A stretch of 64,000 bases of DNA, from contig JBCCLB010000015.1 in NCBI GenBank assembly GCA_039027095.1, positions 34,331-98,330 on the forward strand, in the 5' to 3' direction. The number at the start of each line of letters is the position of its first letter. Within the stretch, counting starts at the first letter, position 1. Origin of the DNA: Myxococcota bacterium (GTDB lineage: Bacteria > Myxococcota_A > Polyangia > Polyangiales > Polyangiaceae). The notes below the pieces were generated by a model. That model did not search any database, was not told the DNA's origin, and saw only the letters and a program-made list of their open reading frames with translations. A program made the position numbers and the translations under genes. This document shows positions 1-64,000 of this stretch, one piece after another.

Positions 1-344
1 AGGCGGATGCCACGCCGGCCGGGGCGGGCGACCAGAGTGAGGTCCACGACGTCCCAGAAGCTTCCGTCGATGGTCATTTCGCCGGTGATGACCGGTTGGG
101 CCCCTGGCGCCGGCCGCAGGGTGCGTCGCGCTGAAGTGCTGCCGTCACCGTCGAGATCGACATCTTCGGGGTAGGCTCCGTCGTGAACGAGGATCGTGTC
201 ACCCGCGACCGCGGCATCGACCGCGGCCTGCACGGTGGGAAACGTCTTGTCGGCCCCCACCTCGAGTTCAGCTCCCTGAACGACGGAGGTCATCAAAGAG
301 AGCGACGTCACGAGCGTCAGTGAGATCCGGTTCACTCGCGACAT
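1..344 (-). CDS. secreted parallel beta-helix-like protein, N-terminal part only (gene continues past the left edge)
   Basis: Edge-open ORF absent from the track. The reverse-strand ATG at 342-344 translates to MSRVNRISLTLVTSLSLMTSVVQGAELEVGADKTFPTVQAAVDAAVAGDTILVHDGAYPEDVDLDG. This is a signal peptide followed by the QAAVDAA-GDTI-V--G-Y opening typical of right-handed beta-helix proteins. It starts 25 nt after the stop of 370..4056 on the same strand. Confidence 0.6.
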   Translation of the reverse strand, partial: MSRVNRISLTLVTSLSLMTSVVQGAELEVGADKTFPTVQAAVDAAVAGDTILVHDGAYPEDVDLDGDGSTSARRTLRPAPGAQPVITGEMTIDGSFWDVVDLTLVARPGRRGIR

Positions 345-369
345 GTTACCCATCGAGGGGGCGACCTGG

Positions 370-3300
370 TCAACCGAGTCGAACCGTTCGGGGCGTGGCC
401 GGCGGGTCGCTCAGACGGATCGTCTGTTCGTACCGCGTTTGGCCGCCGGGTCGGGACGAAGGATTCGTGGGGACGGGGGTGAGACGTGCCCCCGCGGGGA
501 GAATGGATACGCCGCGAAGGAGACGGGGGATGTCCGCTTGGGCGTGGGCGGAAGCACTCCAGGCGGCGACCCAGGCGAGCCAGGAGATGTTCTGGTCTCG
601 GTAAAACATGCGTCGCGGATCCAGCACTCGGGGCGGAACCTCGGGTTCGATGCCCCGTACGAGAGGCGCGATCGGTGCTCCCCCGTCGGCCTCGCCGAGC
701 GGATACAACAATTCGATTCGATAATCATCGTCAGGCCACACGAGAAGCCCCGCGTCGGCGATGTCGTAGTTGATGGCGTCGCCGAGTTCGGCTTCGAGCT
801 GCTCGCGGACGAAGTCCACTTGGGCCAGTTGGTAGAGCCCGGCGAGCGCATTCTCGAAGAGACGTCGTCCCCCGTCCCCGGGCGTGAGACGCGCGACGAA
901 GCCGGGGCGGGGCATGCCCGCGACGAGAAAGCCCGACTGTTCTTCGAGGGTGATCTCGCAGGGGGCTTTCGATAGGGCGGGGCAGCGCACTCGGACCCGG
1001 ATCCGATTGCTGCTCAGCTCGATGCCATCGAGATCGAGCGGGCCGTGGGGCCAGCGGGGACACCGGTGCAGCAGACGCAGCAGCTCGCGGTCGAAGAAAC
1101 GGGCCACCCCGCGCTCGACGTCGCTGAGGCCCTCCCGAAAGCGGTTGAGGCCCCCCCCGCCGCGGGGCTTGCGATCTTTCCGGAGGACCGATGCCTCGTC
1201 CTCTCGCTGGGCGGCCCGGCGCAGGCGCTCGTAGAGCTTGGGGAGGGTGCCCGAATGAAACCCGGGCACGAGCAACCCGCGGACGGTCTCGCCGTGGGGG
1301 CCGACATTGGCCGCGGGCATCTCATCGGGACGCGTGGCGCGATAAAGCTTGTAGTTCTCCTTGAGCTCCCAGGCGAGAAACCCGAACACGCTGGGGATCA
1401 AGAACACCGTGACCCCGGCGAGGGTGTTGCTGATGAAGGGACCGAGGGGGCTCAACGGAGCCTGGACGATCTCCAACAAGACCACCGTGTACGGGAGCAT
1501 GATCTTGTGCGCGACGGTGACCACCGGGAAGTGTTTTAGGGGGTTGATCTCCGGCTCGATCAGTAACGTGACGTAAAACCGCACGACGTAGGCGACGATG
1601 CCGAACACGAAGACGCCAACCCCTTTCAGGACCAGCTTGAGCACCGACTCGCCGTCGCGATAACGAAGCGCCTCGTCCACGCGGTAGATGCCCCGCTCCA
1701 GCATCTCCATCGCGGTGGTGAAGAACCGGCCGATGAGCCGAAATAGCCCCGGTAGCCATTGACGGCTCACGTACTGCCAGGTGGGCGCGAGCTGGTCGAC
1801 GACGAAGTCCTCGAGGACGGCGCCGAGCCGGCTGCTCATGACGAGCGAACTCACCGCGAAGACGCCTCCGGCGAATGCGAGGGGCGCCCACCACGCGGCC
1901 GAGGCGAAAGGGCCGAAGAGATAGACGAGGCCACCGATGGCGGCGGGCAGCACGACCCGCCGGAGCGTCCATCGCACGGGCGGATGAGCCAATACGCGCC
2001 GGACGATGGGCGCATCGAACACGGCGCGGGGAAGTCGCAGAAAGGCCCACGCGAGCAGGACCCCCACCAGCTCGAGCACCTCGCGGGCAAACACCCGAAA
2101 GGCACGGCTGTGCACCAGGGCGAGGACGAGCAGCGCGAGCACGACGAAGCTCGTCGGGTTGAGCGCGGTGCTCCGACGGCTCAGGCCAAACCATTCGAGC
2201 AGCGGCCAAATGCCGTGGTCGACGAAGTAGAGCAGAACGTAGGAGGCGCCGAGGGGGAGGACCAAGGTGAGGGTGAGCCAGCGGCCGACCCGAGTGCCGA
2301 AGGGGATGCTGCTGACTTTCTGCAGGCCCCGGAGGTAGATGTCACCCCTTCTATAAATACCATCGAGCGCAATCGATAAGGCCCGGTCGGCTTTGAGCAG
2401 AGGGTCGCCGTCCCGAAGCTCGCGGAGGCCGTCGAGATCGTCGAGCTTGAGCTGATTGCGACTGATGGCGTCGCGCAGGGTGTCGAACGACAAGAAGCCC
2501 CGGTCGAGGGCGCGATCGATGAGCTCTTCTGCGACTTTGTCGCGGGCCAAGCGCTCGGCGCCGCTCTTGGGCACGAGGCCCACCTCGGTGAAGGCACCAT
2601 CGATGCGGTGCTTCAGGACGGTGCGTACGTTTTGTTCGGAACGCGCCACCGCCCACTGCAGGGTTCGCTGCAGGAGCTTGCGGTCGCCGCCCCCGAGACG
2701 AACGTTGCGCACGCGCCGCGCGGCCGCCGCGATGTCGCGCGCCACGCGGAGCTCGCGGGTGGCGGGGAGGTCGCGCACCACGGGCCGTTTGCCCCGCGAC
2801 AGGATCGAGGTCGCGAGGTCGACGGCGCGACGGGGGCGCTCGAACGCGACCACCGCCCGTTGCAACATGTAGAGAATGCGTCCCTCGACGGCATACTTCG
2901 AGGCGCGTTCGGCGGTCGCCCGGTCGCCGAGAAGGAACAACAGCGCCGACATGTCGGGGGCGGCGGAGCCCTCGACCGGAGCGGCGGCGGCGGGAGGTTT
3001 CTCTTGCGACGGTGCTCCCGGCGCGGTGGCGTCAGACGACCGCGCCTCCGTTTCGGGGGCGGGCCGTGACGGAGGGGCGAGGGCGGCGGTCAGCCGGGCG
3101 CACAGACTCTGAAGGGCGTCACGGGCGGCGGCCTCGGCGGCTTTTCGGCGGTCGATGTCCTCGATCGCAGCCGCCTGGAGCGCGAGCAGCGCAGCGCGCA
3201 CGTCGTTGCCCCGGGCCCGCTCGATCGCCGCGCGGCGGAGGCATCGTTCGTGGGCGCCAAGGGAGATCGGGGGCCGGGGCTCGTCCCCCGCGTGGGGACC

Positions 3301-4056
3301 CATCGTCGGAAGGGCGCTGAAGGTCGGGCCGAGCGAGGTCCCGGCGGTAGGGCCGCCCCCTCGGTCGAGCACCACTTCGGGAGGGCGCCCGCGCTCGAGG
3401 AGGGGCCCCGGGTCGACGTCCTCCCGGATCGCTTGGGCCACCCGCTCGTGGTCGACGAGGCCCGGGAACGTGGTCACGAGCAGACGCGGGGCAAAGTGGA
3501 CCAGCTCGAGGTAGAGCGCGCAGAACTCGATGTACACCTCGCGGTCGTCGCCGGGGGGGAGCGACAAGTCGTCGTGTCGGAGGATGGATCGGATCTCGTC
3601 GAACTCGATGCTCCCGATGGTCTCGATACGTCGACGGACGATGGCCTCGTCGAGGTGGCCTGCGGCACTTCGGATCTCGAGCACCCGATGCACCCGCGCG
3701 TGAAACGCAGCGCGCCAGAGTCGCGTCAGCACCTCGACCCGACCCCGGGCGGCTTCCCGCGAGGAGGGCCGCGCGACGAGCACGACCTCGGGCGGGAGGT
3801 CGGGCACGATCCCGCCGAGGTCATCGCCGCCGAGTGCTTCTACGAGGGCTCCGCGCTCGATGGCGTAGCAGCGGTCGTGGGGCACGACCCCGACGATGTC
3901 GCGATGGTGCTTGATGACACGACGCAGGGTGCGTGGGTCCACCACCACCACCCCCGCCGCCTCGCGCAGGCTGCGCTCGATTTCTGCGCGCTCCACCCCT
4001 ACCTCTCGTCGGGAGCCAAGGCGTAACCGATGGGCCGGGGCCCCGCAAGCCGACAC
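370..4056 (-). CDS. large polytopic membrane protein, function unknown (1228 aa)
   Basis: Longest ORF in the region with G/C-rich third positions. It has a soluble N-terminal half and a block of hydrophobic helices (WLTLTLVLPLGASYVLLYFV, FVVLALLVLALVHS, GVGVFVFGIVAYVVRFYVTLL, GVTVFLIPSVFGFLAW), followed by a soluble C-terminal ~330 aa. No family recognised. The start lies 3 nt after the stop of 4060..4794. Confidence 0.8.
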   Translation of the reverse strand: MSACGAPAHRLRLGSRREVGVERAEIERSLREAAGVVVVDPRTLRRVIKHHRDIVGVVPHDRCYAIERGALVEALGGDDLGGIVPDLPPEVVLVARPSSREAARGRVEVLTRLWRAAFHARVHRVLEIRSAAGHLDEAIVRRRIETIGSIEFDEIRSILRHDDLSLPPGDDREVYIEFCALYLELVHFAPRLLVTTFPGLVDHERVAQAIREDVDPGPLLERGRPPEVVLDRGGGPTAGTSLGPTFSALPTMGPHAGDEPRPPISLGAHERCLRRAAIERARGNDVRAALLALQAAAIEDIDRRKAAEAAARDALQSLCARLTAALAPPSRPAPETEARSSDATAPGAPSQEKPPAAAAPVEGSAAPDMSALLFLLGDRATAERASKYAVEGRILYMLQRAVVAFERPRRAVDLATSILSRGKRPVVRDLPATRELRVARDIAAAARRVRNVRLGGGDRKLLQRTLQWAVARSEQNVRTVLKHRIDGAFTEVGLVPKSGAERLARDKVAEELIDRALDRGFLSFDTLRDAISRNQLKLDDLDGLRELRDGDPLLKADRALSIALDGIYRRGDIYLRGLQKVSSIPFGTRVGRWLTLTLVLPLGASYVLLYFVDHGIWPLLEWFGLSRRSTALNPTSFVVLALLVLALVHSRAFRVFAREVLELVGVLLAWAFLRLPRAVFDAPIVRRVLAHPPVRWTLRRVVLPAAIGGLVYLFGPFASAAWWAPLAFAGGVFAVSSLVMSSRLGAVLEDFVVDQLAPTWQYVSRQWLPGLFRLIGRFFTTAMEMLERGIYRVDEALRYRDGESVLKLVLKGVGVFVFGIVAYVVRFYVTLLIEPEINPLKHFPVVTVAHKIMLPYTVVLLEIVQAPLSPLGPFISNTLAGVTVFLIPSVFGFLAWELKENYKLYRATRPDEMPAANVGPHGETVRGLLVPGFHSGTLPKLYERLRRAAQREDEASVLRKDRKPRGGGGLNRFREGLSDVERGVARFFDRELLRLLHRCPRWPHGPLDLDGIELSSNRIRVRVRCPALSKAPCEITLEEQSGFLVAGMPRPGFVARLTPGDGGRRLFENALAGLYQLAQVDFVREQLEAELGDAINYDIADAGLLVWPDDDYRIELLYPLGEADGGAPIAPLVRGIEPEVPPRVLDPRRMFYRDQNISWLAWVAAWSASAHAQADIPRLLRGVSILPAGARLTPVPTNPSSRPGGQTRYEQTIRLSDPPATPRTVRLG

Positions 4057-4059
4057 CCA

Positions 4060-4794
4060 TCAAAGCCGTGACCACACGACCGGAATGGGATCCTGCGAGG
4101 AACAGCGGGCAGGTTTCGGATGACCGAGGTGAAGCAGCCATTTCTCCGCCGTCCGATAGGCGTCGGTGTCGATCACGGCGGCCCGGTGGACGAAGGCCAA
4201 CAGGGCGTCTCGCGCCTCGTCGACGCGTCCCAGGGCCGTGTAGCTGACGCCGAGGTAGAGCCACGCGAGGGACCGGGATCCGAGTTCGGGGGCCATCACC
4301 AAGGCGCGTTCGAGGCTGATGCGAGCTTCGTCGAAACGTCTTTGCTCGGCGTGATCGACCCCTGCGCGGTAATGATCTTCTGCCGACGGGGCCCCCGCAG
4401 CGTAGCGAGGGATTTGCGTCGTCGCGATCAACGCGTGCGCGAACGCACCAACATAGCTCCCCGCCACCCCCAGGGGGGCCAGCGCGATGCCGCCCGCGAC
4501 TGCGAGGTTCTCATCGTGAACGCGCGCCGCCGCTTCATCCTGATGCGGCGCGAGCCACCGCGCCACGTCTTCGCGGCACCGAATTTTCTCCTCCGTCAGC
4601 GGATTGGTGAGCAGAACGAACGGCGCATCGGGAGCAGGGTCATCGCGTCCTGTCTCCGCCGAAAGCACGTATCCCCGCACCGCCGGGGCATACCTCGCGT
4701 GGTGGCCGTATTGCCCTCCCGCGCTCGCGCAGCCCGTCGTCGCAACCAGAAGGAGCGACACCATGAAACCCATTATCTTGGTTCGTTCTTTCAT
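4060..4794 (-). CDS. lipoprotein with TPR-like C-terminal helices
   Basis: N-terminus MKERTKIMGFMVSLLLVATTGCASAG (signal peptide plus lipobox Cys). TPR-like helices are YRAGVDHAEQRRFDEARISLERAL and LYLGVSYTALGRVDEARDALLAF. First gene of a same-strand trio with 370..4056 and 1..344. Confidence 0.75.
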   Translation of the reverse strand: MKERTKIMGFMVSLLLVATTGCASAGGQYGHHARYAPAVRGYVLSAETGRDDPAPDAPFVLLTNPLTEEKIRCREDVARWLAPHQDEAAARVHDENLAVAGGIALAPLGVAGSYVGAFAHALIATTQIPRYAAGAPSAEDHYRAGVDHAEQRRFDEARISLERALVMAPELGSRSLAWLYLGVSYTALGRVDEARDALLAFVHRAAVIDTDAYRTAEKWLLHLGHPKPARCSSQDPIPVVWSRL

Positions 4795-4854
4795 CTCTCA
4801 CCGGGGACACGGGCCCTCTTGCGCTTCATTTTCACCGGCGGTGCGGGCCGGGCG

Positions 4855-5925
4855 ATGGCTCCGTCGTTGACGAGCTCCGCGGGCGAAGCCGAAGATGCGG
4901 TCATGCACGGAGTGTTGACCATCGACGCCCACTACGGCGGACACGAAGGCTCGGCCGCGGTGTATTTGATCCAAGATGCGGGAGAGGTCGCCTTCGTGGA
5001 GACCAACACGACGTATGCGGTCCCCCGGATGCTCGCCGCTCTCGAGCAACGCGGCCGGCGCCCCGAAGATGTACGGTACATCGCGATCACCCACGTGCAT
5101 CTCGACCATGCGGGGGGCGCAGGGCCTCTGCTGCGCGCCTGCCCCCGCGCGACCCTGCTCGCGCACCCCCGCGCCGCGAAACACGTCGTCGATCCATCCC
5201 GGCTCGTCGCCGCGGCGAAGGCCGTATACGGGCCCGAGAAGTTCGAAGCCCTCTACGGCCGGGTCGAAGGGGCTTCCGCCGACCGCGTACGAGCCGTCCG
5301 CGACGATGAGACCTTCGCCTTGGGTCGTCGGCACTTGCGCTTTTTCGAGACGCGCGGGCACGCCAACCATCACGTGTGCATTCACGACGATGGGTCGAAC
5401 GGGGTCTTTACCGGCGATAGTTTCGGACTTTGTTACCCCCATTTACAACGCGAAAGACGGTTGGTGTTTCCCACCTCGGCGCCGTCTGATTTCGACGCCG
5501 AGGCCGCCCTGCAGAGTGTCGACCGCATTACCGGGCTCTCGCCGGATCGCGTCTTTCTCACCCACTTCGGGCCCCGCACGGACGTCGATGCCATCGCGCG
5601 GCGGTTGCGCACGCAACTCGAGGGATACGCGAAGCTCGTCGACACCGCCGACGCGTCGTCGCGCACCGGGGACGAGCTCGCCTCGTTCTGTGTCGCGCGC
5701 GTAGGGGCCGAATTCGAGCAGTGGTTCGCCGAGGCCGGGCTCACCGCCGACCCGAGGCGCGACGTCATCGCCGGCCTCGACGTCGAACTCAATGGCCTGG
5801 GCATCGCCGCGGCCGTCGAGAAACGCCGCTATAAGCGAAGCGTAGCGGGCGACCCCACCCCTGCCGCGACGGGCCCTTCAGGTCGCTCGGGCGGGGCGTT
5901 CCCACGGGAACAGAACGGGTCTTGA
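4855..5925 (+). CDS. MBL-fold metallo-hydrolase
   Basis: Contains the HxHxDH motif (ITHVHLDHAGG) plus later His/Asp ligands (RGHANHH, FTGDSFG, LTHFGP). Track ORF 4120..5925 is trimmed to the first ATG past the antisense lipoprotein gene. The start could also be ATG 4903. Confidence 0.85.
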   Translation: MAPSLTSSAGEAEDAVMHGVLTIDAHYGGHEGSAAVYLIQDAGEVAFVETNTTYAVPRMLAALEQRGRRPEDVRYIAITHVHLDHAGGAGPLLRACPRATLLAHPRAAKHVVDPSRLVAAAKAVYGPEKFEALYGRVEGASADRVRAVRDDETFALGRRHLRFFETRGHANHHVCIHDDGSNGVFTGDSFGLCYPHLQRERRLVFPTSAPSDFDAEAALQSVDRITGLSPDRVFLTHFGPRTDVDAIARRLRTQLEGYAKLVDTADASSRTGDELASFCVARVGAEFEQWFAEAGLTADPRRDVIAGLDVELNGLGIAAAVEKRRYKRSVAGDPTPAATGPSGRSGGAFPREQNGS

Positions 5926-6855
5926 TCTCAAGAGCTGCGCGCTGATGCTGACCGCGATTTCGGCCGGCGTGTCGCTCACCATGGGCAGGCCGACGGGAGC
6001 GGTGACCCGAGACCAGACGCGCTCGTGTCCGCTCTCGACGAGAGCTTCACGAATGAACCGGAGCTTGGCGGGGCTGCCCATGAGGCCCAAGAACGGGGTC
6101 GCGACGTCGGCCAGGCCGCGGAGGGCGTCGATGTCCGAATGCGCGGCGGCGGTCATGACCACGACGTGACTGAGCGCCGGGTAGTCGACGCAATCCGCGA
6201 CCTGGTCCCACGCGTCGACGACGGTGACGGTCGCCGGATCGTGCGCCCCGACGATGGCCGCCTCGGAACGCGTCTCTACGACCCGAACCCGGTAGCCGAG
6301 CGCGCGCAGGGCGCGCGACAGGGCCAGCCCGCAATGCCCTCCCCCGAGGATCACCACGCGCCGGTGGTTGATCGCATGCTCGGCGAACCCTTCCGGCCAA
6401 TGGCGTCGCGGCCCGTGCTGGGGATCGACCGGGCGAGCGACGATGCTCATCTCGCCCTCATTCACGACGAGTTCGGCTTCCTCCGCTTCGGTCCGCTGGA
6501 GGGTGGCGAAGCGGAGGAGGGTCTCCGCGGCGTCGGGGCCAAGCCGAACCTCGAGATGACGCTGGCGACCCGCGCAGATCAGGCCCGACGGGGTACCATC
6601 CCCGGTGACGCGCCGTCGGTGATGGAGATCGAGCGCACGCCAGCGGGGGGTGTCGGCGTTCCGCGCGCGGGCGAGCACGTTGGCCTCCATGACGCCCCCA
6701 CCGATCGTACCGACGCTCGTCCCGTCCTCGCGCACGAACAGTTTGGCGCCCCGGCTGCCCGGAGAGTGCGCGGTGTGGTCCACCACCACGACGAGAAAGG
6801 CGCGCCCTCCTTCGGCCAGGTAGGTTCCGAGTTCGCCCCAGAACGATTCGTTCAT
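5878..6855 (-). CDS. xdhC: XdhC/CoxI-family molybdenum cofactor insertion accessory protein
   Basis: N-terminal XdhC-type segment (FLVVVVDHTAHSPGSRGAKLFVREDGTSVGTIGGGVMEA) and a Rossmann-like segment (RVVILGGGHCGLALSRALRALGYRVRVVE). ATG 6855 overlaps the xdhB stop by 4 nt (ATGA). Confidence 0.85.
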   Translation of the reverse strand: MNESFWGELGTYLAEGGRAFLVVVVDHTAHSPGSRGAKLFVREDGTSVGTIGGGVMEANVLARARNADTPRWRALDLHHRRRVTGDGTPSGLICAGRQRHLEVRLGPDAAETLLRFATLQRTEAEEAELVVNEGEMSIVARPVDPQHGPRRHWPEGFAEHAINHRRVVILGGGHCGLALSRALRALGYRVRVVETRSEAAIVGAHDPATVTVVDAWDQVADCVDYPALSHVVVMTAAAHSDIDALRGLADVATPFLGLMGSPAKLRFIREALVESGHERVWSRVTAPVGLPMVSDTPAEIAVSISAQLLRSRPVLFPWERPARAT

Positions 6856-9185
6856 TCGGCGGGCGCGGAGGCGGGGCGGACCGCCGGGGCCGGTTGAGGT
6901 TGCGGTTGCGAGGAAGGCTGGTCGACGTGATGGCCGTGGAGGGCGAGCAGGACCCGTTCTGGGGTCGCCGGGGCATCGAAAGCATACGGACGGGGGGCGA
7001 AGGCCCGCATGGCGGCCCGGATCGCAAAGTAGGTTCCGATACCGTACATGAACGGAGGCTCGCCCACGGCTTTCGAGCCGCGCGGCCCCGCGGGTCGTTC
7101 GCTTTCGAGCCACTTCACTTCCAGGTCGGGGGCGAAGTAGACGTCCGGCGCCTTGTAGGTCGACAGCGCGCGGGACAACAAGCGGCCGTCGTCACCATAC
7201 GCCAGCTCTTCGAGCGTCATCCATCCGATGCCCTGCATGAGGCCACCCTCGATCTGCCCCCGGTCGACGACCTCGTTGAGGGATCGGCCGAGGTTGTGGA
7301 CGATCTTGACCGTGTCGACCTCATACACCCCCCGCAGGCAATCTACCGTCACCTCGGTGACCGACGTTCCGTAGACGTGATAAGCGAACGGACGGCCCCG
7401 TTCTTTGGCGACGTCGAAGTGAAGGCCGGGGGTGGCGTAAAAGCCGTGGGCCGACAAATCGACGCGGCGGAGGTAACATGCGGTGACGGCGCGGGGCCAG
7501 TCCCATTCCTCGACGGCATGCGCTCCGTCGTACAGCTGACTCGCCCGAAAGGAGAGGTCCTCGGAGGCGCGACCGGTCTCGTCTGCGACGCACTGCAGGA
7601 TGCGGCCGCGGATCTTTCGACACGCGTCGATGGCGGCGTGGCCATTGAGGTCGGTGGTTGCGCTCGCCGCGCTGGGAGACATGTTGGCGACGCGGGTGGT
7701 GTTGGTGCTTTCGATCCGAACGCGGTCGAGATCGAGCCCGAGCTCCGCGCCGACGATGGTCGCGAGGTTGGTGGTGAGACCCTGGCCCATCTCGATACCC
7801 CCGTTCGATACGCTCACGCTGCCGTCGGTGTAGACGTGAACGAGGGCCGAAGCCTGGTTGAGGTGGGTTTTGGTGAACGAGATCCCGAACACGACCGGCA
7901 TGACCGCCAGGCCCTTCTTCTCGGTTCGATGGTTGGCGTTGAAGGCGTCGACGCGGGCCCGCCAGGCCGCGAGGTCGAAGGTCTCTTCGGCCTCGACCCA
8001 CGTCTCGACCGCCTTGTCTTCTTCGGCGGTCTGCCCGTACGGGAGGGGTTGGCCGCGACGAAGGAGGTTCTTCTTCTGGAGCTCCCACGGGGCCACGCCC
8101 AATCGCTCGGCCGCGGCGGTGATCGCGGCTTCTACGACGAACATCGATTGGGGTCCGCCGAAGCCGCGGAAGGCCGTGTGCGGGTGGAGGTTGGTGCGGC
8201 AGCACGCCGCGTAGATGCGGGCGTGGGGGAAGAAGTAGGCGTTCGTCGCATGGAACAGAGATCGCTCGAGGACGGCGGGCGATAGATCCGCCGTCGCCCC
8301 ACTGTTCTGATAGAGCGTGACGTCGTAGGCGATGAAACGGCCGTCTGCGCCGAGACCGAGCTTGAAGTCGGCCTCGTACGGATGGCGTTTGCCCGTCATG
8401 ACCAGGTCGTCGACCCGGTCGAGCAACAGCTGGACCGGACGACCGGTGACGTAGGCCCCCAGGGCCGCCAGCACCGCCCAGTAGGTCGCCTGGTCTTCCT
8501 TGCCGCCAAACCCGCCCCCGATCCGGCGGACGTCGACCTCGACGAGATGCTCGGGGATGCCCAGAACCCGGGCCACGTGGCGCTGCACCGAATACGGTGA
8601 TTGGGTCGAGGAGGCGATCGTGATGCGTCCCCCCTCCTGGGGCAGCGCCCGGGCGCGATTGGTCTCGAGATAGAGGTGCTCCTGTCCCGCAATGTCACAC
8701 GAACCCTCGACGATGACGTCGCAATCGGCCCACGCCGCCTCCACGTCACCGATGCGGAACGTCCGCGGGGTGCCGTGAAAGTCCCCGGCGTCGTGGGCGC
8801 GTCGCGGGTCGACCACCACCGGCAGGGGTTCGATGTCGCAATCGATGAGATGGGTGGCGGCCCGAGCCGCTTCTACCGTCGTGGCGAGGACGAGGGCGAT
8901 GGGCTGACCGATGTAGTGCACCATCTCGTCGGCCAGAGACTGCTCATCGAGAAAAATGGCGCCGAGCTCGTTCGTGCCCGGGATGTCGGACGACGTGAGC
9001 ACGGCGGCCACCTCGGGGTGCGCGAGCGCAGGGCCGGTATCGATTCGTCGGATGCGTCCGTGGGCGACGGGGGCGTAGAAGACGGCGGCGTGCAACATGC
9101 CCAGCGGAGGGGCGACATCATCGACGTACTCCGATTCGCCCCGAACGTGGAGCGGCGCTTCGATGTGGGGAGGCGGCTTGGGCAT
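6852..9185 (-). CDS. xdhB: xanthine dehydrogenase / aldehyde oxidase family molybdopterin-binding subunit
   Basis: 777 aa from MPKPPPHIEAPLHVRGESEYVDD, with GGGFGGKE and GGIEMGQGL segments typical of the Moco subunit. It follows xdhA after a 34-nt gap. Confidence 0.9.
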   Translation of the reverse strand: MPKPPPHIEAPLHVRGESEYVDDVAPPLGMLHAAVFYAPVAHGRIRRIDTGPALAHPEVAAVLTSSDIPGTNELGAIFLDEQSLADEMVHYIGQPIALVLATTVEAARAATHLIDCDIEPLPVVVDPRRAHDAGDFHGTPRTFRIGDVEAAWADCDVIVEGSCDIAGQEHLYLETNRARALPQEGGRITIASSTQSPYSVQRHVARVLGIPEHLVEVDVRRIGGGFGGKEDQATYWAVLAALGAYVTGRPVQLLLDRVDDLVMTGKRHPYEADFKLGLGADGRFIAYDVTLYQNSGATADLSPAVLERSLFHATNAYFFPHARIYAACCRTNLHPHTAFRGFGGPQSMFVVEAAITAAAERLGVAPWELQKKNLLRRGQPLPYGQTAEEDKAVETWVEAEETFDLAAWRARVDAFNANHRTEKKGLAVMPVVFGISFTKTHLNQASALVHVYTDGSVSVSNGGIEMGQGLTTNLATIVGAELGLDLDRVRIESTNTTRVANMSPSAASATTDLNGHAAIDACRKIRGRILQCVADETGRASEDLSFRASQLYDGAHAVEEWDWPRAVTACYLRRVDLSAHGFYATPGLHFDVAKERGRPFAYHVYGTSVTEVTVDCLRGVYEVDTVKIVHNLGRSLNEVVDRGQIEGGLMQGIGWMTLEELAYGDDGRLLSRALSTYKAPDVYFAPDLEVKWLESERPAGPRGSKAVGEPPFMYGIGTYFAIRAAMRAFAPRPYAFDAPATPERVLLALHGHHVDQPSSQPQPQPAPAVRPASAPAE

Positions 9186-9219
9186 CTTGTTTCTCACCGT
9201 GGCGTCGGGGCCCACCGGG

Positions 9220-10731
9220 CTACTGGGCGGCCGCGAGCTCGGGGCCCATGTGGGCCAATGGATCGATCTCATCGAAGAGCTCGGTGAAGTGCGCGAGCAA
9301 GAGCTGGCGCGCCAGCAGTCGCTTGTACCGAGCCGACCCGCGCACGTCGTCGATCGGCGTGGCTTCCCCCGCCGCGATGCTGAGCGCTTCTCCCACCACG
9401 GCGGGCGAGAGGCGTTTCCCCTGGAGAAAGATCCCGGTGCGCGTGAGCAGCTTGGGGGTGGGACCGACCCCGCCCATGCTGATCGCCGCGTGGGTCAGTA
9501 CGCCCGCCTCCCGCTCGAAGCGTGCGCCCGAGCACACGCTCGCGATGTCGAGCGCCTTGCGCTTCGATACCTTTTCGAAGTTGGTGAGGGTGTGCGCCGT
9601 CTCCCGAGCGAGGCGGATTTCGACGAGCAACTCGCCGGGGCGCTTGTCGAGTTGCTTGTAGCCTCGATAGAGATCACGAAGCGCGACGTCGCGGCGATCG
9701 TCGCCCTCCGCCAGCACGAGGGTCGCCCCGAGGGCGAGCAGGAGGTTGGTCATGTCGCCGATGGGCGAGGCGTTGACGATGTTTCCGCCGAGGGTGGCCC
9801 GATTGCGGATCGGTCGCGATGCAATGAGCCAGAGAAATCGATCGATACGAGGTACGAGGCGGCGGACGGCCTCGTGCTCGGCGAACTCGGTAAACGTCGT
9901 GAGCGCCCCCAGACTGAGGACCGGCCCTTCTTCGCGAATGCCGCGAATCCGAGGGTATTGCGCCGCGACGTCGTCCGCGGTGAGGAGACGGACCGGAGCC
10001 CCGGGGATTTCGGCGCCGCGCTGAACGTAGAGGTCGGTGCCTCCGGCGAGAAACAGGGGGGTGGGTGGCGTCGGCGCCGCGGGGGGAGGGGCGGGCGACA
10101 TTTCGGGTGACATTTCGGGTGACATTTCCGCCAGACGGTCACCGATCGAGGCGAAGTAGGACGGCAGGAGCTCGGCCTCGACGAGGGCGGGAAGGCGGTC
10201 GCCCTCGGGGGGACCCTTGGCCTTTACGGTCGCGAGGATGGCGTCGGCCGCCCTTTCGATGGCGTTGTACCCGGTGCATCGGCAGAGGTTGCCGCTGATG
10301 GCTTCGCGCATGCCTTCCCGCGACAAGTCGGCCCCCTCGGTCACGATCACGTACCACGTCATCGCGACGATGAATCCCGGGGTGCAGTAGCCGCACTGGG
10401 TGCCGCCATGGTGCACCATTTCTTCTTGCACCACGCTCAGCCGGCGTCCGGCCTGCCGGGACCGGGTGAGGTTGAGTCCCTCGACGGTGACGACGTGTTT
10501 GCCCGCCATTTCTCCGAGGGGCACGAGGCAGGCCGTCATCAATTCGTACCGCGGGCGACCGCCGTCGAGGGCGCCGACGAGAATTGCGCAGGCGCCGCAA
10601 TCGCCCTCCTTACAGCCTTCTTTGGTGCCCGTGAGTCGGCGTTCGCGTACGAAGTCGAGGACGAGGCGGCCGCGTGGCGCGTCCGTCTCCACGACTTCAT
10701 CGTTCAGCATGAAGGTCGTCGTCGCTCCCAT
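9220..10731 (-). CDS. xdhA: xanthine dehydrogenase small subunit (2x[2Fe-2S] + FAD-binding domain)
   Basis: Contains CKEGDCGACA (plant-type 2Fe-2S), GTQCGYCTPG...CRCTGY (second 2Fe-2S) and LFLAGGTDLYVQ (FAD domain). Size and gene order match bacterial xdhABC. Confidence 0.9.
   Translation of the reverse strand: MGATTTFMLNDEVVETDAPRGRLVLDFVRERRLTGTKEGCKEGDCGACAILVGALDGGRPRYELMTACLVPLGEMAGKHVVTVEGLNLTRSRQAGRRLSVVQEEMVHHGGTQCGYCTPGFIVAMTWYVIVTEGADLSREGMREAISGNLCRCTGYNAIERAADAILATVKAKGPPEGDRLPALVEAELLPSYFASIGDRLAEMSPEMSPEMSPAPPPAAPTPPTPLFLAGGTDLYVQRGAEIPGAPVRLLTADDVAAQYPRIRGIREEGPVLSLGALTTFTEFAEHEAVRRLVPRIDRFLWLIASRPIRNRATLGGNIVNASPIGDMTNLLLALGATLVLAEGDDRRDVALRDLYRGYKQLDKRPGELLVEIRLARETAHTLTNFEKVSKRKALDIASVCSGARFEREAGVLTHAAISMGGVGPTPKLLTRTGIFLQGKRLSPAVVGEALSIAAGEATPIDDVRGSARYKRLLARQLLLAHFTELFDEIDPLAHMGPELAAAQ
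10097..10132. repeat. 12-bp in-frame tandem repeat (3 copies) inside the xdhA inter-domain linker
   Basis: The sequence gacatttcgggt gacatttcgggt gacatttccgcc encodes EMSPEMSPEMSP on the reverse strand. It lies between the Fe-S and FAD domains. Confidence 0.9.
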
Positions 10732-10749
10732 CTTCCTCGAGGTACCTTA

Positions 10750-10895
10750 CACCCTCGACCACAACCGTTGATGGTGTCGCGATGCTCGCCGACAAGTCGG
10801 CGAGGGCGAGCATCGCTCCTCAGGGCCGGTTCTATCGTCTTGGGGGTGCCTTACTTTTTGGGCCGGTCAAATCTACCGATCTGCCCGGCACTATA
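10750..10895 (-). repeat. 146-bp intergenic element, copy A (sense orientation on minus strand), directly upstream of xdhA
   Basis: Hand alignment: the reverse complement of 19418..19563 matches 10750..10895 at 141/146 positions without gaps. The element ends 18 nt before the xdhA ATG (10731) and begins 32 nt after the stop of the kinase gene (10928). Confidence 0.9.
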
Positions 10896-10927
10896 TCGTA
10901 CCTTTCGGCATTCGGGTATGGCGGTGC

Positions 10928-12505
10928 TCAGCGGGATGGTCGCGTGCTCGGGTGGGGGCGGCGACGCGGGACCGACCGCCGCTCTGTCCACCGCCCCTCT
11001 GTCCACCAGCGGTCGGCATCGGCGGTGGTCCACGTCGGATACGCCTCCGACGCCATCAGCGCCTCGGCGACCGTGCGGGCATCCTCGAAGCGATCGGACG
11101 GGTTCTTCTCGAGCAGGCGAAGAATCACCACCTCGAGTTTCTCGTCGATGGCCATCCCGAGTCGTTTCGATGGCGGCACGGGGCAGGAATGCAGGTGATG
11201 GCTACACACCTCGACCGCCGTCTTGCCGACGAATATGTCTTCGCCGGTTACCAAAAAGTAACCGAGTGCGCCCAGGGCGTAGAGGTCCACCGGGGGGCCG
11301 ACCCGGTCGGGGTCCGTAATCGTCTCGGGCGCGAGGTAGCCCGGGGTTCCCGCCACCACGTCGGCCTCGGTGAGATGGCGGCCGCCGGCGGGCTCGACTT
11401 CTTTGACGAGCCCGAAGTCGAGCACTTTCACCACGTCGGGCATCTCGGCGAGGTGGCATAGAAATACGTTGGCCGGCTTGATGTCGCGATGAACCAGGCC
11501 GTGACGGTGCGCTTCGTGAAGCGAGCCGCAAATCTGCGTCAGAATACGGGCGACGCGACCCGCGGGTTGGGGACCATCGCGCTCGACCAATTCGGCGAGG
11601 TCGATCCCGTCGAGCAGCTCCATCGCGTAATAGAACACGCCCTCCTCACTGCGCCCGAAGTCGTAGATGTGCACGGTGTTAGGGTGATGGAGTTCACTCG
11701 TGAGCTGCACTTCCCGCTCGAAACGACGCGCCGCGAGGTCGCCCGTCTTTTCGGCGGGAAGCAGCTTCACCGCCGTGGGGCGGCGCAACATCGCGTGTTG
11801 CGCTCGGTACACGATGCCCATGCCGCCTTCGCCGATCTTTTCCTTCAGCGTGTACTGGCCGAGCCGCTCAGCTGTTTTCGCCCGCTCGCGCAGCCCGCTC
11901 ACGATGGACGAGCCGTAACCCGCGAGCCCCGACGCGATGACGGCGGACGTGGCCACGGCGGCGGTTTGAATTGCGGGGGCGACGACCTGGGTCGCAGGCA
12001 TCCGCCACGCCAAGTACGCCTGGACGGCCACGAGAGGCGCGAAACACGCCAGTGAGACCCCCACCGTGCGCTGGCCTGAACTCGGGATGATGAGGGCCCG
12101 GCCGAACACGAGAAACCCCACGAATACGATCCCCATGTAGGGACCGACGCGAAGGTCGCGATTCAGGTACACGGTGCCGGCGAGAAGCGCCGCGGGATCG
12201 GTGACGCAGGCGACGTCGGCCCAGCGTGCGACCTTGGGGCTCCAGCGGCCGCGGGCCGCCGACCGCCAAAGACCGCCCATGAAAACGAGGGCCAGCCCGA
12301 TCACGAGAAAGCTGCCGGGCCTGATGCGCTGGCCCGTCTGCGTCAGCACCCGGGTCATGCCCATGGCCGTGCCTTGCACGAGCATCACCCCCAACATGGC
12401 CCGCGCGAACATCGCGACGCGCTCCTGCAAGAACGCGCGCCCCGCTTGCGTGGAGACGTCGATGGCGGCCCCACGAAATCCGATGGGGAGGGGAACGGTG
12501 GTCAT
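10928..12505 (-). CDS. membrane-embedded Ser/Thr protein kinase (polytopic N-terminus, C-terminal Hanks kinase domain)
   Basis: Kinase motifs GEGGMGIVYRA, AVKLL, HRDIKPANVF, DFG and GTPGYLAPE. About 220 N-terminal residues carry several hydrophobic helices. ATG 12505 overlaps the polX stop (ATGA). The track ORF extension to 13600 overlaps polX in another frame. Confidence 0.9.
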   Translation of the reverse strand: MTTVPLPIGFRGAAIDVSTQAGRAFLQERVAMFARAMLGVMLVQGTAMGMTRVLTQTGQRIRPGSFLVIGLALVFMGGLWRSAARGRWSPKVARWADVACVTDPAALLAGTVYLNRDLRVGPYMGIVFVGFLVFGRALIIPSSGQRTVGVSLACFAPLVAVQAYLAWRMPATQVVAPAIQTAAVATSAVIASGLAGYGSSIVSGLRERAKTAERLGQYTLKEKIGEGGMGIVYRAQHAMLRRPTAVKLLPAEKTGDLAARRFEREVQLTSELHHPNTVHIYDFGRSEEGVFYYAMELLDGIDLAELVERDGPQPAGRVARILTQICGSLHEAHRHGLVHRDIKPANVFLCHLAEMPDVVKVLDFGLVKEVEPAGGRHLTEADVVAGTPGYLAPETITDPDRVGPPVDLYALGALGYFLVTGEDIFVGKTAVEVCSHHLHSCPVPPSKRLGMAIDEKLEVVILRLLEKNPSDRFEDARTVAEALMASEAYPTWTTADADRWWTEGRWTERRSVPRRRPHPSTRPSR

Positions 12506-14271
12506 GACCCCAGCCCCCGACGCGCGCGTTTTCTCTGCCGCCACGACATGAACCGCTCGCGGCTCCACGTGTTTACGATCCGTGCGGGGTCGAGCCACGC
12601 GCGACGGCAATGGATCCGCCCCCAATCCATGCGCATCAATTCTCGGTGATGGTGCGCGTCGGAGGTCATGATGAAGACGACGTCGCGGTCGCGGGCGCGC
12701 CGGAGGATGGCGACGCTCACGTCGAGACGGGGTAGCCCGCAGTTCACTTCGAGCGCCGTTTCCGTACGCTCCGCCGCGTCGAAGATCGCATCGAGGTCGA
12801 GGTCGACCGGAGGGCGTTTGCCGATGGTCCGACCGGTGAGGTGTCCGATCATCTGCACCGAAGGGTCCTCCATGGCGCGGATGAGCCGTTGGGTTTGGGC
12901 GTCGCGCGGTAGGTCGAAGTGGCTGTGGATCGACGCCAGACACCAGTCGAGGCTCATCCGAAAGTCGAGGTCGTAGTCGAGACTCCCGTCTCGGCCGATG
13001 TTGAGTTCGGCGCCGTGGAGCACCGTGAGGGTGTCGTCCGAGAGGGCTTCGATTTCGGCGCGTTGGGCCGCGAGCTGGGCCCGGGGAACGCCCTGCCGGG
13101 GGATGTCCTCGGCGTGTTCGGTAATGGCGAGGTAGCGGTATCCGCGCGCGCGTGCGGCCGCGACCACCTCGGCGAGCGGGCTCCGGCCGTCTCCGCTCAA
13201 GTCCGTGTGGACGTGAAGGTCGCCGAACACCGAACCCACCGGTGGGGGCAGGCGATGGGCCTCGGCGGCTTCGATCTCCCCCGCGTCTTCGCGCAGCTCG
13301 GGGGCGATCATGTCCAGGCCGAGGGCGTGGTAGATCTCTTCCTCGGTTTCCGCCGCGATGGTCGCGCCGGTGCGGGCGCACGCGAGGCCATACTCGTTGA
13401 GGGTTTGACCCCGCGCCAGCGCCCGTTGGCGGAGCTTGACGTTGTGCGCCTTGCTCCCGGTGAAGTAGAGCAGCGCCGCGCCGTACTGATGGGGGGCGAC
13501 CACCCGCATGTCGATCTGGAGGCCCTTGCGCGTCGACACGCTCGTCTTCTTGTCGCCGTGGACGAGGACCGCGTCGACCATGCTGAGCTTCGTCAGCCAC
13601 TCCATGATCGGCCGTGGGTCCGCCTCGCTCACCACGAGCAGGTCGAGGTCGCCGATCGTCTCCTGAAAGCGGCGCAAACTGCCGGCGTACGCCGCGTCGC
13701 GGACGTCATCCCGCGCGCGAAGGGCGGCGATGAGCCGTTGGGCAATGGGCATCGCCTTGGCGATCGCGATCCGACGGGGTGTCGACGGGGCGCCATCCGT
13801 CCCCGCCTCGCCCAGCCCGAGCCGCTCGAGGGTGGCTTTGAGCTTTTCTTCCTTTTTGGCCCCGAAACCCGCGAGTCCTCGGAGCCGCTGCCCTTCGAGG
13901 GCGTCGCGTAGTGCAGCGATCGACGTGACGCCCAACTCGCGACGGAGCTTGTCGACCGCTTTCGGTCCGATCCCCGGGATCTGGCTCAAGGCGACGACCG
14001 AGGGCGGGTACGCTTCGCGCAACCGGTCGAGCTGATCGAGATGGCCCGTGTCGAGAAAGGTCCGGATCTTCTTCGCCGTGCTCTTGCCGATGCCCTCGAC
14101 CGAGATGAGCTCTTTCTCGCCCATCGCTTCGATGTCTCCGACGAGCGACGCCACCGCGCGCGCGGCGCGTTCGTACGCGCGGACCCGGAACGCCTGTGGA
14201 CTCTGCTCGTCGAGGGTCGTGAGCTCGGCGAGCTCACGGAGCAAGTCCACGACGTCCGGTTTGCGATCCAT
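12502..14271 (-). CDS. polX: DNA polymerase X family protein with C-terminal PHP domain
   Basis: HhH motifs (GIGKSTAKKI, GIGPKAVDKL), nucleotidyltransferase segment GSLRRFQETIGDLDLLV, and PHP motifs DLHVHTDLSGDG, ITEHA, TSDAHH. Confidence 0.9.
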   Translation of the reverse strand: MDRKPDVVDLLRELAELTTLDEQSPQAFRVRAYERAARAVASLVGDIEAMGEKELISVEGIGKSTAKKIRTFLDTGHLDQLDRLREAYPPSVVALSQIPGIGPKAVDKLRRELGVTSIAALRDALEGQRLRGLAGFGAKKEEKLKATLERLGLGEAGTDGAPSTPRRIAIAKAMPIAQRLIAALRARDDVRDAAYAGSLRRFQETIGDLDLLVVSEADPRPIMEWLTKLSMVDAVLVHGDKKTSVSTRKGLQIDMRVVAPHQYGAALLYFTGSKAHNVKLRQRALARGQTLNEYGLACARTGATIAAETEEEIYHALGLDMIAPELREDAGEIEAAEAHRLPPPVGSVFGDLHVHTDLSGDGRSPLAEVVAAARARGYRYLAITEHAEDIPRQGVPRAQLAAQRAEIEALSDDTLTVLHGAELNIGRDGSLDYDLDFRMSLDWCLASIHSHFDLPRDAQTQRLIRAMEDPSVQMIGHLTGRTIGKRPPVDLDLDAIFDAAERTETALEVNCGLPRLDVSVAILRRARDRDVVFIMTSDAHHHRELMRMDWGRIHCRRAWLDPARIVNTWSRERFMSWRQRKRARRGLGS

Positions 14272-14341
14272 CCCGCGGTTTTGAGCGCTCGCGGCCGGCG
14301 TTTCAAGCCGGACGGCGCGCGCGGGCCCCGGTCGTGGCCCT

Positions 14342-14782
14342 TCAGAAGGGGGCGGACGTCGGGTTCTCGAGAATGTGGGGCACTTCCCCGCAATGAACCG
14401 AGGGGCTGCCCACCTCGGGGTAGGACTTCAGGATGTAGTCGGCGAGGTCGTTGCAGGTCGCGCCGCTGCCGCAATGGGCCACGTAGGCCGCGCCGCTTTC
14501 CTGAAATCGGGTGTCGTACTGGCGAAAGCTCACCTTCTGGGCCACCCCCGGCTCGTAGTCCGCCACCATGAAAAAGCGGCCGGCCTGGGACTTCACGGCG
14601 CTCTCGATGGCCTGCCAGTAGCGGTCGTGGTTGCCGTCCTGCGAGGCCATGAGGATGGCGTGCGCGTTGATGCAGTTGCCGGCGGTCTTCGACACACTTC
14701 CCGCCGCGTTTCCGTTCTGTACGGCCAAACCAAACGTCGCCAGCGCAGCCCCGCCCAACAGCAAATGCTTATTCATCATCAT
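14342..14782 (-). CDS. small secreted Cys-containing protein, unknown function
   Basis: Signal peptide MMMNKHLLLGGAALATFGLAVQNGNAAG and four Cys. An AAGGGAGA Shine-Dalgarno abuts three consecutive ATGs, so the exact start is 14776-14782. The track ORF is trimmed from 15112. Confidence 0.7.
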   Translation of the reverse strand: MMMNKHLLLGGAALATFGLAVQNGNAAGSVSKTAGNCINAHAILMASQDGNHDRYWQAIESAVKSQAGRFFMVADYEPGVAQKVSFRQYDTRFQESGAAYVAHCGSGATCNDLADYILKSYPEVGSPSVHCGEVPHILENPTSAPF

Positions 14783-14927
14783 TCTCCCTTTGGGCGCGGA
14801 CGCTACGATCGGGCGTCGGGCAGGGCAAGGGCCAACCGGCAGGGTTTCTTGCCTCCAGGGGGACCTCGGTGCGATCCTGCGTGCCCATGAGGTCCAACCG
14901 ACACGGCGGTCCGGACGGTGCGACGGC

Positions 14928-15734
14928 ATGAAGTCGATCGCCGTCGCCAGTCCCAAGGGAGGGGTCGGAAAGACCACCGTGGCGCTCCAGCTGGCCCACG
15001 CCCTCGTCAAGCGGCACCACCGCGCCTTGCTCGTGGACGGCGATCCCCAGGGCGCGATCGGCCTGTCGCTGTCGCCCAAACTCAACGCCGTACCCGGGTT
15101 CTCCGCGTTCATCGCCGAGGGGCGTCCGCTCGCGGAGGTCGTGGTGCCGACCCGCGTCGATGGCTTCGCGCTGCTTCCGGTGGGCCGGATCGGCCCGTAC
15201 GAGACCGAAGCCTTTGGGGCGGCGCTCGCGAGCGGAGAGCGACTGCGGCGCTTGGTCGACGAGGCCGCGGCCGACTACGACGTCGTGCTCTTCGACACCC
15301 CGAGCGGGTTTGGGGGGATCACGACCGGGGTGCTTCGCGCGGTGTCCTATGCCGTCTCGCCGCTCCAGGCCGAGCCGGTGGCGCTGCGAGCGCTGACGCA
15401 ACTTCTCGAAATGGTTCAGGTCTTGCGGCAAGAGGGGGCGGCCGTGCGGCTGGTCGGGCTCATCGTGACGATGCTCCAGGTCCGCAACGAGCATTCCTTC
15501 GACGTGGCCCGGGAACTGTTGGACCAATTCCCGCCCGACCTCCTCTTCAGTGCCAACGTGCCGCGTGACCCGGTGTTTTTGGAGGCGACGGCGAAAGGGG
15601 TCCCCGTCGGTCTGCTCCGTCGCCCCGCGCCGCCGGTGACGCACGTGTTCGACCTCATCGCGGCCGAGCTCGAGGAGCGGATGGGTCTGGTGGAGCAAGC
15701 GAGGAGCGATGAGCCCCAGCCTTTCCTGGTTTGA
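14928..15734 (+). CDS. ParA/MinD-family P-loop ATPase
   Basis: Begins MKSIAVASPKGGVGKTTVAL (deviant Walker A with signature Lys) and contains LLVDGDPQG and VVLFDTPSG. 268 aa. First gene of the five-gene cassette. Confidence 0.9.
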   Translation: MKSIAVASPKGGVGKTTVALQLAHALVKRHHRALLVDGDPQGAIGLSLSPKLNAVPGFSAFIAEGRPLAEVVVPTRVDGFALLPVGRIGPYETEAFGAALASGERLRRLVDEAAADYDVVLFDTPSGFGGITTGVLRAVSYAVSPLQAEPVALRALTQLLEMVQVLRQEGAAVRLVGLIVTMLQVRNEHSFDVARELLDQFPPDLLFSANVPRDPVFLEATAKGVPVGLLRRPAPPVTHVFDLIAAELEERMGLVEQARSDEPQPFLV

Positions 15735-16554
15735 GCCCATGGAGGTGAGCACGTTGCTCGGCGAACTTCCCGCGCGGAAAGAGGCCGTCAATCGCTTCGC
15801 GGGCATGGCGCGACGCGACCCCGGGCGGTTTGCGACCTCGGTGTCGACCCAGCCCGGGCCGGTGCCCGCGGCCGATGACGAGGACCACGACGAGGATTTC
15901 GACGCCAAGGCGACGCGTCTGGCGGCGGGGGCCGCGCGTCGTCCGGGGGGTGGATTTCCGCCGGCCGAGCCGATCCCATCGACGGCCGACGGGCCGCCGC
16001 GCGTGACCAAGCCACGACGCCACCGGGGCACGATCACGGCGCCCCCGTCTTCGTCGGAGCCCGACGGATACCCGGAGTCGGCCGATGTCCCTTCGTCGCG
16101 CCCCGCGCCGGTTCCTCCGTTCGTGGCGCCGCTTGGACCTTTCGAAGCGCGGCTCGAAGCCCTGCTCCAGTGGTGCCTCAGCGGTTGGACGGCGCCCGGG
16201 TTGCGCGGCGGGGCGGTGGCCGACCACGACGGGCTCCCGGTCGCCTTGGTGCCCCCGCCCGCGGGATCGGTTCCCATCGAACCCTCGTGGGCGCCGCTCG
16301 TCGCGGGCGCGCTCGAAGCGGCGGTTCAGGCGCTCACGGCGAGTGGGACCATCAAGGAGGGCCAGATCGCCTTCGAACGCGACGAGGGGAGCCGATGGGC
16401 GGCGGCGTGGGTCCCCGCCGTCGCGGGGCGACGGTGGTTCTTGCTGCTCTGGGGACGCGATGTGCCGACCGGGGTGCCTTGGGCGGCCATGATCGACGCG
16501 TTTCGCGAAGTATGTCGACGCGGACGCCACGAGCGAGGAGTCGGGACGTCGTGA
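15709..16554 (+). CDS. Roadblock/LC7 (MglB-like) domain protein with disordered acidic/Pro-rich N-terminal half
   Basis: The C-terminal ~130 aa (LEALLQWCLSGWTAPGLRGGAVADHDGLPVALV...GQIAFERDEGSRWAAAWVPAVAGRRWFLLLWGRDVPTGVPWAAMIDAFREV) has the Roadblock pattern; the assignment is by eye. ATG 15709 is preceded by GAGGAG and lies 26 nt inside the ParA-like gene. Alternative ATG at 15739. Confidence 0.65.
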   Translation: MSPSLSWFEPMEVSTLLGELPARKEAVNRFAGMARRDPGRFATSVSTQPGPVPAADDEDHDEDFDAKATRLAAGAARRPGGGFPPAEPIPSTADGPPRVTKPRRHRGTITAPPSSSEPDGYPESADVPSSRPAPVPPFVAPLGPFEARLEALLQWCLSGWTAPGLRGGAVADHDGLPVALVPPPAGSVPIEPSWAPLVAGALEAAVQALTASGTIKEGQIAFERDEGSRWAAAWVPAVAGRRWFLLLWGRDVPTGVPWAAMIDAFREVCRRGRHERGVGTS

Positions 16555-17609
16555 ACGAAGGGTTGCGGATCCGGTTGGAGGAGACGCGGGTGCTCCTGAG
16601 CCTGAGCCTGGTCGCTCCGGGCACGGCGGGGGGGCGCACCGTTTCCGACCGGTGGGTTCGAAGCGGCGCGTCGGGGTCTTCCCACGCCGGTGGGAGCGAC
16701 CCTACGTCGGAGGCCCGGGCCCTCGAGCTGGCGCGGTCGTTCGACATCGTGGCGGGCGCAGACCGCGCCGTCGACGCGATGCTCACCGCGGAAACGGACG
16801 TCGAGCTGGCCGTCGTCGTGCCCAGGGGCGCGACGGATCTCGCGGTCCTCTCCTTTCGCCCCTCGACCCCGCTCGGGCTCGTGCGGCTCATCGTCGCGCG
16901 GGCCCGCCCGTGGCTGGAGGAGGGCGCAAATGCGGCGTCCCCGCCGTCGGTCAAGCCGATCGAGCCGGTCGTGGCGCCCTCCGGCCCCCCGATCACGGCG
17001 TCGTACGAAGGCGCGCCCTCCCCTGCGACCGATGATGAGGACGTTCGACCGGGACTCCCGCCTCCCACCCAGCCGCCTGGGCCCGTCGGTGACCCCCGAC
17101 CCGAGCCGCCGCGCGAGACACAAACGCCGGGCGACACCGGACCGCCGGCGCCTCCGCTCGTGGCGGCGCGGCAGCCCCAAGCGGCGCCGACGTTGACGAG
17201 CCCGTCCCAGTTCCAGGCCGCGTCGAAAACGGTGGCGCGCGATGCGGCGGCGCCTCCGGCGGCGATGCGATCCGATTCGGCGCCGCCCCTCCTCGGGCCC
17301 TCGGGCGGCGCGGGACCCGGGTCTGGTGGAGGCGGCGACAGCGCGCGCTTCGCCGGACCCCCGGCGGGGGCGACACGGCCGACCACCACCCTCTCCGAGG
17401 CGTCGTCGGAGGCGGCGGCGCGGGGCGTTCGGCTCCTCGCGTACCTCGATGCCCACGCCGATGATGCGCATCTCGCCTTGCTGCGCGTGTCGCTTCAGAC
17501 CGGCCTCAGCATCGAGACGCTGCGCGCTCCCGAGGCGCTCGATGAGGACGCGTTGGAGTTCGTGGCGGCCTCCGTCCGTCGGATCCTGGGGCGCCCGCTG
17601 GAGATGTGA
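16551..17609 (+). CDS. Roadblock/LC7 (MglB-like) N-terminal domain protein with long Pro-rich linker and small C-terminal helical domain
   Basis: The N-terminal ~125 aa ends DLAVLSFRPSTPLGLVRLIVARARPWLEE, which closely resembles the MglB C-terminal strand/helix (SLGLVRLRIKKA, recalled from memory). GTG 16551 overlaps the upstream stop (GTGA) and has GAGGAG 10 nt upstream. Alternative ATG at 16512. Confidence 0.7.
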   Translation: MNEGLRIRLEETRVLLSLSLVAPGTAGGRTVSDRWVRSGASGSSHAGGSDPTSEARALELARSFDIVAGADRAVDAMLTAETDVELAVVVPRGATDLAVLSFRPSTPLGLVRLIVARARPWLEEGANAASPPSVKPIEPVVAPSGPPITASYEGAPSPATDDEDVRPGLPPPTQPPGPVGDPRPEPPRETQTPGDTGPPAPPLVAARQPQAAPTLTSPSQFQAASKTVARDAAAPPAAMRSDSAPPLLGPSGGAGPGSGGGGDSARFAGPPAGATRPTTTLSEASSEAAARGVRLLAYLDAHADDAHLALLRVSLQTGLSIETLRAPEALDEDALEFVAASVRRILGRPLEM

Positions 17610-18862
17610 CCATGTCCGCCCTGCTCTACGACCACCGCGATGCGCTCCCCCAGCACCACCTCCGGTTCTTCGCCGGGTCGGCGGTCGTGGTGCAGCACCC
17701 CTCCTTCCTCGCGGCCTTCGACCAGGTCGTCGACGACGCGCTCGGGCCGTCCCGCGGTCCCGCCAGTCGTCTCCGCTGCGCGCAACAAGCGAGTCGTCCT
17801 CTCCTCAAGCGGCTCGTCCATCGCATGTTGCCGACCTCGCCCGCACAGCGCCTCGACATCGCGCGACAGGTGTTCGCCGCCCTCGGACTGGGCCAGCTTT
17901 CTCTCGACGTCACGCCGGCCGGCGGTCGGGCGCGCGTACGCCACCCATTTCGTCTGTCCCTCGAGCCCGCGACGACCGGGGGGCCGGGCCGACCGTGGCC
18001 CCTCGATGCGATCGCGGGCGGCTTTGCCGGGGCCGCCACCGAGGTCGCCTTCGATCTTCCCTCGGGACTCATCGCCGTCGTGCCCGAAGCGTTGGGCCCC
18101 GAGGGTTCGTTTCGGCTCGACGCGAGGGGCACCGCGATGGAGGTGCGCACGCCGCACCAAGCGCAGATCCGAGAGCTCGTTCCGAGCAGCTTTGGGGGCC
18201 TGCACGAGGACCGCATCGCCGAGCGGTCCATCGACGCCCTGGCCCGCATCGAGGGAGCCGCTGGCGACGACCGGGGTGACCTGCGGGATCGGGACCAACG
18301 GCTCGCCTTCGTCCCGGCCGACTACGGACATGCTCTGACCCATCACCTTTTGGCGACGGTCACGGAGGAAAAGCCCAAGGCCCTGCCCGCCGCGCGGGCC
18401 TTGCTCGCGGAGGCGGGGTACACGCACGCCTTTCTCGGGCTCGGTCGCGCGCTCGCGGCCGGGGGAACCGCCTTGGCCGCGGGGGGGCGCTCGCCGCTGG
18501 AGGTACTGGTCGACGGCTTGGCCGTGGCGCGCGCCTGGGGGTGGGGACGCTGGTGCGTGGAGGTCTTCGTCCCCGAGGAGCGCCTCGTCCTCAGGAGCCC
18601 GGGCACCCCGGAGAGCCTCTACGTGGCCTGCACGGTCGAGGGCGCCGACCGGCCGCAAGCCCACGCGCTGGAAGGGGCGGGGGTGGCGCTGATGGACCTC
18701 GCCCACCGGACGGAGTGGACGCCCACCCCGAACCTCGACGCGCGCACGGTCACCGCGAATCGGCGGGCGCCGACGTGGACGGCGACCGTCACCCACAGCG
18801 TGGCGGTTGGGGATCCGGTCGACCGCGTGGTGGTCCAGCGGATCGACGGAGCGTCGCCGTGA
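17606..18862 (+). CDS. hypothetical protein of two similar halves (possible V4R-like ligand-binding repeats)
   Basis: Strong G/C third-position bias in this frame. GTGA overlaps at both ends (17606-17609 and 18859-18862). The halves AALGLGQLSLDVTPAGGRARV...LDAIAGGFAGAATEVAF and ARAWGWGRWCVEVFVPEERLVLR...HALEGAGVALMDLAH share a pattern. The antisense ORF 17495..18796 is rejected. Confidence 0.7.
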   Translation: MTMSALLYDHRDALPQHHLRFFAGSAVVVQHPSFLAAFDQVVDDALGPSRGPASRLRCAQQASRPLLKRLVHRMLPTSPAQRLDIARQVFAALGLGQLSLDVTPAGGRARVRHPFRLSLEPATTGGPGRPWPLDAIAGGFAGAATEVAFDLPSGLIAVVPEALGPEGSFRLDARGTAMEVRTPHQAQIRELVPSSFGGLHEDRIAERSIDALARIEGAAGDDRGDLRDRDQRLAFVPADYGHALTHHLLATVTEEKPKALPAARALLAEAGYTHAFLGLGRALAAGGTALAAGGRSPLEVLVDGLAVARAWGWGRWCVEVFVPEERLVLRSPGTPESLYVACTVEGADRPQAHALEGAGVALMDLAHRTEWTPTPNLDARTVTANRRAPTWTATVTHSVAVGDPVDRVVVQRIDGASP

Positions 18863-19413
18863 CGTGCGTCGTCGGTTTGGTCGCCGGCGGCCGCGTCTAC
18901 GTCGGGGTCGATTCCGCCGCGGTCGCGGGCTGGACCCGACGGGTGACGGAGGTGAAGAAGGTCTTTCGCCGGGGGCCCTTTCTCATCGGCTACACCACCA
19001 GCTTCCGCATGGGGCAATTGCTCGAACACCAATTGGAGGTCCCCAAACAGCCGGCCGGGGCGAGCGACATCTCGTTCATGGTGACCACGTTCGTCGACGC
19101 CGTGCGGACGCTCTTCAAGGAAAAGGGGTTCGCGAAGGTCGAGAGCAACAGCGAGTCCGGGGGACAATTCATCGTGGGCTACCGGGGGGGGCTCTACACC
19201 ATCGAGAGTGACTTTCAGGTCCAACTCCAGGCCGACCGATTCGACGCGATCGGCAGCGGCAGCGCCCACGCCCTCGGGGCGATGGACGTCCTGCGCGACC
19301 TCGCGCCGACCCCGCGTATCAAGCGGGCGCTGGCGGCCGCCGCGCACTTCAACATGGGGGTATGCCCCCCGTTTTTCGTGCGCTCGATGGCGGGCCCCAA
19401 GCGGGGGTCCTGA
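18859..19413 (+). CDS. HslV/proteasome-beta-like Ntn hydrolase (T1-type Thr peptidase), orphan
   Basis: The GTG start gives M-TCVVGLVAGGRVYVGVDSAAVAGWTRRVTEVKKVFRR. After Met removal this places Thr1, Asp17 and Lys33 exactly in proteasome numbering. A later AIGSGSAHALGAMD matches the GSG(G/S) motif of HslV and beta subunits. 184 aa, HslV-sized. Track ORF 18541..19413 is trimmed to the GTGA junction. Confidence 0.8.
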   Translation: MTCVVGLVAGGRVYVGVDSAAVAGWTRRVTEVKKVFRRGPFLIGYTTSFRMGQLLEHQLEVPKQPAGASDISFMVTTFVDAVRTLFKEKGFAKVESNSESGGQFIVGYRGGLYTIESDFQVQLQADRFDAIGSGSAHALGAMDVLRDLAPTPRIKRALAAAAHFNMGVCPPFFVRSMAGPKRGS

Positions 19414-19417
19414 GCGT

Positions 19418-19563
19418 TATAGTGTCGGTCAAATCGGTAGATTTGACCGGCCCAAAAAGTAAGGCACCCCCAAGACAATAGAACCGGCTCTGAGGAGCGA
19501 TGCTCGCCCTCGCCGACTTGTCGGCGAGCATCGCGACACCATCAACGGTTGTGGTCGAGGGTG
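19418..19563 (+). repeat. 146-bp intergenic element, copy B (sense orientation on plus strand), directly upstream of 19583..20284
   Basis: 141/146 identical to the reverse complement of 10750..10895. It starts with TATAGT 4 nt after the upstream stop codon. It contains hairpin ggtcaaatc-ggta-gatttgacc (19427-19448) and a 12-bp-stem palindrome gcgatgctcgcc/ggcgagcatcgc (19497-19534). It ends 19 nt before ATG 19583. Confidence 0.9.
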
Positions 19564-19582
19564 CAGGCGGGTTTCAGGAGAC

Positions 19583-20284
19583 ATGGCAGACATCCCCGAG
19601 CCGAACGACGACGATCCCGAAGACGTCCGCTGGGCCTTGTCTACCGCCGAGCGATTGGTGGCGACGGGGGCCCGGGAGGCGGCCGCGCGGTGGCTGCGGC
19701 GGGCGGCGTCGGCCGCGCGTGACCACGATCGGGGCGACCGTGCGGAAGAGATCGACACCGCCGCCCGGAATTGGGACACCCCCGCCGCGGCGGGGATCGA
19801 TGACGAGGCGACGGTGGTGTCGACGACCCCCGAGGTCGCGCTCGCGCCGGAGGGACGGAGGTCACGATCGACGAAACCGTCGACGGCGAGCCGGACGCCG
19901 GCGTCGCGCCTCGTCGTCGACTCGGTGCTGCCGCCTTCCACCGAGCGCGAACCGCGCATCGTGACCCGTCGGGCCGGGGTTCGGGACACCGCGGAAGACA
20001 CCCGGATACCGGCCGTCGTGCGCGCGACGGCGCGTGACGACGCGAGCACCCTTCCGCCGACCTCTTCTTCGCCGCCCGCGGGGACCGTCGGCGAGTCTTC
20101 GGACACGATGATGTCGTACTCCCGCTATCGGGTGGCGGTGCTTGCGTCCTCCGACGATGCGCATCCTCGGCTGCTCCGGCTCCGCGACGGAGAAGCGGCG
20201 CCCCCCGGAGCCGCCATGGCGTTTCTCGTGCCGGAGTCGGCCGAGGATGGGGCCGCCATCGCGGCCCTGTTCGAGCTCGGCTGA
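19583..20284 (+). CDS. hypothetical, largely low-complexity acidic/Arg-rich protein
   Basis: ATG is preceded by AGGAGA. G/C third positions. N-terminal helical segment (VRWALSTAERLVATGAREAAARWLRRAASAAR), then a Ser/Thr/Pro/Arg-rich region. No family recognised. Confidence 0.6.
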   Translation: MADIPEPNDDDPEDVRWALSTAERLVATGAREAAARWLRRAASAARDHDRGDRAEEIDTAARNWDTPAAAGIDDEATVVSTTPEVALAPEGRRSRSTKPSTASRTPASRLVVDSVLPPSTEREPRIVTRRAGVRDTAEDTRIPAVVRATARDDASTLPPTSSSPPAGTVGESSDTMMSYSRYRVAVLASSDDAHPRLLRLRDGEAAPPGAAMAFLVPESAEDGAAIAALFELG

Positions 20285-20324
20285 ACGCCTCGACCGCGCG
20301 CACCAGGGTGCCCGGGGTCGACCC

Positions 20325-21002
20325 TCAGCGCGAAGCCTGGAAATGCCGTTGGACGCGCTGCAGCACGATTTCGAGCTGTGCTTCCGCGTCGGCCTCCTCG
20401 AAGGCGTACCCGGGCGTTTCGTCGAGGGCGCAGTACCCGTCCCACTTGCATTCGCCGCTCGCGCACTCGAGGTCGGAGCGACAGGCGGGCCGCAACAGGC
20501 GGTAGCGGGGGCATCCCACGAAGTCGGGGGGGCAGTCCGCGACATCGTGGCACTGCTTGGGGGTAGGGGCTCCGGGGAGACCTCGCGCCCCGCCCGTCAA
20601 CTCGCCGACCACGGTGGCCACGTAGGGGAACTCCGGCGAGCCGCTGTCGAGCACGATTTCGCTTGCGTGGTCGAGGGCGACGAAAAAATACCGGGTCGGC
20701 CCGGTCACGGTGCTGACCTGGCGGCAGGAGACTTCACCCGTCCACGTATGCCCCTGCCGCGCGAGCTCGACCGGTTGCCAGGTGCCCGAGCCCCAGGTTC
20801 GGACGAGGGCCACCACATGCTCGGCCTGGTAGCTCGAAGGCAGTCGCACGCGCATCGGGAGCGGCGTCAGAACCTCCTGCTGCGCGACGTATTCGATGCT
20901 CGGATGCGTCGGGTCTTTGTCGCGCACGTACTCGGCCGCCGTCGGCGCGCAGGCGGAGCAGGTCCACGCGGCGATGGCCATGCTGCTGGTTCTGATCCCC
21001 AT
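20325..21002 (-). CDS. hypothetical protein with Cys-rich C-terminus
   Basis: C-terminal CHDVADCPPDFVGCPRYRLLRPACRSDLECASGECKWDGYC resembles myxobacterial Cys-rich repeats. The start is uncertain (ATG 21002 or 20981). The track ORF extends to 21356 into alaX in another frame. Confidence 0.6.
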   Translation of the reverse strand: MGIRTSSMAIAAWTCSACAPTAAEYVRDKDPTHPSIEYVAQQEVLTPLPMRVRLPSSYQAEHVVALVRTWGSGTWQPVELARQGHTWTGEVSCRQVSTVTGPTRYFFVALDHASEIVLDSGSPEFPYVATVVGELTGGARGLPGAPTPKQCHDVADCPPDFVGCPRYRLLRPACRSDLECASGECKWDGYCALDETPGYAFEEADAEAQLEIVLQRVQRHFQASR

Positions 21003-21055
21003 GGGGAGGGGGTAGCACGCCGACCCGCTTCGCGCCCCGGCGGCATCGCTCGCGT

Positions 21056-22252
21056 TCAGCGCCGGGCCCGATACGTGTCGAGAAATGCGCGCCATGGCGT
21101 CCCCGCGGGAAGGCGCGCCTCGGCCCGATGAGGGCGACCTCCTCCGCGCCCGTCGTGCTCGGCGCACAGCGCGCGTACGAACGCGCCACAGTCGAACGTC
21201 GCCTCCTCCCCGCGAACGGCGAGCACCACCACCGCAACGTCGTCCTCCCCGGTGGCGGCGGCGACCACGGTCGTGCGGCGGGGATGGCGGGCGGCGCGCT
21301 TGCCCACTTCGCGCACCAAGTCGACCGGCGCCTCGGCGAGGTCGAGCACTTGCCACTCAGTGTCGTGGTCGAGCAGGTGCTCACTCATCTGTTCGCACAG
21401 CCCTTTCAACTGGCGGGTGCGGCGACGCTGCTCGGCCTGGAGGCGCGCGACGGCGGACGGGACTTCGGTCGGTGCGGTCGACAATTCGCGCCCCAGCGCC
21501 CGCAGCGCGCTCGACTCGGCTTGCGCCAACGCCCGCGCCTTGTGCCCGGCGGCGAAGTGGATGCGCAGCCGTCGCTTATGCCGCTCGGTCCCGAGCAGGG
21601 TCACCAACCCCACCGCCGACGTGTGGCCGCAGTGGGTGCCGCCGCAGGGCGTGATGTCGACGTCGCCGATCGCGACGACGCGCACATCACGGGACACGGA
21701 TGGCGCTTTGCGCAACGGGAGACGGGCGAGCTCGTCGGGCGCGGGAAAGTAGGCGCGAATGGGGACGTCCCGATCCACGACGTCGTTGGTCCAGGCGAAT
21801 ACGGCGGCCAAGGCGCTCGGCTCCAGGTGCTCGCGGTCGACGTCGACCGTGCAACCGGAGGCGCCGAGCCGCGAGGACACGGTGATGGCGCCGACCTCGT
21901 CGAGCAAAGCCCGTGACAAGATGTGCTGACCGGTGTGCTGGGCCATGTGAAGGCGGCGTCGCGCCGCGTCGATGTGACCCTCGACCGAGGCGCCGTTCTG
22001 CACGTCGGGGGGAACCGACCTCGTCAGGACATGCGCGACCTCGCCATCGGTGCCGATCTGAACGTCGGCCACCTCGAGGTCGTGGCCCGCCACCGACAGC
22101 ACGCCTCGGTCGGCCAGCTGTCCCCCCGATTCCGGATAGAACGCGGAGCGGTCGAGCACGAGGGCCGGGCGCTCGCCATGCGCGATCACTGCCACCACGT
22201 GCGCGGTGAACGCGAGGCGCAGTGAATCCGCGTAGTGCAACCGCTCCGTCAT
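21056..22252 (-). CDS. alaX: alanyl-tRNA editing protein, AlaX-L type
   Basis: HTGQH (HxxxH) and CGGTHC (CxxxH) zinc motifs of the Ala/Thr-tRNA synthetase editing domain. 398 aa. Confidence 0.85.
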   Translation of the reverse strand: MTERLHYADSLRLAFTAHVVAVIAHGERPALVLDRSAFYPESGGQLADRGVLSVAGHDLEVADVQIGTDGEVAHVLTRSVPPDVQNGASVEGHIDAARRRLHMAQHTGQHILSRALLDEVGAITVSSRLGASGCTVDVDREHLEPSALAAVFAWTNDVVDRDVPIRAYFPAPDELARLPLRKAPSVSRDVRVVAIGDVDITPCGGTHCGHTSAVGLVTLLGTERHKRRLRIHFAAGHKARALAQAESSALRALGRELSTAPTEVPSAVARLQAEQRRRTRQLKGLCEQMSEHLLDHDTEWQVLDLAEAPVDLVREVGKRAARHPRRTTVVAAATGEDDVAVVVLAVRGEEATFDCGAFVRALCAEHDGRGGGRPHRAEARLPAGTPWRAFLDTYRARR

Positions 22253-22277
22253 GGCGCCGGTATAGCCTACCTGTCGT

Positions 22278-24524
22278 TCATTCGAGCTCGTCGACCGAGA
22301 AGACCCCGGGGTGAAGCCGAAGCGTTCCGTCGCGGTCCCGCGACGCGGTCACGGAGAAAAGGCTCGTCACCCCGTCCCCGTCGAGATCGCCCTCGGCCGT
22401 CGCTTCGAAGCCCCCCGGTCCCGGGTCGGGCCCGCCCCGCGCGACGGTGAGGTAGGGGCCGCCGGCGACGTAGCCGAGACGAAACCGGGATGGCTTCTTC
22501 GGTCGAAAGCCGAGACACCGCCACCCTCGGTCGGCGTCGCCCCCGCCAAAGTCGAGGCCGGGGGCGGCGGAGGGGACATAGGGCCGCCGGCGAGGGACCG
22601 CGGCGGGGACCGGGTCGGCGGAGCCGCACAGCGTGGAGACGACCTCGTAGTGGCTCTCCGCGTCTTCGGTGGCGGGGTGGAGCACCTGCCGTCGGCGGTC
22701 GTCGAAGACCTGAAGGCCCGCCGCCGCGACCGCCATCACGGCCTCGCGTGCTTCGCGTCGCGCTTCGTCGCGGAGCGCCTGGATCCGCTGGTGGTGCGCT
22801 ACAGCCGCCCCGGGCCAGAGGGCGTTGAGGCCGTGGAGGTCAAAGCGCCAACCGTCACCCTCGGCGCGCCAATCGAGCGTCAATCCACTGGTGATGCGCT
22901 CTGGGCCCGTACGCACGACGACGTCGGGGGGAAGCCCGAGGGCTTCGGCGTCGGTCCGCCGCGACGGGTTGGCGCGGAACGCCGCGGCGAGAAGGCGGCC
23001 GGTGTCGACCCAGACGCGAACCCGCGGCGTGTCGGCGAGCGCGGTGGCCGCGGCGTCGACCGCCGGATCGTCGCCGAGCCGTGGCGGTTCGCCCTGAAAG
23101 GCGCGCCAGCTCCGATCGACCGTCGCCTCCGGACCGACGGCCAGGAACGCGTGCTCGGCGGTCGTGCGGATGCGCACGTAGGGATGTCGCACCGCGTCGT
23201 CGGGGGTGGCATCGATCCCGCGGCGCCCGTCGACCCAGGCCACCCGGTAGCCTTCGTTGCGGCCCCCGAGCGCACGCTTGACGTCGCGTACCCGTGCCTC
23301 GACCTCGTCGCCATCGCCGACCTCCACCGCGACGACGACGGCGAAATCGGAGGGAAACCTCGGAAGGGCGGTGGCGCGGTAGGTCGGGGCGAGAACGGCG
23401 GCGAAGATGGCCTCATCGCCGGCGAGGTCGAGAACCTCTCGGAGTTTCAGCCCAACCTCACGCTCCGTGTCACGGATCGCGCGGCGGAGCCACTTGCCCG
23501 CTTCGGCGTCGCGGGTCCGGATGCGCCGGAGGGCGTCGCGCTCGACGTCGGCGCCGGGTTCGTCGACCGCGGTGCGGACCGCGAGGTAGGCCACCGTGCT
23601 CGCCGGAAGCCGCGCGCGCAGGGTCAAAGGTCCTCGGGTGGGACGGGACGCGAGCTGAGGATCGGGGGCCCACCGGCCCGACGTCGGCCCGATGACGTGG
23701 AGCTGCAGGCCGGCATCGACAACGCTCACGATCCCGACGATCGGCTCCGTACGCGCGAAGAGCTTCGCCTGAAGGTCGCGCGCATCGGTTCGCGTGAGCG
23801 CGCGAGGGTCCACAAAGCCGTACCCGAGGTAGCGCCGCGGGAGCAGCGCGGCGGTCGCGGCGAACGATTCGTTGTCGGCGAGGCTGGGTTGTCGGCCTTC
23901 GAGCACCTCGGCCGTGTCGTCGATGATGTCGGCGTTGCCCAACACCAGGAGCCGGTCGCGCGCGAACCACCCCATGGCCGCGGGGGTGCCGCCGGGAGCG
24001 AAATCGTAGCGTACGCCGCGCGCCAGCGTTGCCGGTGGGCCCAGGGTCGGGGCGGTGAGGAGCGGCGCGACGGCGGTCTCCTCGTCGAGGCGAAGGACGA
24101 CGACCGGCTCGAGCGTCGGCGTGAGCGACGGCCATGCGACCGTCACCAACCGAGCGCCCCACGCCGCGCCCTCTACGTGGTCGAGGATCGTGCTGACGCG
24201 GCCAGGAGGGAGGTCGAGCGCGCGCGCGAGGGACAACGACACCTCGTCGCGAAGCGGAGAGAAATCACCTCGGTCCACGTCGAGGCCGCGGGCGTCGGCC
24301 AAGCTCTCGCGGGCGCGGGCGACGTTGGGGATCTCGATCCAGGCGTCGAGGTCCTGGGGCAGGGAGCGCGGCAATTCGGGGCCCGCGCCACGGGGGCGCA
24401 GCAAAAAAAAGAGGGCCGCGGCGGCGACGCCAATCACCGCGACCACGGCGCCGACGAGGGACGCGACGCCGCGCCCGGTGCGCGACGCGGGCGGTCGCGG
24501 CTCGGCCCTCGGCGCCTCGGACAT
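22278..24524 (-). CDS. membrane-anchored hypothetical protein (748 aa)
   Basis: N-terminal anchor VASLVGAVVAVIGVAAAALFFLL with ordinary amino-acid composition. The fully overlapping antisense ORF 22311..24587 is Arg/Gly/Asp-rich shadow sequence. Confidence 0.75.
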   Translation of the reverse strand: MSEAPRAEPRPPASRTGRGVASLVGAVVAVIGVAAAALFFLLRPRGAGPELPRSLPQDLDAWIEIPNVARARESLADARGLDVDRGDFSPLRDEVSLSLARALDLPPGRVSTILDHVEGAAWGARLVTVAWPSLTPTLEPVVVLRLDEETAVAPLLTAPTLGPPATLARGVRYDFAPGGTPAAMGWFARDRLLVLGNADIIDDTAEVLEGRQPSLADNESFAATAALLPRRYLGYGFVDPRALTRTDARDLQAKLFARTEPIVGIVSVVDAGLQLHVIGPTSGRWAPDPQLASRPTRGPLTLRARLPASTVAYLAVRTAVDEPGADVERDALRRIRTRDAEAGKWLRRAIRDTEREVGLKLREVLDLAGDEAIFAAVLAPTYRATALPRFPSDFAVVVAVEVGDGDEVEARVRDVKRALGGRNEGYRVAWVDGRRGIDATPDDAVRHPYVRIRTTAEHAFLAVGPEATVDRSWRAFQGEPPRLGDDPAVDAAATALADTPRVRVWVDTGRLLAAAFRANPSRRTDAEALGLPPDVVVRTGPERITSGLTLDWRAEGDGWRFDLHGLNALWPGAAVAHHQRIQALRDEARREAREAVMAVAAAGLQVFDDRRRQVLHPATEDAESHYEVVSTLCGSADPVPAAVPRRRPYVPSAAPGLDFGGGDADRGWRCLGFRPKKPSRFRLGYVAGGPYLTVARGGPDPGPGGFEATAEGDLDGDGVTSLFSVTASRDRDGTLRLHPGVFSVDELE

Positions 24525-24664
24525 GCGCGGAGCATAGCCCCATCCTCGTCTCGTGACGGAACCGAGACATTGGGGGGCGGGTCGTGATGAAGGTGTGAAG
24601 GGAGAGGTGGCGGTTCGGACGTCAGATGGGGAGAACGACGAACCCGAGCCCCTGGGAGACCCTC

Positions 24665-26089
24665 ATGATCATCCGCACCGCATCCCCTCGAACCCGCCGC
24701 GGCATCGCCGTCGGCGCCGTCATCCTGTCGCTCGGCGGCCTCACCCTGTCCCGGGCCCCGGCGACCGCCGGCGCCGGTGACGACGCGGGGGAGGCCCGCA
24801 CCACCCCCGCGCACGGGGTGCGCTTCGCCGGCCCGGGGGCCAGCGGGAGTCTCGCGCTCAGCCACGGGCAGGTGTTGGCGTCCGGTCCCCAACGGGTCTT
24901 CGCCGAGCTTCGGATCGAAGCCGACGACGATGCTGCGGATGCGACGGCACGCGCGCCGCTCGCGATGGTGATCGCGCTCGACACGTCCGGGTCGATGTCG
25001 GGGGCGAAGCTCGCCGAGGCCCGCCGCTCAGTCGCCCGCCTCCTCGAGCGAATGAACGACGACGATGAAGTTGCGTTGGTCCGCTACGACACGCGCGCCT
25101 CGCTGGTCCAGCCGATGGCGCGGGTCGGAGACGTCCGACCCCGATTGATGCGTCAGGTGACGGAGCTGCGGTCCGATGGGGGCACCAACATCCCCGATGC
25201 GTTGGCCGTGGCCATGCGCGAGATGGAGTCGGCCGGTCCCGGCCGCGTGCGCCGCGTGGTGCTGGTGAGCGATGGCCTCGATGGCCACCGCGAGCAGTCC
25301 GAAGGTTTGGCCCGTCGCGGGCACGACGGGGGCGGGGTCACCGTGTCCTCGCTCGGTATCGGTCTCGACTTCGACGAGGGATACCTCAGCGGTCTCGCCC
25401 GGGCCGGTCGGGGCAACTTCGGGTTCGTGCAGAATCCGGCCACCCTCACCGCATTTCTCCGGCGTGAGCTCGACGAGACGGCCGGGACCCGCATCGAAGG
25501 TACGACCGCGCGGTTGAGGTTGCCGGCGGGGGTCTCGTTCGTGCGCGCCGTCGGGGCGACCTCTCGCCGCGACGACGACGAGGTGACGTTGAGGCTCGGG
25601 GCCATGCCCGCCGGTGCGGTCCGCCGCGTCGCGATCGAACTCCGCGTCGACGCCGCGCGCCGCGCCACGCTCGACATCGACACCGAGGTCCGCTGGCGAG
25701 AGACGGGCGGTCGCGTCTTCGAACAGGCGCTCTCGCCATTGACCCTCGAAGCCACCGACGATCGAGCTGCGATGCACGCGTCCCGTGACGGCGCCGTGTA
25801 CGCGAGTTGCGTCAGCGCCGTCGCGTCACTGCAGCAGTTGGAGGCCAACGAGGCGTACCGAGACGGTGATGCCTCGGGGGCGATGAAGATGCTGGAGGAG
25901 ACGCGCGCGATGCTCGCGGAAGCCGAGCGCGAGGCCCCCGAAGGCGCGGCGGGCCGGCTCGGGGCGCAGCGACGGCGCTACGAAGCGGCCGCGGACGACT
26001 TCAAAGGGGCGCCCAGTCCCGCTTCGCGCGCCGCCCAGAAAAAGCTGGCCGAAGACGACGCCGCCAACCTCTCTCGTCCCTCGTTCTGA
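24665..26089 (+). CDS. von Willebrand factor A (VWA) domain protein, secreted/anchored
   Basis: MIDAS motif VIALDTSGSMSG with downstream GGTNI and VLVSDG. N-terminal signal/anchor GIAVGAVILSLGGLTL. Confidence 0.85.
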   Translation: MIIRTASPRTRRGIAVGAVILSLGGLTLSRAPATAGAGDDAGEARTTPAHGVRFAGPGASGSLALSHGQVLASGPQRVFAELRIEADDDAADATARAPLAMVIALDTSGSMSGAKLAEARRSVARLLERMNDDDEVALVRYDTRASLVQPMARVGDVRPRLMRQVTELRSDGGTNIPDALAVAMREMESAGPGRVRRVVLVSDGLDGHREQSEGLARRGHDGGGVTVSSLGIGLDFDEGYLSGLARAGRGNFGFVQNPATLTAFLRRELDETAGTRIEGTTARLRLPAGVSFVRAVGATSRRDDDEVTLRLGAMPAGAVRRVAIELRVDAARRATLDIDTEVRWRETGGRVFEQALSPLTLEATDDRAAMHASRDGAVYASCVSAVASLQQLEANEAYRDGDASGAMKMLEETRAMLAEAEREAPEGAAGRLGAQRRRYEAAADDFKGAPSPASRAAQKKLAEDDAANLSRPSF

Positions 26090-26103
26090 ATCGGAGCCTC
26101 GTC

Positions 26104-26946
26104 ATGATGCGTCACCTCACCTTCTTCGTCGCCATCGTCTACCTCTTTGGGTTCGAGCCCACCTCGCGCGGGCTCGGCTTGCTTCCCGCCGTAGTGGCCC
26201 TCGTGTTGGCGGGCGTCGCGCTCGCGGTCGCGGTCAGCGGGATCCATGCGCTGTCTGTCGCCACCGGGGCCGCGGGCGCGCTCGCCTTCGGGCTCTTGGG
26301 CCCGTTCTCGGCCGGAGCGGCGGGGGCGGCGGTCGCCCTTGCCGCCTACGCCGAGCGAAGTGTCCGCGTGCGCGACCGTTCGGCGCGCGCCCTCCACGTG
26401 GTCCTGGCGGGGTGCGGAGGGGCGGCCGCGGGCGTGGTGGCGGCGACCTACGCGGGGGCCGGCCTCGTCGTGCAAGCGGTCGTCGTGGTCGTCGCGGCCG
26501 TGCTGATCGCCGCCCCTCGACTCATCGAGGCCGACGATCCGGTCGCCCACGGTCTCTCGGCGCTCGCCGACGCCCTCCCGGAGGATGTCGGAGCGCGCCT
26601 CCGCGATGGAGCCGAGCTACGACGCGCCGGGGGCGAGGAGACGCTCGACGTGGACGCGCGTCGGCACGCGGAGGAGACGTGGAAGGGATTGCTGGCCCTG
26701 GCGCAGTCCCGGGTCCGCCTCGAGCGGAAGCACCCGGCCACGGCCGAGCAGCGTGCCCACGGCGAGGCGCTCCGCCGCCGCCTCGACGAACGGATCGACG
26801 CCCACGTCACCGCCCTGGGCCGGATCTTCTACGCCGTCGACGAGGCGCGCGCCGCTGAGGTGAGCCTCGACGACACGGCGCTCCGCCGCGTCGAGTCGAA
26901 GGGGGCGTCGCTCGAGGAGGTGAGTCGCGCCATCATCGAGGTGTGA
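26104..26946 (+). CDS. membrane protein with C-terminal coiled-coil-like region, unknown function
   Basis: Four to five hydrophobic helices in the first ~170 aa, then a charged helical tail. Starts 14 nt after the VWA gene stop. Confidence 0.7.
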   Translation: MMRHLTFFVAIVYLFGFEPTSRGLGLLPAVVALVLAGVALAVAVSGIHALSVATGAAGALAFGLLGPFSAGAAGAAVALAAYAERSVRVRDRSARALHVVLAGCGGAAAGVVAATYAGAGLVVQAVVVVVAAVLIAAPRLIEADDPVAHGLSALADALPEDVGARLRDGAELRRAGGEETLDVDARRHAEETWKGLLALAQSRVRLERKHPATAEQRAHGEALRRRLDERIDAHVTALGRIFYAVDEARAAEVSLDDTALRRVESKGASLEEVSRAIIEV

Positions 26947-27010
26947 TGACCCGGGGACCGCGGCGCGTGTTTTTTTGCCGCCCCGGGTTGGCTAGGGTCT
27001 CTCGTGGGGC

Positions 27011-29953
27011 GTGATGAGGTCCGAGTCATCGGGGAAAGAGGCGCTGCGCTCCGAGGCGGCGCCGTGGTCTTTGCGAGGCGACGAGGACCCGTCTCCGGTG
27101 ACCCGCCGGTCCGGCGCTCCGACCGGGGGGGGCGCGCCGAGTCACGACGCCGCCTACGGGGAGACGCTCGCGGCAGAGAGCATCGTACGCCCCAACCTCG
27201 CCGCCTTCACCGCCGCCGTCCCGGCCGAAGAGGGCCTCACCCGGGGTGACGCCGGGCGTTACGAGATCCAGGGCGAGCTCGGCGAAGGGGGGATCGGGCG
27301 GGTCTACGTGGCGCGCGACCTCCACCTCGGGCGGAGGGTCGCGCTCAAGGAACTCCTCCACGAGGTGCGGGCGTCGATGCGACCCACGGTCGACGGCCAA
27401 CGCACCCCCGTCGAGTTGCGCTTCGTCAATGAGGCGCGGATCACCGGACAGCTCGAGCATCCCGGCATCGTCCCCGTCTACGAGTTGGGGCGACGCGACG
27501 ACGACACCGTGTATTACACGATGCGCCTCGTGCGGGGGCGAACCCTCGAGGAAGCCCTGACCACGGCCGAGCTGAGCGATCGCCTCGCGCTGCTGCCGCA
27601 CGTCGCCGACCTCTGCAACACGATGGCGTACGCCCACAGCCGGGGCGTCATCCACCGGGATCTCAAGCCCGAGAACGTGATGCTCGGGGACTTCGGGGAG
27701 ACGGTGGTGCTCGATTGGGGCCTCGCCAAAGTCAAAGGCGAGACCGACGTTCAAGGCGATGCGCTCGAAGACGAACTCCAGCGGTTGATGACCGCCTCGG
27801 TCATTCAAACGGTGGCCGGCGTGCCGATCGGTACGCCCGCGTACATGTCGCCCGAGCAGGCGCGGGGCCACGCCGACGAGATCGACGAACGAAGCGACGT
27901 CTACGCGCTCGGCGTCATTCTCTACCAAATCATCACCGGCGTGATCCCTTTCGATGGCGACAACGCCAAGGAGGTCATCGATCGCGTGTGCGACGAGCAC
28001 CCGGTCGACGTGATGGAGCGAGCCCCCAACTGCCCGCCGGAGCTGGCGGCGATCACGGCGCGGGCCATGGCCAAAGATCCGCGCGACCGATACCCCGATG
28101 CCCGTGCGCTGGCGGGAGACCTGAGCGCTCACCTCTCGGGCGGGGTGGTGCGGGCGCACCGCTATTCTCCCGCTGCGCGTTTGGCGCGTCTGTGGCGTCG
28201 CCGTCGCCGGACCATTCTCGCCGCGGCGCTCGTGCTCGCGGGGACGCTGTTCGCGTGGTGGTACCGCGGGGTAGCGGAGTCGCGACGCCAAGAGGCGGAG
28301 GCGCGACGCATCCGGGAGACGGCGGTGGCCGATGTGGACCGCATCATTGCCGACGTCGCGGCCGGCGACACCGAAGAACGATGGCTCGAGGTCCTGACCT
28401 TCAAGATCCTCAGCCTGCGCGATCCCAACTCCGCCCCGGCGATCGAGGATCACCTGATCGCAGCCGTCGCGCATCCCTCGCCCGACGTACGACGCCTCTC
28501 GGCGCGCACGTTGGCGGCGGTGAAATCGACCAAGGCCATCGATGCCCTCGTGTACCGTCTGGGGCCGGAGGTCGAGACGGTTCCGGAGGTCTTGGTCGAA
28601 GTGATCAACGCCCTCGGCGTGATCGGCGACCCGCGGGCGGAGGCGGCGGTACGCGAAGCGCGCGTCCGGGCCGGACAGTACGGATATTTGTGGACCCAGA
28701 CGGAGCTCTCCTACCGGATGATCCCCCTGCCGGAGGTGCCCGCCGGTCGGACCCTGACTGCGGCCGAATGGCGGACCCGCGGGACCGCGCTGTGGTGGAA
28801 GGGTGATGTCGACCAGGCGCTCGCCGCGCTCGACCGGGCCGTTGCGCTCGACCCCAACGACCGCGACGCCTTCATCAACCGCGCGGTCGTACGCCGTCGC
28901 GCCGGCGACTTCGTAGGGGCGCTCGCCGATTACGACCGGCTGCTTCAGCTGGCCCCCGACAACACGCTGGCCCTAAACAATCGCGCCATTCTCAAGCGAG
29001 CGATGGAGGATTATCGCGGCGCGCTCGAGGATGCCGACCGCGTGGTGGCGCAAGGAACGCTGGGGGCCCGCGCGTTGAGGACGCGGGCCCTGATCAAGCG
29101 CTTCGCGGGCGACCTCGCCGGGGCCCAAGAAGACTTGATGGCGGCGCTCGAGATCGATCCCGACGATGCCCGCACGTACGCGAACATCGGGTTGATGCAC
29201 ATCTGGGCGGGCAATTGGGACGAAGCCCAGGTGTCGCTCGACGGCGCGATCCGCATCAACGACGGCTATACCTACGCGTACACGCTGCGCGCCCGGGTGC
29301 GGTGGATGTTGGGGCGGGTCGCGGAAGCACAGTCCGACATCGAGCGCGTGCTCTCGCTCGACCCTGAAGACAATCGAGCGCGGCGGCTTCGCGCCCGGAT
29401 CCTGATGGTCGAAGGGGAGGACGCGGGGGCGAAGCGCGACCTCGACTACTGTCTGGAACGCCCCTGCATCAGCGACCAGCGTCGCCGTCCCCTGCGGCAC
29501 GCGCAACGCGGGGTCGTCTACTACGCCGAGCTCCGTCGTTACGCCGAGGCGGTGCAAGAGCTGGAGATGGCCCTCGCCGGGGAACCGCGCGACGTCGACG
29601 CGTTCGAGTACCGGTTGGCCGCTTTCGCCGTGAGTCGGCGCCAGGGGGACGCGGTGGCGGAGCAGAGGTGGCTGGAGGAGTTGACGCAGATGCCTCGGGG
29701 ACGCCGCCTGAGGTGGTACCAGCGCATCGTCGACATGCTGCGAGGCGACGTGCAGCCCGAATCCTTGGCGGTGATGATCCGCGCCCCCGAGCAGCGGTGC
29801 GCGCTCTTTCTCGCCTCCGGGCTTCGGGCCGAACGCGCCGGCCGCCCGGACCAAGCGCGCCGGTCCTACGCGGAGACGCGCGACCTCGGTGCCCCGGACG
29901 AGATCGCGTGCGTCCTCGCCGACCAGGCCCTGCGCGCCCTCGACGGGGCCTGA
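27011..29953 (+). CDS. Ser/Thr protein kinase with TM segment, HEAT-like and multiple TPR repeats
   Basis: Kinase motifs GEGGIGRVYVA, ALKEL, HRDLKPENVML, DWG (DFG variant) and TPAYMSPEQ. TM segment ILAAALVLAGTLFAWWY. HEAT-like HPSPDVRRLSARTLAAV. Repeated TPR signatures (ALDPND, LAPDN, IDPDD, LDPED). Confidence 0.9.
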   Translation: MMRSESSGKEALRSEAAPWSLRGDEDPSPVTRRSGAPTGGGAPSHDAAYGETLAAESIVRPNLAAFTAAVPAEEGLTRGDAGRYEIQGELGEGGIGRVYVARDLHLGRRVALKELLHEVRASMRPTVDGQRTPVELRFVNEARITGQLEHPGIVPVYELGRRDDDTVYYTMRLVRGRTLEEALTTAELSDRLALLPHVADLCNTMAYAHSRGVIHRDLKPENVMLGDFGETVVLDWGLAKVKGETDVQGDALEDELQRLMTASVIQTVAGVPIGTPAYMSPEQARGHADEIDERSDVYALGVILYQIITGVIPFDGDNAKEVIDRVCDEHPVDVMERAPNCPPELAAITARAMAKDPRDRYPDARALAGDLSAHLSGGVVRAHRYSPAARLARLWRRRRRTILAAALVLAGTLFAWWYRGVAESRRQEAEARRIRETAVADVDRIIADVAAGDTEERWLEVLTFKILSLRDPNSAPAIEDHLIAAVAHPSPDVRRLSARTLAAVKSTKAIDALVYRLGPEVETVPEVLVEVINALGVIGDPRAEAAVREARVRAGQYGYLWTQTELSYRMIPLPEVPAGRTLTAAEWRTRGTALWWKGDVDQALAALDRAVALDPNDRDAFINRAVVRRRAGDFVGALADYDRLLQLAPDNTLALNNRAILKRAMEDYRGALEDADRVVAQGTLGARALRTRALIKRFAGDLAGAQEDLMAALEIDPDDARTYANIGLMHIWAGNWDEAQVSLDGAIRINDGYTYAYTLRARVRWMLGRVAEAQSDIERVLSLDPEDNRARRLRARILMVEGEDAGAKRDLDYCLERPCISDQRRRPLRHAQRGVVYYAELRRYAEAVQELEMALAGEPRDVDAFEYRLAAFAVSRRQGDAVAEQRWLEELTQMPRGRRLRWYQRIVDMLRGDVQPESLAVMIRAPEQRCALFLASGLRAERAGRPDQARRSYAETRDLGAPDEIACVLADQALRALDGA

Positions 29954-30081
29954 GGGATCCGTCGTCCAGGGGGCGCGCCGGCCCCCACCACGGCGCGTCC
30001 TCCATCAACCTCGGTAGTGTCTAAGGCACTGAAAATAGGCGTTTCTACATGTATCCTAGTGTCGGAAAACGTGTGATGCAC

Positions 30082-30097
30082 TGGCACTTTTGTTGCA
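30082..30097 (+). promoter_or_regulatory. sigma-54 (RpoN) -24/-12 promoter
   Basis: TGGCAC-TTTTG-TTGCA has GG at 30083-30084 and GC at 30095-30096. This is the exact consensus spacing of TGGCAC-N5-TTGC. It lies in the only visibly AT-rich intergenic stretch, about 140 nt upstream of ATG 30239. Confidence 0.65.
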
Positions 30098-30238
30098 GAT
30101 TGTACGGTCGCGTGCAGAATCGAAAGCCGGGGGGCCTCGTGGATTTCAAGGGTGAAATCTACTGAAGCGATCAGTCTCGCTAAAGGTCGGAAAATTCAAT
30201 GCCGCACTGCGGCATGTATTCTGCGGAAAGGGTTCCCC

Positions 30239-30514
30239 ATGATTCAGTCGGACACCGACGTCCTCGTCGAGAATAGCCAACGCTTCCTCTATCGCGGTGG
30301 TCATTGGACGACCGAGCACGGCATGCGGGTCTCCCACGCCGAGAGTCAGCGCATGACCATGCGGTTCTACGAGCTGAACGGACGCTCGCCTCGACTCGAG
30401 CCGGTCCCGGTCAAGCGTACCGTCGCGGCACGGAAGACGAAGAGCGACGCCAAGGCGCAGGCCCTTCGCGCGGCCATCGCGAAGGCGACCGCCAACAAGC
30501 GCACCAAGCGCTGA
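30239..30514 (+). CDS. small basic protein (91 aa), unknown function
   Basis: Sequence MIQSDTDVLVENSQRFLYRGGHWTTEHGMRVSHAESQRMTMRFYELNGRSPRLEPVPVKRTVAARKTKSDAKAQALRAAIAKATANKRTKR. GGAAAGGG lies 7-14 nt upstream of the ATG. The track ORF starts at GTG 30152 but that part is AT-rich and non-coding-like. Confidence 0.6.
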   Translation: MIQSDTDVLVENSQRFLYRGGHWTTEHGMRVSHAESQRMTMRFYELNGRSPRLEPVPVKRTVAARKTKSDAKAQALRAAIAKATANKRTKR

Positions 30515-30528
30515 CATCGTAGGTGGCT

Positions 30529-30561
30529 CCCGCCGTCGGGGTGTCCGACCCAGACGGCGGG
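30529..30561. terminator. GC-rich hairpin between convergent genes (possible bidirectional terminator)
   Basis: 9-bp stem cccgccgtc/gacggcggg with a 15-nt loop, 15 nt after stop 30514. An alternative pairing is gccgtcgggg/ccccgacggc. There is no U-tract. Confidence 0.25.
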
Positions 30562-30591
30562 TCTGACCCCGACGGCATGCGGCGGCCGCCT

Positions 30592-31605
30592 TCAGGAGTC
30601 ATGACGCGAGAGCCGCCGCAGCGCCGACCACGGAAAGGGGTCCCACATCGGGGTGGCGGTGGGCTGACGCGGATCGAGGCGAAACCAGATCCGTTCCGGC
30701 GCGGCGCGGAGCACATGAAAGTCTTGGGCGGGCATGAAGCCCTGGCCCAGGAGGGCGAACCGCTCACCCGTCTCGTCGTGCTCCGCGAGGTCGAGCACCA
30801 CCACCACGTGGCCCGGTCCGCCCGGGAGGATGAAGAAGTCGCCCCCCCGCACGTCGGCGGCGAGGACCGCTTCGGCTTCGCGGGCGAGGGAAATCGTCCC
30901 CGCGTAGCTGAAGAGGTCTCGCAAGTACGCGTTAAAGCTATCTCGGGAGTCGTCCGCGCGACGTCGGAAGACGCGAACGTCGCGCGGACCAACGACGCGG
31001 GGGCGCCAGCCGTCGCGCCAGCGAGGCCACGCGCTCGTCCAGCCGTTGGTGTACGTGAATCGGATCGCCTCGTCGTCGCCCCTAACCCGCAGGTACTCGG
31101 CCCGGAGACGGAGGACGGTGTCGGCGCACTGCTGAAGGTCCTCTCCGATCAGATCGAGGTCGACCACCGCACCCAACCGGGGGTCATCGGCGTCGAGGAT
31201 GACCCGTCCATCGTAAGCCCGGACCGCCGTTCCCGGAGCTCGGAGCGGCAAATGCCGTAACCAGTGCGCGTAGCTCGAGGCGGCGAGGGCGCGTCGGACG
31301 GTGTGTTTCGGCGCCGGGAACCGCGCCGCGAGCGACGTGTGGCTGGGACGGTGACGCGCCCAGGGATACGCGACATCGGGGTCGGGCGCGTCGTCTAAGG
31401 TCGGACGCGGTGTCGTTGCGACGCCGGCGGGAAGGGCGGCGGGCGCGGGGACGGAGGGAAATGAGCGGGCCGCGGGCACGGCCGGCGGGGGGGTGGGGTT
31501 CGGCGCCGGTCGCGGTACGGGCGGCGGCGCCGGGGTGGCCTGATGTGCCTCGCAGCCCCACAACGTAGAGAGGGCGAGGGCGGCGCCACCCACGACGACG
31601 CCCAT
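30592..31605 (-). CDS. DUF4846-family lipoprotein
   Basis: N-terminus MGVVVGGAALALSTLWGCEAH (lipobox). The C-terminal GDFFILPGGPGHVVVVLDLAEHDETGERFALLGQGFMPAQDFHVL...WDPFPWSALRRL matches my recollection of DUF4846. Track ORF trimmed from 32520. Confidence 0.75.
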   Translation of the reverse strand: MGVVVGGAALALSTLWGCEAHQATPAPPPVPRPAPNPTPPPAVPAARSFPSVPAPAALPAGVATTPRPTLDDAPDPDVAYPWARHRPSHTSLAARFPAPKHTVRRALAASSYAHWLRHLPLRAPGTAVRAYDGRVILDADDPRLGAVVDLDLIGEDLQQCADTVLRLRAEYLRVRGDDEAIRFTYTNGWTSAWPRWRDGWRPRVVGPRDVRVFRRRADDSRDSFNAYLRDLFSYAGTISLAREAEAVLAADVRGGDFFILPGGPGHVVVVLDLAEHDETGERFALLGQGFMPAQDFHVLRAAPERIWFRLDPRQPTATPMWDPFPWSALRRLSRHDS

Positions 31606-31700
31606 CGCTCGCGCGACATCGAACGTCACGGGGGAAGCGTGCGACGACCACGGAACTGCCGCAACATCACGCTCCGCCGGGGCATGCTTGCGCCGCCTGA

Positions 31701-32435
31701 TCACTCCAACGTGACCACCCGTTCGGCCGTTTGGTACGTCGTCGCGATGGTCCCCCCCGCTTCGGGGGCGGCGGGGACCGGGGTCCGGCGCCAGCGACGC
31801 AAGGTGGTGACGGCGGGGGCGGCGCCCACGTTGGATAGACCTTCGGCATCGAGCACCACCGAAGTCGCATCGGGGGTCCGATTCCAAAAGCTCGCGAAGT
31901 CGAAGCGGTTCGCCGACCGGGCCACGACGACTTCGACCGCATCGTCGGGGCCGAGCGCGGGGCCATCCCAAGTGAGCGCGTAGGCGGCGTCGTTCGGCAA
32001 CGTCGCGGGAAAATCGGTCGGGAACTCCGTGTCGACGATGGCGGGGAGCGGATTCACGTAGGTGGCGCCATCGACATCCACGTACTGGAAGTCTCCGCCG
32101 GTGACGCGACCGGCCCGCGCGGTCTCGTGCCAGTCGAGCGTCTCGTTGAACCCCATCACGACCCCGTCGAACGACACCTCGGCGCCGTCTTCGAGCACGA
32201 GGGTGGTGCCGGTAGGGCTTCCGATTCGAAACTGGGCGCGCAGAAAGGTCTGGTCGGACGCTGCGTCGTAAAGCGCCCAGTACGAGGTGAAGATCCGTTC
32301 TTGGGCGACGTCGGACGACGACTCCGAGCGGCACCCCGTGTCGTCGGCGCCCGCGAGAAGCGGAGCGCACAGCACGAGGAGCACCGAAGTGGCGAGGCGA
32401 CGAGGCAAGCGATGCGATGAAGCTGAAGCAGTCAT
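31701..32435 (-). CDS. secreted hypothetical protein
   Basis: Signal peptide RRLATSVLLVLCAPLLAGADD. Ordinary composition with G/C third positions. Confidence 0.7.
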   Translation of the reverse strand: MTASASSHRLPRRLATSVLLVLCAPLLAGADDTGCRSESSSDVAQERIFTSYWALYDAASDQTFLRAQFRIGSPTGTTLVLEDGAEVSFDGVVMGFNETLDWHETARAGRVTGGDFQYVDVDGATYVNPLPAIVDTEFPTDFPATLPNDAAYALTWDGPALGPDDAVEVVVARSANRFDFASFWNRTPDATSVVLDAEGLSNVGAAPAVTTLRRWRRTPVPAAPEAGGTIATTYQTAERVVTLE

Positions 32436-32682
32436 GTCGCCTCGTTTTGCAATTGGGCGACCAACCTACCAGCGGGTAGATTCGTCGCTCGGTTCGACCC
32501 TCGCGCTCCCCTGTGGCCAAACGTTCACGGTTGGTCCGACGAGCGGATCAGGAATCCCGTCGCACACGCCGTCGAAAAGCTGCCGGGCGATGCCGACGGG
32601 AGGGAAGGTTCGGGGTCGGGAAACGTACGTCGCTGCAACCCCGATGAAGTGTTGGGGACCCCTTACCACTTCGGAGCCAGAC

Positions 32683-33507
32683 ATGAAGCACGCCCACCGC
32701 ATCAAGATCCTCTCTTCCTTTGCCCTCGCCATGCTCGGAGCCGCCGCGACCGGCTGTTCGACCGAGATGGGCGACGGCGACTACGAGGTCTTCCGCATCG
32801 CCTTCGACTCGGAGCGGGTCGATGCGGGTTGTTACGTGAACGGCGAGATCCCCGACTCCATTCGCGAAGACTCGACCACCCTCAAGAGCGCGGGGACGGT
32901 GATCATGTATCTGACGGGCCCCGACGAGGTGTACCTCGACACGGGTTCCATGGTGCTCGCCGGTGAGCCGGACGGAGAACTCGCCTACGAGTTCGAAGGA
33001 GAGGTCGTCGACGTCGACATCCCCGCCGGCAGCACGATGATCGACGCCGACCGCGACGGCATCGATGACTTCGAGGACCCGTCGATCGATTCCGACCAGG
33101 ATGGCCTCGACGATGATGAATTCGACGGCTTCGGCGACCGGGTCGACCCCTTCGTCGACGTGGATGGCGATGGTTTGGACGACCGGGACCAGGACGACAT
33201 CGTCGACGCTGACAACGATGGCATCGACGACAGCATCGTCGAGATCCCCGCGACCTATCGCTTTCGTACGGTCCGCGACTACAAGATCGAGCTCTTCATC
33301 GACGGCGATGTGGTCACGGGAGAGACGCGGGTCGCGTACCGCAACGTCTGTGAGGGAACCGAGTGCCCGGTCTCGTTCGAGGCGACCACCTGCTCGGTCG
33401 ACAACACGTTCTCCGGCGTCCGCATCGAAGACGCGCAGGTCGACGTCGCCCTGGGCGCCAACCCCGGTGAGGCTCCGGCCCCGGGCGCATCGGCCGCCGA
33501 GGATTGA
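32683..33507 (+). CDS. lipoprotein with thrombospondin type-3-like Asp-rich calcium-binding repeats
   Basis: N-terminus MKHAHRIKILSSFALAMLGAAATGCSTE (lipobox). Repeated DxDxDGxxD motifs (DADRDGIDD, DSDQDGLDD, DVDGDGLDD, DADNDGIDD). Confidence 0.8.
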   Translation: MKHAHRIKILSSFALAMLGAAATGCSTEMGDGDYEVFRIAFDSERVDAGCYVNGEIPDSIREDSTTLKSAGTVIMYLTGPDEVYLDTGSMVLAGEPDGELAYEFEGEVVDVDIPAGSTMIDADRDGIDDFEDPSIDSDQDGLDDDEFDGFGDRVDPFVDVDGDGLDDRDQDDIVDADNDGIDDSIVEIPATYRFRTVRDYKIELFIDGDVVTGETRVAYRNVCEGTECPVSFEATTCSVDNTFSGVRIEDAQVDVALGANPGEAPAPGASAAED

Positions 33508-33589
33508 TGGTCCGAGGGGGGAGGGGCGGCTCCTCGGTACCGTGATGCAATCGTGATAGTTCCCTCGGGCGGAGCGCCGTCTGAGGAAC

Positions 33590-35032
33590 ATGATGTCACC
33601 AACCCCACCACGCCCTAGCCTCTCTTCCCTCCCGTTCGTCCTCGCGCGCCGCCGCGCCGGTCATCCCCGGCGATGGCCATCCTTCGCGTTGGGCGTCGGA
33701 CTCACGCTCGTGGCCGCCTGCGATGGGGGTTCCGCGCCCGCGACACCCGACGTGGTGACCGCCACCCCCGAGGATGTGTCGCCCGCGCCGGAGCCGCCCC
33801 CCGCGACCCCACCGGAACCGATGCCATCGGCCGAGGCGCCGCCCCCCGAACCGACGCTGCCGCCCGTGTCGGGCGGGCCGAGCGCAACGGCGATCCAGGC
33901 GAGCAACGACTTCGCCTTCGATCTGCACCGTCGGTTGCGCCGTCGGCCGGGCAACTTGGCGTTTTCGCCGGCCAGCATCTCGGTCGCCCTGGCCATGACG
34001 TGGGGCGGAGCGGAGGGCGAAACCGCGGCCGAGATGGCGCAGGTGATGCGATTTCCCGCCGCCGACACGCTTCACGACGGCTGGGCCACCGCGGTGAAGC
34101 GCTGGCAAACCAAAAGCCAAAACTACGAACTGGCGACGGCCAACCGGCTCTTCGGCGAGAAGACCTATTCGTTTGAAACGAGCTTTCTCACCGCCACCAA
34201 GGCTCACTACGGCGCCCCCCTCGAGCCGCGGGACTTCAAGACCGCGCCGGGGGCCCAGCGGACCTACATCAACGATTGGGTCGCCAAAAACACGCGCCAG
34301 CGCATCGTCGACCTGCTCCCGCCTCCGTCCATTCGATCCGACACCCGGCTCGTCCTCGTCAATGCGCTCTACCTAAAGGCCGACTGGTCGTCGCAGTTCA
34401 AGGATGCGGGGACGCGTGACGCCGACTTTTTCATCGATGGGGCGAAGTCGGTCACGACCCCGATGATGAATCAGACCGCGTCTTTTCGGTATGCCGCCCC
34501 CGATGGGGTGCAGGTCCTGGAGATGCCGTACAAAGGAGGGGACCTCTCGATGGTGGTGGTGCTCCCGGTGGCCCGTGACGGGTTGCCGGCGGTGGAAGCG
34601 AAGCTCGACGCCGCTCAGCTCTCGGGGTGGATGAAGGGCATGGCGTACGAGCGGGTTTCCCTCACGCTGCCGAAGTTCAAGATCGATCCGCCTAAGGCGA
34701 TCGACCTGGCCAAAACCCTGAAGTCGATGGGGATGGCGCTCGCTTTCGATCGCAATCAGGCCGACTTCACGGGGATCGCCGATCCTCCCAACGCGGCGGA
34801 TCGCCTCTACATCGGCAACGTGTTTCACAAGGCGTTCGTCGCCGTCGACGAAGCGGGGACCGAAGCCGCAGCCGCCACCGCGGTGGTGATGCCCCGGGCC
34901 GGGAGCGCAGCTCCGGTGGCGCCGCCGGTTCGCTTCGTCGCCGACCACCCGTTCCTCTTTTTCATCCGCGAGGTGAAGAGCGAGGCCATCCTCTTCGTCG
35001 GCCGCGTAAGCGACCCCAGCCCCGCGGGCTGA
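33590..35032 (+). CDS. serpin family protein with Pro-rich N-terminal lipoprotein extension
   Basis: Serpin hallmarks [33 protein letters not shown] and [15 protein letters not shown]. Hinge [12 protein letters not shown] and C-terminal [12 protein letters not shown]. Lipobox-like [10 protein letters not shown]. Confidence 0.9.
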
Positions 35033-35155
35033 GCGGCCCCAGCGCCGCGGGTTGACCCTAGCGCCGCCGGGGTGACCCTAGCGCCGCCGGGGAGACCCTA
35101 GCGCCGCCGGGGAGACCCTAGCGCCGCAGGCCGGGCCTAGCGCCGCCACTCCGGG
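35014..35155. repeat. about 7 tandem copies of a ~20-bp unit CCC(T/C)AGCGCCGC(C/G)GGG-N-GA
   Basis: CCCTAG recurs at 35056, 35076, 35096 and 35116 (exact 20-nt period). Degenerate units lie at 35014, 35037 and 35135. The array fills the gap between the convergent serpin stop (35032) and M1 peptidase stop (35137) and overlaps both gene ends. Confidence 0.9.
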
Positions 35156-36606
35156 TCGAGCCAGGGGTGCGGGAGGTGTCGTCGTCGGTCGTCGGCCGGG
35201 GGGGCGACCGACGGGGGGCAAAGGGTGCCGACGTCGACGGGACAACCTGGCGTCCGCAGCCATTCCTCGACCAACGAAGCCAACGTCGCGCTTGCGGACG
35301 TCGGCGCGGCCGCCACGATGGCGCCGATGAGGTCTCCCATTCGCGCCGCGCGGCCCCGGTGCTCGTCGTAGAACCCCGCCAACACGCCATCGAGCGTGGA
35401 GGCGCCGATGAGATCGGCGACATTACGAAGAAAGTAGGCACCCTTGTAATAAGGGGCGGGGCTCCACAGCGGATGATTGATGAGGTCGATTTCGTTGCAG
35501 GTGGTGTCGGGCAGCGCGACGGTGTCGCGGGTCGTGCATGCGGTGACGAGCTCGCATTCGTAAAGGCTCCAGACGTCCACGCCGAGAGACTCGAGCGAGC
35601 GGGCGGCCAGATAGGTCGCGACGCCTTCCGACAACACGAAATCTTCCCAGCAGGCGATGCGTACGCCGTTGCCGAACCAACCGTGGGCCGCTTCGTGAGC
35701 GTGGGTTATCTGGCTCGAGAAAGAAGCCTGGCTGACGTGCCAGTAAGGGTGGTGCTCCATGCCGCCGAAGGCACCGTTGCCCCATGCGGCCGAAACGGAA
35801 CCGACATCGCGGCCGTAGAGGTAACTCCCCAGCGTCGCCTCGTAGAAGGAGAACACGGCCAGGAGGTTCTGGGTGCCGACCATCGTCTCGGCTGCTTCGC
35901 CCGGAAGATGCCACGCGTGAACGGTGGTTCCGGCGGGGGTCGTGCCCAAGACCACGTCCGTAAAGTCTCCCGTGGCCACCGCCGGCATGTACGACGGCGC
36001 CTCGGCCGGGATTTCCGTCGGGAATACGCCGGTCTGTCCGGCGGGCACCCCCGTGACGGTGAGCTCGAACGTCGACCCCTCGTCGGGCGTATCGCGACAG
36101 GGGAAGAGGTTGCCGCAGAAGTGGGGCCAGAGAAAACTGACGCCCCGGGAGGGGTTCCAGCCGTCGAAACCATTGGTGGCCGGGAAGCCGTAGGCGATGT
36201 CGATGGGCGCGGTCGAGGACGCGGGGACCCCAATGCGGAGCTCGTCGCCTTCCGTCTCGAACTGAAGCTCGCGCCCATCCTGCCGGACCCCGACGACCGA
36301 CAGCTCGAGGCCCCGTCGCAGCGACAGACCCTCGCTTTCCGAAGGCGTCAACGTGATGGATGCGGTCGCCGCTCGCGTCGCCACGTCGAGGGACAGCGCC
36401 GTGTGAACGATGTCCCGCGTGCCGTCGGCGGTCGGAGGAGGCGCGACCCAAGGTTCTCCGCCGCCCCCTCCCGAGGTCGTCGTGGCGCCCGTTCCTCCGT
36501 CACCCCCCGCGCCGGCGTCGCCCGATGACCCGCCACACCCAAAGAGTGCGACGGAGGCCACGGCCGCAACCCCGTTCCACCGGCCTCCCCTCCGCCGTCC
36601 CCGCAT
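35137..36606 (-). CDS. M1-family zinc metallopeptidase (aminopeptidase N-like) lipoprotein
   Basis: HEAAH-X18-E (THAHEAAHGWFGNGVRIACWEDFVLSEG) and a GAFGGMEH exopeptidase-like motif. N-terminus MRGRRRGGRWNGVAAVASVALFGCGG (lipobox). Confidence 0.85.
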   Translation of the reverse strand: MRGRRRGGRWNGVAAVASVALFGCGGSSGDAGAGGDGGTGATTTSGGGGGEPWVAPPPTADGTRDIVHTALSLDVATRAATASITLTPSESEGLSLRRGLELSVVGVRQDGRELQFETEGDELRIGVPASSTAPIDIAYGFPATNGFDGWNPSRGVSFLWPHFCGNLFPCRDTPDEGSTFELTVTGVPAGQTGVFPTEIPAEAPSYMPAVATGDFTDVVLGTTPAGTTVHAWHLPGEAAETMVGTQNLLAVFSFYEATLGSYLYGRDVGSVSAAWGNGAFGGMEHHPYWHVSQASFSSQITHAHEAAHGWFGNGVRIACWEDFVLSEGVATYLAARSLESLGVDVWSLYECELVTACTTRDTVALPDTTCNEIDLINHPLWSPAPYYKGAYFLRNVADLIGASTLDGVLAGFYDEHRGRAARMGDLIGAIVAAAPTSASATLASLVEEWLRTPGCPVDVGTLCPPSVAPPADDRRRHLPHPWLDPEWRR

Positions 36607-36711
36607 GGGCGAAGCGTAGGCCGGGGCGAGGGGCCAAGCAATGGACGCGAGCGCGCCGAGCACAAGGGGGAAGGAATGAGGCCTTCAAACGTACATTGAG
36701 CCACAAGCGTC

Positions 36712-37152
36712 ATGAACCAACCTGCGCATCAGACCCCGCCCGTCGCCTACGACCCCGCCGCGGCACCGCATCCGGCCCATCCCTACCCGCACCAGCCGTA
36801 CCCGCCGCAAGCGCCCACGATGGGTCAGCCGATGCATCCGGCCGCCTACGGTCAACCCCAGGTCGGCATGGCGCCAGCTCCCGTGGCGAAGCGTACCCCG
36901 GCGGGCGCGGTGGTGCTGCTGGTCCTCGCGGCGCTCTGTCTCCTGCCGGCGCTGTTCTTCGGCTACTACGCGGTGTCGAACTACGGCGCGGCCTCGAGGC
37001 TTGCTGTCGACCTCCCCGAAGGCGCCGAGTTCGTCGTGGCCGTCGTCGAGGCCAAGGCCCAGCGTCAGGCGATGTTCGCGGGGGTGGCCGGGGTTCTGAC
37101 CCTCATCCTCGGAGGGGCGGGCCTCGCCCTTCGCACGCGAAAGACCGCCTGA
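36712..37152 (+). CDS. membrane protein with Pro/His/Gln-rich N-terminus
   Basis: N-terminus MNQPAHQTPPVAYDPAAAPHPAHPYPHQPYPPQ, followed by two hydrophobic helices (AVVLLVLAALCLLPALFFGYY and FAGVAGVLTLILGGAGLAL). Confidence 0.7.
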   Translation: MNQPAHQTPPVAYDPAAAPHPAHPYPHQPYPPQAPTMGQPMHPAAYGQPQVGMAPAPVAKRTPAGAVVLLVLAALCLLPALFFGYYAVSNYGAASRLAVDLPEGAEFVVAVVEAKAQRQAMFAGVAGVLTLILGGAGLALRTRKTA

Positions 37153-37199
37153 GGCGCGATAAACTCGGCGGCGATGACGCAACCCGGGGAGGGTCCGCG

Positions 37200-37868
37200 G
37201 TGAGCCAACGGAGTCTGTTCGGGGCGGCCCTCGACGGTACCTTCGGCGCGTTCTTGCGCCGCATGCCCAAGCAGTCGCGGTCGCGCGCGCTCGTGACCGC
37301 GGTGGTGCAGGCCCTCGACGAGCAACTCCAAAGCGGCCGAGACCTCGATGCGGTCACCATCGAGACGGTGAGCGAGCGCGCCGGGGTGAGCGTCGGCTCG
37401 TTCTACGAGTACTTCACCGGCAAAGACTCGCTGCTGGGCGCGTTGGTCGGCCAGGTGACCGACCGCAACTTTCGGCACCTGTCCGCGCGCCTCGAAGCGC
37501 ATGCCGTCGACGGGCTCGACGCGCTCGTGCGCGCCTTCAGCCGCGACATCGCCACGACCTACCTCGCCCACCCCCGGCACATGCGGGTCGTCGTGCACGC
37601 CATCGGTCGCCTCGGTCTGCTCGGCATCGTCAACCGTGAACGCGACCGGTTTGCGGAGGTGATGTGCACGCATGCGCGCCCTTTTTTGTCCGACGAAGAC
37701 CCGGCGCGGGTCCTTCGCACGATGCAGCTTCTCGCCGACGGAGCGATGGGCGTGCTCGTGGCCGCCGCCGATCGCGAGTCGCCCGCCGACGCAGAGGCCG
37801 TCGCCGAAGAACTCGCCGAACTCGCATTCGGCCTGATCGCCCAACGACACGCGTCGTCGGCGCCCTAA
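37200..37868 (+). CDS. TetR/AcrR-family transcriptional regulator
   Basis: HTH segment TIETVSERAGVSVGSFYEYFTGKDSLL. The start is GTG 37200 or ATG 37263. The track ORF 36360..37868 upstream part overlaps other genes. Confidence 0.85.
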   Translation: MSQRSLFGAALDGTFGAFLRRMPKQSRSRALVTAVVQALDEQLQSGRDLDAVTIETVSERAGVSVGSFYEYFTGKDSLLGALVGQVTDRNFRHLSARLEAHAVDGLDALVRAFSRDIATTYLAHPRHMRVVVHAIGRLGLLGIVNRERDRFAEVMCTHARPFLSDEDPARVLRTMQLLADGAMGVLVAAADRESPADAEAVAEELAELAFGLIAQRHASSAP

Positions 37869-37985
37869 AATCTGGGGACGGTGGCTGAGCCCAAGCGATA
37901 GGCCTGAATTTTCGGTCGGTTGGACCCTTGGGGAATCCGAGTGGTGCGAGGTGGGTTTTGGTCGCACAGTAGCCCGAGGCACACC

Positions 37986-38663
37986 ATGACTCCCTGTCCC
38001 TGGTCGGACTTCGCGCCGGGTACCGTCGCGTTCTGCGAAGCGCGGCTCTGCGCCTGGATCGCCGAGCCCTCGAATACCTGGTCGAGCCTCGGCTACGTCG
38101 CGTTGGGAATCTACATGTTCGCCGGTGCGTGGCGGCCGGCCCAGCCGCGGCTGCTCGCGGTGGCCGTCGCACAGCTCGCCATCGGGGTGGGCTCGTTCTT
38201 CTTTCACGCGAGCGGCACCTTTGCCGGCGAGATGGTCGATCAATTCGGGATGTTTCTCCTATCGGGGCTCATCCTCGTGTTCGCCGCCGCGCAAGCCCGC
38301 GAATGGGGGCCCGCGAAAACCGTCGCCACCTACGCCGCCCTCGTGCTGGCCAGCACCGCCTCGCTGCTCGTCGTTCGTCCCGCCGGCATCCCGCTGTTTG
38401 GCGTGCAGCTCGCCGCGGGTCTCGGCTGGCAGATCCGGCTTTGGAAGACCACCGACGACCCTCGGGTGCGCGCCGCCCACCGTATCTTCTTCGTCGCCCT
38501 CGCCATCTTCGGCACGTCGTTCGCCATCTGGATCACTGACATCACCGGTCTTCTCTGCGATCCCGACAATCACTTCATCACCGGCCACGCCGTCTGGCAC
38601 GTGCTCAACGCCATCTCGATCTTGCGCCTCGGCGAGTTCTATCGCGTCCGTTTTCACGCGTGA
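37986..38663 (+). CDS. ceramidase-like (alkaline ceramidase family) integral membrane protein
   Basis: Contains FCEARLCAWIAEPSNTWSSLGYV (the CE...EP-NT-S motif), HASGTFAGEMVDQFGM and C-terminal GHAVWHVLNA. Seven hydrophobic helices. Confidence 0.7.
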   Translation: MTPCPWSDFAPGTVAFCEARLCAWIAEPSNTWSSLGYVALGIYMFAGAWRPAQPRLLAVAVAQLAIGVGSFFFHASGTFAGEMVDQFGMFLLSGLILVFAAAQAREWGPAKTVATYAALVLASTASLLVVRPAGIPLFGVQLAAGLGWQIRLWKTTDDPRVRAAHRIFFVALAIFGTSFAIWITDITGLLCDPDNHFITGHAVWHVLNAISILRLGEFYRVRFHA

Positions 38664-38758
38664 GTCTGCCGTCCGGCCCACCGCCTCCCCTCCGGCGCGA
38701 CGTCGTGTCGCGCTTACGAACCGATGAGCACCGAGCTACGTAGCCTCGGAGGGAGCTC

Positions 38759-39481
38759 ATGAACGACGATGCCTACCGCGACTTGGTGCCGTTCTACGGC
38801 TTGTTGGACCCGCGAGAGGATCACGCGGAGGAGGCGGCAGTTTGGGGGGAAGCGCTGGCGGCGCGGGTCGAGACGTCGGCGCCGACGCTTCTGGAGTTGG
38901 GGGCGGGGGCGGGAAACAACGCCTGGTACTTGGGGGCGCGGTTCCGCTGCACCCTCGTCGATATCTCCGATGCGATGCTCGAGATCTCCCGTCGGCAGAA
39001 TCCCGAGTGTCGGCACGTGGTCGCCGACATGCGCACGGTAACCCTGAACCAGACTTTCTCGGTGGTGTTCGCCCACGACGCGCTCAGTCACATGGTCGAC
39101 CGGCAGGACGTGGCCGCGGTGGTCGCCACGGCACATCGGCATCTCGACGTCGGGGGTACGTTGCTGCTCGCGCCAGATTGCTTCGACGACGGCTTCGACG
39201 ACATGGTGGAGTACATCGAGCGCGACGAAGAAACCGCTGCGCTCCGCGGGGTCGCCTGGTCCCGACGCACGGGTCCAAACCGCGCCGAAACGGACTACGC
39301 ATTGCTCTACCGGAAGGGAAGCGAGGTTTGCCCCGTCCACGTCCGTCACCCCGAAGCGCTACATGCCCGCGCGACCTGGTGCGAGCTCGTCGAGGCGGCG
39401 GGCTTCGAGGTGATTCTCATGCCGCGCGAACAGCCCCCCGGGTACGCCGCGCACACGCTGATGTGCCGCAAGATCCGGTGA
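38759..39481 (+). CDS. class I SAM-dependent methyltransferase
   Basis: Motif I LLELGAGAGNNA, acidic loop VDISDAML, and post-I/II segments VVFAHDALSHM and GGTLLLAPD. Confidence 0.8.
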   Translation: MNDDAYRDLVPFYGLLDPREDHAEEAAVWGEALAARVETSAPTLLELGAGAGNNAWYLGARFRCTLVDISDAMLEISRRQNPECRHVVADMRTVTLNQTFSVVFAHDALSHMVDRQDVAAVVATAHRHLDVGGTLLLAPDCFDDGFDDMVEYIERDEETAALRGVAWSRRTGPNRAETDYALLYRKGSEVCPVHVRHPEALHARATWCELVEAAGFEVILMPREQPPGYAAHTLMCRKIR

Positions 39482-39585
39482 CGCACGGGCCCGTTCGTTC
39501 GCCGCCTGGCCCTCGAAGGGGTGTCGCGCGGGCCTCTATATATGCTCGATTCGAGGACCGGGGTGGGTGGCCGGTAGAACGGATG

Positions 39586-40203
39586 CTATTTGCCGAACTC
39601 AAAAAAGACGAAGTAAATGACGATGGCGGCTACGGCCACGAGGAAGAGGGGCATCATTTGCTGGTACGAGCGCTGTGCGCGCCTCGCACGCGCCAAGGGG
39701 TCGCCGGAATATCGCGTCTCCAGGCGACGGTGACCCAGGTGCTGGGCGAGCCGTTCGGCGAGCTGCTCTGCCGCGTCGTCGTCCTCGCCAAAGTGCGCCA
39801 TGGATGTCGCTCCGAGCATGACGTGGTGGGTCGTGATGGTTCCCCCCGATTCTGTATCGTTGCGCTTCTTCTTGATGACGCCAAAGCGTTGCCGTTCCAC
39901 CGGCATGGTGGCGGTGCGTCGCAAACCGAGCCACGACCAGCCCCAGGTGACGGTGTTGTTCTTCGCGTTGACCTCGATCACCCGACGGAGTGGCGCGAGG
40001 AGCCCCGCGACGACGAACAGGACCGGCGCCGCCACGATGTTGACGGTTCGCTCCCACCCTTCGAGGAGCGACATCCCACGCACGGCAAGGAGCGCCATGA
40101 GCGCGCAGAAAAAGGCGCCCCAGACCTGGCGACGGGGCGACGGATACGCGACCAACACGTGCTCCTTCTCAACGTATCGCGTCTTCAAGATCCCGTTCAT
40201 CAT
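39586..40203 (-). CDS. membrane protein, unknown function
   Basis: 205 aa with three hydrophobic helices (VWGAFFCALMALLAV, IVAAPVLFVVAGLLAPL, MPLFLVAVAAIVIYFVFF). Codon usage is somewhat less GC-biased than its neighbours. Confidence 0.65.
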   Translation of the reverse strand: MMNGILKTRYVEKEHVLVAYPSPRRQVWGAFFCALMALLAVRGMSLLEGWERTVNIVAAPVLFVVAGLLAPLRRVIEVNAKNNTVTWGWSWLGLRRTATMPVERQRFGVIKKKRNDTESGGTITTHHVMLGATSMAHFGEDDDAAEQLAERLAQHLGHRRLETRYSGDPLARARRAQRSYQQMMPLFLVAVAAIVIYFVFFEFGK

Positions 40204-40410
40204 GACCCTTCCCGCTCATGGTTGACGACCCTCGATGACCCCGGGCTTCGGCGGGCATCGACCCCGAGCGCATAGGCAGGATAGGCCCGCCCGCCTGGGT
40301 TTCGGAGAAAAATCAGCCTGCCCCGAGCCCCCGCCGAGCCCGTCGGGGTGGCGCTCGTCGATGACGTCGTGGAGCGACGGCGTGTTCCCTATCGCGTCGG
40401 CCCTTGGCGT

Positions 40411-41013
40411 TTACCGAGCGGGCTGGCGTCCGTCTACGCTTGCCCTCATCTCCGTCAGCGTTTCGCGTTGGAAGCGGCGCTGGAGGCGGCGGGCGAGGGG
40501 GGCGCCGAGGCGGGCGAGACCGAGGGGGCGGGAAATGGCGAGAACGTCGTAAGCGACGCGGCCGTGGGCGTCGCGAGAGAGGAGGAAGCGCTCTTCCCCG
40601 GCTTCGGCGTGGCCGGGGAGGGCGCCGAACGCGAAGCCATACCGGTCTGTCGTCTCGATCACGGCGTGGACCCGGCACGGGTGGGCGGACCAGAACCCGA
40701 AGTGCCGGGCCACGGTGGCGAAGACGGTACCGGGGCTCACCGGGCCATCGTCGTCGTCGTCGAGCCGCACGATGCGGGTGAACGACGCGGGGTAGTTGTG
40801 GATGCGGGACAGCGCTGCCTTGGCCTGAGCCCACACGTCCGCGCCCGCCCCGAGCTCCGTTCCGTAGTCGTCGAGGGTATAGCCGTCCGGCACCGGCGGG
40901 CGCGGATCCCGTAGGGTCCAGCCTACGTCGTCGTAGGTGAACGCGGCGTCGCGGAGCCCCCGGAGGAGCTGGCGCACGCGCTCGTCACGGGGCGCGCGCG
41001 CAAAGAAAGGCAT
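40411..41013 (-). CDS. DUF1990 (UPF0548)-like protein
   Basis: 200 aa with FTYDDVGWT...PDGYTLDDYGTELGAGADVWAQAKAAL and HAEAGEERFLL segments, as I recall for DUF1990. Confidence 0.6.
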   Translation of the reverse strand: MPFFARAPRDERVRQLLRGLRDAAFTYDDVGWTLRDPRPPVPDGYTLDDYGTELGAGADVWAQAKAALSRIHNYPASFTRIVRLDDDDDGPVSPGTVFATVARHFGFWSAHPCRVHAVIETTDRYGFAFGALPGHAEAGEERFLLSRDAHGRVAYDVLAISRPLGLARLGAPLARRLQRRFQRETLTEMRASVDGRQPAR

Positions 41014-41036
41014 GGTTCGAAGCAGCGCGGGGCCAA

Positions 41037-43190
<2,154 letters not shown>

Positions 43191-43314
43191 GGCGGCTTCT
43201 CGGCGGCTGATTCTCAGTCGGCGGGTCGATACACCATCTCTTCGCCCCTGGCCACGCTTCTCCCGGCGCTACCGTCGACCTGACGGGCCCGCGGCGCCTG
43301 GTTACGGAGCCCCC

Positions 43315-43782
43315 ATGACGGTGGAACAAGGTGACGCGGCCCCGACCTTCGCGCTCCCGGGCAACGACGGAAGGACACATCGCCTCGAGGACTACGCCGG
43401 CCGACGGCTGGTGCTGTACTTCTACCCCAAGGACGACACCCCGGGTTGTACGACCCAGGCCTGCGACTTTCGCGACAACATGGCGCGCCTCACCGCCGCG
43501 GGCGCGGTGGTGTTGGGGGTGAGTCGGGATGCACGCGCGAGCCACGACGCCTTTCGCGACAAGTACGACCTCAACTTCGTGCTCCTCACCGACGAGGACG
43601 TGTCCGTTCACCGTGCCTACGGGGCCTTCGGCGAAAAGAAGAGCTACGGGCGCACCGTCGAGGGGGTGATCCGAAGCACCTTCATCATCGACGGCGACGG
43701 CGTCGTCACCGCCGCGATGCGAAACGTGCGCGCGGGTGGTGGCCACGTGGACCGCGTGCTCGCCACCCTCGAAGAAGGCTGA
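43315..43782 (+). CDS. bcp: thiol peroxidase Bcp (peroxiredoxin Q type), cytoplasmic
   Basis: Contains VLYFYPKDDTPGCTTQAC and STFIIDGDGVV. ATG is preceded by GGAG. Confidence 0.9.
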   Translation: MTVEQGDAAPTFALPGNDGRTHRLEDYAGRRLVLYFYPKDDTPGCTTQACDFRDNMARLTAAGAVVLGVSRDARASHDAFRDKYDLNFVLLTDEDVSVHRAYGAFGEKKSYGRTVEGVIRSTFIIDGDGVVTAAMRNVRAGGGHVDRVLATLEEG

Positions 43783-43879
43783 GGTCGGCGCGAGGTTGGC
43801 GGCAGGCGCTCCCCGAGCACGTCCGCCCGCAGGATGACGAGGGTGACGCGGACGGCGGCATGAGGCAGCCTCATACCCA

Positions 43880-45562
43880 ATGACGATGGGTCAGGCGAAC
43901 TGCGGGACCGCGTCCCCCTCCGGCCGTCGCGACGCGGACGGCGACCGGCGCCTCGCGTTCTCGGGGCGGCGGCTCGTCCCGACGCGGAGGCGCTCGCCGG
44001 CCCCCCTCGCCGCTCCGTGGCGGGCGGCGCTCGGCGTGGTGGCCCTGCTCTTCGTGTTCTTCCTCTGCGGGGACATCCGCTTCGCAGCGGCCCAGCCCAC
44101 CGGCGCTGAACCGGCCGGTGCTGGGCCCGACGCGGAGGGGGAGCGGCCCGCGAAAGCGGCGGGTCGGCTCGAGATTCGCGTCAGCGAAACCGGCGCGACC
44201 ATCACCGTAGACGGCACCCCGCGAGGCAATGCGCCGCTCCCCGGCGCGCTCGAGGTCGCCGCGGGCGAACACGTGGTTCAGGTGAGCCAACCCGGGTTCG
44301 AGACGGTGACCCGCACGGTGACGGTCGAGCCGGGCGACACGCCCACGGTCGTCACGGTCAAGCTCGAGGCGGCCCGGGGGCGTCTCGTCGTCAAGGCCGC
44401 CGGCGACACGCCGCTCGAGGTGCTGATCGACGGTGCCGTCGTCGGCACGACTCCCTACGAAGCCGACGTCGATGCGGCCACGTACCGGATCTCAGGGCGG
44501 GGCAAGGGGATCGCCGCCGGGGTTCAAGAAGTCAGTGTCGGCGCCGGCGACACCGTCGAGGTCACGCTGCAGGCGGGGGCGGCCACGGGTCAACTCGAGG
44601 TGCGCATCGCCGACGGCCAAGGCCGGGTGCTCATCGACGGCGAGGAGGTCGGCGTCGGCAACTGGTCTGGTGCGCTCACCGCGGGCCCCCAAACGCTCCG
44701 CGTCGAGCGCGATGGCTACGCGCCCGTCGAGCGCGAGGTCATGATCGTCGCGGGCGACGTACGCGCGGAGAGCGTCAAGCTCACCAAATCGGCCGCAGGC
44801 GACCTCCAGGCGGAGCCGGGCGACAAGCCGTGGACCTTCGATGGCTTCTACGGCGGGTTTGGGCTCCACGGACTCGTGTCCCCCACCGGGGCCAACAACT
44901 CACTGCAGGGCTCGTGCGACGCCCTCGGGGCCACGAGCTGTAGCGCCGGGACTCCGGCCGGGGGCGCTCTCACCGGCTACTTCGGATACGGTTTCGCGCC
45001 CGTGGGATTGGAGCTGTTCGCCCTCGGCTCGGGCGACGTCTATTCGCCGAGCGCCACCTTCGACGGCCGCACCCAGAGCGAAGTCAACCCGCTGCTCGCG
45101 AGTCCCGCGCGGGAAGAGGAGTTTTTCTTCGCCCGCGTCGGCGGGGGCGCGGCGGCACGCATCCGCTTGCTGTGGCCGTTCGGTATTTTTCGTCTCACGA
45201 CGGCCGCGGGGGCCGGCATCGTCTACCGGCGTTTCTTCGGGGTCCGAGAAACCATGGCCACCGCCCCCGGCGACAACCGTGAGAACCGTGTTGTGTTCGA
45301 CGAGCGGGTCATCGGCGATGTTTCGGCCGCCTTCTCTTTCGAGCTCGCCGGCCAGATCGCCTTGAGCCGGGTCGTCGCCCTCGCGTTCGGTCTCAACCTC
45401 TGGCTCGAGAACGCGACCGACGCGACCACCACGCGTCGCAACGACACGCTCCTCGCCGCCGAGGGACAAATCCCCTCGCCCATCGCCACGCCCCCCTACG
45501 ACGCGGCGCTCGGGACCCAGTTTCTCATGTTGCCGTTTCTCGGCCTTCACTTCGGCCCCTGA
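43880..45562 (+). CDS. PEGA-domain protein with C-terminal beta-barrel-like domain
   Basis: Signal anchor ALGVVALLFVFFLCG. There are 4-5 PEGA-type repeats (ITVDGTPRGNAPLPGALEVAAGEHVVQVSQPGFE, LIDGAVVGTTPYEADV, LIDGEEVGVGNWSGALTAGPQTLRVERDGYAP). The C-terminal alternating hydrophobic region ends LPFLGLHFGP. Confidence 0.8.
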   Translation: MTMGQANCGTASPSGRRDADGDRRLAFSGRRLVPTRRRSPAPLAAPWRAALGVVALLFVFFLCGDIRFAAAQPTGAEPAGAGPDAEGERPAKAAGRLEIRVSETGATITVDGTPRGNAPLPGALEVAAGEHVVQVSQPGFETVTRTVTVEPGDTPTVVTVKLEAARGRLVVKAAGDTPLEVLIDGAVVGTTPYEADVDAATYRISGRGKGIAAGVQEVSVGAGDTVEVTLQAGAATGQLEVRIADGQGRVLIDGEEVGVGNWSGALTAGPQTLRVERDGYAPVEREVMIVAGDVRAESVKLTKSAAGDLQAEPGDKPWTFDGFYGGFGLHGLVSPTGANNSLQGSCDALGATSCSAGTPAGGALTGYFGYGFAPVGLELFALGSGDVYSPSATFDGRTQSEVNPLLASPAREEEFFFARVGGGAAARIRLLWPFGIFRLTTAAGAGIVYRRFFGVRETMATAPGDNRENRVVFDERVIGDVSAAFSFELAGQIALSRVVALAFGLNLWLENATDATTTRRNDTLLAAEGQIPSPIATPPYDAALGTQFLMLPFLGLHFGP

Positions 45563-45644
45563 GCCCGACCGCGGAAGCTCGGCGGTCCGCGGCGGGGCCG
45601 TCGTCGCGTTGGGCGTCCCCCGTCCGCGCCGGCCGCATTCGGCG

Positions 45645-47774
45645 TCAGGGGCTTTCCGCGGCGCGCTCGTCGGGCTCGATGACCTTGTCTTCGATTTCGG
45701 CAACGACGTCGCACGGAACAGTGAGCCGGATCGGGACCTCGGGCCCCGGTTGCGCCTGGACGGCGAAGAACGCCGCGGTGTCGTCGAGGGTTTGCCGCAG
45801 GGCCGCGCACGGCGCCCCGCAGATGCGAACGACGCTGCCTTCCCGATTCCAACCATCGACGGTGTCGACCGTCGCCGCCGTGCACATCGCGTTGCGGTCG
45901 ATGTCGGTGCGGTCGAGGGTGACCGGGTCGAGGTACGAGAGCTCGGTCGTGACCTCTCCGGCGTCGATGTCGTCGAAGATGCCCACGAAGTCCGTCGCAC
46001 CGTTCTCGGCCGCCTCGAGGTCATAGACGCAGCTGCCGAGGTCGTTCAGAACTTGTTGCACCGCCAGCGCCCCTTCGGCCGGGTCGCTCACGCCATCGAA
46101 CACCTCGGTGCCGCCGGCCGTCGCGATGGCGCCGCCCTCGGCCGTGGGATTGCCCGGAGGCGGGGTGGGGCCGGGTTCGAGGACCGCGACGTACGTGAAG
46201 AGCCCTTCGTCGGTCTGCGCGGTCTGGGCGAGGTCGGCCAACGTATCCGTAGCCATCGAACACGTGGCTTCGAATTGCCGGTTGCCGACGACGATGGCCG
46301 CCCGACGATTGAAGGTACCCGTCGAGCTCGTCGCTCCCGACAGCGCCGTGTACGCACCCGCCAGTGCGATCTCCAGGTCGAGGTCGCCGTCGTTCGCATC
46401 GATCCCGCCGGTGGGACTGGCCAGCTCGGCCGCGATCACGGGCTGGACGGCCTCGGCGTCCCCGAAGGCCACGAGCGGTGTCTCGTAGGGGTTGGGGTTC
46501 GCGCTACAGATGTCGTCGGTTTGGTTGCCGGAGAGATAGTCGAAGGCGATGGAGGTCTTGGCCGCCACGGGGTTTCGCAGCGAGAGGTCGAGCGCGAACT
46601 GCAACGAGTCGGGGCTGAAGAACTCCCGCATGCTGTCGGACTTGTCGAGCAGAACGTAGAGCGCGCTGTCGGCCGCCGTCAGGGGCAGGCTCACCGTGCA
46701 GCGTGCCGCCCGCTCGGGGTCGTCGTCCTCGGCGCCCGGGCTGCGGCCCCCCTGCTGGATCTCACGCAGCTCGTCGTCGCAGATCGGTTGAAGCGCGCGC
46801 TTCGCCGGGCACAGCGCGGCCCCGCGAATGCCGATGATCTTCGGGTCGGCACGCTTGATCTGAGAGGTGCAGAGGTTTTCGGCGAGCCGGAAGACCGTCG
46901 GGTCGTCGGCGTCGGCGAGCACGAAGCCCTCTTGGCCGTCGAGGTCGAGAATCTCGGTGTTGAACGACCGGTAGATCACCTCGACGTTGAGCTGGCCGCC
47001 TGCGACCTCGGGCGCGTCGGCGGGGAGGGGAAGCCGGTAGGTACAGTCCCAATCGGCGGAGGTGGGGTCGCCCACCGGCACCGCGGGGAGCGAACCGGGG
47101 AGGGGAAGACACCGCTCCGGGCTGAAGCACGTGTTCGTGTCGCCGAAGACGAGGTCGTCGGCGTAGCGCTCGAGGGTGCCGTTGTCGATGTCGGCGGGCT
47201 CACACACGCCCCCGATGCAGGTCTCGTCTTCGCCACATGCGACGCCGTCGCAGCTCTCGCGAAGCGGCATGGGCAGGTAGAGGATCTCCTCGGGAAGATA
47301 GGGCATACGACGCCGTCGCAGGATGCGGACGTCGCCGTCGCCGGGCGTGAAGTTCTGGGTCAGTGAGCAATCCTCGCTAAACCGCTCGGCGGTGGTTTGG
47401 TCGCCGCGAAAGCCCACGACGTCGATGGTGACCGGCTCGACCGGAACCTCTCCGTTGCGACCCGAGGCGGGCACCACCCCGAGGGTGCTCGGCAACCGCG
47501 CCACACCCTCGACCACATCGTAGCCCTGGCAGAAGATGAACCGCCCCCCGAGGCGGACCGTGATGCCCACCGTTTGGAGGTCGCGGCCGACGTTGATTTG
47601 CGTCGTCATGCCGGCGACGAGCTGGGTGGGGTCGTTGCTGCAGGCCGAGAAGGGGAGCGCCAACAGGCTCAGCAGCAGCCCTCCGGCCACCCCTCGCCGC
47701 AGCCCAGAGCCGGCAAACCCAGAGCCCCCACTTCCAGAGCCCCCAGCCCGCGAAAAAGTCATCTTTGAAGCCAT
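45645..47774 (-). CDS. large lipoprotein with Cys-rich module and VWA-like segment
   Basis: Lipobox LLALPFSACSND, Cys-rich CDGVACGEDETCIGGVCEP, and MIDAS-like YVLLDKSDSM. Last gene of the kinase-PEGA-lipoprotein operon. Confidence 0.8.
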   Translation of the reverse strand: MASKMTFSRAGGSGSGGSGFAGSGLRRGVAGGLLLSLLALPFSACSNDPTQLVAGMTTQINVGRDLQTVGITVRLGGRFIFCQGYDVVEGVARLPSTLGVVPASGRNGEVPVEPVTIDVVGFRGDQTTAERFSEDCSLTQNFTPGDGDVRILRRRRMPYLPEEILYLPMPLRESCDGVACGEDETCIGGVCEPADIDNGTLERYADDLVFGDTNTCFSPERCLPLPGSLPAVPVGDPTSADWDCTYRLPLPADAPEVAGGQLNVEVIYRSFNTEILDLDGQEGFVLADADDPTVFRLAENLCTSQIKRADPKIIGIRGAALCPAKRALQPICDDELREIQQGGRSPGAEDDDPERAARCTVSLPLTAADSALYVLLDKSDSMREFFSPDSLQFALDLSLRNPVAAKTSIAFDYLSGNQTDDICSANPNPYETPLVAFGDAEAVQPVIAAELASPTGGIDANDGDLDLEIALAGAYTALSGATSSTGTFNRRAAIVVGNRQFEATCSMATDTLADLAQTAQTDEGLFTYVAVLEPGPTPPPGNPTAEGGAIATAGGTEVFDGVSDPAEGALAVQQVLNDLGSCVYDLEAAENGATDFVGIFDDIDAGEVTTELSYLDPVTLDRTDIDRNAMCTAATVDTVDGWNREGSVVRICGAPCAALRQTLDDTAAFFAVQAQPGPEVPIRLTVPCDVVAEIEDKVIEPDERAAESP

Positions 47775-47795
47775 CGGATCCGAGGGTAACTCGGA

Positions 47796-48989
47796 TCAGA
47801 ACCGAAACAAGGTGGGCACCTGCCCGGGGTTGAACGTGCCGTCCACGGGCGCCGTCGTTTCCGGGCGGAGCACGAAATAGGCGCCGACGCCGATCCCCGC
47901 CGCGACGAGCACCCCGGTCACCGACCAAAACACGTACGCCGGCGTCGGGTCCTCTTTCAGCGTGACGCGCAATGTGCGTTCCTGCTCCGCGTCGAGGGCA
48001 ACCTCCGTCTGGTAGTCGAGGTAGCCCTCTTTGACGACGCGAAGGATGCGCCCGCCGGTCGCCACCACGCCTTCCCACGCCCCGGTGCCGACCATCTCTT
48101 CGTCGAGGATGATGGTCGCGTCCGGGTGGTCGGTGATCACGCGGAGCTTTCCTTGGCGCTTCGCCTCGGTGAGGGTCAGCGTCACCCGGAGCGGCTGCCC
48201 GAATTGGAGCACGCTCGTCTGGCGGGCGGTGACGAAGCCAGGCGCCCGGGCCTCGATCGTATGCCGACCGATGGCCAGATCGCCGGAGTACGGGGAGGGA
48301 CCCATCTCGGTGCCATCGATGAAGATGATCGCGTCGGCGGGGCCGTTGACCGCGACGGTGACCCGGGTCGTCTTCGTCTCGGGCTCCAGCGACACCTCCA
48401 GCTTGCGCGGCGCCTCGCCCTTGGGAAGTCGAAACTCCCGCCGAACGTCACGAAACCCCGGTTTCCGCACCTCGAGGACGTTTTTGCCCACGTTTGCCGT
48501 CACCGGGGCGAGCAGGGGCGTTTGTCCGAGGTCCAAGCCGTTGAGGGTTACCGTCGCGCCCTCTTGGTCCACCACGAGCTCGAGGGGCGTGACGGTATCG
48601 CGCAACAACCCGAGCAGCTGTTCGGAGCGGGTGATCTCCGAGCGGGGCAATTCGTCTCGGAAGGTCAGTTGTCGCTCCAAGAGCACGATCGCGCGGCTGT
48701 AGTTTGCGAGCTTCCGGTAGCAAACCGAGAGGTTGTAGAGGATGCGCGGGTTCTTGGTGGCTTCATGGACCGCCTGAAACTCGACGAGCGCGGCGTCGAA
48801 GTCGCCGTCGTTGTAGAAATCGACGCCTTCTTTCCAGCGCTTCTTGAGCTCGTCGGTCGGCAGGGTGTCCCGGATTTTCTTCGCGGCCGGCGCGTCGTCA
48901 CCCCGTGGCTGCGCTCGGATACCGACCGAGACGAGACTGAACATGGCGACCAGGACGGCCGTGAGGACGGAGCGGAGCAAGGAATGCAT
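47796..48989 (-). CDS. TPR + PEGA-domain protein with C-terminal TM anchor
   Basis: Signal peptide MHSLLRSVLTAVLVAMFSLVSVGIRA. TPR segment FYNDGDFDAALVEFQAVH...YNLSVCYRKLANYSRAI. PEGA repeats VTLNGLDLGQTPL, IFIDGTEMGPSPY and IILDEEMVGTGAW. TM segment FWSVTGVLVAAGIGVGAYFVL. ATG lies 8 nt after the kinase stop. Confidence 0.85.
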   Translation of the reverse strand: MHSLLRSVLTAVLVAMFSLVSVGIRAQPRGDDAPAAKKIRDTLPTDELKKRWKEGVDFYNDGDFDAALVEFQAVHEATKNPRILYNLSVCYRKLANYSRAIVLLERQLTFRDELPRSEITRSEQLLGLLRDTVTPLELVVDQEGATVTLNGLDLGQTPLLAPVTANVGKNVLEVRKPGFRDVRREFRLPKGEAPRKLEVSLEPETKTTRVTVAVNGPADAIIFIDGTEMGPSPYSGDLAIGRHTIEARAPGFVTARQTSVLQFGQPLRVTLTLTEAKRQGKLRVITDHPDATIILDEEMVGTGAWEGVVATGGRILRVVKEGYLDYQTEVALDAEQERTLRVTLKEDPTPAYVFWSVTGVLVAAGIGVGAYFVLRPETTAPVDGTFNPGQVPTLFRF

Positions 48990-48997
48990 GGTGAGAC

Positions 48998-50644
48998 TTA
49001 CGAGTCGATCCCGCTGTCGGAGCGGTTCTCGAGCGCGGGAGGAGGCGGCCGAGGAGACGGTGAGGGGGGCTGGACGCGGGGACCGGGCGGGCGAGGACCG
49101 GCCGGGGGCAGTGGCGCGTCGCCCCCCGAATCGACGGGCGCCGACGTCGTGGCATCGAGCGCCGGCGTCGCGTCCTCGTCGGAGCTGGTGGGCGCGGTGG
49201 ACGTAGGCGGGTCGTCTCTTCCGCTCCTCTCGACGGCCGGCTCGGCACTCGTGGGGGGGGCTTCGTCGGGCGTCGCGGGCGGTTCCGTCGCGACCGAGGG
49301 TGCCGTCGCTTGCCCGAGGGCCCACGCCGCGGCGGCGGTGGCGGCCACGGCCACGACCGCGATCGCGTAGACCAAGGGGGTCGAGCGTTGGTTCTGCGTC
49401 TCCGCGAGCGTGGCGCGGACGGTGCCCTGAGCGGTGTCGCTGGCGACCCCGCCGCCCCCGCCGGGCGCGACGACGGCGCCGACCGGTAGGGGCCCGCTCG
49501 GCGGGAGGGTGATGGGACCCACGTTGACCGTGTTTTCGCGGAGCGCGTTGGGGTCGCCGTCGGCGGTCGGGTCGGAAACGGCCGGGTCGGAGCCGGGGCC
49601 GTCCATGAGCAACGTGCCCTGCATGCTCACTTGTTCGAGACCACCCCGCGCGTCACGCGCTCCCTCGGCCCCACGGGTACGGCGGGCGGTCGCGGTGAGG
49701 CGGATCCCGCCGTGGGTGGTGCGGAGGAGCTTGGCGGTGACGTAGTCGCTGCGGACGTCGGCGAAGGGTACGAGCGCCTCGGCGAAGGCCTCCGCGGACT
49801 GGTAGCGATCGTCGGGGTCCTTCTCCAGTCCGCGATGCACCGCCTCCCACAGGCCCTCGGGGAGGCCGGCGCGGCGGGCGTCGAGGTCGGGTGGGTCCTC
49901 GACCCCCAACATCACGAAGAGCTCGCTGAGCGTGCCGGACTCGGGCACGAAGGGCGGTTGTCCGCACAAGAGCTCGTAGGTGATGGCGGCCACGCCCCAG
50001 AGGTCGCTGCGAGGGTCGACGTCCTTGGGGCTCCGGGCCTGCTCAGGGGACATGTAGAGCGGCGTGCCGAGCGCAGAGCCCGCTTGGGTCAGCGCGATCC
50101 CCTCGTCGTCGTCGTCCTTTTTCACCTTGCTGATGCCGAAATCGACGATCTTGAGGAAATCCTGATCGCCCTCCTTGCCGATCACGAAGCAGTTCGCTGG
50201 CTTCATGTCCCGGTGCACGATGCCGGCCCGATGGGCGACCTGGAGTCCGCGGAGCATTTGAAGCGCGAAGTGCACGGCGCGACCCACGTCGACGAGCCCG
50301 GCCGCGCCCTCGCGTTGGAGGATGGCGGCGAGGTCGGCGCCCTCGAGAAACTCCATCACGAGATATGGCTGGCCGGAGGGCAGTTTGCTGACGTCGTAGA
50401 CCTTGACGACGTGCTCGCTATCGATCTTCGAGGCGGCCACCCCCTCGTTGAGAAAACGCTCCACCACGTCGGGCTTGTGGAGCACGTCGGGGCTCATGAA
50501 CTTCAGCGCCACCGGGGCCTGGCGGAGCCGGTGGCGCGCGCGGACGACCGCGCCCATGGCGCCGGCCCCGAGGACCTCACGGATCTCGTATTTGTCGTCG
50601 AGTACGTCGCCTGGTGCGGGGTACGGCGGCGTCTCGGCACTCAT
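48998..50644 (-). CDS. Ser/Thr protein kinase with TM segment and Pro/Ser/Thr-rich extracytoplasmic tail
   Basis: Kinase motifs GAGAMGAVVRA, ALKFM, HRDMKPANCF, DFGISK and GTPLYMSPEQ. TM segment VYAIAVVAVAATAAAAWALG. Confidence 0.9.
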   Translation of the reverse strand: MSAETPPYPAPGDVLDDKYEIREVLGAGAMGAVVRARHRLRQAPVALKFMSPDVLHKPDVVERFLNEGVAASKIDSEHVVKVYDVSKLPSGQPYLVMEFLEGADLAAILQREGAAGLVDVGRAVHFALQMLRGLQVAHRAGIVHRDMKPANCFVIGKEGDQDFLKIVDFGISKVKKDDDDEGIALTQAGSALGTPLYMSPEQARSPKDVDPRSDLWGVAAITYELLCGQPPFVPESGTLSELFVMLGVEDPPDLDARRAGLPEGLWEAVHRGLEKDPDDRYQSAEAFAEALVPFADVRSDYVTAKLLRTTHGGIRLTATARRTRGAEGARDARGGLEQVSMQGTLLMDGPGSDPAVSDPTADGDPNALRENTVNVGPITLPPSGPLPVGAVVAPGGGGGVASDTAQGTVRATLAETQNQRSTPLVYAIAVVAVAATAAAAWALGQATAPSVATEPPATPDEAPPTSAEPAVERSGRDDPPTSTAPTSSDEDATPALDATTSAPVDSGGDAPLPPAGPRPPGPRVQPPSPSPRPPPPALENRSDSGIDS

Positions 50645-50748
50645 GGGCCAAAGCTAACCCCGATCGACGTCGGAAAAAAGACGACGGGGGAAACCCGGGG
50701 GCGAGGTGCACATCGACGCCCGGAGCGCGATCCTCTAGCTCCGCGACC

Positions 50749-51468
50749 ATGTCGCTGGTCGCAATCGACCGTGCCCTCGCGGCGGCGGTGGCGCCGCTGC
50801 GGTTCGCCCCTCCGGTCACCCACACCTACCACCCGCTCCAGTACGCATGGGCGCCGCACGAGGCCTATCTGCGTCGCTTCGGGGCGAACCCCAAAGAGGT
50901 CGTGCTCGTCGGGATGAACCCCGGCCCGTGGGGCATGGCCCAAACCGGCATCCCCTTCGGCGAGGTCGGCCACGTTCGCGACTGGATGGGGATCGAGGGC
51001 GTGATCGACGCGCCGGCCCATCCCCACCCCAAGCGGCCGGTCCTCGGATGGGCGTGCGCGCGTTCGGAAGTGAGCGGGGCGCGGCTCTGGGGTTGGGCCC
51101 GAGCGCGCTTCGGGACGCCGGATGCCTTCTTCCGCCGCTTTTTCGTCCTCAACTACTGCCCCCTGTTGTTTCTCGAGGCATCAGGACGCAACCGAACGCC
51201 GGACAAGCTCGCGCGGGCCGAGCGCGAAGCGCTCACCGTGGCCTGCGACCGGGCGCTGGCGGCGGCGGTGGGGTACTTGGCGCCGAAGTTCGTCGTCGGG
51301 GTCGGGGCCTACGCCGCGCGCCAGGTCGCGCGGGTGTGCGCAGACACGGTCGGGAAGGCGGTTTGCGGGCAGGTCTTGCACCCCAGCCCCGCCAGCCCCC
51401 GGGCCAATCGGGGTTGGGCGGCGCAGGCCGAAAAAGAGCTCGCGGGATTGGGGATTCGCCTCGGCTGA
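50749..51468 (+). CDS. SMUG1-type (family 3) uracil-DNA glycosylase
   Basis: GMNPGPWGMAQTGIPFG (motif 1) and HPSPASPRANRGW (motif 2). Confidence 0.8.
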   Translation: MSLVAIDRALAAAVAPLRFAPPVTHTYHPLQYAWAPHEAYLRRFGANPKEVVLVGMNPGPWGMAQTGIPFGEVGHVRDWMGIEGVIDAPAHPHPKRPVLGWACARSEVSGARLWGWARARFGTPDAFFRRFFVLNYCPLLFLEASGRNRTPDKLARAEREALTVACDRALAAAVGYLAPKFVVGVGAYAARQVARVCADTVGKAVCGQVLHPSPASPRANRGWAAQAEKELAGLGIRLG

Positions 51469-51523
51469 GACGCGCGTCGCGGCGGTTCACACCCTCGCCC
51501 GAGACGTGTCAGGCTTCGTCGCC

Positions 51524-52456
51524 ATGACGTCTTCGCAATGGTCGTTCACCCGGGCCGACGGTGGCTCCCTCCACGTGCATCAATGGTCGCCCGAAGGGCC
51601 GCCGCGAGCGGTGGTGCACATCGCCCACGGGATCGGAGAGCACGCCGCCCGCTACGCGCGGTTGGCTACCGCCCTCACCGGGCTTGGGTTGGTCGTGTAC
51701 GCCCACGACCAGCGCGGCCATGGCCACTCGCGGGCCGATGGCGAGCCCTACGGCCACTGGGGCGACGGCGACGGGTTCGAGGATTGCTGCGAGGACGTGA
51801 GGGGTCTGCTCGCCCACCACGCGCAAACCCACCCCGATCTCCCGCGGGTTCTGTTCGGTCATTCCGGCGGGTCGTTGATGGCTCAGGCGTTGCTCGCGCG
51901 CGCCCCTCATCTCTTCGACGTGGTCGCGCTCTCCGGCACGAGCGGGCCGCCGCCCCCCATCGCCGCGGCGGGGCGCGCGGTGGCTGCGGTCGAGATGCGC
52001 CGCCTCGGGCCGCGGGGAGAGAGCCCCATCATCCGCAAGCTCTCGTTCGACGATTTCAATCGTCGCTTTCGCCCCAATCGGACCGAGGCGGATTGGTTGA
52101 GTCGCGATGAGCGCGAGGTCGATGCCTACGTGTCCGACCCGATGTGCGGGGCGCCGGGCACGGTGGCGACGTGGCGCAGCTTGCTCGGGCACCTCCCTCG
52201 GTTGACCCAGGCGCAGGCGCTCGCGAATCTTCCCCGCGACAAGCCGGTGTATCTGTTTTCCGGAACCCACGACCCCGTGGGGGAAATGGGCCGGGGCGTC
52301 ATCGAGCTCGTCGACCGCTATCGGGCGGCGTGGATGACGGACGTCACCTACCGACTCTACGACGGGGGGCGCCACGAGATGCTCCACGAGCTCAATCGCG
52401 ATGAGGTGACCGAAGAGCTGCTCGCGTGGTTGCGGGACCGGCTCGGCCTCGCATGA
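51524..52456 (+). CDS. alpha/beta hydrolase (lysophospholipase / monoacylglycerol lipase family)
   Basis: Contains HIAHGIGEHAARY, nucleophile elbow GHSGGS, and C-terminal DGGRHEMLHE. Confidence 0.85.
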   Translation: MTSSQWSFTRADGGSLHVHQWSPEGPPRAVVHIAHGIGEHAARYARLATALTGLGLVVYAHDQRGHGHSRADGEPYGHWGDGDGFEDCCEDVRGLLAHHAQTHPDLPRVLFGHSGGSLMAQALLARAPHLFDVVALSGTSGPPPPIAAAGRAVAAVEMRRLGPRGESPIIRKLSFDDFNRRFRPNRTEADWLSRDEREVDAYVSDPMCGAPGTVATWRSLLGHLPRLTQAQALANLPRDKPVYLFSGTHDPVGEMGRGVIELVDRYRAAWMTDVTYRLYDGGRHEMLHELNRDEVTEELLAWLRDRLGLA

Positions 52457-53631
52457 GCGGGTCGCCGCCCGAGTCGGGGAGAGAACGGGCGCTGCTCGGG
52501 GTTCACCCGCGCCTGGAGGCTTCGGTCCCCTGGGTGCGACTCGGCGTGTTTCCGACCCCAGTCGCGCCCCTCGACGCGCTCGCCGAGGCGTCGGGGTGGC
52601 CCCGCGGAGGCTTGTGGGAGAAGCGCGACGACCGGTCGAGCCCCCTCTACGGCGGGAACAAGGTGCGCACCCTGGAGGTGTTGTTCGGTGACGCCCTCGC
52701 CGACGAGGCGACCCACGTCTACGCGACCGGTGGGTTCGGGAGCAACCACGGTACGGCCACCGTGCTTCACGCCCCTCGGTGCGGCCTCACGCCGGGGGCG
52801 ATGCTCTTTCCGCAGCCGGCGTCGCAGACCGCCGCCGACAACCTGGAGGTCATGCTCACCCACGGGCACACGGTGAAGATCCTGCCGCACCTCGTGGCTT
52901 TTCCCACGGGCTGGTGGCAGCTCCCGCGCGAGGCGCGCGCCCGAGGGGAGCGCGCGTACGTGATGGAGCCAGGAGGTGCGGTGCCGTTGGGGGCGCTCGG
53001 ATACGTCTCGGCCGGGTGGGAGCTCGCCCACCAGGTGGCGGCCGGCGCGCTGCCGCGACCGCGGGTCGTGGTCGTGCCGGTGGGGTCGAACTGTACCGTG
53101 GCGGGCCTCGTCCTCGGCTTTCGGTACGCGGCCGAAGCGGGGGTCGGGTTCGTCGACGGAGGTGCGCCGGCGCCCCCGTTGGCGTGGGCGGTTCGGGTCA
53201 CGCCCTGGCCCGTCACCACGGCCCGCCGCATCCTTCGGCTCGCTCATCTCACCTCGCGGCTTCTCGCGGCGCGCCTCGGCGACGCCACGCTCGTGCGAAA
53301 CCAGCCCACCCTCGCCCCGGGGCTTAGGGTGGACCCGCGGCACCTCGGTCGGGGGTACGGGCGACCGACGGCCGCGGGCCGGGCCGCCATGCGACGCTGG
53401 CGCGCGACGACGACCCACGCGCTGGAGACCACTTATTCCGGCAAGGCGGCGGCGGCATTTCTCGACATCGCCCGCACCGTCCCGCGGGGCCCCGTCCTCT
53501 TCTGGTCGACCAAGTCGAGCGCGCCCCTACCACCGGCCGACCCCGCGGCGATCCGCGACGCTCCGCCGTCCGTCCGCCGGTGGCTCAGCCGATGCTCTCG
53601 AAGCGAAAGCGGAACGAGCGGGCGAGGGTGA
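52453..53631 (+). CDS. ACC deaminase / D-cysteine desulfhydrase family PLP-dependent enzyme
   Basis: Contains KRDDRSSPLYGGNKVRTLE (PLP lysine motif) and GGFGSNHG. The ATG overlaps the upstream stop (ATGA). The 3' end overlaps the convergent gene by 47 nt. Confidence 0.8.
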   Translation: MSGSPPESGRERALLGVHPRLEASVPWVRLGVFPTPVAPLDALAEASGWPRGGLWEKRDDRSSPLYGGNKVRTLEVLFGDALADEATHVYATGGFGSNHGTATVLHAPRCGLTPGAMLFPQPASQTAADNLEVMLTHGHTVKILPHLVAFPTGWWQLPREARARGERAYVMEPGGAVPLGALGYVSAGWELAHQVAAGALPRPRVVVVPVGSNCTVAGLVLGFRYAAEAGVGFVDGGAPAPPLAWAVRVTPWPVTTARRILRLAHLTSRLLAARLGDATLVRNQPTLAPGLRVDPRHLGRGYGRPTAAGRAAMRRWRATTTHALETTYSGKAAAAFLDIARTVPRGPVLFWSTKSSAPLPPADPAAIRDAPPSVRRWLSRCSRSESGTSGRG

Positions 53632-54652
53632 GTTCGGAGCCCAGCTCCCAGCGGGCGGTCACCAGCTCTCGTCCGCCCATCCACGTGCCGTGGCGCGAGT
53701 CGAGGTCGACGACGAGGAGGTCCGGTTCGAGGGCCGGGCTGAAGGCGAGAAGGCAGTGGTAGCGGGACAACCGACTGTCGCCGATGGTGATGTCATTTTC
53801 TGGGCTTCGACCCACCGACAACGTGTGCGCGGGAGCGACGTGAAAGGTATCGCCGGGACGCAGCGGAGCCGCCCTCACGCCCGCCCGCGCGGCCTTCTCG
53901 ACCATTCCGACGAAGCGAATCGTCGCCGCGCCGGCCAGCGAAAGCGGCACGCTCCCGGGCGCGCTCTTTCGCCATGGCTCCGAGGGGCGCGGTGGTTGCG
54001 TCGAAGGGCGCAGACCGGCGTCGACACTGAAGATGTCGCTGATGTCGGAGGGTTGCGCGCGGGCGAGAAGCCGTCGGCGCCAGCGCGCGTCGAAGCTCCG
54101 GAGGCTCTGGCGGTGGGCGGCATCGTCGACCGCGCCCGGTCGGATCGTACGGACCGTCTCGAGCGCTTCCCGCGGGGAGGCGCCCAGGGCGACGAGACAA
54201 CAACAAGCGACCAGGCCGGAGCGGCCCAGACCATCGCGACAGTGCGTGATGACGACCCGGCCGTCGCGCATGTCGTGGAGCAGAAGCTCGACGAGGCTCT
54301 GCAACGGCTCGATGTCGACGGGCACGCCACCTTCGGGCATCGGGACCCACTCGGTGCGAAGCCCGCGAGACTGGGCGCGGAGCGCGATGTCTCCCACGGC
54401 GAGCCGCGCGAACTCGTCGCGTACGTAACGACCGCGCTCGAGCAGGGTGACGAGCACGTCGGCATGAAAGAAGCCGATGAGGCGGTCGAGATCGCCGTCG
54501 AGATCCCGCCGCCAGGGGCCGTCGTAGGCGTCGAGGTCGGTGCGCCCGGGGGTCGCGCACAAGCCGAGGGCACCGCGGAGACCCAGTGCCTCGTGCGGCA
54601 AGAAGTCCACGTGCAGCGGATGACTCAGCGACGTCTTGTTCGGCTCCCCCAA
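53585..54652 (-). CDS. protein tyrosine/dual-specificity phosphatase - FHA domain fusion protein
   Basis: CX5R active site VVITHCRDGLGRSG. C-terminal FHA segment (LSVGRSPENDITIGDSRLSRYHCLLAF...DLDSRHGTWMGG). No in-frame ATG lies upstream of the phosphatase domain. The start is placed at TTG 54652 (alternative GTG 54610). The track ORF extension to 55012 overlaps 54718..55071. Confidence 0.75.
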   Translation of the reverse strand: MGEPNKTSLSHPLHVDFLPHEALGLRGALGLCATPGRTDLDAYDGPWRRDLDGDLDRLIGFFHADVLVTLLERGRYVRDEFARLAVGDIALRAQSRGLRTEWVPMPEGGVPVDIEPLQSLVELLLHDMRDGRVVITHCRDGLGRSGLVACCCLVALGASPREALETVRTIRPGAVDDAAHRQSLRSFDARWRRRLLARAQPSDISDIFSVDAGLRPSTQPPRPSEPWRKSAPGSVPLSLAGAATIRFVGMVEKAARAGVRAAPLRPGDTFHVAPAHTLSVGRSPENDITIGDSRLSRYHCLLAFSPALEPDLLVVDLDSRHGTWMGGRELVTARWELGSELTLARSFRFRFESIG

Positions 54653-54717
54653 TGCGCTCGCCCCGATATGCTGGTTCCGTTCGTACTGCTCCGGTGGTGA
54701 GGACGATGTGACGCGAC

Positions 54718-55071
54718 TCAGAGGCTGTCGTCGACCGAATCGGTCATTTCGGGAACGAACGTGGTGCGCGGCGCGATGAGCAGCCGTGTCACTTGGGGTC
54801 GCTTCACCACGGGGGGAAGATCGTAGGCGTCGAAGGTGAAGCCGATCAGCGGGTCGTCGTCGAACGCATAGCCCGGGTCTGGAGCCAGAAACACGGTGCG
54901 GTACGGGTAGAAGTAGACGTAGCTGACGTCGTCGGCGCGAACGTTGTCGCCGAGGAGGGCCAACGCCTCGCGAGTGCCCGTCATGCCCAAAGCGAGAACG
55001 AACAGAAACCACGCCGCCGTGCGTGTGGTGACCGCTGGGGGGTGCGTTCGGTTCTCGTTAAACATCTTCAC
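54718..55071 (-). CDS. small membrane-anchored/secreted protein, unknown function
   Basis: 117 aa with N-terminal hydrophobic segment TAAWFLFVLALGMTG. The start is GTG 55071 or ATG 55065. Confidence 0.6.
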   Translation of the reverse strand: MKMFNENRTHPPAVTTRTAAWFLFVLALGMTGTREALALLGDNVRADDVSYVYFYPYRTVFLAPDPGYAFDDDPLIGFTFDAYDLPPVVKRPQVTRLLIAPRTTFVPEMTDSVDDSL

Positions 55072-55116
55072 CGTAGCTGCAATTCTACCCGAAGAGACGG
55101 CGGTCGTGCGCGCCGA

Positions 55117-56616
55117 TTACGCTTGGCCCTCGGACGCCGGCGGCGGCTCGCTGGGGTGGCCGCGGCGACGTCGCATCAAGCCCCGGAGAAGCCCCACCAC
55201 GTCGCGGGCGTGGGCCGGGGCGACGATGAAGGCCGCGGCGATGTAGACGAGCGCCCCGGCGAGGATCTCGACGACGACGAGCAACCACGGCGACATGCCG
55301 GTCGGGAGGAGCAGGGCTCGGGTGCCGACCACGGCCCCCACCATCGGCGCGGTGGCGAGCAGGGGTTGCAGCATGGGCTTGGTGAGCCGCCACATGCTGA
55401 GGTCATCGGCCTTGACCACCGCGATGCTGGCCCATGCGTTGAGGGCAAACGCGACGCCCACCCCCGCGCACGCCCAGAGAATGTCGATGCGGCCGAGAAG
55501 GTAGACGAAGGCGCAAATCCCGCTCGTCTTGAGCAGCTCGAGAAAAAAGAGGGCCCGCGTTCGTTGCTCGGCCTGAAGGTAAGACGCGATCAGCCAGCCG
55601 ATGGGGCGAAACACGCTCAAGGCCGACAGCAGGGTCAGCATCGGCGCCATCGGATACCATCGCGGATCGAAGAGGGCCCGCACGAGGGTCTCGCTGATCG
55701 CGCCGAGGCCCACGGCGAGGGGAAACACGAGCAGGGCCATGAGGCCCGCGGCACGGACGAGGGCCCGCTGACGGTCGGGTCCGTCGAGGTTGGCGAGGGA
55801 GGGGAGAAGGACGTCGCCGATGTGCTCCCCGACGTGGTCGGTGGGAATGTCGGCGAGGTTGTACGCGAGGTTGTACTGCCCGACCGTGGTGGGCCCGAAC
55901 ATCCCCGCGATGATGAGGTTGTCGGCTTTGGCCGAGTACCAGTGGAGAATGTTCGACCCCGCCATCGGGAGGCTGAAGCGCAGCATCCGTCGGGTTACCG
56001 ACGCCCGCAGCCGACTCACGCGCAGCCATCGCGCGGGCTTCACGGCGAGGATCATCACGCCCGAGGAAACGATGCAGCGGACCAACAGCGCGTACGCGAG
56101 CGCCCAACCACCCATTCCCGCCGCGGCGAGCCCCAGGGCGGTGGCCGTGTAGACGATCTCGCTCAGGAGCACGCGGATCCCGAGAATGTTGAAGCGCATG
56201 TCCCGCGCGAGCACCCGACTCGGAATGTGTCCGGTGTGGTCGATGAAGACGGCGATCGTGAGGAGCGGGATGTACCCGAAGAACTCGTCGAATTCGGGGA
56301 ACGAAGCCTCGAAGTAAGGCGCCACCCACGGGAGGGGCAACAGCACGAGCAGGGTGGCGAGCTGATTGTAGACGGTGGCGTGAAAGACCACGTCGTCGCC
56401 CTCCCGCGGGTTGGCCACGATGTACTGGCCGACCCCGAGGGCGGCGAAGGTGCCGACGCTGGCGACGAAGATCCAGGCGGTGTTGACCTGGCCGTAGGCG
56501 TCCGGGGTCAGAAAGCGCGTGATGAGGAGGGTGCCGATCAGGCCCAGCGCCCGTCCCCCCACGCTGGTGCTGATGGTCCAAATGGCGCCGATGACGGCCT
56601 TGTACTTCAGGGACAT
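55117..56616 (-). CDS. polysaccharide/oligosaccharide flippase (Wzx-like, MOP superfamily)
   Basis: 499 aa with ~12-14 hydrophobic helices. The N-terminal pattern GAIWTISTSVGGRALGLIGTLLITRFLTPDAYG is typical of polysaccharide biosynthesis (Wzx) proteins. Confidence 0.8.
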   Translation of the reverse strand: MSLKYKAVIGAIWTISTSVGGRALGLIGTLLITRFLTPDAYGQVNTAWIFVASVGTFAALGVGQYIVANPREGDDVVFHATVYNQLATLLVLLPLPWVAPYFEASFPEFDEFFGYIPLLTIAVFIDHTGHIPSRVLARDMRFNILGIRVLLSEIVYTATALGLAAAGMGGWALAYALLVRCIVSSGVMILAVKPARWLRVSRLRASVTRRMLRFSLPMAGSNILHWYSAKADNLIIAGMFGPTTVGQYNLAYNLADIPTDHVGEHIGDVLLPSLANLDGPDRQRALVRAAGLMALLVFPLAVGLGAISETLVRALFDPRWYPMAPMLTLLSALSVFRPIGWLIASYLQAEQRTRALFFLELLKTSGICAFVYLLGRIDILWACAGVGVAFALNAWASIAVVKADDLSMWRLTKPMLQPLLATAPMVGAVVGTRALLLPTGMSPWLLVVVEILAGALVYIAAAFIVAPAHARDVVGLLRGLMRRRRGHPSEPPPASEGQA

Positions 56617-56693
56617 CGTGCGACCCGCCGCCGCCCCGGACGACGACGGCGAGGACTACCCGAGATGTCCGAGCCTGGGAAGCGCCACGAAGG

Positions 56694-57350
56694 CTACAGC
56701 CGGGGCACGCCGTCACCGGGTGCGGGCGACGGGGCCGGACGACGGACCGCGAGGCCCATCCGGACGCGAGGGGCGGGGGGAGGCGCCGACACCGCGGGCG
56801 CGGGGGTCGGCCTCGGCGCCATTTCGCCCATCTCAACCGCGGGGGGGTCGTCGATGGACCCTTCCGGCGCGATCGCGCCCATCATCGGCATCGGAGGGTC
56901 ATCGTCGTTGTTCGGGTGCACCGCGGTCGGGGGAGGGAGGCGGGGTGGACGGAGTCCGGGGTCGACGGTGGTGGCGGGCGTCGGGGAGGGGGCGGCGGCG
57001 GCGGGGGAAAAGGCGGCCAGCCCGGCGCCTCCCACTGCGAGCGCGGCCGCGGCAAAACGCGTCATCTGAGTCCGGCGCCGGCCGACCGGACAGTCGCGGT
57101 GAATGATCGTCCCGTCGCGGCGACGGTAGAGCCGAACGCAGAGGTCTCCCTCGTGCTCGGCGAGCAAACGTTCGGCTTCGTCGGCCGTCATGGCAGACAG
57201 GTCGTAGACGTTCTTGTCGCACTGGCCGCAGTGCCGGACGTGATCGTCGCCGGTCATCGCCCGCCACGACGCCGAACAGGGGCTCGCGATGCGGATGTCG
57301 CGGAGCAGGGGGAGGCCTCGTCGTCGGGGAGCGTTGTCGTCTCGGGTCAT
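56694..57350 (-). CDS. hypothetical protein with N-terminal Cys motif and Pro-rich C-terminus
   Basis: Contains IASPCSASWRAMTGDDHVRHCGQCDKNVYDLS, then DLCVRLYRRRDGTIIHRDC, one TM segment (FAAAALAVGGAGLAAF), and a Pro/Ala-rich tail. Confidence 0.65.
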   Translation of the reverse strand: MTRDDNAPRRRGLPLLRDIRIASPCSASWRAMTGDDHVRHCGQCDKNVYDLSAMTADEAERLLAEHEGDLCVRLYRRRDGTIIHRDCPVGRRRTQMTRFAAAALAVGGAGLAAFSPAAAAPSPTPATTVDPGLRPPRLPPPTAVHPNNDDDPPMPMMGAIAPEGSIDDPPAVEMGEMAPRPTPAPAVSAPPPAPRVRMGLAVRRPAPSPAPGDGVPRL

Positions 57351-57472
57351 GAGACGAATAAAACCCTCCCTCGAGCGGCGCCCCAGCACGGCTTCATCAC
57401 GAACCGAGAGCTCGCATCACCGTTGTGTCACGACCGGGCGCGGCCGGCGCTCGAAGCGCTCCCCACGCGCCC

Positions 57473-58090
57473 TCAGGCTCGGTTCGCGTCGGCGGCGGCG
57501 AGAACCTCCTGGGCGTGCTCGGCCGGGGAGACCCGCCGCCACACCTTCACGACCTTACCGTCCTTGATGAGAAACGAATGACGCGCCGCGAACTCGCCCT
57601 GGACGGGGACGTCAAAAGCGCGCGCTACGCTGCCGTCGTCGACCACGAGGCCGAAGGGCAGCTCGTGTTTCTCGATGAACGCCTGGTGGGAGGCGGCATC
57701 CTGCATCGACACCCCGAACACCTTGACCCCCCGCTCCTGGAGATCGGCATAGTTGTCGCGCAGGCCCTTCGCCTCGACGGTGCAGCCCGGCGTGTCGTCT
57801 TTGGGGTAGAAATAGACGAAGACGAGGCCCTTCTGGTCGCCGAGCGCGACCTTCGTTCCATCCTGCAGGGTCATCTCGACCTTCGGCGCCGCATCCCCTT
57901 CCGCCAGTACCTTTTGCTCCATAGGCGCCTCCTTAGCGGGCTCAGCCGGATTCGGGGTCTTCGCGTCGGCCTCCCCGGTCTTCGGCGTTGCGGCCGAGGG
58001 AGACGCGGCATCGCCGCACGCAGTCGGACCCACGGCGATGAGGGTCAGCGACAGAAACAGGCGGGCGGGGCGGACCAGAGCAAAACGCAT
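57473..58090 (-). CDS. bcp: Bcp-type peroxiredoxin with lipoprotein signal (extracytoplasmic)
   Basis: N-terminus MRFALVRPARLFLSLTLIAVGPTACGD (lipobox), a Pro/Ala/Lys linker, then VFVYFYPKDDTPGCTVEA. Confidence 0.85.
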   Translation of the reverse strand: MRFALVRPARLFLSLTLIAVGPTACGDAASPSAATPKTGEADAKTPNPAEPAKEAPMEQKVLAEGDAAPKVEMTLQDGTKVALGDQKGLVFVYFYPKDDTPGCTVEAKGLRDNYADLQERGVKVFGVSMQDAASHQAFIEKHELPFGLVVDDGSVARAFDVPVQGEFAARHSFLIKDGKVVKVWRRVSPAEHAQEVLAAADANRA

Positions 58091-58145
58091 GGCGGGTCTT
58101 TAACGGCGACAGAGCCAAAGACCACCATGGCGCGACCGCCATCGC

Positions 58146-59366
58146 TTAGAAGCGATAGCCAGCGCTCAAACCGAAGAGCGGGAGTTTGACGTCGCGGGTG
58201 ACCACCTCGGTGAGCGCCGCGTCGAACAGGGGTTCGGCGCTGTTCTGGAGGTCGCGATCCTCGGGGATGTCGAGCGTCGCGGAGGCGGCGAGGGTGTGCA
58301 GGTAGCCGACCTGGGCCCGGATCACCAAGTGGTCGTCGAAGGCGAGAAAACGCCACCCGAGGCCGAGGTGAAGATTGTGGAGTTGCGCCCCCACGCCCAG
58401 CGGGCCGTCGAATTGCGCCTCGATTTGGTCGCCGAGCTCGTCGTCGACCAGGCTCGCGACCACGTCGGGCGTGGCCGTGCCACCTACGCCAATGTACGTG
58501 TACCCGGCGTACAGCTCGAAGCCCGCCGCCGAGAAGGGTCGCCATCCCCCGCCCGCCCGCACCACCACCGAGTCGCCGAGGGCATCTTCGATGGCGGGAC
58601 CGAGAATGGCGTTGTCGGTGCCGAAAGCTTCCACCAGCCCCACCACCGCGTCCGCGTAGCCACCGGGCAACCACCCGAGCTCGAATTGGAAGAGGATCCG
58701 GCCCGGGATCTCGAGCGAGAGCCGCGGGCCCACATCGATGGGGAAGGTCGTCCCGAGCGATACATCGAAGGCCACGGGCGACGGCTCCCGGTCCCCCTCG
58801 CCTTCGGGGGGTGCCGATGGCGGCGGGTCTTCCGGGCGTGCGTAGCCGGGTTGAGGGTAGCGCCCGTAACCGGGCGGGGGAGGCTGACCCGGCTGGGGGT
58901 AACCAGGGCGGCCGTACCCGGGCTGCGGGTAGCTGGGTCGAGGCCCGTACCCGGGCTGGGGGTAGCCGGGCTGCGGGTATCCGGGTTGCGGGTATCCGGG
59001 TTGGGGGTACCGGGGCTGCGGGTATCCGGGTTGCGGGTATCCGGGTTGGGGGTACCGGGGCTGCGGGTATCCGGGTTGCGGGTATCCGGGTTGCGGGTAT
59101 CCGGGCTGTGGGTAGCCAGGCTGTGGGTAGCCGGGTTGGGGGTAGGCACCCGGCTGCGGAGAGCCGGGTCGGGGCCGGACGACCGGCGGCGGAGGGGGGG
59201 CCGCCGGGGCGCCGGCGGAGGGAGGCGGCGGCGGCGCATCGCGCTCCGCGTCGCCGGGCGCGGGCGATTGCGCCGAGGCCGAAGACGCGACGGTGATCGC
59301 GACCGAGGTGGCGACGTGTCCCTTCCGGATGCGACGGCGGAACCAGCTCGAGAAGCAGGACGGCAT
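58146..59366 (-). CDS. secreted YPQPG-repeat protein with C-terminal beta-barrel-like domain
   Basis: Signal peptide ending SSASAQS. There are 13 contiguous YPQP(G/R) pentapeptides plus degenerate ones. The C-terminal ~220 aa has alternating hydrophobic pattern and ends LSAGYRF (aromatic terminal residue typical of outer-membrane barrels). Confidence 0.8.
58836..59162. repeat. 15-bp coding tandem repeat (YPQPG) with 45-bp higher-order period
   Basis: The unit gggtatccgggttgc and variants are repeated. The 45-bp block gggtatccgggttgcgggtatccgggttgggggtaccggggctgc occurs twice in tandem around 58976-59065. Confidence 0.9.
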
Positions 59367-59375
59367 GGGCGAAGG

Positions 59376-60704
59376 TCAGCGGGGAGGAAACGACGGCAAT
59401 TCGACGGTGACGGTGGTGCCTTCTCGTGGTTGAGAGTCGATGACGATGGTGCCCCGATGCGCCTCCACGATTCTTTTCACGATGGCGAGACCGAGGCCCG
59501 TACCTTCGGCTCGGGTGGTGAAAAAGGGCTCCCACACGTGCGCCAACGTTCTGGGGTCCATGCCGGCACCTTCGTCTCGAATCCGCACCCGAACGCGCGG
59601 GGGACCCTCGTTCGCGGTCGTCCCCGCCTCCACCACGACCCGCCCTCCCCCCTGTTCGCGCGTGGCTTGGTGCGCATTGACGATCAGGTTCACGATCGCT
59701 TGCACCAAGTTGTGCGCGTCCCCGGGAATGGCGGGCATGGGCGTCGCGATCTTCCGTTCGATCACGACGGATTCGGTCGGCCCGCATTGCTGTTCGGCCG
59801 CGAAGACGGCGCGGGTGAGCAACTCGGCCACGTCGACGTTCTCGCGGTCGGCATCGGTGGGCGCGGCGAACGTGAGCATGTCGTCGATGATGCGTCCGAC
59901 CCGGTCGACCTCCTCGTCGAGAATGCGCTGCAGCAGGGCTGCTTCGGGAGCGTCGTCGACGTGGCGCCGAAGGGCCGTGAGGCTGTTCTGCATGACGGCC
60001 AGGGGGTTGCGAATTTCGTGGGCGACCACGGCCGCCATCTCTCCCAGCGCGGCGAGACGCTCGGCGCGGGCGAGCTCGTCACGGGTGCGCCGTTCGCCCT
60101 CGAGGGCGGCCTCGAGTTCACGAACGAGCCGTTCCCTGCCGATGACCTCGCGCTTGAAGCGAAGCAAGGTCGCGGCACTTCGGGCGAAAATCGCGAAGGC
60201 CTGTCGCTGCGCTTCCCCGAGGTCGTCGCCGTAATTCAGGGCGGCGACGCCCATCGGTTGGGTGCCCGCCATGAGCGGGAGCACCACGCTCGACTTGCCG
60301 TGCAGGGATCGCTGGATGGCGGGCAGCACGTCCCGGGGCACGTCGAAGACGGCGGCGAGATGGGCTGCGATCGCTTCGGCGCCCTGGATGTAGCGGGCCT
60401 CACCCGCCGCCATGACCCGGACGTAAGGGTGCTCGCGGGCTTGCAGCGGGAGACTGAAGTCCATCAGCGCTCCTAGCTTCACGGTGGCGAAGAGGGCATC
60501 GGTTTGCTCTTCCGGCCAGCGGGCAAGCGCCCGGAGCCGCGTGTCGTCCCGCAGCAGGATCCAGCTCATCACCGCGCCCAGGTCCGCGAAGCCCTTCGCC
60601 AGACGCCGTCCGAGTTCGAAGATGTCTTCGAGTTCGAGAAGCTCGGACATCGTCGCGAGGACGGTCTGAACGTGCGTTTCGAGCTTGTGAGGGGGCGCAG
60701 CCAT
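59376..60704 (-). CDS. cytoplasmic GAF-domain sensor histidine kinase
   Basis: H-box AAVVAHEIRNPL. N/G boxes IVNLIVNAHQAT, RDEGAGM and GTGLGLAIVKRIV. The N-terminal ~200 aa are GAF-like. Track ORF trimmed from 61112 to MAAPPHKLE. Confidence 0.85.
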   Translation of the reverse strand: MAAPPHKLETHVQTVLATMSELLELEDIFELGRRLAKGFADLGAVMSWILLRDDTRLRALARWPEEQTDALFATVKLGALMDFSLPLQAREHPYVRVMAAGEARYIQGAEAIAAHLAAVFDVPRDVLPAIQRSLHGKSSVVLPLMAGTQPMGVAALNYGDDLGEAQRQAFAIFARSAATLLRFKREVIGRERLVRELEAALEGERRTRDELARAERLAALGEMAAVVAHEIRNPLAVMQNSLTALRRHVDDAPEAALLQRILDEEVDRVGRIIDDMLTFAAPTDADRENVDVAELLTRAVFAAEQQCGPTESVVIERKIATPMPAIPGDAHNLVQAIVNLIVNAHQATREQGGGRVVVEAGTTANEGPPRVRVRIRDEGAGMDPRTLAHVWEPFFTTRAEGTGLGLAIVKRIVEAHRGTIVIDSQPREGTTVTVELPSFPPR

Positions 60705-60855
60705 GAACACCGCCACCCCCCGGTGGGCCGCTTCATCATGGTCAAGACCTCTCCGCGACACCAGCGACGGACCGGATCGGCTCGGTTGGCGGCCCCCGGC
60801 CGGCGGTCGCCCCCCGGCTTTTCGTGCGCGGCCCACGCCGCTACAACGGACGCAC

Positions 60856-62451
60856 ATGGTGGAACTCGTCATCGAGAACGACGTCGCGCGGGTCCTGGAA
60901 CGAGCGGCGGAGGAAAAGGTGTCGGGGGGATGGGATGCGTTGGTCCTCGTGGCGCCGGCGGGGGCGACCACGTCGCTGCCGGCCGTCGACCAGGGGCTGA
61001 CGCGGGCGCGGGCGGCGGATGCGTCGTTCGATGGGGCCGGCGGCGCCCATCTCGTGGTGACGGAGGGCGTCCCGGGAACGCGGCTCGTCTTCGCGTCGGT
61101 CGGTGACCTCACGAAAGAGTACGACGATGTGCGCCGCTACCGAGACGCGGCGGCGGCGGCGGTCCGCCGGGCTCGAGACGCGGGGGCGCAACGGCCGCTG
61201 CTCGTCGTCGCTCCGATGGCCGATCGTCCCGACCTCGCCCAGGCCGTCGCGGTGAGTGCGCTCGGCGCCATGGGAGGGCTTTGGGAGCCTTACGAAGCCC
61301 GCGTCCCCGGCGACGGGCGGCCGCTCGACCCTCCCGTGGAGCCGGTCGAGAAGCTCGGTTTGGCCTCGCTCGCGGGGCCCGTTTCCTCCGAACTCGCCGC
61401 CTGGGTGCGGGCGGTCGAGCGGGGACGTCGCCTCGCCCGAGACCTCGGGGGTACCGAGCCGGAGCGAATGGCGCCGCCTGCGTTTGCCCGACGGTGCCGC
61501 GACGCCTTCGCCGATACCGGCATCGACGTCGACGTGGTCGACGACCTCGACGTGATCGTCCGAGACTACCCCGTGTTGTCCGCGGTGGCGCGGGCGTCGT
61601 TCCCGGTGGCGCGCCACCATCCCCGCATCGTTCGGCTTCGGTACCGACCCGCGGGCGAGGTGCGCCGGACCCTCTTTTTTGCCGGCAAGGGGGTCACCTA
61701 CGACACCGGCGGCGCCGACCTCAAGGTCGGTGGCCACATGGCCGGTATGAGCCGCGACAAGGGGGGCGCCGCCGCCATCGCCGGCATGATGCTCGCGATC
61801 GCGGAGCTGAAGCCCGAAGGGGTCGAGGTGGTGGCCGAACTCGGCGTGGTGCGGAACAGCATCGGGGCGGAAGCGTTCGTCGCCGACGAGATCATCACGG
61901 GCCATAGCGGGGTCCGGGTGCGGATCGGAAACACCGACGCCGAAGGGCGGCTGGTGATGGCCGACCTCCTGAGCCATCTCCGCGAGGAAGCGCGTACGGC
62001 GCCGTCCCCCACCCTGTTCACATGCGCCACCCTCACCGGCCACGCTGCGCTCGCGATGGGCCCCTACAGCCTTACGGTCGAGAATCGCCCGGCCCGCCAG
62101 CAGGGGATCGGAGTGCGCCTCGCCGACGCGGGCGAACGATGGGGCGATCCTTTCGAAACGTCGCGGCTGCGTCGCGAAGACTGGGACTTCATCCGGCCCC
62201 GCTCCCGCGCGGACGACGTCATCAATTGCAACAACGCGCCCTCCTCGGCCACCGCGCGCGGTCACCAGTTTCCCGCCGCTTTTCTGCTCATCGCATCCGG
62301 TCTCGCCGCCCACGGCCATCGCGACGCGGAGGTGCTGCTTCCTTTCGTCCATATCGACATCGGAGGCAGCGCCTGCGAGGGGGGTGATTGGCAACACGGG
62401 CGCCCCACCGCGGCGCCGGTGGTGGCCCTGGTCGCCGCGCTCTTTGAGTAG
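60856..62451 (+). CDS. M17-family leucyl aminopeptidase-like protein
   Basis: Contains FAGKGVTYDTGGADLK, MSRDKGGAAA and NTDAEGRLVMADLL. Confidence 0.85.
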   Translation: MVELVIENDVARVLERAAEEKVSGGWDALVLVAPAGATTSLPAVDQGLTRARAADASFDGAGGAHLVVTEGVPGTRLVFASVGDLTKEYDDVRRYRDAAAAAVRRARDAGAQRPLLVVAPMADRPDLAQAVAVSALGAMGGLWEPYEARVPGDGRPLDPPVEPVEKLGLASLAGPVSSELAAWVRAVERGRRLARDLGGTEPERMAPPAFARRCRDAFADTGIDVDVVDDLDVIVRDYPVLSAVARASFPVARHHPRIVRLRYRPAGEVRRTLFFAGKGVTYDTGGADLKVGGHMAGMSRDKGGAAAIAGMMLAIAELKPEGVEVVAELGVVRNSIGAEAFVADEIITGHSGVRVRIGNTDAEGRLVMADLLSHLREEARTAPSPTLFTCATLTGHAALAMGPYSLTVENRPARQQGIGVRLADAGERWGDPFETSRLRREDWDFIRPRSRADDVINCNNAPSSATARGHQFPAAFLLIASGLAAHGHRDAEVLLPFVHIDIGGSACEGGDWQHGRPTAAPVVALVAALFE

Positions 62452-62474
62452 GGCGGCGCTCTTTGAGTAGGGCG
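62437..62474. repeat. 19-bp direct tandem duplication spanning the M17 peptidase stop codon
   Basis: gcgctctttgagtagggcg occurs twice in tandem (62437-62455 and 62456-62474), followed by a degenerate partial third copy (gctcattgag). Confidence 0.9.
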
Positions 62475-62501
62475 GCTCATTGAGAGCCCACCTACGTCGC
62501 G

Positions 62502-64000
62502 TCACGCGCGGAGGGAGGTCGTCCAGGCGGCCACGTCCCTCGCGAGGTCCTTCTCGTGGCCCCGTTGGCCGTATCTCAAGGCCGCATACCGGTGCAGCAA
62601 GGCGGCGGCTTCGGCCGCGGCTTCGCCGGGAAGACTTGGGTCGGCCACGATGCGGTTGGCCCATTGGACCGGCGTCTCGGCGGGGTGGCGGGGTAGTCCG
62701 GCCTGCGACAGCGCCTCACTGAGGTCTTGGAAGCAAGCCAGAGGTCCGGCGGAGGCCGGCCCGGTCGGGAAGCGGCGTCGACGCCACGTACGCACCGCGA
62801 GGAGCAGGAGGATCAAGACCGACGGGGGAACGAGCATCTCGGCGGGGGTACGCGCGTCGAGCCAGTCGAGAAACGCGAGCCATTGGCTGCCCGCCGCATC
62901 GGCGACGGCCGCGAGCCACGGCGTTTGACCCCGAGACGCCAAGGCCGGCACCGCGGGGGTGGGGTCGAACGTGCGCCACCGCGCGCCGTCCCACGCTTCG
63001 ACCCAAGCGTGCGCATCGCGCTCCCGTACCAGCGCGTACCCTCCGACGGCGTTGTACTCGGTGACGCGATAGCCTCCTACCACGCGGGCGGGGATGGACA
63101 GCGTTCGCGCGAGGAGCGCGAAGCTCGACGCGAAGTGCTCACAGTGTCCACTGCGACCCTCGCGGATGAACGACACGACCGGATCGACGCCGAAGGGCAC
63201 TTCGTTGTCGAGCGAGTAGGCGTGACGGGCGCCCAGCTCTCGGGCCAACGCTTGGAGGCGCGCGGTGGGGTCGGCCGCCGTGTCTCGGGTCCACGCCTCG
63301 GCGTAGGGCTTCAGCGCGTAGAATACCGATACCGGCATGCGGAGATCCTCCGGCGCGGGCGGATCGACCGGGAAGGTAGGGCTTTCGCCCGGCCGATACC
63401 AAACCCGTTGCGCGGGCTCGGCCGCGACCGGCGCGAGAATGCCCATCCGATCCACGAGCGCGTACCCTGTCGACACGGCGACGTCCCGAGCCCCGGGGGG
63501 CAGAAAGTAGCGCTTCGGTTCGTCGTCGATGAACTCGATGGCGACGACGTCATCGCCGACGGGGGCCATGGGGGGGGTGATGCTGCGGATCCGCTCGGGG
63601 TGGGACCAGCGACCGAACTTATACCGGTTGTAGACGACCCCGCGCAGCAGCGGTGGCGCCCCGCCCCGGATGCGGAGGACGCGATCTTCGGATTCGAGCA
63701 ATCCCCGCAGGTCGCCCAGATCGAGCCGGTCGCTGAATCCGGTCCGGGCGACGACCCTTTGCATCACCTGTCGGACCGCCCAGCGATGCGCCTGCGGGAT
63801 CGACGCCACGAGCGCCACCGCCACCGCCGCCGCCACGGCACCGAGCGCGGCGATGGCCCACGCGCGGCGACGCGCGATGCCGGTGAGCGGACCGTGGCCC
63901 GGGTCGCCGTACCGGCGTGCGAACGCCGTCGCCCCCAGGAACAGGACGACGAACGCGGGGTAGAGCCAACCTCGGTTGACGCCGCCACACGCGGTGAAGC
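62502..64000 (-). CDS. transglutaminase-like domain membrane protein (5' end beyond the right edge)
   Basis: Transglutaminase core GHCEHFASSFALLARTLSIPARVVGGY...DAHAWVEAW. The frame stays open from 63836 to the window edge (FTACGGVNRGWLYPAFVVLFLGATAFARRYGDPGHGPLTGIARRRAWAIAALGAV), so GTG 63836 in the track is probably internal. Confidence 0.85.
   Translation of the reverse strand, partial: FTACGGVNRGWLYPAFVVLFLGATAFARRYGDPGHGPLTGIARRRAWAIAALGAVAAAVAVALVASIPQAHRWAVRQVMQRVVARTGFSDRLDLGDLRGLLESEDRVLRIRGGAPPLLRGVVYNRYKFGRWSHPERIRSITPPMAPVGDDVVAIEFIDDEPKRYFLPPGARDVAVSTGYALVDRMGILAPVAAEPAQRVWYRPGESPTFPVDPPAPEDLRMPVSVFYALKPYAEAWTRDTAADPTARLQALARELGARHAYSLDNEVPFGVDPVVSFIREGRSGHCEHFASSFALLARTLSIPARVVGGYRVTEYNAVGGYALVRERDAHAWVEAWDGARWRTFDPTPAVPALASRGQTPWLAAVADAAGSQWLAFLDWLDARTPAEMLVPPSVLILLLLAVRTWRRRRFPTGPASAGPLACFQDLSEALSQAGLPRHPAETPVQWANRIVADPSLPGEAAAEAAALLHRYAALRYGQRGHEKDLARDVAAWTTSLRA

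Follow-up and report, generated by a model that had tools for sequence, protein, structure and literature searches.

Five genes packed closely on the forward strand of a 64,000-nucleotide stretch of Myxococcota DNA (here called the window) encode a ParA/MinD-type ATPase, two Roadblock proteins, an internally duplicated protein, and a proteasome-like protease, and the question that they raise is whether they form one system. A sequence-only reading had proposed that they do, as a single functional cassette in which the ATPase and the Roadblock proteins control the protease. The window sequence matches the Myxococcota MAG GCA_038745455.1 (contig JBCDLJ010000102). All five open reading frames, designated g1 to g5, have a GC3 of 0.82 to 0.90, which fits the coding expectation for a genome of approximately 70% GC. 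The coordinates and junctions described earlier were found as reported: the ATG of g2 at position 15709 lies 26 nt inside g1, and GTGA is seen at 16551 to 16554, 17606 to 17609, and 18859 to 18862. Since the 26-nt overlap was kept in every orthologous operon examined that has both genes, it is not a product of chance. The proposed start/stop overlap at 17606 to 17609 held only in part: the GTGA is present, but g4 most likely starts at ATG 17612, as judged from a GGAG 8 nt upstream, from homologues that begin at the aligned methionine, and from the 416-amino-acid (aa) product returned by gene callers (418 aa from GTG 17606). With this start, g3 and g4 would be spaced by 2 nt and would not overlap. 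The tight packing agrees with the proposed single coupled transcription unit, and g1 to g5 are probably cotranscribed in this genome.

The fold assignments suggested earlier for the five proteins all held. g1 (14928 to 15734; 268 aa) is a ParA/MinD-type P-loop ATPase. As previously noted, it carries the deviant Walker A motif SPKGGVGKTT (14949 to 14978, read from the sequence) along with DGDPQG and FDTPSG; the signature lysine of this Walker A motif is a mark of ParA/MinD dimers. SPKGGVGKTT (S8, K10, G11 to K15, and T17) and DGDPQG were invariant across nine orthologues. Pfam matches to AAA_31 (4e-24), CbiA (9e-17), CBP_BcsQ (2.5e-16), and ParA (2e-10) all exceeded the curated cutoffs, and the best PDB sequence matches were ParA/Soj proteins (8ray, 3.7e-24; 1wcv, 3.6e-23). 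Compared with the leading gene of each orthologous operon, g1 was 51 to 86% identical (mean column identity, 71%), and these orthologues are assigned to a distinct orthologous group. The Soj/ParA matches would also suit a ParABS-like DNA-partition system or a BcsQ-like system positioning polysaccharide secretion, with g2 and g3 as adaptor; the best NCBIfam models for g1 were BcsQ (2.9e-25) and ParA_partition (9.7e-24), and g4 gave weak Foldseek matches to BcsD (E of 0.14 to 0.3). Yet both NCBIfam scores fell far under the curated cutoffs (89 versus 158 bits and 84 versus 180, respectively), a ParB, HTH protein, parS-like repeat, or cellulose-synthase gene was seen in none of the contexts, and the operon is chromosomal and lies among housekeeping genes. 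We consider such a role quite improbable and prefer a positioning or polarity switch, which is set out below.

Neither g2, g3, nor g4 of the window matched any Pfam model at an E value of ≤1, and their folds were assigned from profiles of their families and from moderately confident AF2 models. g2 (15709 to 16554; 281 aa) consists of a conserved N-terminal peptide (MSPSLSWFE..L..LL, in which M1, W7, and L16 are nearly invariant), a Pro/Ala-rich disordered linker, and a C-terminal domain at residues ~140 to 278 (~16126 to 16542) that is predicted by AF2 and Foldseek to adopt the Roadblock/LC7 fold. The AF2 model, built on a 13-sequence alignment, had an overall pLDDT of 58.8 and a domain core of 77 to 90, with the topology a-b-b-a-b-b-b-a; the top 30 Foldseek matches were all MglB or Roadblock proteins (1j3w, 6.4e-5; 9jue; 6h5b), and 2 of 10 homologues matched Robl_LC7 weakly (best E of 0.002). 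g3 (16551 to 17609; 352 aa) has the reverse layout: a putative Roadblock/MglB-like domain at residues 1 to 125 (16551 to 16925), a Pro/Ala-rich linker of ~160 aa, and a strongly conserved C-terminal domain of ~60 aa (~17415 to 17606). Its family profile matched Myxococcus xanthus MglB (5.4e-5), Roadblock 9jue (4.5e-4), and MglC (0.022) in the PDB, and its PLGLVRL motif aligned with SLGLVRLRIKKA of M. xanthus MglB (6izw_B), bearing out the motif equivalence proposed earlier. The C-terminal motif YLDxxAPDTHAALLRVSLQTGLP shows little or no variation among 34 homologues; a fold search with this domain returned only weak LPD22 matches, and no fold was assigned.

g4 (17612 to 18862) belongs to a family with 315 representatives at an E value of ≤1e-3, of which 52 of 75 members matched Pfam V4R (best, 1.9e-20). 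In the PDB, the family profile matched MopR (4e-6) and MJ1460 (2.2e-5); the AF2 model (pLDDT, 70.7; pTM, 0.77) gave as top Foldseek matches the MopR/PoxR/DmpR sensor domains, TRAPP Bet3, and H-NOX, with a TMt of 0.6 to 0.65 to Bet3/TRAPPC3. Aligned with hhalign, the N- and C-terminal halves of the family were homologous (probability, 98.7%; E, 2.8e-16), confirming the two similar halves noticed earlier. From the family profiles and the moderate-confidence model, g4 is thus predicted to be an internal duplication of a V4R/Bet3-like domain, that is, a built-in pseudodimer. V4R is homologous to TRAPP Bet3 (PMC2253512, PMC10933270). Since g4 is closest to phenol-sensor domains in both sequence and structure searches, the operon might mainly serve small-molecule sensing, g4 binding a ligand and signaling through the Roadblock proteins to the ATPase as a sensor instead of a constitutive scaffold. 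The Cys/His pattern of the V4R zinc site is preserved in most of the family (consensus HCHHYN ... CxAxGDxxCxF), and ligand binding has been proposed for Asgard TRAPPC3/V4R proteins (PMC10933270), both in keeping with a sensor. Against it, the zinc-site cysteines are missing from the window g4, which has HSVAVGDPVDRVVV at the family-consensus site TxCxAxGDxxxExVV, and from its close relatives, all of which still retain the operon; no ligand-related enzyme genes recur nearby; and the Bet3-type relatives of g4 are scaffolds. We therefore regard a primarily sensory role as unlikely, and a scaffolding g4 within a positioning switch as the better reading.

g5 (18859 to 19413; 184 aa) is a compact Ntn hydrolase of the proteasome-beta/HslV/BPH type. 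It begins M-T-C, carries D17 and K33 in mature numbering, and has G-S-G, residues that align with Thr1, Asp17, Lys33, and GSG of Escherichia coli HslV, in accordance with the register proposed earlier. Its family profile matched HslV (1g3i, 1.4e-4) and BPH (5ovu, 8.5e-4), both at full length from Thr1, and g5 matched phrog_1040, annotated "peptidase HslV family" (3.9e-25). Like HslV, BPH, AAH, and PPH (Fuchs et al. 2021, PMC8665760), it has a compact fold of ~180 aa with Thr1 straight after the methionine and no propeptide; unlike HslV proper, it matched nothing in Pfam or NCBIfam at an E value of ≤1, was not recovered by tblastn with E. coli HslV, and has no HslU. A tblastn search with E. coli HslU gave a best E of 1.7 in the window, where the lack of an AAA+ partner gene had been noted before, and no HslU-like gene in any fetched locus. 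We found 1,268 homologues, with 60 to 83% identity across Polyangia, as well as relatives in 206 phage records (31 to 43% identity); in Polyangia, strong purifying selection acts on g5. g5 is an orphan, and probably self-assembling, Thr protease with no dedicated AAA+ partner. Its family extends to phages, Actinobacteria, alphaproteobacteria, and Firmicutes, a spread also described for the AAH family (PMC8665760), to which g5 would probably belong. That study described uncharacterized proteasome homologues that have neither an AAA+ partner nor an informative genomic context; it does not discuss the Polyangia clade, which is large and strongly conserved.

Could the ParA/MinD switch and its Roadblock proteins then gate or position g5 as a self-compartmentalizing protease, the ATPase replacing the missing AAA+ unfoldase? 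The g4/g5 GTGA overlap leaves no room for a promoter, in the nearest relatives g1 to g4, a PhnD-like gene, and g5 share a strand and lie no more than 36 nt apart, and no HslU-like gene is present, all of which would suit such a system. We surveyed 52 genomic loci with a g5 homologue, most with 10 kb per side. No g1-g4 protein occurred in 50 of them, L054 having only a generic ParA (24% identity), and the sole locus with g1 to g4 was that of the closest relative (L004; g5 identity, 83%). The gene upstream of g5 varies: 5 loci have a PhnD-like gene there, 7 have one for a PlsC-like acyltransferase, and the rest have others. In L004 and in L056 to L058, a 290-aa PhnD-like gene (PF12974) lies between g4 and g5; this pair also exists apart from g1 to g4 (L005, L007, L016, and L020), which marks PhnD-like/g5 as the older arrangement. 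In blastn comparisons, homology between the window and L004 ends at 18835 (L004 9062) and restarts at 18860 (L004 10002), and the junction is the same against L056. The window has thus recently lost ~940 bp carrying the PhnD-like gene, in whose place 24 nt now stand (18836 to 18859), and this loss created the g4/g5 overlap. g5 and g1 to g4 are found together only within one shallow clade, whose g5 proteins share at least 80% identity; the g1-g4 operon is missing from 51 of the 52 g5 loci, and g5 is missing from all eight g1-g4 contexts outside the clade. We also know of no unfoldase activity for any ParA/MinD ATPase. Judged from genome comparison, the missing co-occurrence largely refutes the five-gene switch-protease model, which we hold to be very improbable. 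The region comprises two evolutionarily independent units, the g1-g4 operon and the g5 gene, and by its distribution g5 is not a component of the g1-g4 system; the short gaps on one strand in the window clade may leave room for a lineage-specific functional link.

The four remaining genes do travel together, so that of the gene order whose conservation the sequence-only reading had proposed to check, g1 to g4 co-occur in relatives and g5 does not. Outside the window clade, operons of their homologues were seen in eight contexts (L059, L062 to L067, and L069). The order ParA-like/g2/g3/g4 is identical in L062 to L067, L069, and L004/L056, and L059, whose contig is cut upstream, carries the g2-like, g3-like, and g4-like genes. 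Across these operons, the g1 orthologues share 51 to 57% identity. Searches of the eight contexts with Pfam and tblastn detected neither a g5 homologue nor a Ras-like GTPase. The operon is often followed by a PATAN response regulator gene and preceded by MotA/ExbB-ExbD genes, and DivIC and GGDEF recur as further neighbors. The window clade has neither the PATAN gene nor the small downstream gene nor MotA/ExbD near g1 to g4, so functional hints drawn from neighbors may not apply to the window. One of these operons, with g1 and g2 homologues, encodes a fusion protein (P0242) whose first 120 aa match the g3 family by hhalign (probability, 96.6%; E, 6.6e-10) and are followed by a g4-like part. Gene content and order mark g1 to g4 as a conserved operon of Polyangia, Nannocystales, and related Myxococcota. 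We found no paper describing it, in line with the earlier remark that the gene combination was not a recognized system, and the operon is apparently undescribed so far.

The closest parallels lie in modules that couple Roadblock proteins to P-loop NTPases. The MglA/MglB polarity module of Myxococcus and Thermus (with MglC and RomY) likewise encodes Roadblock/LC7-fold proteins beside a P-loop NTPase in myxobacteria; MglB shares the (S/P)LGLVRL helix motif with g3, the two different Roadblock proteins recall MglB and MglC, and PATAN genes are known neighbors of mglB, with Roadblock dimers serving as GAP/GEF platforms for GTPases (PMC4316618). In contrast, g1 belongs to the SIMIBI-class ParA/MinD ATPases, which switch by dimerizing, and is no Ras-like GTPase; an mglA-like gene does not accompany g1 to g4; g2 and g3 bear long disordered tethers and extra conserved modules; and the tandem V4R protein would be an obligatory partner. 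Actinobacterial conservons (CvnA-D; Mfp) are likewise multigene operons in which a P-loop NTPase is coupled to a Roadblock protein and one more small protein, but their histidine kinase, DUF742 protein, and MglA-like GTPase are all absent here. In the eukaryotic and Asgard TRAPP core and in Ragulator-Rag, a Bet3/V4R-fold pair and Roadblock- or longin-type dimers form an NTPase-regulating platform, and g2 matched LAMTOR in Foldseek (E of ~2e-3). g1 to g4 differ in being a bacterial operon, in having the Bet3-like pair as one duplicated chain, and in combining it with Roadblock instead of longin and with a ParA/MinD NTPase; the likeness may reflect convergent use of old folds. With ParAB, MinDE, PomXYZ, and McdAB, g1 shares all the sequence hallmarks of the family and translationally coupled partner genes, and g2, with its short, conserved N-terminal peptide tethered by a disordered stretch, has the format usual for ATPase-activating peptides (PMC7993993, PomX). 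The g2 peptide is acidic and hydrophobic (SLSWFE/SWIDxxxL), whereas those of PomX, ParB, and MinE are Lys/Arg rich. We know of no ParA/MinD partner with a Roadblock or V4R fold.

From the folds, the gene order, and the one fusion, we infer that g1 to g4 likely constitute a ParA/MinD positioning or polarity switch, partnered by a Roadblock pair and a V4R pseudodimer and adjoining an unrelated orphan proteasome homologue. g1 would be the dimerizing ATP switch. Because Roadblock proteins, to our knowledge, always act as dimers, g2 and g3, with one Roadblock/MglB-fold domain each, would form a heterodimer; the g4 pseudodimer would bind this platform, as the natural fusion of a g3 Roadblock domain to g4 supports. 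By analogy with the MglB, Ragulator, and TRAPP platforms of small GTPases, and with ParB, MinE, and PomX as partners of ParA/MinD ATPases, the Roadblock/V4R complex would be the cognate partner of g1, setting the place and time of ATP hydrolysis or surface release. The strongest candidate for contacting the ATPase is the conserved N-terminal peptide of g2, carried on a long disordered tether; for contact with a cargo or an anchor, it is the conserved C-terminal domain of g3. The recurrent PATAN response regulator, MotA/ExbB-ExbD, DivIC, and GGDEF neighbors point to a role for this switch in the spatial control of envelope, motility, or division machinery.

The five same-strand open reading frames noted by the sequence-only reading were confirmed by ORF calls and a frame plot: g1 (14928-15734), g2 (15709-16554), g3 (16551-17609), g4 (17612-18862) and g5 (18859-19413), all on the plus strand. 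GC3 was 0.82-0.90 in all five proposed frames, in a window with a GC content of ~70%, and the frame switches coincided with the predicted junctions. The junction sequences also contained the expected ATG at 15709, 26 nt inside g1, and the GTGA overlaps at 16551, 17606 and 18859. Based on a GGAG 8 nt upstream, the aligned Met of the homologues and the 416 aa predicted by gene callers, ATG 17612 is a more probable start for g4 than GTG 17606. The NCBI annotation gives g2 a later start (269 aa). All g2 homologues keep the N-terminal motif M-x-x-S-x-S-W-(I/F)-(D/E), which supports the start at 15709 and thus the 26-nt g1/g2 overlap, and an overlap of ~25-26 nt was found in every orthologous operon that has both genes. 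A GC peak of 0.738 (16001-18000) marks the Pro/Ala-rich linkers of g2 and g3 (15800-17500), which span ~130-160 aa in the window clade (the window and its closest relatives, L004 and L056-L058) versus ~40-80 aa in Nannocystales homologues. Scanning 14200-20400 for sigma-70 promoters and terminators was uninformative. The window also matches contig JBCDLJ010000102 of the Myxococcota MAG GCA_038745455.1.

Several features flank these genes. Divergent from g1, a minus-strand gene (14342-14776) encodes a small, probably secreted protein (MNKHLLLGGAALATFGLA...) with four Cys and 90% identity in L004; its neighbours encode a PolX/PHP DNA polymerase (minus strand, 12502-14271) and a Ser/Thr kinase. 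Just past g5, the intergenic spacer is unusually AT-rich and contains, at 19426-19449, a perfect 10-bp inverted repeat, CGGTCAAATC-GGTA-GATTTGACCG. This repeat is not followed by a T run, and L004 and L056 do not share it; an operator or noncanonical terminator role is possible.

As this case cautions, a functional cassette cannot be read from start/stop overlaps by themselves. To ask whether the five genes form one unit, we fetched 52 g5 loci using a g5 alignment against one-genome-per-species contigs, mostly with 10 kb on each side, and searched them with all five window proteins. Only one of the 52, L004, whose g5 is 83% identical, contained g1 to g4. Conversely, the contigs that carry g3 and g4 homologues showed the order ParA-like/g2-like/g3-like/g4-like at seven loci (L062, L063, L064, L065, L066, L067 and L069) and g2-like/g3-like/g4-like at L059, where the contig is cut upstream; none of these eight contexts (L059, L062-L067 and L069) held a g5 homologue. 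The earlier proposal of a single switch-controlled, five-gene protease module is therefore unsupported, as g5 and g1 to g4 do not co-occur in these loci outside the window clade. In L004 and L056-L058, a 290-aa PhnD-like gene (PF12974) separates g4 from g5, and the PhnD-like/g5 pair is also present without g1 to g4 at L005, L007, L016 and L020, indicating that this arrangement is the older one. By blastn, window positions 18836-18859 stand in place of L004 positions 9063-10001, and the g4/g5 GTGA overlap is thus the scar of a ~940-bp deletion.

Other Polyangia clades carry g5 behind a PlsC-like acyltransferase gene (seven loci) or behind other genes, and g5 seems to couple translationally to whichever gene precedes it. 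The PlsC-like gene lies ~0.8-1.0 kb upstream of g5 at L010, L017, L019, L021, L023 and L034, and on the opposite strand at L035; in four such loci there is a 4-nt overlap between its end and the beginning of g5. Further upstream, these loci encode a Cys-rich repeat protein of very large size, and downstream they carry two Hsp20-like genes on the opposite strand. After the PhnD-like/g5 pair there often follow the same 233-273-aa gene and then a convergent AlaX-like gene, and the window has the same arrangement. Its 233-aa protein of unknown function (19583-20284, plus strand) has a conserved N terminus (EDVRWAL..A.RL) and C terminus (SRYRVA.LASSDD.HPR) and accompanies g5 in the PhnD-like/g5 context at seven loci; the AlaX-like (tRNA_SAD) gene lies at 21056-22252 on the minus strand. 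A link to g5 is more plausible for the 233-aa gene than for g1 to g4. Overall, the genomic context of g5 carries no functional signal.

The identification of g5 as an HslV-like Ntn hydrolase, with Thr1/Asp17/Lys33/GSG in register, is supported by alignments. A 22-sequence g5 profile matched Haemophilus influenzae HslV (1g3i) at 1.4e-4 and BPH at 8.5e-4, in both cases over the full length from Thr1 onwards, and g5 matched phrog_1040 ("peptidase HslV family") at 3.9e-25. Among the 22 homologues, M1-T2 never varies, and D18, K34 and G132-S133-G134 vary little or not at all; M-T-C, D18, K34 and G-S-G align with the catalytic residues of Escherichia coli HslV. We found no HslU-like or AAA+ gene in the window or in the ~60 loci searched, and g5 did not match Pfam Proteasome or NCBIfam HslV at E<=1. 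Because it lacks both an HslU and a curated HslV model match, g5 was not assigned to the HslVU proteases. The best explanation for g5 is that it is an orphan member of a compact HslV/BPH-like group of proteasome homologues common to bacteria and phages. We identified 1,268 g5 homologues, with 60-83% identity across Polyangia; relatives occur in 206 phage records, and the loci include Streptomyces, Actinoallomurus, Gluconacetobacter and Clostridium. This phyletic pattern (Actinobacteria, alpha-proteobacteria, Firmicutes and phages) fits the AAH family (representative, WP_035979212), to which g5 probably belongs. Fuchs et al. (2021) likewise reported neither an AAA+ partner nor an informative context (PMC8665760). 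Alternatively, g5 may be a PHD ("Proteasome Homolog of Deltaproteobacteria"); we favor AAH because g5 is compact and HslV/BPH-like. On its own, g5 is a further member of an already known proteasome-homologue group, and it adds a large, strongly conserved Polyangia clade to the uncharacterized phage and bacterial proteasome homologues.

The first four genes form an operon that is conserved and translationally coupled; its products are a ParA/MinD ATPase, two Roadblock-fold proteins bearing long disordered tethers, and a V4R pseudo-dimer. MotA/ExbB-ExbD genes lie upstream of the operon at four loci. Downstream, five loci encode an 83-119-aa "LLWRCDL...GRVQIRLD" protein without a Pfam match, directly after g4 (L059, 2309-2635; L062, 9967-10317; L064, 9982-10320; L066, 4557-4916; L067, 9986-10237). 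At four of these five, the LLWRCDL gene is followed by one for a PATAN (PatA_N/DUF4388) protein, which has a receiver domain in some cases and lacks it in others (one DUF4388 match is weak), and DivIC and GGDEF genes lie further downstream. The window clade lacks both the LLWRCDL and the PATAN protein. At L069 (4443-7698), g1- and g2-like genes share an operon with the gene for a 565-aa fusion protein, P0242, in which a g3-type Roadblock domain (hhalign probability, 96.6%) is joined by a Pro-rich linker to a g4-type tandem V4R. P0242 lacks the g3 C-terminal domain, and the fusion provides a Rosetta-stone argument that g3 and g4 work together. At L065 (645-6214), the genes transcribed divergently from the operon encode a VWA-domain protein and a Tubulin_2 (PF13809) protein of 1,078 aa.

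When the five window proteins were scanned with Pfam, NCBIfam and PADLOC, g1 alone matched, and no link to a defence system was found. The assignment of g1 to the ParA/MinD ATPases held: it carries SPKGGVGKTT (a deviant Walker A with the signature Lys), DGDPQG and FDTPSG, with the Walker A' (switch I) Asp and Walker B Asp in place, and it exceeded the curated Pfam cutoffs for AAA_31 (85.9 bits; cutoff, 27), CbiA (61.7; 25.4), CBP_BcsQ (60.4; 21.3) and ParA (40.9; 27.1). K10, G11-K15, D37, D39 and D123 are invariant among nine orthologues, and the operon orthologues share 51-57% identity with the window protein. No NCBIfam equivalog reached its cutoff, placing g1 outside the named subfamilies BcsQ, MinD and ParA_partition; its closest solved relatives in a PDB sequence search were ParA/Soj proteins. 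Inspection of the C terminus revealed no obvious amphipathic membrane helix.

Since g2 to g5 had no Pfam, NCBIfam or PADLOC match at E<=1, we built family profiles and models for them. For g2, the predicted C-terminal Roadblock/LC7 fold was borne out by its AlphaFold2 topology and by Foldseek. The model, built with 13 homologues, has moderate overall confidence and a core pLDDT of 77-90. It places helix 145-157, strands 165-171 and 177-181 and helix 194-212 in the first half and strands 218-224, 228-236 and 242-249 and helix 255-278 in the second, an a-b-b-a-b-b-b(-a) order that agrees with solved Roadblock structures, and all 28 PDB matches at E<=1e-3 were to MglB or Roadblock proteins. Sequence support for this identity of g2 is weak. 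The window g2 and g3 proteins did not match PF03259 (Robl_LC7) at E<=1, weak PF03259 matches (E, 0.002-0.01) were obtained for 2 of 10 g2 homologues and 2 of 34 g3 homologues, and the g2 profile retrieved only spurious low-complexity PDB matches. As hhalign of the g2 and g3 families was also weak (probability, 17%), we make no purely sequence-based claim that g2 and g3 are homologous.

The family profile of g3 supports the N-terminal Roadblock/MglB-like domain predicted for it. In hmmsearch, the 35-sequence profile matched MglB (6izw/6h5b/6hjm) at 5e-5 to 1e-4, including Myxococcus xanthus MglB at 5e-5, Asgard Roadblock 9jue at 4.5e-4 (positions 15-117) and MglC at 0.022 (positions 3-117); a compact homologue from L059, used as a single PDB query, found MglB below threshold (E, 0.15). 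The ~60-residue C-terminal domain of g3 is very strongly conserved; its sole significant PDB match was a 29-residue motif in 2qe8, a 343-residue uncharacterized protein, and Pfam LPD22 was sub-threshold. A helix-turn-helix reading of this domain was considered and found no support. No gene of the window operon or of the other contexts matched an MglA-like, Ras or Arf Pfam family, and because no cognate MglA-like GTPase lies within a few genes, the operon was not classed as an MglB-type GAP system.

Homologues of g4 numbered 5 in a word-indexed search versus 315 cluster representatives in an exhaustive profile search. The window protein had no Pfam match, and a single-sequence PDB search found nothing; at the family level, 52 of 75 members matched V4R (PF02830; best, 1.9e-20), and the profile found MopR (4e-6), MJ1460 (2.2e-5) and PoxR. 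The AlphaFold2 model (pLDDT, 70.7; pTM, 0.77) best matched the MopR/PoxR/DmpR sensor domains, TRAPP Bet3 and H-NOX in Foldseek (for the sensor domains and Bet3: probability, 1.00; TMt, 0.6-0.68; E, about 8e-3). The two similar halves originally noted in g4 are homologous by hhalign (probability, 98.7%). In V4R domains, a Cys/His (Zn) site links the beta-sheet to the final helix, and the g4 family consensus for it is CxAxGDxxCxF and HCHHYN. Instead of these, HSVAVGDPVDRV, ALGPEGSFRL and VVQHPSF occur in the window protein, which has lost the cysteines of the site.

Roadblock domains form dimers that dock NTPases, for example, MglB-MglA and Ragulator-Rag (PMC4316618, PMC10933270), Bet3/V4R folds are dimeric scaffolds or ligand binders (PMC2253512, PMC10933270), and ParA/MinD ATPases require a hydrolysis-stimulating partner, often acting via a short N-terminal peptide (PMC7993993). 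From this background, we propose that g2 and g3 would form a Roadblock heterodimer, that g4 would bind it, and that g1 would have the resulting complex as its cognate regulator or adaptor, with the N-terminal peptide of g2 as the likely ATPase contact. The neighbouring genes suggest that the output may lie in polarity, motility, envelope or division control. We advance only tentatively, and with some doubt, the view that g1 to g4 represent an undescribed class of bacterial spatial-organization system, whose ParA/MinD ATPase would be under the control of a platform resembling TRAPP/Ragulator and built from a Roadblock heterodimer plus a Bet3/V4R pseudo-dimer. It is similarly conjectural that the platform replaces a ParB-, MinE- or PomX-type activator and that the small "WRCDL" protein and the PATAN response regulator of other lineages are part of the system.

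Full-text literature searches found no paper combining ParA/MinD with Roadblock and V4R, and the operon appears to be undescribed. All part folds, and the logic of an NTPase with a Roadblock platform, are already known; the combination appears to be new. Of the closest known systems, MglA/MglB, conservons, TRAPP and Ragulator differ from g1 to g4 in NTPase class, whereas ParA/MinD systems with activating partners differ in the folds of those partners. To our knowledge, Roadblock/LC7 proteins have so far been linked, as regulators or adaptors, solely to small GTPases (MglB, Ragulator and conservons) and dynein. Eukaryotic TRAPP and Ragulator complexes are based on the combination of Roadblock or longin, Bet3 and an NTPase, which is usually treated as a legacy from archaea. 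"Orphan" MglB homologues were uncharacterized as of 2014 (PMC4316618). If our proposal is correct, Roadblock/Bet3 platforms regulate SIMIBI ATPases besides small GTPases, and such a platform exists in Myxococcota. An operon of this kind, conserved across Polyangia and Nannocystales, would widen Roadblock platforms to the other great P-loop switch class, would supply ParA/MinD biology with a new type of partner, and would be a bacterial case of the Roadblock-or-longin, Bet3 and NTPase fold combination.

Follow-up and report, generated by a model that had tools for sequence, protein, structure and literature searches.

A predicted N-terminal-threonine hydrolase of the proteasome superfamily in a Polyangiaceae bacterium, most probably of the AAH family and encoded without an adjacent AAA+ partner

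Which member of the proteasome superfamily is encoded at positions 18859-19413 of the DNA shown above, and with which partner, if any, would it act? The window (the whole stretch analysed, 64,000 nt of a contig from a Polyangiaceae member of the Myxococcota) carries at this position a gene read in the original prediction as an orphan HslV-like protease, possibly of a distinct lineage with a novel activating or gating partner. The translation, VTCVVGLVAGGRVYVGVDSAAVAGWTRRVTEVKKVF..., is 184 aa long and begins with Met-Thr; the identical NCBI protein is MEM1031860.1, ‘hypothetical protein AAGN82_16035 [Myxococcota bacterium]’. We consider it likely that the product is a cytoplasmic proteasome-like Ntn hydrolase of ‘group I’, related to HslV and BPH, most probably a member of AAH, and that it has no AAA+ partner. 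The features of the gene, all on the forward strand, are as follows.

18859..19413, + strand: protease gene, most probably an AAH-type N-terminal-threonine hydrolase, 184 aa, with a GTG start and a TGA stop (19411-19413)
18848..18851, + strand: Shine-Dalgarno-like GGAG, 7 nt 5' of the GTG start, read from the sequence
18862..18864, + strand: Thr2 codon, invariant, aligned to Thr1 of HslV, BPH and beta5
18910..18912, + strand: Asp18 codon (mature Asp17), invariant, aligned to HslV Asp17
18958..18960, + strand: Lys34 codon (mature Lys33), invariant, aligned to HslV Lys33
18988..19017, + strand: family signature GYTTSFRMGQ, residues 44-53, an invariant block among close homologues
19252..19260, + strand: Gly132-Ser133-Gly134, equivalent to the GSG of HslV (Ser124) and of 20S beta (Ser129)

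The start codon was supported by several observations. The GTG at 18859 and the stop codon (TGA) of the preceding gene overlap by 4 nt (GTGA). The GC content at third codon positions (GC3) was 0.89 in the protease ORF; when the ORF is extended upstream in frame (18541-18858), GC3 in the added part is only 0.57, whereas the reading frame of the preceding gene has 0.93 there. An M-T start was found in all 25 close homologues and in all 69 diverse representatives, and approximately 143 of the 150 best representatives aligned from their own residue 1. Together with the GGAG, these observations agree with the predicted GTG start, by which Thr would become N-terminal after removal of Met. A longer ORF beginning at 18541 was also considered as the true gene, and was ruled out by codon-position GC and the N-termini of homologues.

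The residues M1, T2, D18, K34, R50 and G132 were invariant across the 69 representatives (36-54% identical to the query), in which G134 was conserved at a level of at least 90%; the serine of the GSG is replaced by Cys in Streptomyces and Brocadiaceae members. A phmmer search of the protease against the PDB retrieved proteasome beta5 and BPH only, aligning query residue 11 to mature residue 10 and GYTTSFRMGQ to beta5 FLLGTTAGGAADCQ. The family profile matched HslV (E 1.5e-9, the best PDB profile match), BPH (2e-7), and archaeal beta (5e-5), with T, D and K placed on Thr1, Asp17 and Lys33. Alignment of the family profile to E. coli HslV with hhalign gave a probability of 96.5% and an E-value of 1e-9 (residues 1-180 versus 1-173, 24% identity), and the GSG fell on HslV AIGSGG. 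The window protein had no match to Pfam PF00227 at E<=1, to any NCBIfam model, those for HslV included, even at E<=10, or in PADLOC; the homology is thus shown through PHROGs (phrog_1040, ‘peptidase HslV family’, E 3.9e-25), family profiles and structure. The possibility raised with the original prediction, that a poor peptidase T1 score would mark the catalytic register as coincidental, therefore holds formally for the single sequence but fails at the family level, where PF00227 was matched by 39 of the 69 relatives (best 1.5e-9). The register proved real, since the family profile, hhalign, the invariant residues and the fold search agree, and Thr1, Asp17, Lys33 and the GSGS at 131-134 stand, in mature numbering, exactly where they had been predicted. 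On these comparisons, the protein is a member of the proteasome/HslV-type (peptidase T1, Ntn-hydrolase) superfamily with an intact predicted active site; the M-T start throughout the family and the conserved catalytic set also bear out its description as an N-terminal-threonine hydrolase without a propeptide.

GYTTSFRMGQ, which we used as a scan pattern and which recovered 52 genomic loci, covers the segment of the oxyanion hole and S1 pocket (43-53 in beta5), and the invariant Arg50 lies within it. This arginine (mature position 49) is absent from every characterised proteasome subunit, and Ser takes the place of the oxyanion-hole Gly47 in the family, suggesting that chemistry or specificity may differ from those of characterised subunits.

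The AF2 model of the protease (pLDDT 97.2) is compact, with strands S1-S11 and helices H1-H4 (residues 49-58, 70-88, 135-144 and 150-164), no insertions and no C-terminal helix H5; the chain ends after the last strand (173-178). The modelled fold is the alpha-beta-beta-alpha Ntn sandwich of proteasome subunits. Foldseek against the PDB returned 873 matches at E<=0.001, and the best 50 of these 873 were all BPH, HslV (including ClpQ) or 20S chains. The top match was BPH (PDB 5OVS/5OVT/5OVU; E 2e-12, TM 0.78-0.82), followed by HslV and then 20S beta. BPH, a Thr1 enzyme, forms rings and binds epoxomicin; it is encoded in variable, stress-linked operons and has no unfoldase (PMC5777263). It resembles the window protein in its N-terminal Thr1, in lacking both a propeptide and an unfoldase, and in operon contexts that depend on lineage and are in some cases linked to stress. 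However, the two proteins share only 19-25% identity, the single-sequence phmmer E-values were 0.017-0.08 and the profile E-value 2e-7, compared with <1e-47 within the window protein's own family, and BPH is approximately 200 aa long, with a long, highly acidic pore loop and tetradecameric rings, whereas the loop of the window protein is short (in the model, residues about 89-103 after H2, with conserved E95 and E99).

The homologue family is very large, comprising 7314 clusters at 50% identity (E<=1e-3), and 1268 homologue clusters were counted in another search with the window protein. Relatives that are 40-49% identical were found in Streptomyces, Actinoallomurus, Nocardiopsis, Gluconacetobacter, Rhizobium, Sinorhizobium and Mesorhizobium, and further members in Bacillota and Patescibacteria. 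Members are also carried by rhizobial symbiosis and Paraburkholderia plasmids and by Bacillus plasmids (plasmid-borne homologues WP_013094614, WP_012406724, WP_006204368, WP_201662472, WP_037390207, WP_120671010 and WP_086083778). Among the 22 proteasome homologues described by Fuchs, Alva & Lupas 2021, AAH is a compact family without a propeptide, represented by 240 nr90 sequences and found in alpha-proteobacteria, Actinobacteria and phages, and via phages in Firmicutes/Bacteroidetes (PMC8665760). The window protein shares with AAH a group I affinity (its closest relatives are BPH and HslV, and it resembles beta rather than alpha subunits and is unlike Anbu and WPH), a compact subunit of approximately 180 aa with H1-H4, without insertions, propeptide or C-terminal S12/H5, and the lack of a co-occurring AAA+ partner, and its relatives show the published AAH host range. 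Two differences were noted: the Myxococcota/Polyangia clade is a tight, apparently vertically inherited chromosomal subgroup, whereas the paper marks Proteobacteria without naming myxobacteria, and the 7314 clusters come from current metagenome data, as against the 240 nr90 sequences reported. The protein thus most probably belongs to AAH, an assignment made by distribution, architecture and affinities. The AAH reference WP_035979212 (KEGG OC.661151) was not among the plasmid-borne accessions listed above, and cluster look-ups returned different accessions.

The family was very probably already catalogued in 2021, with the window gene as an ordinary member. The suggestion of a new lineage of bacterial proteasome homologue is accordingly not upheld, as the family is very large, is already labelled in PHROGs and by JGI, and matches AAH. 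Nor does the locus reveal a new class of system: partner-less homologues of this type have been on record since 2021, and the family carries an HslV-like label in phage and COG resources. In the literature searched, no experiments on AAH or on the proteasome homologues of phages were found after 2021, and the highly conserved Polyangia clade offers a clean chromosomal member for asking what an unfoldase-independent relative of the proteasome does. Its annotation could be improved, given the NCBI label ‘hypothetical’ and the failure of Pfam and NCBIfam to detect the window sequence.

Regarding an ATPase partner, no AAA+ gene was found among the window ORFs scanned. A tblastn search with E. coli HslU, for which the probe was validated beforehand, gave nothing better than E 0.37 in 62 records (the window and 61 loci, 1.09 Mb), and no hslU lay within 10 kb of the protease gene in about 60 loci. 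The predicted absence of an adjacent AAA+ partner is therefore confirmed over this range, and no AAA+ partner has been reported to co-occur with any of the 22 homologues (PMC8665760). Under the AAH reading, the protein would be made without a propeptide, and methionine aminopeptidase would remove the fMet/Met preceding the small Thr2, exposing the amine and hydroxyl of the catalytic Thr1. The catalytic set of Thr1, Asp17 and Lys33 would then hydrolyse peptide bonds in the manner of the proteasome, assisted by the GSG serine and by an oxyanion hole that the GYTTSF backbone provides. By analogy with BPH, the subunits probably form homo-oligomers, as a single or double ring, and probably act without a dedicated AAA+ unfoldase. 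Substrates would be peptides or unfolded proteins, presumably cleaved independently of ATP, and a role in stress proteostasis may be envisaged. In Myxococcota, the gene would be a vertically inherited, single-copy chromosomal gene whose upstream genes differ between subclades.

Somewhat speculatively, the Polyangia/Myxococcota clade could be a domesticated, vertically inherited branch of a family carried mostly by phages and plasmids, in which the invariant Arg49/Ser47/GYTTSFRMGQ pocket confers a distinct substrate chemistry within an ATPase-free proteostasis that is possibly linked to small heat shock proteins. The chemistry envisaged is an acidic-P1 specificity or a specific processing or ligation reaction. 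If this were true, characterisation would establish what role a partner-less relative of the proteasome plays in the thousands of bacteria and phages that have it. It is rather unlikely that the protein is a non-degradative Ntn enzyme, such as a sequence-specific processing peptidase, an amidase or a connectase-like transpeptidase/ligase, instead of a compartmentalised general protease. The invariant Arg49, the replacement of Gly47 by Ser and the GYTTSFRMGQ block in the substrate-binding segment would fit such an enzyme; connectase is a precedent for a proteasome homologue that acts as a monomeric ligase (PMC8665760), and BPH failed to replace missing cytosolic proteases or to alter carbonylated-protein patterns in reported assays (PMC5777263). 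However, the full Thr1/Asp17/Lys33/GSG set is conserved, and the modelled fold is of the compact, ring-forming BPH/HslV type and lacks the defining feature of connectase, a helical insertion above the active site.

The abundance of the family in phages raises the question of whether the window copy is recently acquired cargo of a mobile element or prophage rather than a resident cellular gene. Family members were found in 206 phage records, including Geobacillus, Moorella and Tenacibaculum phages, and Fuchs et al. make the case for AAH having been spread by phages (PMC8665760). The phrog_1040 proteins (e.g., Geobacillus virus E3 gp65 and Moorella phage MTATph1 CDS0188) are 29-43% identical to the window protein by tblastn across >90% of its length, and phage proteins superpose on it at TM about 0.9 (predicted structures, BFVD). 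Copies on conjugative symbiosis plasmids are, moreover, flanked by IS elements. In the window, by contrast, the gene appears to be a long-standing resident, and recent acquisition is very unlikely: the phage copies lie amid early and nucleotide-metabolism genes, whereas the window copy is chromosomal, with no PHROG or phage-like genes adjoining it and no PADLOC match, and its GC3 resembles that of neighbouring host genes. The Myxococcota sequences, 60-83% identical, group tightly into a single clade that is monophyletic in a neighbour-joining tree (without support values), and their loci share a common chromosomal synteny, PolX ... AlaX. Two features downstream of the protease are as follows.

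19583..20284, + strand: downstream gene of 233 aa without a Pfam match, a recurrent neighbour within one Polyangia subclade
21056..22252, - strand: AlaX-like gene (tRNA-synt_2c/tRNA_SAD), a synteny marker, identified with Pfam and by tblastn in L004, L006, L014 and L018

The 233-aa gene was located by tblastn directly 3' of the protease in eight of the related loci (L004-L007, L009, L018, L022 and L062). About 10 Polyangiaceae loci have a pair of convergent HSP20 genes downstream, which is largely the synteny of one subclade, and an Hsp20 gene was also seen near the plasmid copy of the family in R. etli.

A bona fide HslV (ClpQ), with its HslU ATPase encoded elsewhere in the genome, is a highly improbable identity for the protein. 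Many homologues carry the JGI label ‘ATP-dependent protease HslVU (ClpYQ) peptidase subunit’, and the window protein shares with HslV, its best sequence-profile match in the PDB, a similar length, the MT start without a propeptide, and the Thr1/Asp17/Lys33/GSG set. However, BLASTP of the window protein against a validated E. coli HslV sequence was not significant (E 9.5), the profile identity of 24% is low, no NCBIfam HslV model was matched, and E-values within the family were <1e-47, compared with 1e-9 to HslV. Its structure is nearer to BPH, and the segment before Gly45/Gly48 is two residues longer in HslV. HslV needs HslU for activity, whereas the HslU searches found no such gene near the protease in the related loci or in the window. 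In addition, Actinobacteria and phages, in which the family is abundant, are not reported to have HslV (Table 1, PMC8665760).

No second proteasome-like gene or canonical hslV was found in the 64-kb window. The 20S beta subunits and Anbu have the same Ntn fold and the same catalytic numbering from position 1 to about 50; the window protein differs from them in lacking a propeptide (autocatalytically processed in 20S beta), an alpha-subunit partner and a C-terminal H5. Anbu is encoded in an operon with transglutaminase-like, ATP-grasp and alpha-E proteins. No transglutaminase, ATP-grasp or alpha-E context was seen among the window ORFs scanned, and no Anbu chain was among the family-profile PDB matches at E<=0.01. 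As judged by these sequence comparisons, the window protein is other than HslV, BPH, Anbu or a 20S subunit, and in this respect the proposed separateness of the lineage is borne out.

It remains to consider the genes upstream, which the original prediction had described as a ParA/Roadblock operon with the protease at its end, and whether they supply a partner.

14928..15734, + strand: ParA/MinD-like P-loop ATPase, first gene of a four-gene operon and not an AAA+ unfoldase (Pfam AAA_31 4e-24, CbiA 9e-17, ParA 2e-10)
15709..17609, + strand: two genes (about 269-281 aa and 352 aa) between the ParA gene and the V4R-like gene
17612..18862, + strand: upstream gene (416-418 aa), tandem V4R/Bet3-like, lineage-restricted, whose TGA overlaps the protease start

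The two middle genes had no Pfam match at E<=1 and no PDB sequence match, so that the ‘Roadblock’ label could not be confirmed, and their homologues were found only in two related loci, L006 and L062. The upstream V4R-like protein had no Pfam, NCBIfam or PHROG match; its AF2 model (pLDDT 72) gave weak Foldseek matches to the sensor domains of PoxR/MopR/DmpR and to TRAPP Bet3. Only 5 homologue clusters of this protein were found among 5.8 billion proteins, and a distant homologue has no protease neighbour. As an unfoldase or gate, the 418-aa protein was ruled out by its rarity and its V4R/Bet3-like sensor fold.

That the protease is the last gene of this operon, with one of the operon proteins as a novel activator or gate, is suggested by the five genes on the same strand and by the GTGA overlap, which implies co-transcription and translational coupling in the window genome, but this is very improbable in view of the distribution of the operon. 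When the four operon proteins were compared by tblastn with 57 related loci, they were found only in L006, an 83%-identical relative; the operon is also present in L062, and hence it lies beside the protease only in the window's own lineage among >55 loci. A PhnD-like gene separates the operon from the protease in L006 and L062 and is absent from the window, where the C-terminus of the upstream protein departs from those of its relatives after DRVVV, which places the deletion junction within the final codons of its gene. Read from this comparison, the adjacency in the window arose when the PhnD-like gene between operon and protease was deleted, and it is no sign that the protease functions together with the ParA/V4R-like operon. 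The overlap itself is to be expected with any upstream gene in the +1 frame, because the family start codons followed by the threonine codon (ATG/GTG/TTG-ACN) build a TGA into that frame. The rarity of the upstream protein (5 clusters, compared with thousands for the protease family) and its small-molecule-sensor-like fold also argue against a partner. The operon as partner context is thus abandoned, and we do not regard it as a hypothesis worth following up.

In these GC-rich loci, all-against-all single-linkage clustering of six-frame flank ORFs yielded a single giant cluster of low complexity, and neighbour conservation was instead judged by targeted tblastn of defined neighbour proteins. 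In other subclades, a PlsC-like acyltransferase or a PhnD-like protein is encoded upstream of the protease gene.

The catalytic register of the protease, its start codon and the absence of a propeptide could all be evaluated from the following gene.

18859–19413, forward strand: proteasome/HslV-like threonine peptidase, 184 aa, (V→M)TCVVGLVAGGRVYVGVDSAAVAGWTRRVTEVKKVF...

After removal of Met, the mature protein carries Thr at position 1, Asp at 17, Lys at 33 and GSGS at 131–134. The GTG start at 18859 is secure, because it shares the tetranucleotide GTGA with the TGA of the upstream gene, is preceded by GGAG 7 nt on its 5' side, and agrees with both codon composition and the N-termini of homologues. 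A longer ORF from 18541 was rejected, since GC3 drops to 0.57 in the in-frame extension, from 0.89 inside the protease ORF (the coding signal in that region lies in the frame of the upstream gene, GC3 0.93), and since all homologues examined begin with Met-Thr (25 close, 69 diverse and 32 taxonomically labelled sequences, phage and plasmid copies included). Moreover, the alignment began at residue 1 of the homologue itself for approximately 143 among the top 150 database representatives. An identical protein has been deposited from a Myxococcota MAG as 'hypothetical protein'.

As a single query, the protease matched no Pfam model at E ≤ 1 and no NCBIfam model at E ≤ 10, and its sequence alone is too divergent for standard models. 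The Thr1/Asp17/Lys33 register is real, because five lines of comparison recover it or the fold to which it belongs. A phmmer search against the PDB returned solely 20S beta5 and BPH chains (E = 0.003–0.08), with the mature numbering in register, and PHROGs assigned the protein to phrog_1040, 'peptidase HslV family' (3.9e-25). A family profile built from 69 representatives (36–54% identical to the window protease) matched HslV (1.5e-9), BPH (2e-7), and archaeal and actinobacterial beta subunits (5e-5 to 3e-4), with Thr1, Asp17, Lys33 and the GSG motif aligned; hhalign of this profile against the validated E. coli HslV gave a probability of 96.5% (E = 1e-9) over essentially the full length, and 39 of the 69 representatives individually matched Pfam Proteasome. 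The catalytic residues and GSGS motif of the original prediction were thus confirmed by translation, family profile and hhalign. Residues M1, T2, D18, K34, R50 and G132 were invariant across the 69 representatives. The AlphaFold2 model was very confident (pLDDT 97.2), and Foldseek against the PDB ranked BPH first (E = 2e-12, TM 0.78–0.82), followed by HslV (TM 0.67–0.74) and 20S beta subunits.

The protease is a member of a very large family of its own. One search returned 1268 clusters at 90% identity; at 50% identity there were 7314 (E ≤ 1e-3), 1755 of them at E ≤ 1e-30. The survey by Fuchs, Alva & Lupas (Bioinformatics 2021) added 22 new proteasome homologues; in its scheme, the bacterial and phage-borne group I, centred on BPH, consists of HslV, BPH, AAH, CPH, PPH, RPC and DPH; its subunits are compact, without insertions or the C-terminal S12/H5, and lack propeptides except in HslV (PMC8665760). 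AAH reaches its highest abundance in Actinobacteria, also occurs in many phages, and came to Firmicutes and Bacteroidetes by phage delivery (PMC8665760). All properties measured for the window family fit this description, and the case that the protease is an AAH is strong but indirect, the comparison being with the published description. PPH is ruled out by its length of only ~140 aa and its lack of helix H2. The protease is not a BPH either: identity was 19–25%, and the family profile reached BPH at an E value of only 2e-7. HslV proper was rejected because BLASTP against the E. coli protein was not significant (E = 9.5) and because neither hslU nor a canonical hslV accompanied the gene: using an HslU probe validated against the PDB, no hslU-like sequence was found within ±10 kb in 61 related loci or across the 64-kb window (best E = 0.37), and the accompanying search for canonical hslV was likewise negative. 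A 20S beta subunit is contradicted by the missing propeptide and alpha partner. Anbu was rejected because it was absent from the PDB matches, and the 'Deltaproteobacteria' homologue PHD falls into group II, which is Anbu/WPH-like.

A scan of ORFs across the window likewise gave no AAA+ domain, in agreement with the proposed lack of an AAA+ partner. Since the search for a genomic context or a co-occurring AAA+ partner was fruitless for every one of the new homologues (PMC8665760), this 'orphan' nature is a published property of the group. The suggestion of a distinct lineage therefore stands in so far as the family is separate from HslV, BPH, Anbu and 20S beta subunits and is partner-less, but the lineage is not new, having already been catalogued; what remains of value is the prospect of a first experimental characterisation of the whole family.

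From established knowledge of proteasomes, methionine aminopeptidase would remove the Met preceding Thr, and the Thr1 Oγ would then carry out the nucleophilic attack, its proton relayed by the α-amine of the same Thr and by Lys33/Asp17. BPH assembles into tetradecameric double rings, is covalently labelled by epoxomicin and operates without an unfoldase (PMC5777263); because BPH is the nearest structural relative, the window protease probably forms rings as well and cleaves peptides or unfolded proteins independently of ATP. The oxyanion-hole position Gly47 is occupied by Ser and Arg49 is invariant in the family, so that the specificity, or even the reaction type, could differ from that of proteasomes; connectase illustrates that proteasome homologues can be ligases (PMC8665760).

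Members 33–49% identical to the protease were found in Streptomyces, Actinoallomurus, Nocardiopsis, Gluconacetobacter, a Brocadiaceae MAG, Patescibacteria and Bacillota, and on conjugative symbiosis megaplasmids of Rhizobium, Sinorhizobium, Mesorhizobium and nodulating Paraburkholderia. The list extends to 206 phage genomes, with Moorella phage MTATph1, Geobacillus virus E3 (gp65) and many phages of Vibrio, Aeromonas, Salmonella and Escherichia among them, and predicted phage-protein structures superposed on the window protease at TM ~0.9. The deposited start of MTATph1 CDS0188 (L071 3001–3558) lies 42 nt 3' of the conserved Met-Thr start, and the protein as annotated would be without the catalytic Thr1. 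The Streptomyces members (loci L041–L048 and L057), all named 'hypothetical protein' by NCBI, begin with TTG followed by Thr, share extended synteny among themselves and have the GSG serine replaced by Cys (VGCGDEY). The family occurred in 27 plasmid records, 22 of them proteobacterial, all on large, mostly conjugative plasmids of legume-nodulating alpha- and beta-rhizobia, and the other five from Bacillus and Streptomyces. In the eight plasmid loci inspected (including L066–L070, L074 and L075), the context was variable, with IS/transposase genes flanking about half; on S. americanum CCGM7 plasmid B (L070), the gene lies between nifQ and an Fe-S assembly gene/nifS, beside rpoN.

The protease gene closes a run of five co-directional genes in the window, and the preceding four form an operon.

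14928–18862, forward strand: four-gene operon
first gene of this operon, forward strand: ParA/MinD-like ATPase (Pfam 4e-24)
last gene of this operon, forward strand: 416–418-aa tandem V4R/Bet3-like protein (predicted model)

The partnership with a ParA/Roadblock operon put forward in the original prediction was not borne out. The two middle proteins had no detectable domain, leaving the 'Roadblock' label without confirmation, and tblastn of the neighbours against 57 related loci showed the operon in just one of them, the 83%-identical relative L006; a homologue look-up starting from the 418-aa protein added one further genome, L062. L006 and L062 both carry a 290-aa PhnD-like gene (Pfam Phosphonate-bd) that separates the 418-aa gene from the protease gene and overlaps the latter by 4 nt, and no trace of it was detected in the window (18780–18862 compared with L006 9020–10004 and L062 3250–4214). 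The C-terminus of the window's 418-aa protein diverges from its relatives just past the conserved DRVVV. The deletion junction falls inside the last ~7 codons of its gene, and the protease start is GTG, versus nearly always ATG in the rest of the Myxococcota loci, where L030 and L036 also have GTG. The tight coupling is thus a scar left by deletion in this lineage, and the adjacency an accident of local gene loss. The operon is extremely lineage-restricted, since the 418-aa protein has merely five homologue clusters among 5.8 billion proteins; the most distant homologue has no protease neighbour. Its model (pLDDT 72) bears a weak likeness to tandem V4R/Bet3-type sensor domains (PoxR, MopR, DmpR and TRAPP Bet3) and resembles neither an unfoldase nor a gate. 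The four genes could represent a small novel regulatory or positioning module.

Two types of upstream neighbour recurred in Polyangia: the PhnD-like gene, whose 9 matching records reduce to 8 distinct loci because L062 and L063 are identical in sequence, and a PlsC-type acyltransferase, in ~9 loci, where a 943-aa protein of unknown function precedes the acyltransferase and a convergent HSP20 pair follows the protease gene. The remaining Polyangia loci had nothing recognisable upstream. Overall, a convergent HSP20 (alpha-crystallin) pair lies directly 3' of the protease gene in ~10 Polyangiaceae loci.

L001 10545–11380, reverse strand: HSP20 pair, with equivalent positions in L012, L013, L015, L023, L024, L026, L030 and L036
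L075 3875–4351: Hsp20 gene on the plasmid of R. etli, 2 kb 5' of the family gene

This neighbourhood, seen in one Polyangiaceae subclade and near the R. etli plasmid copy, is a weak hint of a stress/proteostasis link, possibly driven by synteny. HSP20 and the PhnD-like and PlsC-like products are the sole partner candidates that recur beside the gene. The starts of all 62 family loci read ATG/GTG/TTG-ACN and thus contain TGA in the +1 frame (e.g., window 18859–18864), so any upstream gene in that frame ends with a 4-nt overlap, which helps explain the frequent apparent 'coupling' to unrelated genes; gene callers will also stretch spurious upstream ORFs to this built-in TGA. In P. sabiae, P. phymatum and P. 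atlantica, a related ~90-aa ORF lies directly upstream of the family gene, annotated solely in P. sabiae and there sharing 4 nt with the start of the family gene, and an unrelated 87-aa ORF occupies the same overlapping position on the R. etli plasmid.

Neighbour joining with E. coli HslV as the root gave a tree, without support values and indicative only, in which the Myxococcota sequences group tightly in a single clade whose sister is a Brocadiaceae MAG; that clade falls within a mix of rhizobial-plasmid, actinobacterial and phage members, and the branch of HslV is long. Together with partial chromosomal synteny in Myxococcota loci (PolX upstream, a 233-aa gene and AlaX downstream), host-like codon usage and very strong conservation (52 invariant columns in 25 sequences of 62–83% identity), this clade fits a resident, vertically inherited chromosomal gene in the Myxococcota lineage and not recent phage cargo. 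The window also encodes the following.

6855–10746, reverse strand: xanthine-dehydrogenase-like molybdoenzyme pair
12502–14271, reverse strand: PolX-type polymerase with PHP domain
21056–22252, reverse strand: AlaX-like editing protein
26996–29950, forward strand: Ser/Thr kinase with TPR repeats
41040–43268, reverse strand: EF-G, with unusually skewed codon-position GC (0.61/0.38/0.91)

Defence-system models had no match in the window. Two reverse-strand ORFs, 373–4059 (1229 aa) and 45648–47795 (716 aa), showed coding-like GC3 and no Pfam match at E ≤ 0.001. A full-length bacterial serpin (33560–35029, forward strand; Pfam Serpin, E = 2e-112) is adjoined by a convergent M1-family metallopeptidase gene (35140–36684, reverse strand).
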